DNA of 63,832 bases, filler included, from Sluysia triapertura (GCA_046118255.1; 5 parts of 5 records of this genome joined end to end with filler, not necessarily neighbours in it); one strand, 5' to 3'. Shown: positions 1 through 63,832, counted from the whole stretch's first letter. Notes: a model not told the origin generated them from the letters alone. Translations and numbers: made by a program.

Positions 1-460
1 AGCCTTTTATCCACGATCTTCCAATACTTAAATCTTGTTTTCAATTATGAACTTTAATCAACATCTAAGAACTCATTTTAACATTCTCTATTTCATCTCA
101 CGATTCAAATCAATTATTATATCTTCAAAGGTAATTATACTAAACAATTCTTTCAAAACAATTTTTACTCAAAAACTTTAGTCTCAAATACATTTTTAAT
201 TTATTTCAACATGTTAGAAATCTTTATGAATTAAGGAAGATCGTGTACAGTTTTAAAGAATTCAGTTGTATACAACGAAATAACAACAATAACTCGAGCA
301 TAGTGCACCCTGTTATTGTCGCTATTTCTTCTAATGTTATCAATTTTTATTTCTTTATATGTCAAGAAAGAAGTAAGGATGAAAGAAAGTTCGTGTCAGA
401 TTAATAAAAGAAAATTATGCATGTTTTTACTTTTTCCTTTGTTAATAATAATAACAATAT

Positions 461-617
461 TGTTAGACTTCGTAAAATGGACTGATCGGGGATCGAACCC
501 AGGACCATCGCCTGTGCAGTCGGTGCTCTATCACTGAGCTATCAGCCCCGTCTAACAATTTCATTTTTATTAAATTCAATTTTACCAAATGGCACTTTTA
601 GGCCATTTACCCCAACA
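461..617 (-). mobile_element. 157-bp TG...CA element (solo-LTR/TRIM-like) containing a tRNA-Cys-like sequence; 4-bp TSD ATAT
   Basis: Minus strand reads TGTTGGGG...GTCTAACA; ATAT on both sides (457-460, 618-621); the homologous site at ~18958-18970 lacks the insert. Confidence 0.75.
478..548 (-). pseudogene. tRNA-Cys(GCA)-derived sequence with A- and B-box-like Pol III motifs
   Basis: GGGCTGA TAGCTCAGTGATAGAGC ... CT-GCA-CA ... GGTTCGATCCCCG ... TCAGTCC; acceptor and D stems pair, T loop intact, anticodon stem does not pair. Confidence 0.75.
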
Positions 618-698
618 ATATTGTTATTGTTATTATTATTACCAAATTATTAAATTTAATAATCATTTAATTTTCATAAAAGTCACAATTGGTTACTA

Positions 699-867
699 CC
701 ATCACCAGTGTTGATACTACTCATCACAATCTTCATTATCGTGTCAACACTGATGATGGCCAATCATCAGTGATCATTATTGTTCTGAATAAAATTTGTT
801 TTTCCAACTATCATCCAATCAGGGCTAATTTTATTGAATTGTATATTGGCAAACCCTGATTGGATGA
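699..867 (+). promoter_or_regulatory. Overlapping hairpins plus inverted CCAAT-box pair (copy A)
   Basis: IR 699-717/741-759; alternative stem 748-772; perfect 14-bp IR tcatccaatcaggg (811-824)/ccctgattggatga (854-867); lies directly upstream of ORF 991. Confidence 0.6.
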
Positions 868-990
868 CCAACCACATACTAAGAGGCAAAAGATAGTATA
901 GTTAAAAATAGACATCCTATTTTAAAATAGAAGAGTAAAATTTCATTAATAACATTGTGAGAAAAATACTTAATATTATTTTTATAAATA

Positions 991-1752
991 ATGCAATCAT
1001 ATGATGTTCAATATTTTCATAAAAAGAAATGGAAAAAGGTAATTTTTAAATATGAAAGTAAAAGAAGAGTTAAATCATGTATTTCTGTATATATATTGGA
1101 ACCAGAAATAAAAAAGATTATTTTATTATATCAGTTATTTGGTTGTAATTCTACAAGTGATGAGAAAATTAATGTTTTACTTAGTAAAATTGACTTTTGT
1201 TTGATTTCCTTGAAATCGTCGGAGTTTCGGATGAAAGTATATGATGAATTGATTAAGTATATCCCAATAAGATATCACCATTTTGAAACAGAGGATTTTT
1301 CAAAACAAAAAGACTAGCAAATTCATTTACAAGAAAGCAGAATTCTTTTGTATAATTCTTCAGAACAACAAAAGCTGTCTATTATTAAAAGATGGTTTAT
1401 GCGTGACTTAGCTCATGTAAAATTTGAACTTATTAAACAAGATATCGAATTAGATATAATTGAAAATTCAAAAGTTGTTTTTAAAGTTTTATCAAAATCA
1501 CTAGACAATTTGAAAGCTCTTATAATATTTCTATTCGCAACAGCATTTGATATCAAAATTCTATTAATCGATTTAGTTAAACCTGACGCGTCTATAAATG
1601 CCATATTTCGATTAAGCCATTTTAAATATTCAAATGTATCTCCAAATTTGTTTATGCTTAAATATGCGGATTCATCTTTCAAGGTAATAACCGGTTATTA
1701 TGATTTTTGTGAAGAAATAGATTATCGTTATCTCAATGAGATGAAATTATAA
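991..1752 (+). CDS. Orphan ORF (~253 codons) broken by one in-frame TAG at 1315-1317; cargo of module A
   Basis: ORFs 991-1317 and 1348-1752 share a frame with only one stop between them; ATG start; no recognisable domain. Confidence 0.5.
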
Positions 1753-2231
1753 TTATAATCGAAATATTGTAATGGTATCAAACTTTAATCAACAATATGC
1801 AGTAGATTACACTAAAAACAGTCATCATTTATTGTCTAACTATAGACTGCAATCGACCAATCGGAATAACATCTCTGCCATCCTATTTTATTCTTCTAAA
1901 AATATCTGAAATTATAATCAAGTGGCTTTTGGGACAACAAATTACAAGTATATCTTGCTGTATTACAAGAATAAAATTATTGGTAAAAATTCATAATGTA
2001 AATATTTTATTTTTTACAGTTATACTTATCTAAATATTGTTTTTAATTTAGAAATTCAATTCAAGACAAGGTATGAGGCGATGCATAGAATATCTTCAAG
2101 AAAAATTAAAATTTTAATTTTAACGTCAATTCATAAATGTTTACATTTTATTTTTCGGTCTTTTAATTGTTTTATAATTCATTTAAAATCCGTCATTATG
2201 TTTCATAAAACTCTAAAAGAAATATTTTTAA

Positions 2232-2300
2232 CACATTATGAGTGGGGCGGGTATTAGTACCCGTTTTATGTACTGTCACTTAAGAATACCCGCTCATGTG
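2232..2300. mobile_element. Miniature piggyBac-type inverted-repeat element with TTAA TSD
   Basis: TTAA|CACAT-tatgag..GCGGGTATT ... AATACCCGC-TCATGTG|TTAA. Confidence 0.6.
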
Positions 2301-2496
2301 TTAATATCATTTAAAACTTTTTTCAACAAAATTAATAAATTTTTAATAATAAATAAATATTTTTACCAACCAAAATAAATAGTCTATTAAATAAGCCAAC
2401 ATAGTTTGTTTATTCATTAGTCCACATTTAAATCCAATACGGCTGTCTAATTTTCTGGTCCTTAGTGCACGAGTGAATGTATATTTTAATGTATGA

Positions 2497-3080
2497 ATGT
2501 ACCAAATCTTCAATGAAAATTTGGCCAATAAAATTGCACATGGATCAAGAGTGAAGAAAGTCAATCCTTACAAATTGACAGAAAAAAATTAATATTACTG
2601 CCAATAGTCAAGTCACTTTTACAAAATTACTAGAAAATAAAAATTTTAAGGTGGCGGCCAAAAGTTTAAAAATTTACAAGCTAAACAAAATGTTAAACGT
2701 TGTATGCCACTGATTTGATCCAAACAAACGCAATGAGTTACTTGATACCAATAAAGTAATTTACGTAAACGAAAAGGATGATTATGATTACTACTACTTT
2801 GATACAATAAAGCATGAGAAAATGTTCAAGTCAAGTGCTGATAAATATGATTGTGATTAATGATTTTGTACAAACATTATGATTCGTCCATATACTAATT
2901 ATAAAGTTGCTCATCGACCAGATAAAGAGAGTGGACAAAGGTGGTGATGTTCTTGAACCCAGAAGTCATTATGAAGACTTCCCCCAAATAGCTGAAATCA
3001 AACGTAGAGCCCCCATACGGAAGAGATGCAGACAATATAAAGTAATAAACGCTGCGAGATATACTTTCATGTGTGACATA
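2497..3080 (+). pseudogene. Degenerate orphan coding-like segment
   Basis: Long coding-like frames with a few stops and frameshifts (MYQIFNENLANKIAHGSRVKK...; LIDQIKRVDKGGDVLEPRSHYEDF...). Confidence 0.3.
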
Positions 3081-3354
3081 CGCTTTTGTTCGCATACTTG
3101 TCATTTATATAAATTTTTCTCGTTTTACTCTGTGTTTTTAAAAAGGAAATTCAGCCCTCAAATTTGTTGATAATAAAAAAATGTTGGATAACATTATACA
3201 ATTTACGCGACTAAATATAATACTCAAGATAGATAAACAATTACTTTTTGATAAAAATTGAACTTCCATTTCAAAGACTAATTAAACTTAAGCAGGACCA
3301 CTTACTCAAGTAGTGGACAAAATCTTCATTCACCTTTATAAAAATCCAAAAAAT

Positions 3355-3449
3355 GGTGATAGCTCAGTGATCACGCATCGAACTGCACAGCCGTGAGGCA
3401 AGAGGGTCCGAGTTCAAATTCCGGTTAATCCATTTAGTGAAGTATAACA
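3355..3449 (+). mobile_element. Second copy of the tRNA-Cys-like element (diverged, 5' end missing)
   Basis: GATAGCTCAGTGAT...ACTGCACA...GAGTTCAAATTCCGG followed by the family tail ...GAAGTATAACA. Confidence 0.7.
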
Positions 3450-4381
3450 GTTACATAATTAACGATATTTACCTCTTAGAATTGCATATAGTCTTAATCG
3501 AATCATTGACCTCCATAAGCTATATCAGTCAAACTTTGTTAAAATTCTGTGTAAGACTCAGGGAGGTGAACTCATTAATTACCTTAATTACATTACTTTT
3601 ATGATTGAATATTAATAAATAAAAGCACCTCACAGTCTTAATATTATACAGGGTCTTTATCCAAACTTTCGGAGACAGAGTTTGATAAGTCTCTCTTTAT
3701 CTATTTTTTGGTTGAAAATCAAAATTCTTTGTAACACATACATATTTTAGGTACTTTTTACCACTGTAATAGAACTGCACATATATAGTTTAAATAAATA
3801 GAAATTTTATTATTATGCTTACGTAATTAAGCATATAACTGAAGTAAAAATAAACGAAAACTAGAAAAATAAATAGATGGACAAAAATGTATCAATTTAT
3901 AGTATCTGATAATAACCAAAACTTTGTAAGATAACTTAAGTAGACAGATTTTCTTGTCTTGAGATACTAAATTACAATATTACGATTTTAGCCAAATATT
4001 TCTAACCTCAGAATTTAATCTATCACTAAATACTTAGTTCAATATAGCTTTATGAGTTTTCTGTTAATCTAATTTGAGTTTCGTTTATTTTTGCTTTTTA
4101 TTTATAATTAGTCCATGCATTACTTTCATTGGTTGAATTTTATTGCAATATTTTCTATCCAAAATAAATGTTTTAGCTCTGTTATTTTTAAAGAATTGAA
4201 TTTATTTATAGGAATTATTATTAAATTTATTTATATTTTCTTAAAATATTAAATTAACATTTGACTTTGTTTATTTGATCCGATGATTTTCTTAAAATAT
4301 TAAATTAATATTTAGATTATTAAAATGTTTAGTTTTGTTTACATTATACTAAAATGGTTGTGTGCTTATTATTATTAATAC

Positions 4382-4900
4382 TGTTGGGATTGCCCAATTG
4401 TGGATCAGGAGATGAATAAGAGACAACCACAAAATGAAGGAAGTGATTGATTGAACATTAAAACATTGTTGGAGTAAGAATTATGAAGATGAAAACATTT
4501 ATAGCAATGTTGACAACTAAGAGACATCTTGGAGGTTCAAAGACATGTAAAGGGTATTGAGACCTTATGGAAGCTTGAGATGGACTTTCAAAACCTTTAA
4601 AGGCGTTATAGTACCTTTGAATTTCCGAACTTTGAGATCATCTGAAACCTTATTAACCTTTAAGCATCTGTGAGACATCCACAAACATTTAAGACCTTTG
4701 AGTAACCTTATAAAGTGGCTGAAATCTTTAAAATATTTGAGAAATCAAATCATTACTGTTAATATTAAAGATAAATTTAATATTGTAGTAATTAACATAA
4801 AAAACTAAAAAGAGAATCAGAGAGATGAAGGTGAAAATATCTTAGAACCTTATAAACTACTAATCAACTTTACAGCATTAACAAAACCTTTAAAAATAAA
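4382..4900 (+). mobile_element. LTR-like dispersed repeat starting TGTTGGGATT (second copy 54070-54611, minus strand)
   Basis: Colinear with the reverse complement of 54150-54611 (e.g. 'gattgaacattaaaacattgttggagtaagaattatgaa' vs 'gattgaacattgtaaacattgtcgaaataagaataatgaa'). Confidence 0.65.
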
Positions 4901-5028
4901 ATAATATTAAGTCTAAAAATAGATTAATTAATTAAAATCTTAATTAACTTAATAATTAAGATTTAATTAATTAATCTTTTTTAGACTTAATATTATTTTA
5001 TTCATAAAGGTTTTGTTAATGTTCTAAA
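4868..5028. repeat. Near-perfect palindrome with ~78-bp arms
   Basis: cattaacaaaacctttaaaaataaaataatattaagtctaaaaa...cttaatta / taattaag...tttttagacttaatattattttattcataaaggttttgttaatg. Confidence 0.9.
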
Positions 5029-7849
5029 ACGTACTTCTAAAGAAAAGTATGTTTTGTGAATAGCATTCGAATGCGAAATTATACGTCAAAGCTGAAACTA
5101 TGTATGTATTTGTTTTAAAAAGATCTTTCGATGAAGGTATAGTTTGACCGAGTTAATGGAAGGAAAGCCTCAATATTGAGAAAAGTCAGATTTTAATTAA
5201 CTCCTAATTATGGAATGTTGAATTTTTCATATTTAGCATGATGAAATGATAATGAATTGAATGCAAGATGATTGCTATGAAAGAGGAGAATCCAGAAGTG
5301 AATCTAAAATGTTTCTAGAGTAGTTTGTTTGAGCATGAGAGCTTTAAATATTTTCCATAAGAAGATTGGATGTGAAAAATCAAAATTCAATAAAATTCAA
5401 AAAACATTAAATTCATTATTTTTATGCATGTTAATCATACTATTGATTGTTATTTTGATGTGGAAAGTAATTTAAGTATAGTAGTACCTAATAAAGTTTA
5501 ATATAATTGTCAAAGTTGTTACTGTCGGTCTAATTCTGAAAGATATTTTAATGATTTCTGTGAGAGTGTTTGCTTGTGAAACTCATGATTGATTGGATGA
5601 TGAGAAAGTATAAAAGGAAATACTTAACTTTTTTTCAATACAACCAGTAACGCGATGTTAATGAACGGGAAAAATTTTTAATTTACTTTATTTTAATTGC
5701 TAATAATTAAAATAGTTATTTGGGTGATATTCTATTTAATTATGTTTATAGTTAAATGAAAAATAAACTTGAGTAGAAAAGATTATTTAGTGAATGACTT
5801 ATAATTTTTCTATTACTAAAAAATATATATTGAGATTACATATTAATTTTATTTTTTGAAGTTAACAAAAATTCATAATTGTTTTTTAAGACCCTTCATC
5901 TATTTATTTATTGATAAAATTTTAGTATCTATTTTTCGAAAGTAAATAATTTAATTTGTCTGTTATCATTTTTTTGTGTTAATTATTATTTTGTTTATTT
6001 TTCTTATTTTATTTTAAATTTCTATTAGGTGGCACCAGTTTTGAATATTTTCGAATTTTAGATTTGTAGTAGTAATAATTTTGAAAAATTGATTGGAATT
6101 ATTCATTTTTACTGCTTTATTGTTATATTATTAAGTTAATTTATTATTTTAGTTAATTTTAAGTGTTAACGAGGAATTACGTATCAAGGAATTGTCGAAT
6201 GAACTAGGAACTTACATAGAATAAATCCTTGTGAATGAACGATTCTGAATCTTATATTAAATCAAAAATTTAGTGCTGACGTACAAAATCTAAGGAAATA
6301 TAATGTTATAAAATGTTATTTTAAACTGAGATGTACTTATTCAAAATTATAAAGGAAGTTAATTAATCAAATCAATCGCCTCTAGGAAATTGAAGATTTG
6401 ACAAGATTTCTCAGACATAATTATATTTAGTTTGAATAATTATTGTTGGTTTCATGCCACTTAATTTTTTAACAATATCCTTAAAAGTAAATTATCAATC
6501 AAACTTACATATGCTCTTAACTCTGAGCGTAGGGCACTTTTTAATTTATCAATTAAGGCACATTCCTTTTTATCGCGGGAATTTTGGCTCTAGCCACTAA
6601 AGACTTTAATGCGCATGCAAATTCATACACAGTTTCCTTATTCTTTTGTCATCGCGTATTAAGCATCTTCATATAGTACTTATTAATTAATATCAATCCT
6701 AATAAAAACAAATTACTTCTATCATGGAAAAATTGATAAAAATCCAGTGGTGGTTCTGCTGCGATTGAAATGAATTGAACTGCGTTACAAATGACCAGTT
6801 TTTACAAATTGTTGAAATTTCTTTAACTGATTTTACAAATGGCGATTTTCATTGTATTGATGCAAGTTTATATACTAGTCATCATCCAATGAAAATCGAT
6901 AGAGTGTTCTAGAACATTCTAAAAGCTTCTATGCTATTTATAGAAGCTAATTTTATTTTTTGGAAAATAATTGCTTTTTAATTAATTTTAATTGTTTTAG
7001 AATATTTCTTATGATTTTCAAAAATTTTTCGTGATTTTATATAGTTTTAAATAATTTTAAGGCGTTATTATGTCATATTAAAATTATTTTGTAGGGTTGT
7101 GATGGCAACCTAACACATTAATATTTGATAAATTAATATTTAAAATACATTAATTTTTTTAATAATAATTATTCTAACATGAATTTCTTCATTCTAATTT
7201 CTCACATAATGATAAATAATTATATTTTGTCCTGCGTTACTGGGCGAAAATCTGTAAGATTATTGAAGGATAAAAGTTTGTTATTACTTCGTTTTACATT
7301 GATTATTTTGATTGAATTTTTGAAGGACATACAGTTTTGATTTCATCATTCTTGGTTAATTTGAATTGGTATAGATTGTTCTGATTGGTCTAATGTTGCG
7401 TAATTGTTGAGAGCGTTCTGATAAGTTAGAGTGAATATTAATTTGTATATGGTGATAAGTTGGATATATATGATTTTAAGAGGCTAAATAAATATAAACA
7501 ATTCTGAGTGATAAATACATATTGGTAACACTTAAAATACTAAAAATTAACACTTTGTACCATCTAATGTGTACAAAATTGGTCTGTATGAGCCACTTTT
7601 GTCTTTATTCATACTAGTAATTCTGATACAAGTGCAATAATATTGTTGTAGATAAAATATTCAGAACATTACTTTTATATAACTTTTATGTAAGGATATT
7701 CTAGAATTACATTTGGTACGTTGAATTTGTTTAGTATTTCTTTTAGTGAGTTTATATCTTCTTTACTTATTTCTACTTAAGTAGCACCAAACTGACTTGA
7801 CAAGATTTATACATATGATTTGAATTTGTAAATGATATGGTCTTGTAAA

Positions 7850-8171
7850 AAGTACTTTTCGTATGAGTGAAACATTGGTGTTTCATCTATCATAAAAGAA
7901 TTTTCTATATCGGGCAAAAATTTTCGTTTACCACTGGATTATTATTTTGGTAAAATTTGTATTTATACACAAATTTTTAGCAAAACTTTTCTACTCCGTG
8001 TATATGCAAAGTGTTTAGTCATTTTTTGTCAGTGTGTGCGTATAGAAATATTTAGGAATATATAATATGAAGATAGAAATCATTTTTACGTCATGATAGC
8101 AAATATTAAGTACAAAGGTCACACTTTAGATGATATTAATCATTTAAAATTTAATCAATGGAAACCAAAAC
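7850..8171 (+). repeat. Dispersed repeat, copy 1 of 3 (others 13030-13471 plus strand, ~46080-46400 minus strand)
   Basis: Shares 'tttagtcattt...tgtgtgcg.ataga...tttagatgat...tcatttaaaatttaat...ccaaaac' with 13296-13471 and 'aaaattttcgtttacca.tgg...attttggtaaaatt' with 46201-46259. Confidence 0.7.
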
Positions 8172-8879
8172 AGTATGTTAGCATTATTCATTGGTTATTT
8201 TTGCAAATGGTAAATACAGAATTATGAGGTGTAAGGAACAAATATAATATATTTCACAAGCAATTAGAATCCAAATTGATTGTATACAATCATGCACCAA
8301 TCACATTCAAAATGGACGAATCAATTAATTTATACAAGCTATCAATTAAGCTTGGTAACCAATGTATATTTGAACTGAAATTTTTGGGGCGCTGCATTAT
8401 TTGATACAATTCTTTGCGTCGATATTTTGGTATTAAAAACTTGCAATTTGCTAAGGTGGTGGAGAAAATTAAAAATGATATGTTGTCTCATTTATAATTG
8501 GATAATTTCAAGCAAAAAATTAGTTTATAAAGGAGTGCGTTTAGAAAATCATTTTAACAATTATTATTAATTATTATGAATCAAATTGATCTGCTACAAC
8601 CAATATCAAGCAGCTTTCCGAAATTATCGGACAATATAAGTCCGAAAAATAATATGTCACCCTATTAGAAGCCATCTAGTAGGAGCTGCAGTATTAGTTT
8701 CCAATTAGTATTTGAAGACCCTAAAGCAGACGATTATAATTATTTTAAGAGCATTATTAATTTTTATGCAATGATGAAGTTTATGGAACCAAAAGTTGTC
8801 TTTTATATTAAATTCCTTAGGTAGATCTGGATTAGATGAGTAAGAGAGCCAAAAGGCAAGTATTGTAATGCAGCTAAAG

Positions 8880-9140
8880 GATTTTATGAATAACTTGAAT
8901 AATATCTATCTGTTTTATTAAGTCATAATTTATTCTACAAAGCAAAACAAAATAAACACGAATCTATTGGAGAGTTTGCTTGCAGATTGCAACTTACCAT
9001 TAGTAATGAAATTATGTAATCCATTTTTGTTTTTGGGTTCAAAGATGATAGTATCGCAGATCAGATATTGACCGACGACATGCCGATTTTACACTTGAAA
9101 GAACACTAAGAAGGCAGAAGCTTCAGAGAAGGTTAAGATA
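8880..9140 (+). mobile_element. Ty3/Gypsy-type gag remnant
   Basis: Translates SHNLFYKAKQNKHESIGEFACRLQ ... FVFGFKDDSIADQILTD ... FTLERTL, matching the Q-x-x-x-ES-x-x-EF-x-x-RL retroelement gag motif; frameshifted. Confidence 0.6.
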
Positions 9141-9205
9141 AACCGTAAAATGTTCAATGGTTAGGGTGGCGCTAGTAACTTAACTGTGGTCTCAGGGTTG
9201 ATGCA

Positions 9206-9206
<1 letters not shown>

Positions 9207-9274
<68 letters not shown>
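9207..9274. repeat. (AAT)n microsatellite; others at 9959-10006, 41368-41423, 41482-41523, 42556-42601, 50881-50939; (AGT)n at 13572-13619
   Basis: Direct inspection. Confidence 0.95.
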
Positions 9275-9277
<3 letters not shown>

Positions 9278-9956
9278 GTTTCGTGAAAAGAAGTACTGAA
9301 GAATTCAGTTACTACGAAGAGCAAATAAACATCGGAATAATCGAACAAATACTTTGGATGTTTCAGTAATACCATGTATCAATAGACGATTATTTAGCTG
9401 GTGCAGAAAAAACTCAAAAAAACATCAATAGTTTAACAATTCTAGAGCAAAACAGTGGCACTACTAAGGGTAATTGTTCGGTTAATTAAGAGAATATTCC
9501 AATTATTTATGAAAGGCAAGAAATGCTTACATATGGTCATTTTGTCATGTTTTCTTGTCTAAATTATTAACATACTTAATTCATGGAGGCTTAATTGGCA
9601 CTATAATTAAGTTTTGAACTACAAAAACCTCACTTCTACTTCTCCAGAGACAAGTTAGACTAACTCCAAATTAATAGTGAGTAATAACACCTACATTATT
9701 GTAATTGTTACATTTACAATATTTGCACAAACGTTGACTAAAAGTCACTATAAATAGTTAACTTTAAATATCCTTAATAGTAGCAAAAATAATTTACAAT
9801 TGTAACAAAAAGTATAGATAAGGGTTCATTCTAATAACTTTAATTGAGACAACATACTTTAACATTGACGTTATTACAATTTCCTGACCATTGTGAATTT
9901 GAATTATCACAATTACTTTGGCAATAATCAATTGTATCGCAATCATCATTAGCTAC

Positions 9957-10007
<51 letters not shown>

Positions 10008-12329
10008 CGAGATTATAAAATTTTATTAAATAAAACCATATCTCAAAATATTTTAGTAACCTCAATGTAAACATTTTAAAATGTCTTAAAATCTAAAATA
10101 AATGTAGGTAAATAATAATAGTACACAAGAAACATAGATAAACGTATTACATTTAAATAGAAAGTCAAGAATTATAAATTAAACCGTAGTACCCAGTATT
10201 ATTAAAATGGAATTGAAGTAATGAATACAAATAATTATTTAAAGTATATGTAAACTTTAATATGATCAAAGAATGTAGAAGAAAATTAAAAAAATAGATA
10301 AAACTGGCTATAACATGATACTAAGGGTGAAAAAATAATTTATTTTGCATCAAAAAGACAATATACAAATTCTAAATCAATTGGGTGAAAATTGATACTA
10401 CATTGACAACGCATAGAACGTCTGTGATTACAATGGCATGATCTATACAGATTTTGCCAAAAGACGTTTAAAGTAATTAGTCGTACTACAGCAACTTGCA
10501 GGAAACATGTAGATAAAATCACAGAATAATGCATTAATTCACAATGGCAATTCTTGAGAAAAGTGAATTTTAGCGCAATTTATCTTCCTTATATTACCGT
10601 TATTACTCCAAGCGATTTTTACCTCTCCCGACACCTAAAAGGAAAAAATCTTCAGTTAATAAACATATAAATTCAAAGTGTAAACACTCAAAAAAGCATT
10701 CCTTGTATAAATGAAGTTAGTCTGATATAGCCCTAGGTTTCCGATTCCGGTGTGACACGGCTGTAGGATTTTATTAATGTAAGCTAGAATCACTCAAAAG
10801 TTATGGATAGTTCATTTAATAATTGATAAAACTCTTGCATTCAACAAAATTAAAAATTAAAAATTTTATAATGTACACTGACAATAAAACAATTACAATA
10901 ATTATGCAATACTATCTTGTAGTATTAAGAATATTTAATATTGATCATTTTTTGAGTTTAATAAGATTTTATAAGTAACTTTAAATTAACTTCAAAAGAT
11001 AAATAGTTTAGTTGGGTTTTATTTCTACTTACTTTAATAAATATTAACTTAAGAAATCTTGTAAGAAACACGAATACTGATAAGACCGACAAAGATTGTT
11101 ATGTTATCTGAAATAACAGCAAATATTTCTACGATATAATTTGTAAACGACAACTTCCATGAAATTCAAAAGTTTGTCTCAGTTTATGTTGTTTTAAATT
11201 GTGAGAGTTAGGTTTTTAATTAAGGTATTTGTGTTTCAGATAAATATATAATAAAACATAATTAAAGTAAATTAAAACAATTAAAATAAGCATAATTAAA
11301 ATAAACAATTTTTTAAATTGACAAAAGTCAATTAAAAATAAATGGAAGTGAATTATCAATTAACATAAATTAAAATAGACAAATATCATAATTAATTATT
11401 ATAATTATTTTTAATTATTAAAGATGACGTGAATTCACATTTTTACAAATGTTTTCATCATATACCGTCTTCAATGCGTGAACATAATTATTATTTTATT
11501 ATCATTATTCAAACATCAAACTTAACACTTGATTTAGTTGCAAACTGATAAAAGTGCCGAGTGGGTCAATATTGAAGAACAATATTGTCACACTCACAAT
11601 TACTATGTTAAAATATATTGTTTGTTTAATGTTGTTTCGGAGGTTGCGGGTGTATTTATTGAACTCACTATAAGTTAAAATTCAAAAGAACAATTATTTT
11701 CATCCAAACATAATGTAAAAGATTAGATAAGATCTTTCTGCAAAAATATAATGATTATGTTTTTTGGTGACATTATTTATACTATTCCATCTAAAACTAC
11801 TAATATAACTTGATCTCCCGATGTCTTGAATAAACAAGCATACTATTAGCATCTAAAGCATGAGTAAAACTGTACTTTGAAATTTTTTTCAATGAAACAC
11901 CTACCTTTTATAGAGCAAAACAAACAGAAGATTTAAATTAAATTAATAAAGAATTGTTATAAAATTACTTTTTTCAATTTCGTTTTCGATATTGTCGAAA
12001 GAACTCAAATTTGAATATTTATTCATCGTGCAATCGGTGTATTCATTTTTCATATGTAAACATGGCTGCAATATATTTTTATTTCAAATCAAATAAAAAC
12101 AAAAATGAATAAATAATTTTCATTTTAGTACATTCTTAGATTTGTCTATTTTCAGTCGTTTTTACATAATAATCATACTAAAACACCAGGATTAAAAACT
12201 ACATAAAGCTAAAAAGCTATATCAAATAATAAAATGTTCCCATTATTTTTAGCAAAATAGAGAATAAAATCTTCCACGTCTAATGTATCTAAAAAGTGAT
12301 ACACCAGAGGTTAAAATATACTATCTTCA

Positions 12330-12650
12330 TTGCTGATTTCTATGTTGCTTGTTAAGTAATTCACACTGTAGAAAACTGAATCATTGTACTCCATACTGTT
12401 TTCTGAGAATTTGCCAGAGCTTAAGAGTGGTCTAACACAATACTTAAAAAAAACCTGTGTTATTAGCAAAGTATTTGAAGTTCCGTGTGCGAAGAATTGT
12501 GATAACAAATGCATTAAGTATATTGACATGTATGTATTGTATCGAATACATGATATTTTGAAAAAGAGGCATGACGATTTATTTTCTCATACTGAACGGT
12601 ACTTGCTTATAATGAATTTCATCAGACAAAACTTATTTGACACATGGTAA
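12330..12650 (+). pseudogene. Possible P-element/THAP9-type transposase C-terminal remnant
   Basis: C-x3-C...IDMYVLYRIHDILK resembles the Y-x3-R-x-H tail of P-type transposases; weak. Confidence 0.3.
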
Positions 12651-13029
12651 AGACAAAATGTAAAAATTAAACTTAAAATTACAATTATTTTTGTTGTATT
12701 GTAAGCAATGAGTTCTAATTATAAATCTGTTAGACCTAGAATGAATTATAGTTACAATTTGAAAATGTAATATACAATATACTGTATAAGTAATTAGAAT
12801 TGTGCGTGCTAAGCCACCGCCGGATTAGTGGTTTACAAACGCTCGCATAGAGTATTATTTTGTTTATTCGATTAGAGTGAGTATTAAATGTATTTGGTGA
12901 AAATAAATTGGATATAAATTTTTAAGAATAATGATAGTTATATATATTTTCATTTGGTGATGAAATAAAATAGCATAAAAAATTTATAAAAATTAGGTGA
13001 CAGAATTTTGAAACGTGATTTGAATTTTC

Positions 13030-13471
13030 AAATTACATCTTGTAATTTATTCACTTTCATAAATAAATTGACTAGATTATCTAATTCTCTATCAAAAGTA
13101 TCAGTATTGGACAAAGATTTTGGATGACAATCTCGACAGGTCAGCGATTTTGGTAAAATTGGTATTGTTTTATCAACTTGAATATGAAAAATTGTATGCA
13201 AAAATGATACGCGACTCATTTATGCACAAATTTTTTAGTGTTTATGAATGGACAGGAAAAATTTTCAATTCTACTTGTGTGCACACATAAATACAACAAA
13301 AAATTTAGTCATTTCTTTGTTTCTGTGTGCGAATAGAAAAATTTATGCGTATATAAATAGGTTCAAAAAGTCATTACGTCAATTTTTACGTTATTCTAAC
13401 AAGCATTAATTACAAGTGTCAAGTTTTAGATGATGAAAGTCATTTAAAATTTAATTAATTGCAGCCAAAAC
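13030..13471 (+). repeat. Dispersed repeat, copy 2 of 3, with a coding remnant on the minus strand
   Basis: Similar to 7917-8171; minus-strand ILPKS...FDRELDNLVNLFMK matches ILPKS...FDTELDNQINSFMK at ~46200-46320. Confidence 0.65.
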
Positions 13472-13571
13472 NNNNNNNNNNNNNNNNNNNNNNNNNNNNN
13501 NNNNNNNNNNNNNNNTTAATTAATTAANNNNNNNNNNNNNNNNNNNNNNNNNNNNNNNNNNNNNNNNNNNN
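13472..13571. other. Artificial contig linker (N44-TTAATTAATTAA-N44); also 25082-25181, 36136-36235, 50251-50350
   Basis: Identical 100-nt blocks with an all-frame-stop 12-mer in the centre. Confidence 0.97.
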
Positions 13572-13619
<48 letters not shown>

Positions 13620-14679
13620 TGTAAGGTCATATTATTTAAAATATAAAATTGATTGGTTTATTAAATGAAAACACTCGCTGCAAAATACTGAATAAAACAC
13701 GAACAACGTAGGTAATCTCGCGGAGGGTAACATAATTTATATCTACTTAATTTATATAACATACATCCAATTTCCGCGGTGCACAGAAAATACACAGAAA
13801 ATCCTCTTTAAATTTATATGGCGTTCTCTCATCGAATCTATAGATTTACATTGTCGTGATAAATTTCATAGCAGATTCATTTAAATCGTGAGAATGGTAC
13901 AGATACTTTAGATTCATAAAACACGCTCACATTTTGCAGGAAACCAAAAAAATCATAAATAAAGCGTTAGAATATGATAGTGAAATGCGATGACAACAAC
14001 AATATGTTAACACTTATATTATTTTACTGTTAGTGAACGTTAATAATTTATTTTATGATGTTATTGCACAAGATTGGAATTTTGACTTTAATTGGCAGTC
14101 TTACGAAAACCATGACACATTTGGTTGAATAAAATATTGCCACAGATATTGAAGATTAATTTTCCCTTCTGATGATACTCTACGGAGAACTAAAAATTAC
14201 AACCAAAATGGAGGATTAAATAGAATCGAATAAAAGCAAGGTGGCGGATAAAAATGATTGCTACAATTGTACTGATGCTAGTTTATATAAGGGTCATCAG
14301 CAATAGAAATCGAAGGAATGTTCTAGAATATCTTGATTTAGGTGCACCTGATTTTATCTTATGAACATGATCAATAAATAAATGACAGTATAATAATGGT
14401 CTTAAAAATAATGAATTTTCATTATCCTTATTAAGTGTTTTTTGAAATAAAAATCTAGAATATTTACAATAAATTTCTAATTGGAAAATCAATGTTTTAT
14501 AATACAAATCATGTCTCATAATTTTTATTCCTTTATTTTATTAAAAAGCCATCGAAATTCGTAACATTACGTTGCAATTTCATTCTTTTTATATTGTATT
14601 ATATTTAACTGAATAATGCATTATTATTAAATCATTAATTATTGAGTAGGGCTGTTCCAGGTGCACCGGTGCAGGAAAA

Positions 14680-16040
14680 TCCTTCAAAGACTCAGCTCTA
14701 ATTCTATGAAATATGGATAAATGTAATTTCTTGGTGAATTACTTTGAATGTAAACAAATCTTTTGTTTACAATTACAATTACAATTATATTATAATAAAC
14801 AAATCTTTAAATGATTGTTCTTAATATTCATAATTTGGTGAATGTTTATAAAAAAAATACTGTTTATTATATTTATTTGGTGTAAAGCTATTGAAAGTGT
14901 ATTTAAATTTACTCAGTAAAAGTTTATTTGAATAATAATTACTAACTTTAATTAATAAAACATATCTATTAAAAATCCTTTAAAAACTACGACAATTCAA
15001 ATTAATTTTATGAAAAATCAAATAATAAAGACTATGTAAAAGGCACTTATTAAAACTGTACACAACATTAAATATATTTTGTATAAAATAAATATGAGAC
15101 GTCAAAACTTTAAGCACAAAATATGTAAAATTCGATGATCATTTTGAAGGTCCGACTTTACGACAATTACAATGAGGATAGTTATTAACTAAAAAGAAAT
15201 AAAAATCAAAAGATCGTACTTAATGTAAAGAACACAATATTTCATTCGCTTCCATATCAATAATTTTCATCTTTGTATTAGAATGAGTTTCAATCCATAT
15301 TGATTTTGTAGACGAAGTTAAAAGTTTCAACTCTTGCAAATCAATGGCTTCACATTTTATTCTAAATTTTATAGTTACTTTCATAAAACAAAGTTTAAAT
15401 TCTCCGTAAACATTAATAAGATAAGTAAACATCACTAAGATAAAAATAATTAGTTATAAAATTTAATGTAGCTAATCTTGAAGTGAGAGTAGTACAATAT
15501 TGACCATTTTCTATTACTACTATGGTTATTTCTAATGTTTCTTTTAGATGTTTCTTTGATGACTCGTTAGGGTGATGTCGATACATTTGAATTCATTTGG
15601 ATCAATTTTCATAATCATCCAGTCTTGATTCATTAAGTAGTACATTACGTAGTAACATCAATTTCATTATGGATCCATTGACATAGACTGGTATTGTTTT
15701 AAATACATATGAATATTGACAATTATCAGCATAACGAAGTAGATGATTAGGAATTTCATCATTGAATCAATTTTTAAATCTTCAAGAATAATATAAGTCT
15801 CGTCATGATAAGGTTTGAGAATAAACATGATTAAAATTAATGGTGAAAAATAAAATACACAATCGCCTTGCAAAAATTATTTGTTAAATTATTGTCACTG
15901 TCTAGTTATTAACATAACTTTAAATAATGTGACTAAAATTGTTGTGTTGTTAAATTTTGATTAACTATAAACCAATTATTCTTGTCGTAGTTAGATTAAA
16001 ATTTGAATGGTTGTGCACAATTTGTTTTTTATCTTTTGAT
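14680..16040 (-). repeat. Outer left arm of a large inverted duplication (partner 22505-24065)
   Basis: e.g. 15469-15510 is the reverse complement of 22925-22966 'aaatggtcaatattgtactact.tc.cttcaagattagctac'. Confidence 0.8.
15220..15690 (-). pseudogene. CTH: Cystathionine gamma-lyase (Cys/Met PLP family) pseudogene fragment, copy 1
   Basis: TKSIWIETHSNTKMKIID (family motif K-x-x-WIETPSNP-x-x-K-x-x-DI); upstream ENGQYCTT; stops and frameshifts. Confidence 0.7.
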
Positions 16041-16176
16041 TGGTGTTTTTTAGTCTCTTTTCACTCTGAAGTTTCTGACTCGCACAACTGCTTAGATAAC
16101 ACTCTATTGTACTTTCTACTGCAACACAATTAAATGAGATGTCAGCAAAATATATTGTCACCACTATCGAAGCGCG

Positions 16177-16410
16177 NNNNNNNNNNNNNNNNNNNNNNNN
16201 NNNNNNNNNNNNNNNNNNNNNNNNNNNNNNNNNNNNNNNNNNNNNNNNNNNNNNNNNNNNNNNNNNNNNNNNNNNNNNNNNNNNNNNNNNNNNNNNNNNN
16301 NNNNNNNNNNNNNNNNNNNNNNNNNNNNNNNNNNNNNNNNNNNNNNNNNNNNNNNNNNNNNNNNNNNNNNNNNNNNNNNNNNNNNNNNNNNNNNNNNNNN
16401 NNNNNNNNNN
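16177..16410. other. Scaffold gap (N run without linker)
   Basis: 234 N. Confidence 0.95.
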
Positions 16411-17294
16411 TTTATTCTAAAACTACTATATAGCAAAAACAATAAACGAATATAAAAATTTTGAATACCTCCAGTTCTGACAAGATTCTTCGAACTTTCT
16501 ACAAAGCTTTTCGAAGTTGTCAGTTCGTATTCTTGAATCATATCTTTGAAAATTTCTTCAATCATTTTCAGAGTTTCATTCTTTGTTCGGCTCTTTTTGA
16601 ATTTGCAAAATGTACATGAACTATTTTTGTTGGCCATTTACATATGGCATCTCGGAATTGATGAAACTTTACTCTGATCTCATTATATCTTTCCTTATAA
16701 TTTTGTATTGGCGCTTGTGCGTAACAAATTCTGCTGTTGTAATTGTTGATTTTGTATTATTGTACCAATTATTCGTAAGTGTTGTCTGAGATGTTAATTC
16801 TGGGTTTGTGATTGGTGTTATAGGTGAAGTGGTAGTGATAATATTATTTGTTTAGTTTATTCTGATAATACCAAAGAAAACAATTTGGATTGGCGATTGA
16901 AGTATCATGATTGGATGTAAGAAAGTGACCAAATATAACATGGTTACGGTTGGTACGAAAAAATGGGTTGATCTGAACATAGGTGCTTTTCCATAATCTG
17001 AATTACTATGTGTACTTTCTTCCAGTGTTACTTCAAGTAGTTCCGTCGAGTTTAGTCTTGATTACTGCTAACAGAAGTCCTAGTTTTCAGTTCTTCTTTT
17101 GATGTCATAATTGATTTCTGATCTTGACATATCGAATAAAATGTTTGTCTGTTGGATGATTATAACGTTGTGATTGAAGTGATGATGATTAGAATGACTC
17201 TACTCTTCTTGTCGTTGATGATGCTTTTGTATATCCTTTTGCCTTCACTTTTATTATCTTGAGTTTGAGTAAAATTGTTCTGATCATGATTATT

Positions 17295-17694
17295 GGTTAC
17301 ACTTGGATGTTCTATATCGCTTGATATTAAAGAAGTTTTGGAATCTGAGTAACAAGAGTATAGTAAATCAGCGGTTAATGAAATATTCGATAATGGTTGA
17401 ATCACATGAGCTTGTTTGATAATCACAAATGAGGCTAGTGAACAAGTAATATATAGACGATGATCTTATCGTTTATTTTTAAAAAAGGAAGAGAAACGAT
17501 AAAAATAAAATTACGAAGGAGTATCGTGAGAGAGTATAAACAAAGTTAAAATAAATTCCATTTAATTTATTTTTAAATTTTAAATACAAATTTAATAATT
17601 TTTTTATGTAATGAATGCTTTGGGTGTTGTAAAAATATGATTTTTAGTGTAGTTTGATGTATTAAAATTTTGTGTAAAAATGTTGGCCACCACA
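17295..17694 (-). mobile_element. Element end starting TGTGGTGGCCAAC; inner left arm (partner 20944-21378)
   Basis: Reverse complement aligns with 20944-21378 over ~400 bp (e.g. 'aatcatatttttacaacacccaaagcattcattacat' identical). Confidence 0.85.
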
Positions 17695-17874
17695 AATGTG
17701 ATGATTTTTGTATTTTTCTTTTTGTCGTTGAAAATATTCGACTGTTCGGGCAGATATTTTAATTAAATTAAAAGATCTTTTATAAAAAATTACATGAAAT
17801 TTATATGTAAATAATAAGTTGATAGTTGATTATAATCCATAATAATTTATATTTTCAAAAGTTTGTATTAAGCG

Positions 17875-19160
17875 TGTAGTGGCCAACCTCAACAACTACT
17901 AAAATTTTATTAAAAACCAATATCTTTTCTTCTCTTTTCATTATACTTTAACAATCACACATCCATACATACTCCTTAAAATCAATCTATATCCTCAACC
18001 TTACAACATCCAAATCACGATTACACCTAACAGTACTAAATTACATTAACTAATTTACAAGAAACATTACTCGACATTCACAATAATCCAACAACAAACA
18101 CATTTGAAACAATCCATTTAATAGTTTCGAACCCTTTATTTTACACTGCACTTTAACAATTAATACCTAATATTTAATAATATTTATTCAATAGCTTATT
18201 TACTTAAACCAAATCACAATCATAAACTCATAACACATAAACCACAATTACATTTAATACCATTTCACAACACTAATAAATCTACTTGAAACGCATAAAA
18301 TACCTACTTCACATCTTCGAATCAATTACAACGTTTCAAATGCACTATTCATCTATGCATAATCATCATCAACACAGTACAACAACACCAAAAACATCAA
18401 ACAAATTAATTACACAAAACATAGCATAATAACATCTCAAATATGCAAAGAGTTGTACTTCACTTGTTCTTTTAGATTCATTAAATTACAACCTTCTTAA
18501 TAAGCCTTTTAACCATAATATTTCAATACATAAATCTGCAATAAATGTAACTTCAATCAATATCGAAGAACTTATTCTAACATTCTGTATTTAATTTCAA
18601 GACTCATATCAATTACTATATCTTCAAAGGTTAATTATATCTACCAATTCTTTGGAAACAATTCTTAGTCAGTAATTTAGTTTCAAATAAATTTTAATCT
18701 ATTTCAACATGCTAAAACTTTTCAAGAATTTAAGCTAAATCGAACACATTTTTAAGAATTCATTTTTATATAATGAAACAACAACGATAACTCGAGTATA
18801 GTACACCCTGTTATCGTTGCTGTTTCACTCAGTTTTGTCAATTTTTATATTTTATTTTTATTCTTCATATGTAAGAAGAATATAAAAGAAAGAAAAGATC
18901 TTGTTATTTTTAAAAAAACGATTTATGCGTTATTTTCCATTTTATTAATAATAATAATAACAATATTGTTATTGCTACCACCACCAGTGTTGACACTACT
19001 CATCACAATTTTCATTAGCGTGTCAACACTGATGATGGCCAATCATCGGTATTGGCTGTTTTTGTCAATAAAATATTTACTTCTGCCTTTCATCCATCAG
19101 GTGGAATCTCATTAATTTTATATCACAGGTCCTGATTGGATGACCAACTACTGTACTGAT
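17875..19160 (+). mobile_element. TGTAGTGGCCAAC-initiated leader (~1.1 kb) plus hairpin module, copy B
   Basis: 18503-19160 matches 1-880; 17875-18590 resembles 24590-25081; module at 18977-19143. Confidence 0.8.
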
Positions 19161-19176
19161 ACTAAAATTAATTTTT

Positions 19177-19605
19177 ATGAACTCAAAAATAATTATTAAT
19201 TTTTTATTTGAGACGACGGAATTAGTTTCTTGCGGGATGGTCGAAGCTCATAACGTTATATTACTAAATGTCGACGTATCGTATGATATCAAATCCAATA
19301 TTCAAAATTTTTATGAAGAAATTGAAAGTGATGGATTCGAATACATTAGAGATGTTAAAAAATTTATTACCGCATTTGATGATCCGAATCAATTGTTCTA
19401 TCTCATTAATCGCACTTTAGATTCAGTTTGTAGTTATTACTTCATTTCCTTATCAGAGTCTCTTATGATAATCAAGAGTGATCATGTTAAGACTTATTCG
19501 TATAAATTAGTAGATGCTATCATGATTGAGTTAATAGCTCAACTAGCTGATGACGTGAATTTCAACTTGGATCTGACTAATCATGGTTTTACTGCATCAA
19601 ATTAA
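19177..19605 (+). CDS. Orphan ORF 1 of cassette B (142 aa); may join 19611-19913 through a frameshift
   Basis: ATG ~30 nt after the inverted CCAAT pair; protein-like composition. Confidence 0.55.
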   Translation: MNSKIIINFLFETTELVSCGMVEAHNVILLNVDVSYDIKSNIQNFYEEIESDGFEYIRDVKKFITAFDDPNQLFYLINRTLDSVCSYYFISLSESLMIIKSDHVKTYSYKLVDAIMIELIAQLADDVNFNLDLTNHGFTASN

Positions 19606-19610
19606 AGGAT

Positions 19611-19913
19611 TTGTGTGATTATAAAAATGACTATGAAATTGTCGAATTAAGAGATGCACGAGCTCAATTAAGTATGAAATTAAAAGGATTACAAGTTAAA
19701 AATGATGTATTGCAAGAATCTTTGAAAAATGTGCAAAAACCAGATACTGCTCTTTCACAAGCTAGAGAAGGTTTGAAAAATGCTAAGGTTGATCATATTT
19801 TAAATTATTCATCAACAATACGTCAAGTAATGGGAATTACGCGTAATTCAGTTATGTTACAAAATTTAATGCGCATTAGTGACAGATTGTCAATAAATGA
19901 AGAAAGATTCTAA
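19611..19913 (+). CDS. Orphan coiled-coil-like ORF of cassette B
   Basis: ELRDARAQLSMKLKGLQVKNDVLQESLKNV is heptad-like; TTG start, so more likely a frameshifted continuation of the ORF before it. Confidence 0.5.
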   Translation: MCDYKNDYEIVELRDARAQLSMKLKGLQVKNDVLQESLKNVQKPDTALSQAREGLKNAKVDHILNYSSTIRQVMGITRNSVMLQNLMRISDRLSINEERF

Positions 19914-19919
19914 GTCCTT

Positions 19920-20391
19920 ATGAGTCACCGTTATCGACCTTATCGACATAATCATAATTCATTAATGGAGTCTATTACTAGGTTAAATACTTTTGCAGAA
20001 CTAGTAAATCTTACACGTAACAGTTCAGAATCATCAAATGATAGTTCTCAAAATAACGAGTCATTGTCAGATACTTGGCAAACTTCAAGTAATAACAGAA
20101 ATACAAATATTATTGATCCTACAAGTATGTCTATCAACATGTCTTACACAAATACGTTGCCGATAATCTTAAAAATCAACACAGATATTTATATGCGAAC
20201 CAATGTCTTCAAAACCAAAAGATCATGTGCTACAAAAGAGAGACCGACAAAGGCAAAGCTTTTACAGAACATTACAGATAGTAAAATTTTATTTTATTTA
20301 TCATAATTACTACCTTGATATTATATTTTTTTTAGAATTTGATTCCAGCATGAGACTCGATGACATACTGACAGATGCAGCAAAAAGATGA
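19920..20391 (+). CDS. Orphan ORF starting MSHRYRPY, Ser/Asn-rich, with a probable 55-nt intron at 20281-20335
   Basis: ATG 6 nt after the previous stop; gtaaaa...tttttttag intron joins ...LLQNITD-KFDSSMRLDDILTDAAKR*. Confidence 0.5.
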
Positions 20392-20776
20392 ACAAAATTT
20401 AAATAAAACTCTGAAACTTATTAACCATATTTTTACAATGTTCTACAATTTAATAAATAATATTTTTTGTGTATTTAGTGAATTTTTGATTAATAAAGAT
20501 TCATATAATAACTTAAAAATCAAGTTAGATAAAATAAAAAGTAAATTAATAGTTTATACTACCTTTAATAACCAAATTGTTAAGTTTAGGTATTGTAATT
20601 TAATGAAAGATATCAAAGTATTACCACTCGGACACTGTAATTTAAACTTAATACTATTACGATATAAAAAGATAATATTTGAAACTTTGAAATTTTCCTT
20701 TTCATGTGAAAACAACAATCTTTTAAATCCGTATTCATCATACAAAAACATCAACTCCCCAAAAAGTGAACAATAA
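20375..20776 (+). CDS. Possible further orphan ORF/exons of cassette B
   Basis: 133-codon open frame, very AT-rich, may include intron sequence. Confidence 0.3.
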   Translation: MQQKDEQNLNKTLKLINHIFTMFYNLINNIFCVFSEFLINKDSYNNLKIKLDKIKSKLIVYTTFNNQIVKFRYCNLMKDIKVLPLGHCNLNLILLRYKKIIFETLKFSFSCENNNLLNPYSSYKNINSPKSEQ

Positions 20777-20943
20777 CATACTAAAACATTAGCTGACATA
20801 AGGTGGATGTAAATTATTAAATTATATGGTTAGAATAATACAAAATGAAATTAATAAATTCAGGAAAATACGTATATTAAGTTAATGTAAGTTCAAATTA
20901 ACTATATAATGAAAGCAATTAACAATAGAATTAACAATAGAAT

Positions 20944-21378
20944 TGTGGTGGCCAACATCTTTACAGAAAATTTCAATACATCACATTACACTAAAAATCA
21001 TATTTTTACAACACCCAAAGCATTCATTACATCAAAAATCATTAAATTTGTATTTAAAATTTAAAAAATAACAATAAACTAAATGGAATTTATTTTAACA
21101 CCTTTAACTTTGCTGCTCATACTCTCTCACGACACTCCTTCATAATTTTTATCTTTCCTTCTCTTCCTCCCCTAACAACAATTTAGAAGATCGACAACCG
21201 CATATTACATAATCACTCATGTTACGTACTCTTTCAAATATTTCTGATTATCAAACAAGCCAACGCGCTTCAACCATTATCGAATATTTTATTAACCGGT
21301 GATTTACTATGTTGCTTTTACTCAGATTCATAACTTCTTTAATATCAAGCGATATAGAACATCTAAGCTTAGCCAATT
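20944..21378 (+). mobile_element. Element end starting TGTGGTGGCCAAC; inner right arm
   Basis: Inverted copy of 17295-17694. Confidence 0.85.
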
Positions 21379-21544
21379 AAATCCACGAAATTCAAATGTA
21401 AAGAAACTGTTATTAGATAAGACGAATAACATGTGACCTTAAGAAAGAAGACATAAATATAAACGCGATAAAGAATGATTTCTATGTTGTAACAGAAATA
21501 AATAATTCTTCTATCATTGAAGCAATTCGGTATTACTTCATTGA

Positions 21545-21720
21545 AATTGCTTTCGAAATTAGATTCCGAGAAAGGTAGCTTCAGTTTACTATTTCCAGCC
21601 TTGGAAAAATTAAACGTTTCAAATAATGAAATCAGTAATGAACGTGTTTTAATTCTTGCTATTCCGTGGATGAAACTTATGCATCTTCAATTATACAATA
21701 ATCCAATAATCCTTCATTAA
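21545..21720 (+). pseudogene. Leucine-rich-repeat exon fragment, XRRA1-like
   Basis: FPALEKLNVSNNEISNERVLILAIPWMKLMHLQLYNNPII holds two LRRs and resembles the XRRA1 LRR region as recalled. Confidence 0.55.
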
Positions 21721-22504
21721 AGCTCTTTTAGAAAATACTTTCAAAATTCAAATGTCTACTGCTCAGAAACCTGTTAAAATGAATTTAAACTCAATTAATA
21801 GATAATAAAAGCACTTGATAATAAGCATAATTTATTCAAAAAAATAATTTAGTCGCTGAAAATTCTTTAGTTAGTGAAATTCCAAAACAAAAGGCAGTAG
21901 TTCAAATTCTACAGGAAACAGATGATAAATCAGGAAAAACATGGCAACGGTGGATTTAATTGATAAATTATCAGACTGATCATGTGATAGAGAAAAAGAT
22001 AATTTAAAATTGACTCGATATACTGCATTGAGAATATTACGATATAAACTAGACCATTCAATTACGTACTTCGAAAGAAACACAAAATTATACTCAATAC
22101 AAAATTCTCTCCAACCAATTAAAGTAATATTATCATTTTTAAATACAAAATTCAGTAGTTTTATTTTGAAACATTTATTAATTTCTGTGAGTTTATACTC
22201 GTTTTGAAAACAGTAGAATTAACTATATTAATTCTCTTTTGACTTCAATTAATTGCAAAATAAAGACAACAAAAACATTATTAGAAGCTTATTGATTATA
22301 GTTAATTTACAGCTATATGATAATAGCAATGATGATGATGGTGATGATGGTAATGTTAGTAATGATTATAATTGTGATTATTGTTATTATTATTGTTAGT
22401 TATTATCATTATTATTGTCATTATTGTGATTGTTATTGTTCTCAATTGTTCTATATTTGAGTTTTTACTGATCAATTTAGTTACTGTCATTAAATAACAG
22501 CTTT

Positions 22505-24065
22505 TTAGTCATCAAAAAATTTATATTAAGTATAATTGTGTGCAACTGTTGAAATTTTAATTTTGATACGATAGAATTATTTTAAGACCATTTTCAATTG
22601 GCTACAATAAATTAATTTAAGTCAATAGAGGGTTGATATTAGTACACAAAAAAATTAACAGCAGAACAATTTTAGTCACAATTCCAATAGCGTTGATCAT
22701 ACTTAAAAATTTTGTTCAATCTCAAAACTTATTATGACAAGACTTTAAAAATAATTCAAATATGTCGACATTTGACCTATACAGTGTTTATCACCATAAC
22801 GATCATGATGATACAGGACGAACAATAATAACACCAATTTCATTATTTACAACTTTTAAAATAGAATCAACAAATGAACCTATTCAAGTGATGATAATTA
22901 TAATGGAGAAACGCTAGAAGCTGAAAATGGTCAATATTGTACTACTGTCGCTTCAAGATTAGCTACGTTAATTTCTATAACTAATTTTAATTTTAGTGAT
23001 GAAACTTTATATCTCATTGATGTTTAAGGAGAAATTAAATTTTATTTTTTGAAAGTAACTGAAATTTAGAATAAAATGTGGCTATAGATCTGTAATATTT
23101 AGGATTATTAAAGAAATGTTCAACTTCATGTACTAAAATGATATGGATTAAAAATCCATCTAATCCCATCATGAAAATATTTGATATTGAAAAAGATATA
23201 AAAATTGACAAAAGTTTTGATAAGAATATTATTGTTGTAATTGATAATACATTTATGTCACTAGTTTGTCGATATCTTGTAAACCTTGTTTCTTATGTAA
23301 CAATGCATTCATTAACAAAAGATGTTAAAATTAACAAAAGTTTTGATAACAATATAATTGTTGTAATAGATAATACATTTGTATCACCAGTTATTCAACA
23401 ATCTTTAAATCACGGTGCTTATGTGGCAACACATTTATTAACAAAATATTAACAATATTTACAAATGTAACCTACGAACATCAAGATGATATAATCGACA
23501 CTAGTGGCTGTTTAATTATTATTTGGGCACAATCCAATACACCTATTACCATAACAACGTTATGTAAATCGAGTTTCAACTTCATAGACAAAGAAATATT
23601 TTATCTGTTATTGCAAGTACGGTATTTTAATTTTTATTCTCATTTCTTTTTAGTCGATGTATATATTCTTATATTAATCTATTTAAAGTCTTGCCTACAA
23701 CATGTTCAGTGATGTTCCAATATTTTATGTTTAATAAACTAGTATCTTCTACTTGTTTAATATTAATATATTTAATGTACATTTCGAATAAATGGCCTTT
23801 AAATTATTTTTGTTATTCATTTTTTAATAAATTTATTTTGAATTTAAAAATTTATAAAAGAAATTTCAATTAGTGTATGTTCATAATTAACACTAATAAT
23901 TTTACTTTAATAACTTTATTTCAATAATCATACACCAAATAAATCAAATAAATTTAACTAATCTTTATTCAAAAATAAAACACCAAATTTACAATAAGAG
24001 TTAATCTTATTGCTTGTGTAATTGGATTTTACAATAGATTTTGAGATAGTTATGAGGATTTTTCT
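22505..24065 (+). repeat. Outer right arm of the inverted duplication
   Basis: Reverse-complement similarity to 14680-16040. Confidence 0.8.
22810..23452 (+). pseudogene. CTH: Cystathionine gamma-lyase pseudogene fragment, copy 2, with an internal ~126-bp tandem duplication
   Basis: GRTIITPISLFTTFK; EAENGQYCTTVASRLA; MIWIKNPSNP; IVVIDNTF(M/V)S...H(S/L)LTK present twice (PLP-lysine motif SxTK). Confidence 0.85.
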
Positions 24066-24589
24066 TTACCTTAAAGAAGAGTGAACCTGTCGTAAAAAGT
24101 TACGGAATTAATATAAGTTATTGCAGGATCGAAGAGAATAGTAATACAAAAAATAATTTGTTTTCCAAGCTTTCAATGAATCCGTGATTTTTTTCACGAA
24201 GATTCTAGTTATACTAATTTATTAGTTACAGATGTATTTATCTACATAATTTATTGGTCATAAATTGTGTTTATTTCACATGAATTAACATTCGCAATGT
24301 AATATTAATTTGTAATATTGTGAGAATTTTTTAATGCAAATAATATAGTTACATTGAGGTATTAGTAAGTCCTCCGTGACACCGGGCTTACGCATTTAAA
24401 GAAAATGCAAGTAATTGAGGTATAAAAGAATATATAATCTCAAGTGTATTTTGCTCTAAAGTTATTTTCTTGCTGGTAATGTTACTTTTTTAATAAGATT
24501 TAAATCAAATTGTAGTCGAAGCTAATTTAGTATTTTATGGTTAATTTTTTAATCCTTAAATGGAAGAGTTAATATATACTGTTGAATTC

Positions 24590-25081
24590 TGTGGTGATCA
24601 ACCCTTAACATGATTAAAATTCGATAAAAATAACTCTTAACATTCTAATATTCACACACTATTTTATTCACAATCTTATAACTTACACTTCACACTTAAT
24701 CAAATACCACCAATTTACACCAACAAATCCGTCAAAAATACATTACTCGATATTCATAATAATCAAACAACAACTAGATTCGAAATTATCTACTCGATAC
24801 TTTCGAGTCAATTATAACACATTAAATCCATCATTTTTCATTACGTAACCACTAACAATACAAAAGACAATAACACTTAAAACAACAAGAAAACAAATCA
24901 TATATAACATTACACTATAACCTTTCAAATATACTATAATTATAATTCATTATAATTCATCTTGTCGCACTTACTAAACCACACTCTTCTCAGTGTATTT
25001 TTTCTTCGCAATCTCTCAATGTTTAAATGTCGTTTTCAGTCAAAAACATTAGTTATCATCTAGAAATTCACTCTAACATTC
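24590..25081 (+). mobile_element. Another leader copy (TGTGGTGATCAAC...), cut off by the scaffold end
   Basis: 'cattactcgatattcataataatcaaacaac' vs 'cattactcgacattcacaataatccaacaac' at 18065. Confidence 0.7.
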
Positions 25082-25181
25082 NNNNNNNNNNNNNNNNNNN
25101 NNNNNNNNNNNNNNNNNNNNNNNNNTTAATTAATTAANNNNNNNNNNNNNNNNNNNNNNNNNNNNNNNNNNNNNNNNNNNN

Positions 25182-25257
25182 TATATGGAGGAGGGGGTCG
25201 TTTAAAATTTCCTAAGCTTGAAGGGGGTCGCTATATAAAAAAGTTTAAGAAGCCCTG
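25182..25257 (-). mobile_element. hAT (Charlie-type) transposon terminus
   Basis: Minus strand CAGGGCTTCTTAAACTTTTT...GCGACCCCC; flank AACTAGAA. Confidence 0.65.
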
Positions 25258-26152
25258 AACTAGAAGATCTTCGTGTTCTTTCGAACTGTGATGGTTTTAT
25301 AGCTTCTGATTTTCAAACATTATACTAGACCAACTCGCTTTCCAATATTATAAGAAAGTTAAATCTGATATTGTGGCGCATTCATTTTCCCTATATAATG
25401 TCCTACAGTTGCATCCCATAATGCAGTTTTATCTTTTGATTTAAAAAAATATTTTGGTGATCATTTACAAGAAGTTGAATTTTATATTTGTAACACTCTT
25501 TTAATTAATGACTATAGTGACCTTATTTTAAATAATGTTCACGAAGATTTTGAAGGAGGAAAGTTAGATAATATTTTAGAGTAAGACCTTTGTTAATATT
25601 GTCAAATCAACTAATCAATAAAAGCTCCATCAACAACAATAAAAAAACAACCATTCCCGAGTTCGACATATATAATCATATTATCGTTGTTTGGCCTACA
25701 ATGGTTACCTATTCGAGAAAGTACGTACTCTCGACACAATTTTATGCTTAATTTTTATTCGGTGTTTATTTTACTGATAAATTTTTTATGGTGTTATTCT
25801 TTTTTCAGGGTTATATGATAAAGATCAAGTTTCGATAAAGTATTTAGGGACCTTATTTATTTCCATATGTTAATACAATTTAAAATCTTTTGATCAATGC
25901 AATTTATAATATATGAATAGATCAGAATAGTGCAGATATTAGTTTTAAATTACTGAAGGTTTAGATTACCTGTCAAAAAGGTAGAAAATTTTCAGTTTAT
26001 ATTCTATAAGTTAAAAGTATTAATTACAATGTGGGTTAAGAATCAATCTAATTTTAAGACAGAAAATGATAAATAATCTCAGTAAAATCATGCTGGTTCC
26101 TTGAACAAATGCATGCTTTAATGAAATGTGATTCAAAACAATACACACTAAC

Positions 26153-26393
26153 TGTAATATCAATAGCGTACAATCCGAATAATTCACCGCGACCTAGTTT
26201 CAACTGCCAAATTCGTAAGTTTTTTTCCATTAAAATCAATTCTCCATTTGCGGTACACACTGCTATGTATGGTTCTTGAGCTTTCCCATTTCTTCGAATA
26301 TTTCCTATAACTTCAGTACGTAATTCATTAGTTCTATTGGAATCCTTGCCTCCACTTTCTTCAACAATGTATCGATACCATGTAGATGGTTGT
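26153..26393 (-). CDS. ITFG2: ITFG2 (KICSTOR subunit)-like exon
   Basis: ttcag acceptor and gttagt donor; open frame TEVIGNIRR...YIAVCTANGELILME...IWQLKLGRGELFGLYAIDIT resembles ITFG2 as recalled (THLIGNI...FALCTLDGTLKLME...LW...LFALEKLDVTG); flanking exons not identified. Confidence 0.7.
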
Positions 26394-27649
26394 CTGAATA
26401 TAATTAAAATAGTTTAATTAATTCAAATAAAATTAAAATGAAACTTCTAATTTATTTCGCACAAACAGCTTCAAAATCAGAAACATAGAAAGCATTTCGA
26501 AAATGCATTTAAAATTAAGAAATAGATACAAAAAACAAAAATGGAATTTCAAAAATTTCTATATTTAATTGAGAAATATAGAAAGCTATAAATTAAACAG
26601 GGGAACTACAGGAATAAAAAAACATGTAATTTTAATAGAAATGAAACGCAAATACAAAGGGATTACAAATGATTTAAATTCTAAAACTTTATTCGAATTA
26701 ATCAAGACCTTACTATTTTATACATACACTACAGATGCGGACTGAACCATTTTCTTCTCTACAGTTTTATCATAATGAATGACTGTGCAAGTTTAATCAG
26801 GTTTTTCATTTTGAAGAATTGATTGTCTTGATATTTGAATACCCAAATTATTTAGTTTGAAGTTTTTAAATTTATGTTACATGTACATTAAGCAACTTAA
26901 ACACCATTTTGATTTTTAAGCAGCTTTCATATTGCATTTTATAGAATTAATAGGAGCATTAATATTATTCGGAATCGTAATGTTATTTCTAATACATTGA
27001 ATTCTGTAATTTAAAAACATTACAACTAGAAAATTGAAGTATCAAAACATTAGAATAAGAAAAGAAACATTACGTGGAAAGAAACTACCAAGTACCTAGA
27101 TAAATGTGATTCTCAATCTTATTGTCGCGGCACACAAACATAACAAAAAGATACAATTAAAAGAATTTCACTTGTTTAATTGATTGATGTACTTATAATT
27201 ATAAGTTGCAGTGTGCACACTCCAATCTATTGACTAATAGACTAAACAATATATAGTATTATAAGCCCGTAGATAAAGCTGCAACAGTCGTGAGTATTAT
27301 ATCCAGGTTTGGCGTGTTAATAAAAGCTTGTGCCTAGGGCACTTAGTAGTATAATAACGTTCGAAATTTAAAATGACACTAAACATATATTTATGAAAAG
27401 TTATGACACAAAAGTTAGAATTTACAAGTCTTTTTGGTTGCAGGGACTGTTACCGAAGCTCTCATTGACATACTCGGACCTCTTTTCAATTCGTACCTTA
27501 ACAAGCCCTAGTAAGTCCAACCCGGCTGAGTGAGTAAAACCTTCAAAAAATTTTAAAAACCCGTCGTTTTCAAATTTTGTACTCCCTAGGAGCTTACAAT
27601 CAGATAAATAATCAACTCCCAAGTTTTATTGTTCATTCAGACTCTTTTT

Positions 27650-28030
27650 ACGTCTTGCCATAAAATTTTTCCAAGGATGCTACATCCATTCTTTGTAGAA
27701 CTGGTAACTATAGATGTTGGGACAACACACATATTCATAACTGGAAATGACTTTTAGGTAGCTTGATATATACCTGATATTTGATATATTTCTGGATATT
27801 CTCTTTCGCATTAATTTGTAGCAATTTTTGCAAATTCTTTTGACTAATACGATTTCCATTTTTACGTTCATATTTAAATTGACATCTGCGTGGTACATAA
27901 AGAGACTGATCATCATCTAAGACAAATGTATTTATACAAATTGGAATTGTACGTGTCGCAAGGATTATTTATAGAGAGTTCATAATAATATAAAAAGCCC
28001 TCCAGAAAATGATGTCAGGAGGCACAGAAA
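27650..28030 (-). pseudogene. Exon-like fragments with very short introns, product unknown
   Basis: 36-nt gtacaa...tcttag intron-like segment (27917-27952), then DDQSLYVPRRCQFKYERKNG...; frames do not join cleanly. Confidence 0.3.
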
Positions 28031-28049
28031 CCAACAAAATTTAATTTTT

Positions 28050-28495
28050 TTAAATTTCTCATTTCTTTTAATAATAATTATTATTATAAAAATCATAATA
28101 ATAATAATAAATATAATTATGAAAATAATAAAAGAAATGATCAAAATAATAATAATGTAAATTATAATTATGTTAATTTTGACAATTGTGATTATAATTA
28201 TAATAAAAATAATTATAGTAAGAATAATCATAATATTAATAATAATAGTTATAATAATAATAAAGATAACGACTATAACAATAATAATAATTATGATGAT
28301 TTAAATTTTAATAATGATAATAATATTAATGACAATAATCATACCTGTGAGCATGGTGATTATAGTTGTGATTATTATAATGGCAATGATAGTTGTAATG
28401 ATTATAATAATAATCACATTAATAATGATAATGATCGTAATGATAATAATAATAATAAAGAATAATAATAAAAATAATATAATAATAATAATGAC
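28050..28495. repeat. Degenerate (AAT/GAT)n low-complexity tract
   Basis: Direct inspection; source of the poly-Ile pseudo-ORFs. Confidence 0.9.
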
Positions 28496-29799
28496 GTTAC
28501 TGTATATCGAAAAGTTCGAAATTCTATTATTTTAATCCAAATACTCAACATAAAATCGCATTCTAATCCTATATTTATTAATCGCATGACAAAATAAATT
28601 TATCGATTTTTTTAGCAACTTTTAATTTATTAATTATTATTTTTTTCATAATTTCAGGTACGACAACAGTGATGCTGGTAGTAATATCTAGGTAATATCT
28701 AGGTAGTAGTAATGGTAGTAGAAATAGTAATAAAAATGATAAAAATAATAAAACAATATGAATCGAATTTTATCTACTCATTATTAATGAGTAGGTAAAA
28801 TTCTACCAAAAATTAAAATTTGCATAATAATAATAATAATATTTCTTTATTACTAAATGTCATTTCCTTCTTTTTATCTTTATTTGAAAATCATTCTCAA
28901 AGATTGATAGTATATGCTAGTTACATTCTTGTTAGTTTACATTAAAATATCTAACCCAAAGGATAAAAAATTTGAACAATATTAATTTAAAAGAACTCAT
29001 GTATAATTTGTTTTATTTAATGATTTATGATATTTGATAAAGCATGGTTTGATAAAAACTACAATAACAAACGAATAATATTAGAAATTATTTAATATCC
29101 TAATTTCATCGGGATTATGTAAGTTTTATATTAAAAACTTAATATGACATTCTATCTTACAAACAATTAAATACCGTTTGTTAGAATAAAATTGATTTAT
29201 CAAATAAGTATAAGCGAAATTATGATTATATGTTGCATGTTGTGATAATCTACTTTTTTCTTGATCACTAAAATCATTTTCAACCTTATATTGCGTTATT
29301 TGAACATTACTTAAATATCATCTTCATTAATGCGTCTATAAATATTTGAATATTTAATTTATAACAGTGTACATATTTACAAAAATCGCAAATACTACGG
29401 CACTTTAAGTATTAATAAAATTATAATGAATAAACTTAATATCTTGCGTATGTATTAAAAACAAAATGAAGTAGATAACACAATTTTAGTTTACAATTCC
29501 AATAATAACATTTAGTCTATGTGACATTATCAAATTACATTTACTATACAATATAAAAATATTAATAATAATGGAATTAAGGATAGAAGAGGATTATTAA
29601 TACTTCACACATTTAACTGTATCTCATTTTGTGGTTCGATTCCCTTTAAAATATTAAATTTCAAATTAATGTCTGATAGTACATATAATTATGTAATAGC
29701 AGACTGACTGCAACATAAAAAACATAAAATATAATGTAAAAACTATAAATATAAACTATAAGTCCAAATAATGTTTGATATCATACTTTGTGGACTGGT

Positions 29800-30003
29800 T
29801 ATAGAAGGTTCTAGTGATTCATTAATTAAAAATCTACGAGGATAGTCCACTAGGCTACCTTGGACTTCGGTTTCTAGTATTCTGTATGCTTCCTTTTCTC
29901 TATGTAGTCTATCATTGTCTTCGATAAAGTTGTGCAAATTAACATATTCACGCAATTCAGTAAAACTTTCTACTTTATTCGTCGGTATTTTACCGGGAAG
30001 AAT
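29800..30003 (-). CDS. Probable exon of an unidentified gene
   Basis: aacag acceptor, then open frame ILPGKIPTNKVESFTELREYVNLHNFIEDNDRLHREKEAYRILETEVQGSLVDYP. Confidence 0.45.
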
Positions 30004-32439
30004 CTGTTCAAAATATCCATATTGTTTTTTGCAATTTTACACCAAGTGTTTATCCAAAATGATCAGAATCACACATACATAAATATGTACAAATTCAAAC
30101 AAACAAAAGAGTAGAAGGAAGGTTGGTGTTTAAAATAAAAGAAATCATAATGATAACAATAACATAATTATTATATATTTTAAAACGATGATAGTGTGAT
30201 ATTACTATAAGAATTATACGAAAATTTTATAATTATTATTACAATGGACTTTATAAATAAATTTTTATTATTTATATTTTAGGATTCTACAACGGAAGAG
30301 ATCCAACGTATGCCAAAATATACTAACATTAACATTTAATCAAAATTTTGTCTATAAATGTAATGAATTTTCTTTGTTGTACGTTCAAAAATAAAATTTC
30401 ACGTTTTTTCTTATATATTGATTTCAATAATAATATAATTAAAAAAATTTTAAAAATAAATTTAGTCCTTGTAAATTTTAATAAATTAATAAATTAACTA
30501 ATAATTAAATTTTATACATTAATAAATAACAATTTTAATCTTTTAATCCTTAAATATCTTTCAACTTCAAAACATATATGATTTTTATAATCAAAAATAG
30601 AAACAAGTTTAGTTTATCATTGTAACCAATTTAATTTATAAAACAAACAGTCAATTGTTAATATATTTGCATCACTTTTGTAACAGCTAATAGTTTTTGT
30701 TAAAATATATCGGTTCAATATCATTTTTGGATTTAAAGAATGAAACTGGCTATAAAATAATATATAGTGATTTAAAAGCATAAGTGCATTACGACAATAA
30801 GAAAATTTCTGATAAATTGCTAATTGGAAGAACAAGAAAATCTGCATCAAATTCGACAGAACATTATAATTTAATCTATATGAAATCATTATATAGTTGT
30901 AAGTTCATACATTACTAAGCTGTACTCGTTTAAAGCGAATGTAAAATTTACTCAAAATGTTTTAGTTTTTTTCACGCATTTTAAAGATACGTCCAAATTG
31001 CTAACCAAAATTTGAATAAATATTTATGCATTTAGTGAAATATAACTTGTAGTTTATTGCTGATCATTGAAAGCAACAGTAAGTGATTAAAATAAAGATA
31101 AATCGGACTCTCAGAAGCAATGTATGAGATAACATAAATATTTTATTGTTTGTAAGAATTATTTAAATCCTACAGATGAACCTATTTGTTAGGACAAATT
31201 CAAATAACATTCCAGAAAAACATTCCAAATAACATTCTTCGAAAATAAAATAAACAATTATTTTAAAATAATCACAAGTCAATTTTTGAAATGAGAAGAG
31301 TTTTAAAACGCACTTATGTAGAAAAGTATCTGCTAGTCATGAAGTTGAACTTTATTTTTAGTTACATAAATGGTATCGTTAGTTACGCTCGTATTATCTT
31401 TTATAATTTGAAATCATGAAAGAAAAATGAAAAAAGGTTAGATAAGGTTAAATAAGGCTTAAGAAATGTTTTATACATTTATTGAATTGGGTCTCTAAGT
31501 TTCCAAAAAATAGCACCCGAAATTGATATTAAATCAATTTCGAAATGCGATTATAAAAAGCTTTAAGCCTATTTCAAATTATATATTTAAGCCTTAAGTG
31601 CATTGTTAATTCTCTTTTAAATGTTCTAAGCAAATACATTATGCCGATTGATGAACGAATACAACTTTGTACAAAAATTTTATTTGTAAAATAAAAGTTT
31701 TATGCATATAGAAGTCCATTGTATAGTTGTATGTGGTATAAAATTCTATTCATAAAATAAAATAGTTTTAATTATCTATTATTATTTATAAAATAATCTA
31801 TTTTTGCTTATAAAATACCTTTTAATTATTATATATAACAGCTCGTATTGTAATAAAATAATTAAATAATTAAAAAATAATAATTTATTCTACTATTCAT
31901 AAAAGTAACTATTATTTTATTTTTTGTTTAATTATTATAATTTGATTATTGTCATGTTTTTAGTTAATATTCTATAATTTATAAAACAATAATAAAGTAA
32001 TGACAATAAAATAATTAAAAAATAATAAAAATTAACCAGCCAAAAATAGAAGTATAAATATAATTAGAATGAGTTATCTTTATAGATATTTCCCAGGGTA
32101 TCCATATTTGATTTTGTTGAAGAAAAAGTATTTAAAGAAGGTATCAAATTTTGCATCTTAAGAAACATTAAATTTAAAGAAAAGTGATATGTTTAAGGAC
32201 AACAGAGAAGTTTTTTCTTTATTGACGATAATTTTGATAAATTTTATTAATAGAATAATATTTAAAGATTTAAATAATATTAAAATCGGATACAAATAGT
32301 AAAAATTACGTATGGTACATTATTAATATATTTAGAAGCAATTTTTATACATAAAAGTTTTATTATTTCCTAAATATTATTATTTATTATATGCAAAAAA
32401 CGTACCGTTTTTACTTTGTTTTTACCTTTGTAACATACT

Positions 32440-32945
32440 TCAGAATTATCCATTCTACCTTTTTATGTTTTAATACAATAACTGATGCATCTAAAAGTCA
32501 AGACAATTTATTGTGAATATATCGATAACGTAAAGTGCCTGTTGGTCAACAATGAGTTTGAATTTTGTGTTCCAATTGTAAAATTAAATTTCATGATATT
32601 TAAGAATTTGATCAAAGTAATTATGAGAAATTTTTATCTTCCATCTTTTTATGTTTTTAATACAACAAGTGATATGTTTAAAAGTAATAAGGCAATTTAT
32701 TGTGAATATGTCCATAATGTGAAGTGTCTGTTGGTTAAGAATGTTGTGGTTGACATTAAAGACAGACATTAAGTTTGAATTTTGTATTTCAATAATAAAA
32801 TCGAGTTTCATATCTCGTAATTTGATCAAATTAACCACACGTAATTTTTATCATTTATCTTTTTATGTATTTTATGTAACAAGTTATATGTTTAAAAGCC
32901 ACAAAGCAATGTATCGTGAATATATCCATAACGTAAAGTGTTTAT
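32440..32945 (+). repeat. Diverged tandem repeat, ~3 units of 190-220 bp
   Basis: 'tttttatgt...aaaag...caat.tat.gtgaatat.tc.ataa.gt.aagtg' recurs at ~32460, 32646 and 32860. Confidence 0.85.
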
Positions 32946-33004
32946 GTAAATTTTATAAAATTTTATAATTCTTGCAATTTTTATCATGTCTATCGTGTAA
33001 ACGA

Positions 33005-34010
33005 TCGTTCAGTTTCTCATCTTGTAAGGATTTCCTTAGGTGCAGTAGGCCTTTTCTTAAAGAAACCGATCACTAGGCCTGTCCTAAGCAGAATGCGGAA
33101 ACCAATAATCAGAATCTGTCGCCCGGGGCTACGTATCACTCTGCACATGATCCGCCTAATGAACTGCAGGCATGTTGTAACAGTACCTTTGACTGTCCTC
33201 TTGGACAATCTAGTTAGTTTAATTATCATGATGAAGGAAACTTTGTTATGTTAGTTTTGGAAGTGATTATTGAACAACTGTATAAAACGCCTTGTAAAAT
33301 TAATTTAAAAAATTTGCGTTATCTGTACACTAAGATTTTTAATAATGATAAAATTTCTGCGTGCCTTAAGCACCAATTTCATAATCATAATTTCAATTAG
33401 CTACATAAATATAATGGCACATATGTGCTTATCAATAAATCTAACAATAATATAAACTTATTAACTATAAAAAAGATTAAACTTTAATCCCAAATTGCAA
33501 TAATCCCTCACCGGCGCTTATTACTAAATCTTCCACCGCTTCTTCCCGAACCTCTATTATCTAAGACCTCCGCTTCTCTATCTGCACATTTTTTATCACA
33601 GATGTCAAAAATACAGCTGCTCCAGTTCTTAAAAAGATAATGGAAGAACCACATCCACAAGGCAGCAAATAATTCACCATCAGAAACGACATCTCTTGCA
33701 TCTCAATCAACGATACGGCCTCAATCCACTGCCGCGACATAAGACATTTCGCTGGACTAACTCCAACCACTCAATACCTGAATAGGCACTTCGGGACACT
33801 CCTCTACCCTTACCGACGCGAAAGTGAAAGCCCATATTTCTCACGGTTACACAATCACCGCTGCGGTTGGCCCTGCTTGAAGGTAAACTTTCATCCTTCT
33901 TCTGGTGCAACTACACCGGCCATCATCACAGGTTCGTCACCCAGATATGTCACCGACCTAGATGACTCGGACTAACCTTTGAAGGCCTAGGGTAACTGAC
34001 TCTCGCCATT
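33005..34010. mobile_element. Two GC-richer islands, probably decayed retroelement coding sequence
   Basis: Sharp GC rise at 33005-33230 and 33505-34010; long frames with few stops; no decisive motif. Confidence 0.3.
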
Positions 34011-37000
34011 ACATTTTGATAATTGACATCACTTGATTTTTTATAACATGAACACTGACTTTAATGTTCATTTGTTTATTTGTTTACTGACTCATTTGTT
34101 TATGTACTTGTTTGTCCAGATTTGTTGAATTGTAAATTTAGTTGTAAATTTGTATTAATTTTAGTTAAATTTATATTATTTTTATGTAATTATTATTTAT
34201 AAATATGAATATTTTATTTAAATTATTTTCGAAATAAAATTAAATATCAAATTTAAAATTAAACAAGAAATGTTAAAATTAAAATATTAATCTTAGTAAA
34301 ATTAAATAAAGTTTTAAAAATAAAATATTTTGCTTGTTTTAATTTATCAGATAATAAATATGGCTGCCCAACTGAAAAATTCACTATATAAACAGGTGAA
34401 TTTTTCATTATGGTGACCAGAAATTATTTACAATCATCGAAAAAGAAAATTTCCACTAGCAAGTTTTCCATGCAGAAGTAATTGTTTTCGTTTAAGTATT
34501 TTTCTTATTCTAAATAAGAATCAAACTATTTAAAACTTGTGCTTAATTTAAAAGTAAATTATTTTTGAATCGTATTAAGAAATCATTTTTTTGCTTAAAT
34601 ACAATTAATTGAATATTATTATTATATTTTGTGTCACTTTTATGTTTAGTTTTCCTTTGAGTTAAATAATTTTTTTATTTTAACACTTTTTAATTTAATT
34701 TTAATTTTTTAGTATACGATAGACCATAAGAGCTAGCTCAACGTTTAGTATAATTTAAAATTCGATTGATTTTTTAACACTAGACCTAAAAGGCTAGCTC
34801 AATATTATTTGACAAACTAGACCATAACGGCTAGTTCAACCTTCATAATAAGATAAATTGAATTAAGATTGATAGCTATATTGTGCAGTAAAATTACCAA
34901 ATTAGCATAAATTATCGTTAACATAAAGTCACACGCATTCGATAAAAATCCTAGTTGATATAAATCGTGCTTATTAGGTAGACATAACCTCCAGACATTT
35001 TGTAAGAATAAGTGTACCTAATTCATAATAAAATTCTTGCAATAACAATAATAAAATAATATGAAATTCTTTTCCTCCTGTTTCTTTTTAGTAGAGCCCA
35101 TTGGTACAATTTTGGATATAACAAACAATTGTATAGTTTACAAGTTTCACATAAATTATAAAAATTAAAGTCACTTAAAAAAGGACTTCAACAATAAAGT
35201 TTTAACAATGGCTAAAATTATTAAAAATTTTGATTGACAACTGTTGCAGCCACTCCAGATTTCATTGGTTTAAACTTAACGTCAATATCCAGTGATTAAA
35301 TTGTGGTGGTCAAACTCATTACATATGATTTTAATACAAAGTCACCTCATAACAAAATTTTTACCATTATCCTATATAACAAAATTCGCAGTTTAAATCA
35401 CATAATCCTTAACCTTTCCACAGCCCTTCACACACTTTCAAATCAAGCAATTTGAAACATCATTTAATTAAACATTTTAACTGCAAACAATAACATTGCA
35501 CTGGACAAATTCACCTTACAGATTATCCACAGACTTAATTTATATTCATATTACATTAACGCAAGATGCCATCACAATTCGGGAATTCACCTTAGATTCA
35601 CATGCCCTTAGAATACCAAATAAAAATATTTAAAAGTCATACTTTACAATACCTAATTCATTTTACAAACTCATTCCAACTCAAAGAATTTGTATCCCAT
35701 ACGCAAAAAGCCAAACAATAAATTACATACTGTAACAAAAAATAACAAATAAAATATATGTGAATAGAAGATTTAAAATAACTAAAGATTAATCACAAAA
35801 AGAACATTAAACACATCTTTTAACCCATTAAACTTTAGTGAAAATTGACTATAATGCCTAAAAATTATTACACATAATTACACTACAGATTACTATTGTT
35901 GTGGATGTTGTTAGTTTGTTAAAAATAGTTAAATTTATTTGGTAAGATTATTGACTTATTAAGTAATGAAATTAAATTGGTTGTTAGATTGTTATTTGCA
36001 AGTGATATATTAATTAAGATTATCAAACGATATTTAAGTTTTAATTTTATTATCAATATTAATTTCAAATTTATATCATTTCCTTTTAAATTACAAAATT
36101 TTCAATTAAAATTTTATAAGATTTATAAGATTTGGNNNNNNNNNNNNNNNNNNNNNNNNNNNNNNNNNNNNNNNNNNNNTTAATTAATTAANNNNNNNNN
36201 NNNNNNNNNNNNNNNNNNNNNNNNNNNNNNNNNNNCTTATTGTTACTCCTTGTATTAACTTTATTTACTTTTAAATTTAATTTTCAATTTTTTATAACTG
36301 TGTGATAAATATCACAGAATCATCAATGCATGTAACGTCTTTTTAAGCAACTGACAAATTCGAAACTGTAAATGAAAACATTAAATTAAAAATGTAACAT
36401 TAAATTAAATATTGGATTATTTAATTTAATTTAACTTTTATTAAATTATCCAAACGTATATTTTCATAATTTATAATGCCAGTTAAATAAATACATGGAA
36501 ATATTCTTGAACTTCATAAAATCGACTGATCTAAATTGGAATTTAAAAATTTGTGTCAGCCTAAACATTTTGTCTATATTAATTATTATTTTAATATTAA
36601 TATTATTTTAATCATATTTAAATAATAATTATTATTATTATTATAATATCAAATTAAGATCAATTTAAAGATGGCAAATTAAGGATGGATTACTCGATAT
36701 ATATATATTTTAGAAGTTTTTATGTAAACCTAAATTTATTAGCAAAATACTTTACATTTTTTGTTGAAGTTTAATAAAGAAACAAAATAAAAAAAACATA
36801 AAAAAAATTTATTCAAAATATATTTGACAAAAACAAATAAAAAATAAAATATCAAAGAGAATTTAGTTTTATATTATATAATTTAATTTATGCTTTATTT
36901 AAATGTATAATGATAATGATAATAATAATAATAATATAAGTTTTAATAATACAATATAAATAATATCAATAATAATAAATAATACAAAATTACAATGTGA

Positions 37001-38659
37001 AAATATTTTTTATTTTATTAAATCTTTAATCTGTCATTTGGTTTGCAAAATATTTTATTCAATTTATAATAGAAAAAATAAAATTTTATGTAATTTTAAA
37101 ATAATATGGAATTCCATTCCGACTTATATGCTCATTTGAATGTGAGTCCCCTACGATCCTAGACTTATTCACCTAAGGGCTAGTCCGTAAATATCAGCAA
37201 ATTTTTCTTATTTGGAAGTTAACTAATTTTTTGCAAGGCTAACTAATTTAACTCAATTTTAATATTAATATCGATAAATCGCTACCGGGATAACTTATAA
37301 ATACGGAATTATTAATAAAAGTATAATAAAGTTAAAATTATAGTTTATTATTGTCAAAATTTTTATAAAGCTTTTTCTAGCGTATTTTGAAAACGGTGTA
37401 TTATTATTTTACTGCCTATTGTATAATCGGTTCTAAAAATTTGGGAATAATTTATTGATTTTAAGTAAATATTTTTCTACCGAAAAATTAAAATCGGTTT
37501 CCTAATGTTTTCTTAACAAATAAAAATGATAATGTCTCTCTTGAAAGATTAATATATGATATATATTTGGAATTTTAAAGATTTAATTTACAAAATTATA
37601 GTAAAAAATTTTGTCGACGAAAATTAAAATTTTACGTATTAATTTACGATCACAATTAAAAGTGAATTTACTTAATAAATAGTAACTTACGATTAACAAA
37701 ATTGAAAAGTTCGAAATTCTTTTTATCTTTGTTTTATCGACGAACCAGAAAGATAAAAATATTCCTTTTAATTTTCTTGTATTTTCCAATGACAAAAGCT
37801 ATGCATGATGTAAGATTACTTTAGTTGTAAATAATTCGATAAAATCGATTAAGAATTATTGACTATTTTCATTTTTTTTATCAGTTACTTATAGTCTTTT
37901 TAAAAATGACCTTGACATAATTGTTAGTTATTATTGTTTAATTTTTTCATAAACATATTTATCAATAAATTATTGATTCTATTAATAATTCTATTAATTT
38001 TACATAATTATTAAGTTTATTTACTATAACGACATTATTGATTTAATATTCACAACTATTAATTTGAATATTTTTACATTTATACACACAATTTTTATTG
38101 ACAAAGCGTATCATATGAAAATAGCTTGAATTATTAATTTATGAGGCTTTGTCAAATATTCTGAAAAAGACAAACGATATAATTAAATCTTATTTTGTTC
38201 TAATAATCAATTATTAGAAATTTATATGAATAAATAAAATTAAAAAACAGTTTAAATACCACACCCACAAACATTGGAAGTTGCTCAGAAATTTAAATAA
38301 CGAGCAATTTGGGAAACAAGAAATAACTGTAAAAATAAACAATAGTAAATTTTAATATATAGTTTACGATCAATTTATAATTAATTATAAAATTTCAAAA
38401 AATTATTTATACTTTGAATTAATTTTGAAAGATTTTACCTTATTTCAAAACATTGATAAAAGTTGATCTAATAAAGGAAAAGCATTTTAAAAATAAATTA
38501 AATTAAATTTTTTTTCTTCAAATAATTAGTTTTGTTTTAAGTTATTTTACTAACATTTAGCCATTGTTTCATTTTATTCTTAAAGTACTTTTTTCAATAA
38601 ACATGTTGTAAATCCAAAAAGGCATTAGATAATGAATTAAAATTTTTGATTGTTACATC

Positions 38660-38875
38660 AAAATTAGGTGAAACGTTGGTCCGTTGTTTTGCGATGTCAT
38701 TTTAATGCTGAACTTAAATTGATGTCAGAAATGAAAAATAAAGTTCGAACTTTCAAAAATTCAAACTGTTGGGGGCTGTAACTTGAAAACGATTCACTTG
38801 TCCAAAAAAAACGGATGATATTTAAGGAATCAGCAGGCCGAAATCTATAGTTTTCATTAAGACATGGCCTTGTGA
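38660..38875 (-). mobile_element. Possible non-autonomous DNA transposon end (CACAAGGCC terminus)
   Basis: Minus-strand CACAAGGCC and a MITE-like interior; the other terminus was not found. Confidence 0.3.
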
Positions 38876-39122
38876 CTAAAATAAATAATTATAAAAATAT
38901 TATTTTATTTGCAAATTACTTGAATAATATATTTCTGTCGTTAATTTCAAAAAAATATTTTAACATTTATTACGAACTAGGTTTCATTTCCAAGATTTAA
39001 ATAAAAACTGAAAAAGTTGAGTTAAAGATACTAACTCAAAATGGCTTTGTAAGGTTAATTTTTATCCAAAAATATTATTGTAGATTATTATTTCACAGCA
39101 AGTATTTGAAGATATCTTAAAT

Positions 39123-39356
39123 CACTGTCGTGTTAAATTTTTTATGGGTCGCTAACTCGCAGCTTAGTATAAATAATATAATACATTATAATATAAATAT
39201 AAACTTTATACAAAAAAATTAATTTATATACAATCAAAATGCTAATTAGCGTCAATAATATATCTTTTTTGTTTCTTAGCATTATTTTATGTAATAAAAA
39301 ATTGGGTTGCAGAACAATTTTATTGGGTCGCGTGATAAAACGGTTGAGATACTCTG
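39123..39356. mobile_element. hAT (Charlie-type) MITE with 8-bp TSD TCTTAAAT
   Basis: TCTTAAAT at 39115-39122 and 39357-39364; right end reads CAGAGTATCTCAACC on the minus strand; repeated GGGT(C/T)GC subterminal motifs. Confidence 0.8.
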
Positions 39357-40497
39357 TCTTAAATTATTTTAAAGCATTAGAAATATTAATTGTGGTTGTA
39401 ATGTTCATAATACTATATGCATAAGTAAACTTTTAACTAATATATTACTTATACTATAATGAGTTAGATAATGTTTCAATAATGTCATTTAAAAGGGTCT
39501 GTAGACCAAGCGAGATAGTTAAATTTTTAATAGAGTTGTGCAAGAATGTTGGACATACTATCGCGTATGAATTATAATTTAGCCGAAATAATTTTATCAA
39601 ACATATTAAGATTTAGCTTATATGTGTAATGATTTGTAATTGTAATCAATTTGTACTTTGACACTTTGATTTATACATTGATTGTTGTAATATAATGAAC
39701 AATTGATATATTAATATTGATAATTATTGATTTTTTACATTAATAACGATTTTTAATTTCGGATTTTTCAAAAAAAATGTAAGCGATTTTAAATTTTAAA
39801 ACAATTATAAATAGCCACAATTTTCATCGCACAAATTCAAAGTTCAATTTTTTTACACAATAATTGTACACATATTAATACGCATATTTTGATAATTGCG
39901 AGTTTATTATCAGTTGTCACAAATTTCTTAGAGACAATTCAATTTTCTATTATTTGACAAATTTATTAGAAAACATTTTATTTTGATTTAAAAAGGATCA
40001 CGTCAGTTTAATTATTTTAAGGTTTGATATATTTATATCACATGTAAAATCCACAAAAAATCTTTTTAATCATTTTAGTATCTTATAATTGATCCATCGA
40101 AAAATATTTCAATAAAATCTTTTATGTTATTCATTAACTCAAAGAGTTAATTATGGTAAATTATTATTTTTATTACCTACCATTTGTACAGGGCTAAGTA
40201 AACTTTTCTAAATAAATCATTTGCAATTAATTGTTTGTTTACAGTTTACATAGTTTTAATTATAAAATTTATCGCTTAGAAAAGTTTTCCCAAAGTTAGA
40301 ATTTAAATCTAACAACGTAAAATCATTCAGATTCCATTTTAAGGAATCAACGAAAAATCATTTAATTAACGTTATTATTATTAACTTTTGAGAAAATAAT
40401 TTAATTAATATCTTTGATAAAACATTAAAAATTACCTCCAGATAGTTAAAGATAAAGCATTTTCTTTTAGAATCATCCCACACTCTTATTCTCAAAT

Positions 40498-40542
40498 CCA
40501 ACGACTGGTCCTAACCGGTAAGTCCAGTACGTTGGTGAACTC
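40498..40542 (+). repeat. Conserved ~45-nt GC-rich hairpin repeat (also 41564-41610 minus, 47421-47465 plus, 37142-37190 minus)
   Basis: CCAACG-ACTGG-tcctaaccggtaagt-CCAGT-a-CGTTGG-tgaactc. Confidence 0.8.
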
Positions 40543-41366
40543 GCGTTTTTAATCCTTTAATCTTTATTCTATACACTTTTCTCTCACATATTTGAATAAT
40601 ACACGTTATTGTGATAATGATGTTAAATTTTGTTTAGATTATGTTAATAATTTTTGTTTTTTTTGGTAATTCCTGGGAAATAATTATCGTTGAAATTTAA
40701 TTATTAAAAGATTGGGCTTAAAAGAATAAGTGATCGATTATCTAATTTCTGGCCTACTCAGCGATTTTCAAACAACTAAATTAGTGACAGCGTTTTTATC
40801 AAAATTGCAGAAGAAATGTGTAACGAAACAGCACAAATTATGAGCAAAGAAAAAATTTTGACACAATTAGGAAAACATTGTGATTGAAGATTCATCTTTA
40901 ATAACTTGACTAAGCATTAAAGTGATATTTTTTGGTATTATTATTAACGTTGTTATTATTTTGTTTAAAAAGGGTTTCCCCTTGGATTTTGAGTATTTTA
41001 TTTATTAACTGATTGTATAAAGACATTAATTTATAATGGTGAATATTTATTATTTCTGTGATTAAAGAATAATTGTTAATTTATATTGAAAATATATCGA
41101 CATTTCAGACTAATTTAATTATTGATTTATTTTTGATAACTTCAAATAAAGAGACAACATAAACAATGTTAGACTTATATATGTAACTGAGGGTTTAACC
41201 TCATTTAATTCCCTTTATAAATTTCTCACTTATCATTTAAAATAATAACCTTGTGTTATAAAGCTTAGGAGTAATAATAATGCTTTAATTCAAGTTCGCA
41301 ACTTTTTCTATGATTCACGAATTCCTTTTAGTACTGTCAAAGCGGCACACTTTTAAGTATGTTGGA

Positions 41367-41424
<58 letters not shown>

Positions 41425-41481
41425 TATGGTTTCATGGCGTAAGGTGATATTGGTTGCATCTATCTGAAATTATAAATAACA

Positions 41482-41524
<43 letters not shown>

Positions 41525-42555
41525 CTGGCTTTTTCTTAGCTTAAGAGTAAAAGAATAATTAAAGTGAGTCCACCAACGTACTAGACTTACAGGTTAGGAC
41601 TAGCCGTTAGATTTTAGAAACAATTAAGTATGTAATATTATAATTGACTCAATATTCTTAAAAACTTTATTATTTTTACTTATGTAACTTATAATTGAGA
41701 ATTATACAATGAATTCGTTAACCGAATTAGGAATTAAGATAGTTTGTGATGAATTCGTTAAAAGAATTCAAAAATAAAATATTTACGTTGAATCTGTTAA
41801 AACAATTCAAGAAATATCAACTTTGAATTATTTTTTAAATTTAAATCACACAAAAATATGTGTTATAGCACAATATGGTTATACAATTATCAAAGTTAAT
41901 TTATAATTAACAAATAATAAAATTACAAAAATTAACTCGTAAATAGTTAATTCACTCACAAAATTAAAATTGATTTTACAAAATGAACTATGAAAAAGTT
42001 ACAAAAGTTCAAAAATTTAAGTTGAATGTTACGTTGTACCGGATGGTACTAATCTTGAAATAATAAATAACGACTGTTTCAGATAAATTAAAACAAGGCC
42101 AGTTTCTGAGTTTTGTCTAAATGTTAAATTGAGAAAGAAATGTGAAATTGTATAAACTTTTTAAAAAATCTCTTATTGATTTATGTATTAAAATCATTGA
42201 TTTAAATATTTTTTCGAAATGACCTTGCAATAATCTAACTAAATAATACTTTAATAGTTTACAGAAATCTAAATGATTTAAATTTAATGATTTAACAATT
42301 TTACAAAATATTAACCTAAATAATTTACAAATAATCAAATTTACATTAAAATATCTTAAATTAATTAATTCCAATATTTTTTAATTTAGTTTTAGAAATA
42401 TGATCAATTCATTAAAATAATAATTAAAGTAATAAGAATTAAATAATAATACATTAATTAATAATATCAAGTCACAACAAAATAATAATAAATCAATAAT
42501 GTGTGTATATCGGGTCACAATTTGTTATTTACATATGTTCACATGTTATTTACGC

Positions 42556-42601
<46 letters not shown>

Positions 42602-44429
42602 GTAATTGAAATAATAATTATAAATAAAACAATTAACCTGAGTGCTAAAAAATAAAGTAGTTAAATAAAGAAACAGGTAATTTAATTTATTTAAATTATA
42701 CTTACATTATTAGAAATTGTTCACTAAATAAATAAAAAGCTGTTAGTTTTAATTAAAAATAGGTAAAACTTATTTTAGTTATATTTTTCATGAGAACTGA
42801 GTTAGTATAAAAAGCCGTGCCTAAATAGCAGAAACGCACAAGAGAACCAGTAAATTACACCTGGACGTCACTCTACGATTTTTATTTGAGACATGTTTGT
42901 CATTCTATGATTTTGGTATTCGATTATTACTTTTGATTCTAATAATTTTGTCAATTGGTATACAATCTTGTATATTGTACGCGAAGTCAAATTTGGAGTT
43001 CCTGTTATTAATTAGTCTTAGCCACCTAATAAAAAAATATTAATTCAGTTTTTCGAACAAAGTATTGTAAGTTTTGTTTATAAGATTTGTCTTAATTTTC
43101 TACTTAATTTATTAATTAATTTTTAAAAATCTCTAATTTTGGTTAGAGACAATATAGTAATAAAAGCTTGAATAAAATTAGTACACATTTGTCTAATAAT
43201 AACATCACTATATATATTTGTATTGTTTTTCAGTCATTTTATATTCTTTAATATAATTGTTACACAATATACATTCTGGAATTTTAAGTCTTATTTTATA
43301 TCATTTGAATTAATAAAGGAAAATAACATTTTAGTATAAATAAAGAGAAAAATTTAATAAAAGTTTAATTGAATAAAGAAGAGTAATTAAATTAGAAATA
43401 TTGAAATTGAAAATCAAGAAATTATTTAATTTAAAAATTATAAAGAGTAACCATATGAAAGTTTGTTTTATTCGTTGTTGCTTTAATTGGATCTAATAAA
43501 GAAGGAAATAAATGATAAAGTTGACATCATTCAAGAATAAATTTTGAGTACAGAATAAAATAATATATAAGGAGTATTTTCAAGATTTAATTTGTCAGTA
43601 AGTAATAGAAAAAAAAGTCATTTAGGAAATTATCAAAACGTTTCCCAGGGCCATTTAATTTGAAAACCAAAAAATATCAGTTGATTACGTTAATAGAATT
43701 ACGATAATTTTAGTAAGTTGGTATAAAAAAATTAAATTCAATAATGACAACATTCAATAACATAAAAAGGAAAGTTAGAATGAAGTTTTATAGGAATTTG
43801 TAGACCCTGGTCAAAATATAATTAAATCCTACAGGAAATTCGCGTTAAGCATAAATTCGTTGACTCTAGGGATAAGTATTATAATCTAATTTGTTAGTGA
43901 TCAATTTAAACACTAGCAATAATAATAATAATATGATAATAATAATATGATAATGATAATAATCATAATAAATTTTAGAAAATATAAAAATATTTAATAA
44001 ATAATAGTAATACCCAATAAAATAAAAAATAAATAAATAAATAATTAATTCGATGTTTTTCTATTACCTTTTCACATCTATGGTGATCAAGTCATCTGTC
44101 GCTATTGTACATACATAAAATCTCATTTCGAACTCACATAAACTACTTAATCAATCATCATATCCTTACCATCAAACACTAACCCTTAAACCAACGAATT
44201 CATAAAATTCCAAACAATTTAAATTATTATTTCATTCCCTAACATTATTATAAATTAGTTTTATAAATTTTCAACTGATATTTATTTCATTGCCATCATT
44301 ATTACGTGCCATATCGTCATCGTATAATAATTATTACTTTCCTACTCTTCGGTTTTATTATTTGTACTTGTTTTAATGTAATATCTACAAAGAGGATTTA
44401 CATAAGAAACTTTGTACAATATATTTCAA

Positions 44430-45700
44430 ATTGATTGCAATTGGTTGTTACCATTTTTATAAGGAACGAATCTTAGAAGAAGCTTATCAACAATTGCAAG
44501 ATGAATGGTTGGAGCGCAAAACCGAAACAAATAAATAGAAATAATATAATGACGATGACTTTTTATTTCGTTCAATGAGATTAATGTGAACAAATGGTCA
44601 AAGGTGCAGTTTGCATCCTTCCAATCCACTTACAGTCGTACTGTAATGATTTAAAAATGGCAGCAATATTGGCGGCTGCAACAAGGAGCTCAATCCGACA
44701 ATTTTCCGTTGTTATAGTAATATAAAAGAAAAATGTATTATTTTTTGAACAATGATGGATCATGTTTTTACATTTATTATTATTATTGTTATTATTAATG
44801 AAAAATGATAGCAAAAGAAATAAAAAGAAGCATACAGTTATTATCTTTATCTTGAAAATAAGTCTAAACGTACAGTTGGTATGTTCCATAATTGAATATG
44901 ATGACACTTCGATCCAGTGAGATCGTCAGATACTAAAATCGTTGTTGAATTTTTTAACAAATCTGCTGATAATTCTTTCTGCAATGTACTTTTTTCGTTA
45001 ATTTTGATGACAGAGCACTGAAATGAATTACAGTTGAAGATATATCTAAAATTTCTCTTATCATACTTTGTTTTAAACAAATTACACCTTTTTGATTAGC
45101 AGTTATGAATTTATCTGTCAAAATATTTTTACGATTATATCATTTGCTTCTTTGTTTAACTGAGTACCAATAAATCCACCAATCATTTCAATTATTTCAA
45201 AAAGTTATTAACTTTAGTTCTTTTCTAAGGCCGTCAGTATAAATAAGGATATATTCTAAGACACTGTTAGGTCTGGGGGTTTTAATGATTTTCGAGGGGG
45301 TTTTTTTCATTAAACAATGTAGTACCACTGTTGGATGTAAAGTGATCAGTCCTGGCGTACTAAGTATAATTGATATTAATCTTTTATATTATTCCGATAT
45401 TTCATTTTTATCTTACAATCACGGAATTAGGAAGTGACGAAACTGTTCATAAAATTAAATTGGCATTGAAGGCATCACGGAATGAACTACTTCGTTAAAA
45501 CTTGACGTATTTGATAATAACTACGTTTCTTTAATAAGATTTTAACTAATCCGGATTGAAATTATATTGCAGGATTTAAAATGTGACTGATATTGCATCC
45601 ATTGTTTCTTGATATTTATTAAATGCTATTTTCATGAATGAAATATCTTTAATAAAACTTTGTTTATTAAATATAGCACGAAGTAAACGATACTTTTAAC
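44430..45700. pseudogene. Degenerate coding-like sequence, product unknown
   Basis: Plus strand YHFYKERILEEAYQQLQDEWLERK; minus strand ~80 open codons GGFIGTQLNKEANDIIVKNILTDKF...; many stops. Confidence 0.3.
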
Positions 45701-48700
45701 TTAGTTTAGTGTTTGTTATACTTTTTTATAGTATCATATTGGCTATACATAATAATCTTCCTAATTTGCAACTGACTGAAAGATAAGTAGAGATATCATT
45801 TCAAAATCAACAATTTGCCAGGAAATAAACGAATACTAAATTGTTTTTAAAGAAATTTTATTATCATGTCAGTTTAATATGTTTTATATATTGAAATTTT
45901 TAAATATTTGCAATACATGGTTTAAGGTTTGTATTGTGTGATATTTTGTTATTGTGATTATTAATAAAAATTTAATTGAAAAATTGAACCACCACATCCA
46001 CCACGATTTATTAATCCACCAGTAAGTGATGTCACAGTTGGTAGTATTGCTCCACCATTTTGTTTGTAAAATTACTTGTCTTTTAAAATTTAAACCTTTT
46101 GTATTTTTAAAATTCTGTCTATTTATGTGAATTAGAAAATTTACACTAAAATTTGTGTAAAACTTTTGTATATAATGTCACATATTGATAAAACAATATT
46201 AATTTTACCAAAATCGGTCAGCGCATCAGAATCGTCATCCAATGGTAAACGAAAATTTTCTATGATTTACATTCATTTGATACTGAATTAGATAATCAAA
46301 TCAATTCATTTATGAAAGATGCTACAGCAATATACCAAAAAACTCATGAAATGTACTTGTTAATATTCATGTTATTCATATTTATCAATAAATCAGTAAT
46401 TATATTATAATTATAGTATTGTTTGAATATATTAATAAAGTTCTAATTTATCAAAGTTTAAAGTTTTAATATATTGGATTAAGTTTCGAATTTAATTTTT
46501 AATATTTCGGATTCTAATATTTTAAATTTTCATTAAATTTTCATGTAAGTATTTTTATTGTTTTTTAATTAATATAATTTAATTTTTTTAAAAGGGGAAT
46601 ATAATATTTATTAATTTTATTTTTATTAAAATTATTAATTTTTTTGTTGTTTAGAAGTTGTTACCTCAAGGTCACCCCTCTAATGTATATTATAAACATT
46701 AAAATCGAATATTTTTCAACCGCAATCATATTAGCAACAGGCATCTTATAGAATTAAGAATTGCCTTACGTCCGATTTTCGTCAAAAATAATCCTTTGTC
46801 AGTATTCGTCAGAAAACATTCTACATCGCGACCATATCAATAATCTGCTAACTCAATTCATATTGATTATCGGTAGCTTCTTTAGAGTAATTTTTTCTTC
46901 GCAATCTATAACATTGCTTACCTAAAATTAACACTTAAATTTAACTTCGATTAACGCTACTATTTCACAGTAGCAAAGTAAAATCTATTAAACTATAACG
47001 ATTGGATTAGTTGATTAATCCCTTGTAAATTTTTATTTATTATTATAACGAATAATTTTATTCTTATCTCTGTAACGTGTATATTTATTTATTAAAAATT
47101 ACCCTAATTTCACTTTATTTAATTCTGTAACTAACGTCTCATGCTCCATTTCGAACCTTATTAAATTCATTTATTTAAAAAACTTAATTCAAATCTTTCT
47201 CAAAGGTTCAGTCTCAGAACCTCATTAAAATCATTGTAATTTTAAGGTTCAATTTAAGAACCTTATTAAAACATCATCACTAAGGTTCAATTTAAGAACC
47301 TCATCAAAATATATTAACTAAGTTTTTCGTACAAGCAATAAAATTATTAGGAATTTATAGCTAGGTAATTATCATAAAGTTTATATAACCTCCATTTGCT
47401 TCAAATATTGATTAAAAAGTCCAACGACTGGCCCTAACTGGTAAGTCCATTACGTTGGTGAACTATGTTTAAAGTTTTTATTCTATTTGCTTTACTTTTC
47501 TCACATACTTATACAAGATGTAATTTAGAAATTCAAATTATGTCAGCTAAATTTAGTGCTACTTTATTAGAAATAAGTAAAGAAGATATAGCATCACTGA
47601 ATGAAATACTAAATATATTCAAAGTACCAAATGTAATTCCAAAATATACTTATATAAAACCAATGTCACAAGAACGATGGGTGTTAGTATTAGTGTCAGA
47701 ATTATCATCGTCCCTCTCAAAAATCTCTGTCAATAAATAAAAATTTAACCAATGTAGTGTTAAACCAATTAGCACGATCTATTAAAAAATGGACAGAGTA
47801 ATTAACACCAAATCCAAATTTAATATTTTACTCACCAAATAGAACGAATTTTCAAATTACGCGTGCAGGTACACCAACAGGTAAATCAACGCGCCAGGTA
47901 CTCTCCACTCTAAGCCCCTCCCTCGAAATGGTGGTATGATTTAGAGACGAAGTTTCTATCTACTCAAGAGGCTATAAAGAAATCAAAAAGAATTACAGGA
48001 ATGATTTTATAAATTTCAAGTTAATAATATTCAAAATATATTTTAATTTCGATTTTAATGACTTTTTTAAACTGTCATAAAACAAAACTACAAAATTCAT
48101 GTTACATCGTATCTTAAATATAGTCAACTTTTGTAAATAATACTAACGTCGTGCTTTTTTATCGAATCCGTCAATTATTGTGTAAACTGTTTCCACATAT
48201 CCAACATTTCGTACAAACATTATAATTAGTCAAATAAAATCCTTTTAAATCTTATTAAAATATTTGTTTTAGGATCCTCTAACTACTTTCTATTTTTAAG
48301 CATAAAATCAAGGCTTTTTTAAAAGCTAATGAAATATTATGATTATGTTATTAATATATCTTATATATCTAGGTCTAAAATTTATTGATCCAACTTATAT
48401 ACTAATTTTTTCATAATTAATTTATTATTTTTTTATAAAAATAGATTTTTTTATAAATATATATTTTACTTAGCTAATTTATTGCTGTAATAGAATTATA
48501 CTACTAGTTATATTAGTTTAAAATGCATTAGTTATTATTTAACATAGAATTTAGTTAACCTAGTTATTGTTTAACAAAGTACTTCGGTTAATAGTTGTGA
48601 TTTAACAATACCATATCAACTATTTCCTGACTAAAGTATAATCTTCCGTATCCACTTTAACCTTCTATTTACCACAAAAGTGTATATGCATTACACACCT

Positions 48701-50108
48701 TATGGGTTCATTAGACCAATAAAATAAAAAGTTTAAAACAACAAAGTAAATTAAAAATTGATTTACTATATAAAGATTCAGTAAGTCAAAACAATTTTCA
48801 TGTCCATAAAATATTATGAAAATACAGGGCATCAAAAATCGAAAAGATGAATCTTATTTTATATTTTTTGTTAATTTTTTTATATTAAATTGTCTCATTT
48901 ATTCGTTATAATAAGTCATTCTTTACAATAGATTTAAATATAAAAATATTTTCTTCGAAATTACTTTCCAATAGGTTGTTGCAAATTTTAGAAACGTAAT
49001 ATTTAATCATATATTTCAATTTTACTATGTATTGATTAAGTATTCCATTATTCACAGATGTCTCTTATTTCTACTGAGTTAGAAGCACATACAAAGGACA
49101 TTTATTACTGTTAAAAATATTGACTGTCACAATTTATCTAATGCCAACTAAATTTATATTTTCACAGAAATTATTTCGGCATTCAGCTTTTTAACAGTAA
49201 ACACAATATTTAAACAACTTTTATAAAATCATTAACAAAATGTGGAACACGTTTTTTCATAATTAATAAAATTAAATTCATAAACACGGTTTTGTTTAAT
49301 TTTTTATGATTAATAAATGTACTTTGTTAATTTGTGACATTTATTTAAACAAATATTTATGAAAATTGATAAAGCATATAATAATATAGCAACACAATCA
49401 TGATTATTTTAAATTAATTAAATATTGTTTAATTTTATAGTAATAAAAACTAAAATATACATAATTGTAGATTTTTACTATGTTTTTGCTTTAAAGATAA
49501 ATGATGAATATTGCAAATTATTTGAAGATCTTTTTGATGACATTGAAAACTATGTTTTGATTAATTAAATGTTTGGAAAATACTGAAACAATATTCGTAA
49601 GTTTAATTAACAAGTGATAAAAGTTCAGAAAAATTAATTAATAATTAATTAATATTGGTTTTCTTTAAGTACACTGCAAACACAGCAAATTAAATGATTC
49701 ATTCACAATTGATATTTTATGTATTAAGTACATTTAATGTTAGATTCCAAACTGAAAAAGGTAAATATATTTAAGATAATTTATTTTTGATTTTTATAAA
49801 CAAGAAATGTTTTCCTTTATTTGCATTGATTTTAATTATTTTTCCAAATATTGTTTATATTTATCTATTTATCAATGTCATAATCAAAAGAATGCGATTT
49901 AATGAAATAGTAATCTCCGCGAAATGCATATGCTTATTTAGTTTTCATCTGTAAGGTGTCTACTCTTTGATATTTTAAATGCTAATACAATTTATGATTA
50001 TAATTTAAGATAAATTTTATATGGTTACATAAAACAAAGTAGAAGTTTATTACTTAAAATATCTTTTGCGATATTTTCTATTTTATTCTTTTAATAGTAA
50101 TAATATAT

Positions 50109-50250
50109 CAAGCAGCAAGACTAATCCTCCAAGTTGGAAGAAGATCTCATATAACACCCTATCTCAAAGAATGACATTGGTTGCCAATAAAAGCAAGAAT
50201 AGAATTTAAAATTATGACAATAATTTACAAATGCTTACATTACGGAAGTC
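50109..50250 (+). mobile_element. L2/CR1-group LINE ORF2 3' fragment
   Basis: QAARLILQVGRRSHITPYLKE*HWLPIKARIEFKIMTIIYKCLH, the diagnostic AARL...HITP.L..LHWLP...RI.FK motif. Confidence 0.9.
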
Positions 50251-50876
50251 NNNNNNNNNNNNNNNNNNNNNNNNNNNNNNNNNNNNNNNNNNNNTTAATT
50301 AATTAANNNNNNNNNNNNNNNNNNNNNNNNNNNNNNNNNNNNNNNNNNNNATACAGAATTGTTGAAATTTATTATGAAATTTTATCATGAAAATTATTAT
50401 AAAAGTTATTATTTGATATTTATTATATAACAATAATGACTATAATTTTTACACATATTTTAATATGATATGAATCGTAATAATAATAACGATAGTTCAT
50501 GATACTTAGATGTGATAGCCATGTTAATTTTTAAATGAGTCTAGTAGTTTGTTTAATAATTTTTGCATATGTGAAGTGTTTTTATGCGACGAAATATGAT
50601 GGGTTTGATGTGATGGATTCCGTACAGTTTATATTCCTTTAATGGATTTTATCTTTTATTTTTTGTTGTCATTATTATTTTAAATAGATTATTTATACTA
50701 ATTGGCGATTACGCCCATACAATAATTCATTTGTTATTGGCCATTATACCATTCTTTGAAAAATAAAAATTTACTGGATGTTGCGCCCTAATTAAGAAAA
50801 TATTACTTAATAAACGTTAAATAAATTTATTATTAATATTATCATTATTATCTTTTATTTTAAATAATTAACTTAA

Positions 50877-50940
<64 letters not shown>

Positions 50941-51007
50941 GGTGTAAACCAAAGTAAATACTCAACAAATTGTTTTCTTAATTTATCCCAATAGTATATT
51001 TATTCAG

Positions 51008-51142
51008 TTTTTTAAATGTTTTCCTATGGATCAAAGACTACCTAATTGTCCATCATCGTATCAGATCATTAGGACAACTTTTCTTAATTGATGTAACAAA
51101 TTTTAATGGGCCACTTTCTAGCTTCCATTTCGTAGCACCTAC
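51008..51142 (+). CDS. Possible exon of an unidentified gene
   Basis: ttcag acceptor, gtgagt donor, open frame NVFLWIKDYLIVHHRIRSLGQLFLIDVTNFNGPLSSFHFVAPT. Confidence 0.4.
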
Positions 51143-52297
51143 GTGAGTAATTTTTCATATGACTTATTATAGGATTTAATTTAGAGTAATCCATTTGTTA
51201 GGTTTCTTCTGTATAAAAGCTAAAAATTATGATTTTTTCAAAAGTACGGGTTAGTCTGTATATTGCGCTTTATATCTGAGCGAAGATGCAACTACAGATG
51301 TCAATTAAAATCAAGGAACAGCGAGGGTCAGTATCTTATAAATAAGCGAATCTTTTAAATAGCCTTCTTTTTTTACAAAATCTTACTCTCAAAAATTAAC
51401 AATTAATTTAATATTTAAATGTTACTCAAAATTTTACTATCAACTGGATATTTCCTTTTTAACGAGAAGTAAATAGTTATTCTTAATATATTTAATTCAA
51501 AATCGGTACTTTTAAATCTTAGTATTAAATCGCTATCGTTAATGTTAAACCTCTTTTAATGTTAAACTTCTTTACAAATAAACAAAATTACAAAGACACT
51601 AAGTTTTTTTGTACAAAAAACTATCAAAATTAAACGAATGATATATATAATTAAAAAATGACAAAGAATGATATAATATACATAATAATATGGTTAAAAA
51701 TAAAGATTCTAAACTTTATTTGATATTAAAAATTTGCAATTTTAGTTGAGCCAGGTGTGATACCTGACATTAATTTTACAAAGATTTTGTGTCTGATTTT
51801 GACACAAATTTTATCAGTGTGAAAGCCTTAATAATTATCAACTTACGTATTTTCGGGTTTTAAATATATAAATTTCTCGATCCGATAAATTTTTGAATAT
51901 CTCCGAAATCACTAATTATCGACTAAGCAATTATATACCAAAGATTCCAAATGAAAAATCAGTACCCAGCGAGCAAATTTCGCGATAAATTTAAACTAAT
52001 ATCCAATGATCTGATTCCGCAGCAATCTAGATTGTCTTCCAAATGATTAGGTTCCACAAGAATTTAAATTAACTTCCAATGATTAGATTCCACACGAATT
52101 GATTTCCACTCGTTTAACCTTTTAAAACCGTACTCTTGGTTATATTTTTTATATTTTTATATTATATTATATTTTAACAACTTCAACATTTCAATCGAAC
52201 TGTCTCATATAATAGTATGTTTCTCATAAGGGCACAGATATTAATTTAATTAGTTTCTTGCACACTTCAAATTCTTCAATCACAAATACTTCAAAAT

Positions 52298-53250
52298 TTG
52301 GATCCATTTTGCCGTAGTATCGGTTATTGGATGACTGAAGATTGTTTAACATCATTAACGACTTTATTATTAGAAAATAATACTGATGAAATGGGCAATA
52401 AAGGAACCAATGGATTCCAATCCAACATAGATATTACATCTATGTAAAATGAAAACTCAAGAAATCAGTTTAATTGTTCATCAGATACAGTTATTTTCGT
52501 GTTTTATAATTAATTAAAGAATCATCCACTTATACAAAAGTACGAAATAATTGGAACTTGGAAAAATCATGCAGCAATGGAGTAGCGGCTTTATTTCAGA
52601 ACTGCATATAAATATTTTAAATTGGGTTGTCCTGATTTATCATTAGAAGTTTCATCAAGTTTGCCAAATGAAATTGAAAATAAGTCTGCATAAACCGAAA
52701 CCTTTTAAACACCAAAATTCCAATCCTAAATCTGTTACAGATAATATATCTACCGGTTGTTTATCGTGGGATGACTTTGCAAAAGATCTAAAACCATCGG
52801 AATTTAAAATTAAATTTGCTGATGAAAATTACGATGATATTATTGATGATATTATTTTACAATGAGAGCCAAAAATAATTTAATAAATTTAGGTGATAGC
52901 AATAATGAAAATGAAGATGAATATTTCGATACAAGTGATGTTGATAAAATGTTAGCACAAAAGGCCAAATTGAATAAATTTAAAAATACAGTTCAATTAA
53001 GAGCGCTACAACTATGGAAACTGCTACTTCATCAAAATTAAATTCAAATTCTGAATTAGACATTACGAATCTGCAATACAAATTCATTATTTGTATTAAA
53101 TTGATCTCAGAAGAATTATGTACTCTGGCTTCAGGGATAAAAAAGACTGGATTCTGTCTCAGAACTCACGTTTATCAATGGTTAGAGCAAGAAGTGAATG
53201 TGATTCACGATATTTGTTTTCCAAAGCATACAGAAATTATATTTATGTAG
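52298..53250 (+). pseudogene. DMXL: Dmx-like / rabconnectin-3alpha (DMXL) pseudogene fragment
   Basis: DPFCRSIGYW...SLTTLL; FYN*LKNHPLI; E*RLYFRTAYKYFKLGCPDLSLEV; QYKFIICIKLISEELCTLASG...LRTHVYQWLEQEVNVIHDIC all match DMXL blocks in order; in-frame stops; 53637-53790 may be a further exon. Confidence 0.85.
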
Positions 53251-54069
53251 AATATAATAACACAATTTACTACAAATCAAATATGTACAAACTATTATAT
53301 CAGTACTTTGTCTGCTTTCTTTGTTATGCAATAATTTCTTGTTCTAAATTTTGTAAAAATAATAAAAATTATTATTATTAATTAAAAATTTTGCATGTTG
53401 GAAAAAATTAATAATTATTAAGTTGATATTTTAAATATGAAAACTGTACAAATTTTAGTTTTGATTGTAGTAATAACGACTTGTATAGTGATTTATTTTT
53501 GCTATTCACTTAAATGGCCGAATTATATTAAATTTCAATTGATCAAAAAAGTAAAATTACTAAATCGCAATCAATCATTTACTATAAATCATGTTATCAA
53601 AATTTGTTACTAAGACATGACATTTTGTCGAATTAAGTGAAGTATAATATAAGTACTGTGAAACGAAAATTACGAATTTGGCTATGTATGGTATCATGTT
53701 GGCAATCTACCTTAATCATCGTCACAAATAAACCCGTTTATCATCTTGCTTTATTTAACGAATTAATAACATTGTTATTATCCATGATTTGTTTAGCAAT
53801 TATACCCATTATAGACAATTATAAAAATAGTATGTTTTTTCAGTTTCCGTTGTGTTTGCAATAGTTATTCAAACTGTTATATTTTTTTGTTGTATTTTAT
53901 TGCATAAATAAAATATCAGATTTCTTCATTGTATTAAACTCTTTACTTTTTAAATTAAAGTTCGATGATTTTTTGTTAATTAAATTCTTGAATTTCTTTA
54001 ATACATATTTGAAAATAAATAAAATTAAATGTAAATTATTAAAATTAAATACAATTAATTATAATTTAT

Positions 54070-54611
54070 TAGAATCATATTACATAGCGCCCTCTACAAT
54101 GTTTAAATGGTTTATTGAGGTTCTAAATTCTTTTAGTAGTTTATAGGGCGTTAGGAGGCTCTAGATGTTTTCATCTTCACTTCTCTGATTCCTTTTTCTA
54201 TTTCTTCCTGTTAATTATTGTTATACTAGATTTATTCTTAATACCAATAACAATGATTTTATTTCTCAACTATTATAAAGATTTTAAATACTCTAAGATG
54301 CTTATCAAGGTTTCAAGAATACTTAAAGTTTAGTAGGTCTCAGATGATCTCAATGTTCCCAATCTCGAAGGTACTCTAATACCTTCAAAGGTTTTGCAAG
54401 TCCATTTCAAGCTTTCACAAGGTCGCAACACCTTATATAGGCCTTTCGAATGCCAAGGTATTATTTAGCTGTTAAAATTAATATAAATATTTTTAATTTC
54501 ATTATTCTTATTTCGACAATGTTTACAATGTTCAATCCATCAGTTTTTACCAGTCCTCTCTTCATCTTATAGCTCCATATGTTTCTTAATACACAATTTG
54601 GAATCCCAACA
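54070..54611 (-). mobile_element. LTR-like repeat starting TGTTGGGATT (copy of 4382-4900)
   Basis: Reverse-complement similarity to 4382-4900. Confidence 0.65.
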
Positions 54612-55078
54612 ACAGTCACGTTCCATCTATGAAACAAGGTTGCGGGTTCTCATCCTAATGCATCAGGTGTCCAGCAAGATGCTGTTGATCCTTCACAATT
54701 GGATACAAATTTAGATAGTTAATACAACAAGCGTAGATGCGAAACAAGAGCTTGGCAATTGTTATTATATATTCCCGTGATGCTGGAAAAATTACTGGCA
54801 CATTTTTAGAACTCGGTAATTCGGAATTGTTATTTATGATAAACAAAGAGACTGTGAAAGTAAAAATCAAAGAAGTGAATGTGTTGAAATCCCATCAATC
54901 TGGAGATCAATAAGATATACAGCTGCGCAGGATTCGTATTTGGAAGGAAAAAATTGAAAAAATAGTAAAATACAAATAAATGAACTTTTGGATTTAAGTG
55001 ATTTTTTTATTGTAACTAGTATTATTATTGTGAATTTCATTAGTATCATGTAAAAGAATTGAACTGACTTGTATCAAT
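54612..55078 (+). pseudogene. Decayed duplicate of the PABP MLLE domain and 3' UTR
   Basis: Colinear with 56525-57024, with several small deletions. Confidence 0.9.
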
Positions 55079-55725
55079 TGTGTTTTTCTTTATTCAAAAT
55101 AAATTAGATATTTGTAATGAGATATTTGAGTGTTATCTTTTAATAAAAAATTAATATTTTAAAATATTAAATTCTTTTGTAATTTATATTTTTTGATGCA
55201 TTTTGTAGTAAGTTTTTCTAATTTATTGATTTTTTAATAATTATACTGGCATAGAATTATTATGGCGATTACTTAATTACATTAATTGATTTTATTATGG
55301 TTATGTTTTTTAAATTTATGATTCAATGCTCAATTATTAAATAGTGTTGTTTTTTATGTACTATATTAACTATGATCGTGTTCGATGATTACAGGATTTG
55401 GAAATTGGCCTTGCAAGGCCTGTGTTATAATGAATTTGATTAATTAAATTTGAAATGAGTATGTTTGGGTTTAACGTGCAAGTCAATTATATTCCAATTT
55501 ATTAAGCTTATTTTTTGCATAATTTAGTTTTACATGGTTACACAGAGTTGTGTGCAGTTAATAAATGATAATGCATATCAATTTGACTTGCAAATTGAAC
55601 TGCTTGTTAGATTCAAGTGAGTTGTCAATAATTACTTTGCTTACATTTCATAAAATTAGTATTGCTTTTTTGATAGAAAGTTAGATGTGTAATCTATAAG
55701 AGCCTTTTATATTTCAATTTATGTA

Positions 55726-56892
55726 TACAATGATAAAACTTTGTATGTTGGCAGAGCAATGAAAAAGGCAGAAAGGCAAAAAGAATTAAAAACGAAACAT
55801 GATAGATTACGTCAAGAACAAGCGACATGCTATAAAAGTGGTTTGAATTTGTATATTAAAAATTTGGGAAAAGATATTGATGACAATAGGCTTAGACAAG
55901 AATTTCAAATGTATGGAAACATAACAAGTGTAAAAGTTATGTTAAATAAGGAAAATACATCTAAAGGTTTCGGGTTTGTCTCTTTTTCTGCACCAGATGA
56001 AGCTATAAGAGCAGTTTCAGAAATGAATGGCAAAATTGTTGATGGAAAAGCATTGTATGTTGCATTAGCCCAAAAGAAAAAGGATCGTGTTGCCAAATTA
56101 CGAGCACAGTTTGCTCAAAGAATGAACCAACCTACCGATATGCTACCTCAAAATTTAATGAACATGATGATTAATTCAAATCCAACAACTCGCAATATTT
56201 ATTATACGCCATTCAGTGTTGCACAGAGATGGCCTGCTGCCACGGCTATGCAATATATGCCAACTGGAGCACAACGAAATATGATGAATTTTGTGGTAGT
56301 ACAATCGACTAATGCTATGATGACTCAACAAAATCAATCAGCTCTGCTACAGCAGCATAGGATTCAATCAGAACAACTAGCATTGCTTCAAAATGCTAGA
56401 AATGCTCAACCTACAACTGGTAATATTGGAATAAATCAACAACCTGGAGTTCAAAGTGGTATTGGACGTTCTCCATTCATAGGTAATGGATCAAGAGCAG
56501 GTTTGAACGGATTTTATTATGGTGACAGTCACGTTCTATCTGCGACACAAGGTTCTCAAATGCAACAAGTTGCGGGTTCTCATCCTAGTGCATCAGGTGC
56601 CCCTCAAGATGATGTTGATCCTTCACACTTGGATACAAATTTAGCAAGTCAAATAGCTAATGCAACAAGCGTAGATGCGAAAAAAATGCTTGGCAAAAAG
56701 ATATACCCAATTGTTATTAAATATTCCCTTGATGCTGGAAAAATTACTGACATGTTTTTAGAACTCGATAATTCGGAATTGTTATTTATGATAGAGAACG
56801 AAGAGACTATGAAAGTAAAAATCGAAGAAGCAGTGAATGTGTTGAAAGCCCATCAATCTGGAAATAGATCGGGAGCAAGTGGAGATCAGTAA
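55726..56892 (+). CDS. PABPC: Cytoplasmic poly(A)-binding protein, 5'-truncated (end of RRM3, RRM4, Q-rich linker, MLLE)
   Basis: LYVGRAMKKAER; NLYIKNL; SKGFGFVSF; LYVALAQKK; LGKKIYP...AGKITDMFLELDNSELL...EAVNVL; RRM1-3 absent; no ATG or nearby splice acceptor at the start. Confidence 0.9.
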   Translation, partial: YNDKTLYVGRAMKKAERQKELKTKHDRLRQEQATCYKSGLNLYIKNLGKDIDDNRLRQEFQMYGNITSVKVMLNKENTSKGFGFVSFSAPDEAIRAVSEMNGKIVDGKALYVALAQKKKDRVAKLRAQFAQRMNQPTDMLPQNLMNMMINSNPTTRNIYYTPFSVAQRWPAATAMQYMPTGAQRNMMNFVVVQSTNAMMTQQNQSALLQQHRIQSEQLALLQNARNAQPTTGNIGINQQPGVQSGIGRSPFIGNGSRAGLNGFYYGDSHVLSATQGSQMQQVAGSHPSASGAPQDDVDPSHLDTNLASQIANATSVDAKKMLGKKIYPIVIKYSLDAGKITDMFLELDNSELLFMIENEETMKVKIEEAVNVLKAHQSGNRSGASGDQ

Positions 56893-57020
56893 GATATACA
56901 GATGGGCATGGTTCGAATTTGGAAGGAAAAAATAGTAAAATACAAATAAATGAACTTTTGGATTTAAGTGTTTTTATTATAAGTAGTATTAGTGTCCCTT
57001 AAAATAATTGAACTGACATG

Positions 57021-57086
57021 TATCGGACTGCGTGGCGAAGGAGCTCGGATTCGATTCCCGGTCAGTTCATCTTATGAAGTTTAACA
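57021..57086 (+). mobile_element. 3' half of the tRNA-like element, followed by PBS-like TGGTGAGTCCAC
   Basis: ATCGGACTGC...GATTCGATTCCCGGTCAGTTCA...GAAGTTTAACA; begins where the PABP 3' UTR departs from its duplicate. Confidence 0.7.
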
Positions 57087-57145
57087 TTTGGTGAGTCCAC
57101 ATATGCAATACCCTTCTGATGTTGAGGTCAACATAATTGAATTTA

Positions 57146-57233
57146 TGTTGGGATACAGGCCTAAAGTACCATAGAATAATGATATTGTAATTGACTATAA
57201 TAAAACAAAATTGTTAGACGGGACTGATACTCA
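57146..57233 (+). mobile_element. 5' half of the tRNA-like element, truncated by RT sequence
   Basis: TGTTGGGATACAGGCCTAAAGTACCAT...AAATTGTTAGACGGGACTGATA matches the reverse complement of 540-617. Confidence 0.75.
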
Positions 57234-57775
57234 TATGACCTGAAATCTCCTTCATATTTTGCCTGCGCTGAACGTCCTGAAGGACCTGTACCAAGGCAGC
57301 AGTACCACCTACAAATGCAATGGCATTATAATCAAACCAAACAGGATGTCAATTGTCCATAACACTATTCTGTCTGTCAATAGAAAACCTGTTATGTCAG
57401 TTCACGGATGATGACTATATCAAAATCACTGATGACCTGAAATTTCCTCCATACCTGGCATATGCTGACGATGTAACCCTCATCAGCATTATATTCGACA
57501 GACTTAAACAAATTGTCAACGGAGTTGTCAAAATTGCCAACTTCATATTTCGGCCTACGAAATGCTTCTACTACTTACTAATCGAAAATATCCCGATTCC
57601 CCGTGTCACTAACGAAAACCAAACACTACTTCTTCGCGTTCCATTTGGTGACTAAAAACGACAAAGTATTAATGACTTACTAAACGAAAACAATAAAGAT
57701 ACCGAAATAATCTCGAAGTCAAAACTGAGTGCCCGGAATAAGTTCCTCATTTACCGGAACTGTGTGCAGTCACTC
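57234..57775 (+). mobile_element. Non-LTR reverse transcriptase fragment (C-terminal half plus thumb), related to the adjacent element
   Basis: LKDLYQGSSTTYK; KQGCQLSITLFCLSIE; YLAYADDVTLIS; VPFG; SKLSARNKFLIYR. Confidence 0.85.
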
Positions 57776-59988
57776 TATTAAAGTTCCGTCTGACACGAAA
57801 TCTAAACACCCACATCCTTCTCTTGAAACCCTTTGCAGTAAAATTAGTAAGAATGACTTTTCTGTCGATGAAATCTTTTCGGAATTCTGTGATTTAATGC
57901 ATAGGTTTTTTCCACCAAAATTACCTAACATCCTGTGTCAGTTTAAAAAATCTCACACTGAACCAAACGAGGAAATAAAAATTGACCTGGATAAAATCTT
58001 ACATCAAAATCAATCTGAGGCATTCCAATTAATAACTGGTGCTGCCTGTCCTCCAGTTACACCTTCAGCTATTGAAATTTGCGATTACTGATACTGTTCC
58101 TCTTTCTGACCCATCACAACTTGGAGATATATACTAACGACCAAATCGCTGAACAAGAAATTATGTAAAAATTCCGCTCCCGGCACAAACAAAATCACGT
58201 TTGAACATATTAAAAACGTTGATCCGTCAGGTAAATTTTTATGCCTCCTTTTTAATAAAATTATTCTTATCCAAAACATATCACGATCCTGGAAGAACTT
58301 TACCACCCTTCTTATAATAAAACCTAATAAATTTCATCTTGCGTATGAGGTCTCATCTTGACAGCCCATTGCTGTACTTGATTCAACATATCGCATTTTT
58401 ACCAAGATAATAATGGTACATGATGGCAACCTTATCAGTGCTAATCAGGCTGCGCTTCTATTGCATTCCCTACAGGAAATTATTACTTCCCTAAATAACA
58501 TGGAAGATTGAGCTCCATGTTATATTCCTTGACTTACCAATGCTTTTGGTTCTATCCCCCACCAACTGATCTGGCATACTTTATCACTCATAGGTCTTAA
58601 CCAATACACCTTTAATCTTTTTAGGGACCTATATGAGGATAGTAGCACATGTTACAAATATTATAACCTGTTCCTATAAGATGTAGTGTAAAATAGGCTG
58701 CCATATTTCTATGACTCTTTTCTGTTTGACCATTAATTACTTATTTCGTAGGTTCACCTCCACTGAATATTACGTCTCAGTTAGTGGAATATCATTTCTC
58801 CCTAGGCAGATGATATTGCACTTATTGCTACTTCGCATAAACACCTCCAGCAGATACTCAACTACATCGTAGGACTAAATCTGCTAATCTGATCTTTTGC
58901 CATAGTAAATGTTTCTATTTCCACAATATCCCTGATTCGACAAATCTTTCTGTCTTCATTGATGGAACCCAAATTTTAAATAAGAAAGATGGTGAAAATG
59001 CGATCTATCTAGGGTTCCCATTTGGTAAACCTAAAAAACCTGAATGACCTTCTTGGAGAGAACCTAAAAAATCAAAGACTCCAGTTTAAGTTGCATAAAC
59101 AAATTTCTTATGTTTCGACACTTTATTCACTCGCGCCTTCCATTTCACTTGCGCAATCTAAATATTAATACCCAAATGCTTAGTAGTCCTCACGCACGAC
59201 AATCCAAAAACTTCCCCAATCTGTTGGATAAGACGAAAAACTAAACCATCTATTCAAGGGCTTCATAGGATTGAAAAACTTACCTTTAAACAATTCTTTC
59301 TGTTATGCACACAAAAATTACGCGGTTTAAGCCTGATTTCTTCTTACGATGATGATATGTGCCAGAATATAATTTGCGCCTTCCGCCTATTTAACAGCCG
59401 ACAATCATTATTCGTACCCTTCTCTGGCATGAAATTCTTCGCCTAGCCAATGATAGATTAAATAAATAATATTTCTGATGCTCTATCTTAACTGAATGGC
59501 AGTAAACCCGATAAGCGTTCACGACTTCTGACACGGTGGACCAAAATTGGACAATCTATCCTCAATTTGTGCCGAACATACCGAATTTCTGCTGTATTTT
59601 TTTACTGTGAAAACCAAATAAAATTAAATATCAAATGCGACATCCTTGGTGAAAACGAAGTCATATTAAATCGGTTTCATAAAGAGAAAGTAGGTAAATA
59701 TCTTCATGAACTGATTAACGTTTCCAATACCAACATTTGGAAATCCCACAAAATCCAAGGTCCTATATCTGGTCACCCGTTTTCTTTATAATTAGACAAC
59801 CAGAGTTGAATTTTTATGATTAAGGCTAAGAATAGTATTCTTAAGCTTAATTTCTCTCCACAAAACACTACACTTCATCTCCCCCATTACGTGTCGCTGA
59901 TGTGGCTTTGAACGGGAAACAATTGCTCACATATTATGTATTTGCCTCGAACTATCACTGGCCATACAGTCAGACATAATAATATTGT

Positions 59989-60879
59989 GTCTTTTATACT
60001 TTTTATTTTACAAATTATTAATCAAAACTCAATAACTAAACAAATTCAGTATCTCGATATATTTTTTGAATAATCACAAAACTACAATTAAAAGATATAA
60101 ATTATTCTTTATGACAACGACAACACAAAGTACTCTTTATAACAAAATACAAATTATTCTTTATAGCAATATAACAACGTAAATTACTCTTTAAAAACAA
60201 ATCACAACCAGGGTTGACACAAGTTAAATCATTGCACCCGTATTATATACTCAATACTCAAAATATACTCAATACAAAATAAACCACTAACTCTAAATAC
60301 TCATGTTGATCAATTGCTAAAGAATAAGCCCTGATATCACCGTTAACCACAGCTGTATCAAGGCAGCGTCCCTCAGCTAGAAAGTTCGATCCCCGGTCAG
60401 TCCATTTTACGAAGTCTAACAACACTTAGACATTAGAACATATTTAATTTTAATTTTAATTTTAAATTACAAAATTAATTAAAATAACTAATTTTTATCT
60501 ACGTTGACGTTCTTCGCAATACTTCATCATTGAAACCAATAATAAAACTCAACATTATACACTAAATTTAATATCATTACAGCATGAGAAAACATTTTCA
60601 TTGTGTTATCAAATTAATTAAATTTCAATTAAGTTAATCAACAAATGTACTTTAGTATTTTAACAAGTAAAACTCTGTAAAAGGTTATTTCTTCGTATTT
60701 CTCATCGTTTTATCTTGATTCAATTATCTCATATGCTTATCTTATCATTATAATTCATCATAATCCTCTATCTCATTCCTCAATAATGTTCACCTTATTC
60801 TGTTATCCTGAGTCTTGAACCTTTATATCTACCCTTATCCTTCTCCAATCCAAACAATAAGATTACATATTTTTATTGT
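59989..60879. mobile_element. Insertion in the RLE element (possible TATTGT duplication), with short tandem repeats at 60090-60200
   Basis: Removing it restores RHNNIV-SLHSKPKQMG; tattgt occurs at both junctions. Confidence 0.6.
60384..60421 (+). mobile_element. 3' end of the tRNA-like element (B box plus tail)
   Basis: GTTCGATCCCCGGTCAGTCCATTTTACGAAGTCTAACA, one mismatch from the copy at 461-498. Confidence 0.85.
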
Positions 60880-61195
60880 TAGTTTACATAGTAAACCTAA
60901 ACAAATGGGCTTCTCAGTCAAAATGGATACGCAAACCTCCTTTACTGGTGACTATCGAAGACCTTATATACAAGCTCAAGGTTTACGTCAAATCGCCGAT
61001 TGATGCTTATGAGAAATTTAAGGCGGCCAGAACTTTTAATATTACGAAATATCCCGACCTGAGAGATAATCTCCAAATACAACTAAACGTCAGGTTTCTC
61101 TTGACACGTGTGTTGTTGGAATACTTGGTTCTTGGGATCCTGAAAATGATATCCTTCTGAAAAAACTAGGCTTCCGTAAGGCAGATATTACTGGT

Positions 61196-62788
61196 TTAGC
61201 ACGCTATGGGAGAGCTCGTAGTCTTGGGTCGAAATTTATTGTAAAAATTTAAAAAATCAATTGGAAATCTTTTATTATATAGTTGACGAACGTGTTGAGG
61301 GCATTTGAAGCTAATACCGTGAATCATTAGATTCATGTGTTTAGTTGGTTCGCAATTTGTGGTTAGATAGGTTTGCTCTAACGTTAATTTAAGAATCACA
61401 TTCTTGCCCTGAATAACTACGAGCTGGTTGAGTCTATCGATGTTACGCAGTGGTAAAATAGTTAACTTTTCATATTTTGGAGATGTAGGTCGTTTTATGT
61501 GAAGGAAACTGTCGGTTTCCACAAAAATCATAGAAAATTTGCTCAAACAGAGTTGATTAAACCCCGTATATCTTTTATAAAGGAATTTCGAATAATTCAT
61601 ATTAAAATTATTATTTATTAAATATACATGTGAATAAAGGACAATTACAGAATTTATTAATTTGTACAAAGGTTTGAATTTGTTCAAAATTGGCCTCATC
61701 TTCATTCTATGGCGGCTCTCTTCCTTCTCCAAGGATCCATCTTCGTCGATGCACTGTATAGATTCTCTATAATACAAAAAATAATACAAATAGTAAGTTA
61801 AAAGGTAATTATAACGTTGTATTGCAGTAATAATTAAGAATGGTAAATATTTGATGTTACTAATGGATAAGGCAAAAACAAATAGCATTACTTTATCATC
61901 TTTGGGAGAATAGAGAAGGCCGTTGAACTGGATGATATACATAGTATGGCCAGCGAGTAGTGCTTCCCAGTGTGCCCGCATCTGAAGACGTTGAGTTTGA
62001 TCTGAGAGTTGAGCGCTCCTTTGGTTGACCTTGCATACCTGCTTTAATTGCGAAGCACCGTCGTACCATGAGCAGAATACATCATTATATACTACTTCGG
62101 GCAGATTGATACGTGCTAATTTGGGTAGGCCATCATCCACTGACTTGATTACATCATATTTACAATTAAACATTTCGCTAAAATCACAATTTATACAGTA
62201 TATGCAGTAGGGATCTGTGGACAATAAACACTCACGATTTTCGTATCTAGCTAAGCTTTCTTTAACTAAAACTTCTACAAAGTCTAAAATTTTAACATTG
62301 CAAACTCCCGCTTTGTTCCACTTTAGAATGTCACCACCCTTGTCAGGAACTGGATCTAAAACTTTAACAGAACATGTATCATGTCTAAGATTATTCATCG
62401 CATAGATTATCAGAACAGTTTTGGGCTTATCATCTAAATTTCGCAAGCAAATAATTGTTGATTGTTCATAATTTAGTAAATCATTCTTTGAGTTATCATA
62501 ATGACTGTTAGCCAGCTCGTCATCCATCATTTGGGTTGTCAGAACACTTTTAGTTTTATCATCTAAATTTCGCAAGCAAATAATTGTTGATTGTTCATAA
62601 TTTAGTAAATCATTCTTTACGTTATCATAATGACTCTTACCCAGCTCGTCATCCATCATTTGAGTTGTCAGAACACTTTTAGTTTTATCATCTAAATTTC
62701 GCAAGCAAATAATTGTTGATTGTTCATAATTTTGTAGATCATTCTTTACGTTATCATAATGACTCTTACCCAGCTCGTCATCCATCAT
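61196..62788 (-). CDS. Orphan ORF (530 codons) with three N-terminal 43-aa repeats and a Cys cluster; cargo of module C
   Basis: Longest ORF in the window; MMDDEL...STIICLRNLDDK x3; CIYCINC; the C-terminal third may be intron or antisense LINE read-through. Confidence 0.6.
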   Translation of the reverse strand: MMDDELGKSHYDNVKNDLQNYEQSTIICLRNLDDKTKSVLTTQMMDDELGKSHYDNVKNDLLNYEQSTIICLRNLDDKTKSVLTTQMMDDELANSHYDNSKNDLLNYEQSTIICLRNLDDKPKTVLIIYAMNNLRHDTCSVKVLDPVPDKGGDILKWNKAGVCNVKILDFVEVLVKESLARYENRECLLSTDPYCIYCINCDFSEMFNCKYDVIKSVDDGLPKLARINLPEVVYNDVFCSWYDGASQLKQVCKVNQRSAQLSDQTQRLQMRAHWEALLAGHTMYIIQFNGLLYSPKDDKVMLFVFALSISNIKYLPFLIITAIQRYNYLLTYYLYYFLYYRESIQCIDEDGSLEKEESRHRMKMRPILNKFKPLYKLINSVIVLYSHVYLINNNFNMNYSKFLYKRYTGFNQLCLSKFSMIFVETDSFLHIKRPTSPKYEKLTILPLRNIDRLNQLVVIQGKNVILKLTLEQTYLTTNCEPTKHMNLMIHGISFKCPQHVRQLYNKRFPIDFLNFYNKFRPKTTSSPIAC

Positions 62789-62797
62789 TTGAGTTGT
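62410..62797. repeat. 3 x 129-bp tandem repeat
   Basis: Near-identical units 'ttatcatctaaatttcgcaagcaaataattgttgattgttcataat...ccagctcgtcatccatcatttg'. Confidence 0.95.
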
Positions 62798-62985
62798 CGT
62801 GATTGAATTTTATCTGACGCTTGAAACTAATTTTTTGTTGCTGCTTACTATATTTGTCTCTGTCTTATTAATTTGTAAAAAATGTCTGGATAATTTTTCA
62901 TTAAAAACAATGGCTGCCAAAAAATTTTTATTTTTTTGTCTGCTTAATTAATTTTTTGATTTTTGTACTTTTATTGGCTGATGCG

Positions 62986-63108
62986 TGACATACCCAATCA
63001 GAGTGTATTTCATTATTCTGACGATATTTTTAGCTCTGATTGGGTAATGTTACAAATGATGAAAATTTAATTTTGCACTGTCATCAGCAGTGTGTCGATG
63101 CAGTTGTT
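62986..63108 (-). promoter_or_regulatory. Hairpin plus inverted CCAAT-box pair (module copy C, diverged)
   Basis: tacccaatcagag (62991-63003)/ctctgattgggta (63034-63046); minus-strand 'acactgctgatgac' resembles 'acactgatgatggc' of copies A and B; upstream of ORF 62788. Confidence 0.55.
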
Positions 63109-63832
63109 ACGTAATAGTTATTACTGAGTAACTATGGATAATGATAGTACTAAAAGTACTGATGAATCATAATGATAATAATGAAGAAATAGTACTAATG
63201 ATAATAAATAAAGTTAATAATAAAATAATAAATAATAAAAATGAGAATAATAATAAATACAAAGCATGAAATGAATCACATAATTATTTGTAAACATTCT
63301 TCTGTTATTTAGAACTTTTCTTTCTCTATAAAATAATTGGGGTTAAGGTATTTTCTTTAAACCATTTAAAATTAATTGTGATTTTATAATCAGTGTTAAA
63401 ATGAGAGGCTTGAGTAGAGAATTTCATTACTAATAATTTGTACTTTATAATTTGTTAAGAATCTATTCAGCACATTAATTAACAACATAAAAATGTCTTT
63501 TTAAAGTTTCTCGAATGTATCGTTATTTAAAATAAATGTGTGAATAAAAATGATAAAATTATAATGATAAGAAAAATAAAAATCAGGGGTCGTAATGGGA
63601 AGAAATGCCAGTAATAAAAGATAAGCAGTCCTGAGGAATCAATGCATAAATCTTGTGTCTTTTTATCTATTCACACAAGCTTTTCTTACATCTTTTTATT
63701 CTAACATATTGGAAAAGAAAATGAAATGAGAAGTGTTGAATATAATTTGTTAGCGTTAATTGCTGTTTTATAATTTGAAAGCAGGGTCTAAACATTAGGT
63801 TTGAACTATTTGTTGGAAAGATTGAAGTTAAG

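Follow-up and report, generated by a model that had tools for sequence, protein, structure and literature searches.

A 63,832-nucleotide stretch of Sluysia triapertura DNA (GCA_046118255.1; hereafter the window), about 25% GC and made of five scaffolds of 11-14 kb with spacers between them, carries a family of repeats that we read, on balance, as non-autonomous DNA transposons of the Pack type: elements whose TG ends are of the integrase type and which take up fragments of host genes and reshuffle them. The first-pass annotation had proposed mobile expression cassettes with a fixed promoter/origin and interchangeable genes. That the family is mobile, with a constant end region and exchangeable internal cargo, is supported by sharp outer ends, by the exchanged middle of two sister elements (L and R) and by pairwise alignment of three copies (A, B and C). 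The actual outer end at 17875 had escaped notice, as had the sister ends at 17694, 20944, 24590 and 35302. The hairpin module on which that annotation centred forms the inward portion of an end region, about 1.2 kb long, that belongs to a highly abundant repeat.

Two other origins have to be weighed. Under the first, which we consider possible but unlikely, the ends are LTRs, or LTRs plus leader, of non-autonomous LTR retrotransposon derivatives; the hairpins would act in RNA (packaging or dimerisation) and host mRNA would have entered by template switching. Under the second, unlikely as well, the ends are transposon relics, the fragments came by repair or segmental duplication, and the chimeras were multiplied without transposition.

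Outer ends and copies of the repeat

Contigs of two public runs (X1 and X2) were aligned to positions 17100-21600. The assembly may derive from the same sample as X1, and the X1 contigs therefore give a view of other copies rather than independent support for occurrence. In X2 the repeats are covered very thinly, one identical cargo piece included, which we take as a trace of the same organism and not as transfer. Sixty-seven X1 contigs break at 17875, the outer end of element B, and 63 break at 17694, with flanks that are unlike in both cases (agreement 0.43 and 0.40, respectively). Both ends read TGT(A/G)GTGGCCAAC inward. The 13-mer end motif is found exactly at three places (17875, 17694 and 20944) and with two mismatches at 24590 and 35302; in metagenome contigs it occurs at at least 119 loci, none of them similar to the window among the matches listed. 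Copies resemble one another up to the TG ends and differ in the flanks beyond, which argues against duplication without transposition. The TG start would also suit an LTR.

The B cargo is multi-copy, with several diverged copies. Summed contig depth in X1, which is no copy number, amounts to 6,700-46,400 in the B leader (where the bin 18912-19062 includes an AAT microsatellite), 610-1,740 in the B cargo and 41-72 in the flank bins. The leader is hundreds of times as deep as the adjoining flank. The cargo is about 15-40 times as deep as the flank bins and the 180 bp outside the B end are not raised, which again speaks against the duplication origin. Single variants are common to 14-24 contigs in the cargo and to 33-93 at most of the leader places listed, and a diverged contig, with 42 differences over 306 letters, spans the junction between the ubiquilin fragment and ORF3 (19845-20153). 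Between module and cargo the depth dips, from 4,134 at 19048 to 75-233 at 19217-19229, and is 1,395 at 19404. This dip implies that, at 80% likeness, the arrangement of B is absent from most module copies and most cargo copies; for the most part the two are combined differently or meet at a junction that has diverged further.

Several of these observations count against the LTR origin. Depth falls stepwise inward, and among the loose ends considered (12 of 1,276 rows) the six best-supported of X1 include no sharp inner end with unlike flanks of the kind expected of solo LTRs. No direct repeat closes B (blastn, nhmmer), a weak objection as B may be truncated, and no primer-binding site common to A and B was seen in the sequence. 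Motif and profile searches found no second end closing B before 20944.

Copies A, B and C sit on three separate scaffolds. The leader homology between A and B that had been claimed upstream of the module is confirmed by blastn (1-465 against 18503-18971, 75.5% over 482 columns, E 4e-82), and the modules align likewise (664-875 against 18938-19151, 77.4% over 217 columns, E 1e-36; blastn); leader and module common to A and B come to about 650 bp at 75-77%. The outer end of A is about 630 bp before the window start. The tRNA-like repeat in its leader has three more partial copies and no ARAGORN call, and is likely a SINE or pseudo-tRNA.

The claim that the module occurs in three copies stands for A and B, and for the three scaffolds, whereas C is weakly linked: neither blastn nor single-sequence nhmmer connects it to A or B. 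In pairwise comparison, the C module scores 40 against the A module (reached by 0 of 300 shuffles) and only 21 against the B module (reached by 109 of 300). A patch upstream of it, 63739-63637, scores 57 against B 18838-18934 (0 of 300 shuffles, 3 of 428 real decoys) and 42 against A (1 of 300 shuffles, 12 of 428 real decoys). Module and upstream patch follow in matching order, and C is probably a diverged member of the family. The outer end of C falls outside the window.

Exchange of the middle within a constant frame is clearest in the sister elements L and R. These are alike over their first 435 bp (79%), unlike over about 1.2 kb, share short patches, and are alike again in a cystathionine gamma-lyase fragment (15250-15511 in L, 22923-23452 in R; 76%; PF01053 E 1.2e-18 in R) and in the distal block (65%). 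They lie inverted, 3.2 kb apart, like a local inverted duplication, which favours the duplication origin. Their end homology stops in CCA after about 400-435 bp, as might be expected of LTRs; the type-2 end is deep in the contigs over about 230 bp. We rejected the idea that 17292-17694 and 20944-21377 are inverted repeats on either side of B: the TG ends of 17694 and 20944 face B, so that those elements point away from it.

The diverged ends at 24590 and 35302 are confirmed as relatives, the former by likeness that extends past the motif, with a score of 117 (0 of 898 decoys), the latter by a profile built without it. What type-1 and type-2 ends clearly have in common is 13 bp; beyond these, B against R scores 50 (1 of 898 decoys), and for B against L the count is 28 of 898 decoys. 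Two candidates were not counted: 35870-36135 as a type-1 leader closing the 35302 element (score 71, best decoy 70), and a resemblance of the type-2 end to CLEC16A (E 0.0005, one of 150 frames).

Table 1. Features of the repeat family and its cargo, in window coordinates
Feature	Position	Strand	Basis or remark
Copy A leader and module	1..875	+	A/B homology; likely tRNA-derived insertion interrupts leader
tRNA-like repeat, anticodon TGC, within A leader	478..548	-	Rfam RF00005, 38.3 bits
A cargo, 253-codon frame	991..1752	+	TAG in frame at 1315-1317
Sister element L: type-2 end 17694, private middle, lyase fragment, distal block	14863..17694	-	Contig breaks
Terminal motif TGTAGTGGCCAAC, outer end of B	17875..17887	+	Contig breaks; motif matches
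Type-1 end/leader of B, very high copy, C-rich inward strand	17875..18960	+	Depth, A homology, skew
Leader hairpin 0	18774..18827	+	A counterpart 276-329
Module hairpin 1 of B	18978..19038	+	A counterpart 699-759
Module hairpin 3 of B, CCAAT-containing arm	19090..19143	+	Left arm without one A
B cargo 1, likely a decayed Diaphanous-formin FH3 fragment (match 19279-19536)	19177..19605	+	Pfam, PDB
B cargo 2, coiled-coil-like stretch, then ubiquilin fragment (match 19776-19874)	19581..19913	+	PF23195
B cargo 3, gene-like, starts MSHRYRPY, frame break	19920..20776	+	Multi-copy in X1 contigs
Sister element R: type-2 end 20944, private middle, lyase fragment, distal block	20944..23952	+	L/R collinearity
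Diverged type-1 end, cut by scaffold end	24590..25081	+	nhmmer E 1e-5 to B leader
Diverged type-2 end	35302..35362	+	L + R profile excluding 35302, E 0.0036
C cargo, decayed RNMT N-terminal half, then unmatched sequence	61196..62798	-	PF03291, PDB alignment
Hairpin 3 of C	62991..63046	-	13-bp perfect arms
C upstream patch collinear with A/B leader (weak)	63637..63739	-	Pairwise score; profile E 0.067

Host gene fragments in the cargo

The frames inward of the ends had been described as orphan ORFs. To judge by profile and structure matches, the identifiable cargo is instead broken fragments of housekeeping genes. In C it is mRNA cap guanine-N7 methyltransferase (RNMT; PF03291 E 4.5e-18, match 62225-62518), the first 129 bp of the piece being triplicated and its glycine-rich motif reading VLDPVPDKGG where the solved enzyme has VLDLGCGKGG (PDB alignment). 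B ORF2 matches ubiquilin (PF23195, E 2.4e-6, 27.6 bits against a cut-off of 27). B ORF1 is likely a piece of Diaphanous FH3: its PF06367 match (E 0.0016) falls short of the curated cut-off, and the PDB adds a match to mDia1 at E 0.008; homologue searches with it gave no real match. Neither the MSHRYRPY frame nor the last B frame obtained a Pfam identification, ORF2 and ORF3 of B had no match in the PDB, and a protein atlas search gave no usable match to the C tail. The A frame has no real match in Pfam, homologue searches or PHROGs; its sole match, P0001, in which a 53-residue unit recurs about 12 times and which covers residues 1-25, was rejected. Single-sequence folds of the A frame and of B ORF1 have a mean pLDDT of 36.

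The ORF layout first described also needs correction. A TAG lies in frame within the A cargo, the overlapping ORF1 and ORF2 of B are in different frames, and intron-like stretches interrupt the cargo of B and C. A predicted GT-AG intron at 20281-20335 (55 nt, 13% GC) parts the MSHRYRPY frame from the last B frame, and another is predicted in the C tail at 61891-61767 (125 nt, 22% GC); both are AT-rich GT-AG stretches called from sequence alone. Such stretches fit capture at the DNA level and count against the LTR origin. As in Pack-TYPE elements, pieces of RNMT, ubiquilin, cystathionine gamma-lyase and, likely, Diaphanous lie inward of the ends. All four identified genes are sense-oriented and read away from their end; capture through RNA would predict this as well, a point in favour of the LTR origin. 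Fragments are also found with no visible element end, namely the 3' half of PABP at 55759-56892 and a partial second copy, a point in favour of the duplication origin. Among the best 120 matches of the PABP fragment, in proteins of at least 661 residues, all the named ones are animal, the conserved RRM part being about 58% identical. This suggests, as a weak placement, a host that is likely a long-branch animal.

That the cargo frames might be diverged members of one family or transposable-element ORFs, a possibility raised with the first-pass annotation, did not prove to be the case: no cross-cassette frame pair reached z 4. A resemblance between B ORF4 and the C tail (E 0.034, z 3.6, 1 of 300 shuffles) was left unproven. 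In keeping with the earlier statement that the cargo carries no transposase or integrase, no transposase, integrase or viral Pfam family was found in 311 window frames (11 ORFs, 149 of 160 segments of at least 56 residues, one extra and 150 of 176 shorter ones from three regions; the remaining 11 of the 160 segments are the 11 ORFs).

A segmented or endogenous virus had also been proposed, and it is highly improbable that the elements are segments of a multipartite or polydnavirus-like virus, each with a common promoter/origin region and one gene set: a structured common region followed by different co-oriented frames would suit it, as would the A frame and the parts of B and C that have no identification, but the identified cargo is broken housekeeping genes with broken frames, none of nine cargo frames matches PHROGs, no viral Pfam family is present in the frames searched, the end region far exceeds every single cargo in abundance, and the CCAAT pair, found in at least 120 viral loci, has nothing similar to module or cargo beside it among the matches listed. 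Two of those viral loci have a 33-nt match to an unrelated place in the window.

Hairpins and CCAAT pair of the end region

The module folds better than its shuffles (z -5.7 in A, -2.3 in B and -3.6 in C). Five perfect inverted repeats with arms of at least 11 bp and at least three G/C occur in the window, three of them within the module. Other palindromes are also present in the window. The CCAATCAG...CTGATTGG pair had been reported in all three copies; only A (spacer 33) and C (spacer 34) have it in exact form, the left arm of B reading CCATCAG instead of CCAATCAG, with one A missing. When one missing A is allowed, the pair occurs three times, against none in 200 dinucleotide shuffles.

Across the 20 pairs of hairpin 0, A and B differ by three changed on both sides and none on one side only, with two broken; these are two sequences only, and the paired changes are not significant against the shuffle control (71 of 500). 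In hairpin 3, as read from the sequence, A and C differ on both sides in three of 13 pairs and on one side in none. Near-palindromes can undergo template-switch correction, and the kept pairing may reflect either function or such correction. Folding beyond shuffles and changes on both sides are also what the LTR origin, with hairpins acting in RNA, would lead one to expect. Rfam gave no match in the module; its only matches were the tRNA-like insertion and a sub-threshold histone stem-loop (E up to 1). Hammerhead, C/D, H/ACA and microRNA readings of the module, judged by eye, were dropped, with no Rfam match. Under the Pack-type reading, the hairpins and CCAAT boxes belong to the end region and would at most drive inward transcription of junk chimeras.

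Proposed capture by integrase-type elements and comparison with known systems

The contig-break ends begin with TGTAG and TGTGG. Because TGTNR is the pattern of Ginger1, Ginger2 and Gypsy LTR ends (PMC2836005, in excerpt), we infer that they are substrates of an integrase-type DDE enzyme. An integrase-type transposase encoded elsewhere would then move elements with TG ends, these being recognised, presumably, by a Ginger-like DDE enzyme. Pieces of host genes would be captured as DNA, through gap filling from other loci; closely spaced or one-ended copies may take in the DNA between them, and whole chimeras would transpose afterwards. In the window no paired ends, target-site duplication or intact parent gene was seen, nor a transposase among the 311 frames, and the 13 bp common to both end types are less than the 40-270 bp of Ginger repeats, which counts against the Pack-type reading. 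The duplication origin gains from most animal Pack-TIRs being ascribed to gap filling in the consulted part of PMC8277862, and the LTR origin from the multi-gene chimeras known to arise by the LTR route in animals (PMC5131818, in excerpt). A bolder form of the Pack-type reading seems quite unlikely: an animal integrase-type family would shuffle exons at the scale of plant Pack elements, the hairpin-CCAAT end would be a working inward promoter or packaging leader, and some multi-copy chimeras (Diaphanous-ubiquilin-ORF3) would be expressed and feed new gene families.

The known systems are compared here as excerpts of the cited papers describe them. Ginger1 and Ginger2 (Bao et al. 2010; PMC2836005) occur in invertebrate animals and have the TGTNR 5' end found here. 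They are further defined by a Gypsy-like integrase, by target duplications of 4 bp and by inverted repeats that are 40-270 bp long. The present family is known from ends that stand unpaired in the window, and host-fragment cargo is not among the features described in that excerpt.

GingerRoot of Selaginella (Cerbin et al. 2019; PMC6839031) is similar in its integrase-type ends, many of them unpaired, and in the gene fragments inside. Its ends are mostly TA...TA with a few TG...CA; of its 77 intact elements, 22 contain intron-bearing pieces of genes, in several cases of two genes, and these elements have usually lost the transposase. Inverted repeats of 100-150 bp and target duplications of 6 bp mark GingerRoot, whereas the present family is known from unpaired ends, and it differs further in the TGT(A/G)G end (TG being the rare form in GingerRoot/IS3EU), the hairpin end region of about 1.2 kb and the likely animal host.

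Animal Pack-TIRs (Tan et al. 2021; PMC8277862) likewise have transposon ends that enclose host gene sequence, sometimes multiplied. According to the part of that survey used here, 370 were found in 100 reference genomes, 87% of them hAT or Tc/Mariner and four multi-copy; here, four elements whose cargo includes identified genes lie within 64 kb, and a chimera of several genes exists in multiple copies. Plant Pack-TYPE elements such as Pack-CACTA (Catoni et al. 2019; PMC6379663) are also non-autonomous and merge fragments of several genes. Closely spaced copies and lost ends are their proposed capture route, and the cluster of ends at 17694, 17875, 20944 and 24590 resembles this spacing; they differ in their CACTA ends, their plant hosts and a mobility that was shown there and is inferred here. 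LTR-mediated retrocopies of animals (Tan et al. 2016; PMC5131818) share the sense multi-gene chimeras behind a TG-started repeat; here, in contrast, no flanking direct repeat or primer-binding site was seen, and intron-like stretches are present.

In plants, DNA transposons commonly capture genes, but the cases in the survey of 100 animal genomes are mostly single-copy and belong to hAT and Tc/Mariner elements (PMC8277862). A search of an open-access library found no paper on Ginger-type capture in an animal. The process itself is known; the scale, the TG end type and the multi-copy, multi-gene chimera make the present family a variant, provided that the host is an animal. Annotation of this genome can be expected to be inflated by fragment pseudogenes that resemble orphan ORFs. 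The many copies would allow capture from DNA and from RNA to be tested against each other, and integrase-type ends with multi-copy chimeras in a likely animal would extend gene capture to another superfamily and another scale.

Strand composition at the TG ends

From each of four TG ends, the outer ends of the elements, the strand reading inward carries a strong excess of C over G (skew 0.5-0.7). This asymmetry could arise from single-stranded exposure in replication or transcription.

A possible diverged type-1 end, of the class represented at the copy B leader, differs from the 13-bp terminal motif at 3 positions. Decoy tests gave it no support past the motif.

Coordinates of the additional features
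Feature	Position	Strand	Detail
C-over-G skew	17875-18500, 20944-21180, 24590-25081, 35302-35870
Candidate type-1 end	7098-7190	+
tRNA-like repeat	478-548	-	in leader A
tRNA-like repeats	3355-3436, 57023-57076, 60383-60412
Dispersed pair	4441-4897, 54099-54545
Dispersed pair	7684-7808, 47535-47659
Dispersed pair	8014-8171, 13304-13471
Dispersed pair	13054-13176, 46185-46318
Dispersed trio	40489-40593, 41543-41624, 47407-47510
AT-rich palindrome	4869-5028		160 bp
Hairpin series	6740-6960
Tandem units	32446-32965	+	~190-210 bp each
Poly(A)-binding protein, 3′ half	55759-56892	+	last RRM, MLLE
Poly(A)-binding protein, second 3′ end	54629-55024	+	79%
Itfg2 frame	26057-26413	-	PF15907, E 1e-6
Twin BRCT frame	44850-45095	-	PF12738, E 4e-5
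Retrotransposon candidate	57200-59950	+	GC 36-38%

Repeats and palindromes

Leader A, the end region of copy A, is broken up by one member of a tRNA-like short repeat family that is likely a SINE. Several additional dispersed repeat families are present in the window, with pairwise identities of 70-83%. A palindrome and a hairpin series were also observed, the latter containing a 12-bp inverted repeat (32-nt loop) with a relative at 14266-14331. Three diverged tandem units carry short open frames, for which no Pfam match was obtained.

Host-gene pieces and a candidate retrotransposon remnant

A gene for a poly(A)-binding protein is represented by its 3′ half, and the upstream RRMs are absent from the scaffold; a second copy of the 3′ end is decayed. 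The Itfg2 and twin BRCT frames are either exons of real genes or additional fragments.

The retrotransposon candidate is richer in GC than its surroundings, and the segments scanned gave no Pfam match at E 0.001. Judged by eye from characteristic motifs, its frames resemble those of a decayed non-LTR retrotransposon, with a reverse transcriptase followed by a restriction-like endonuclease.
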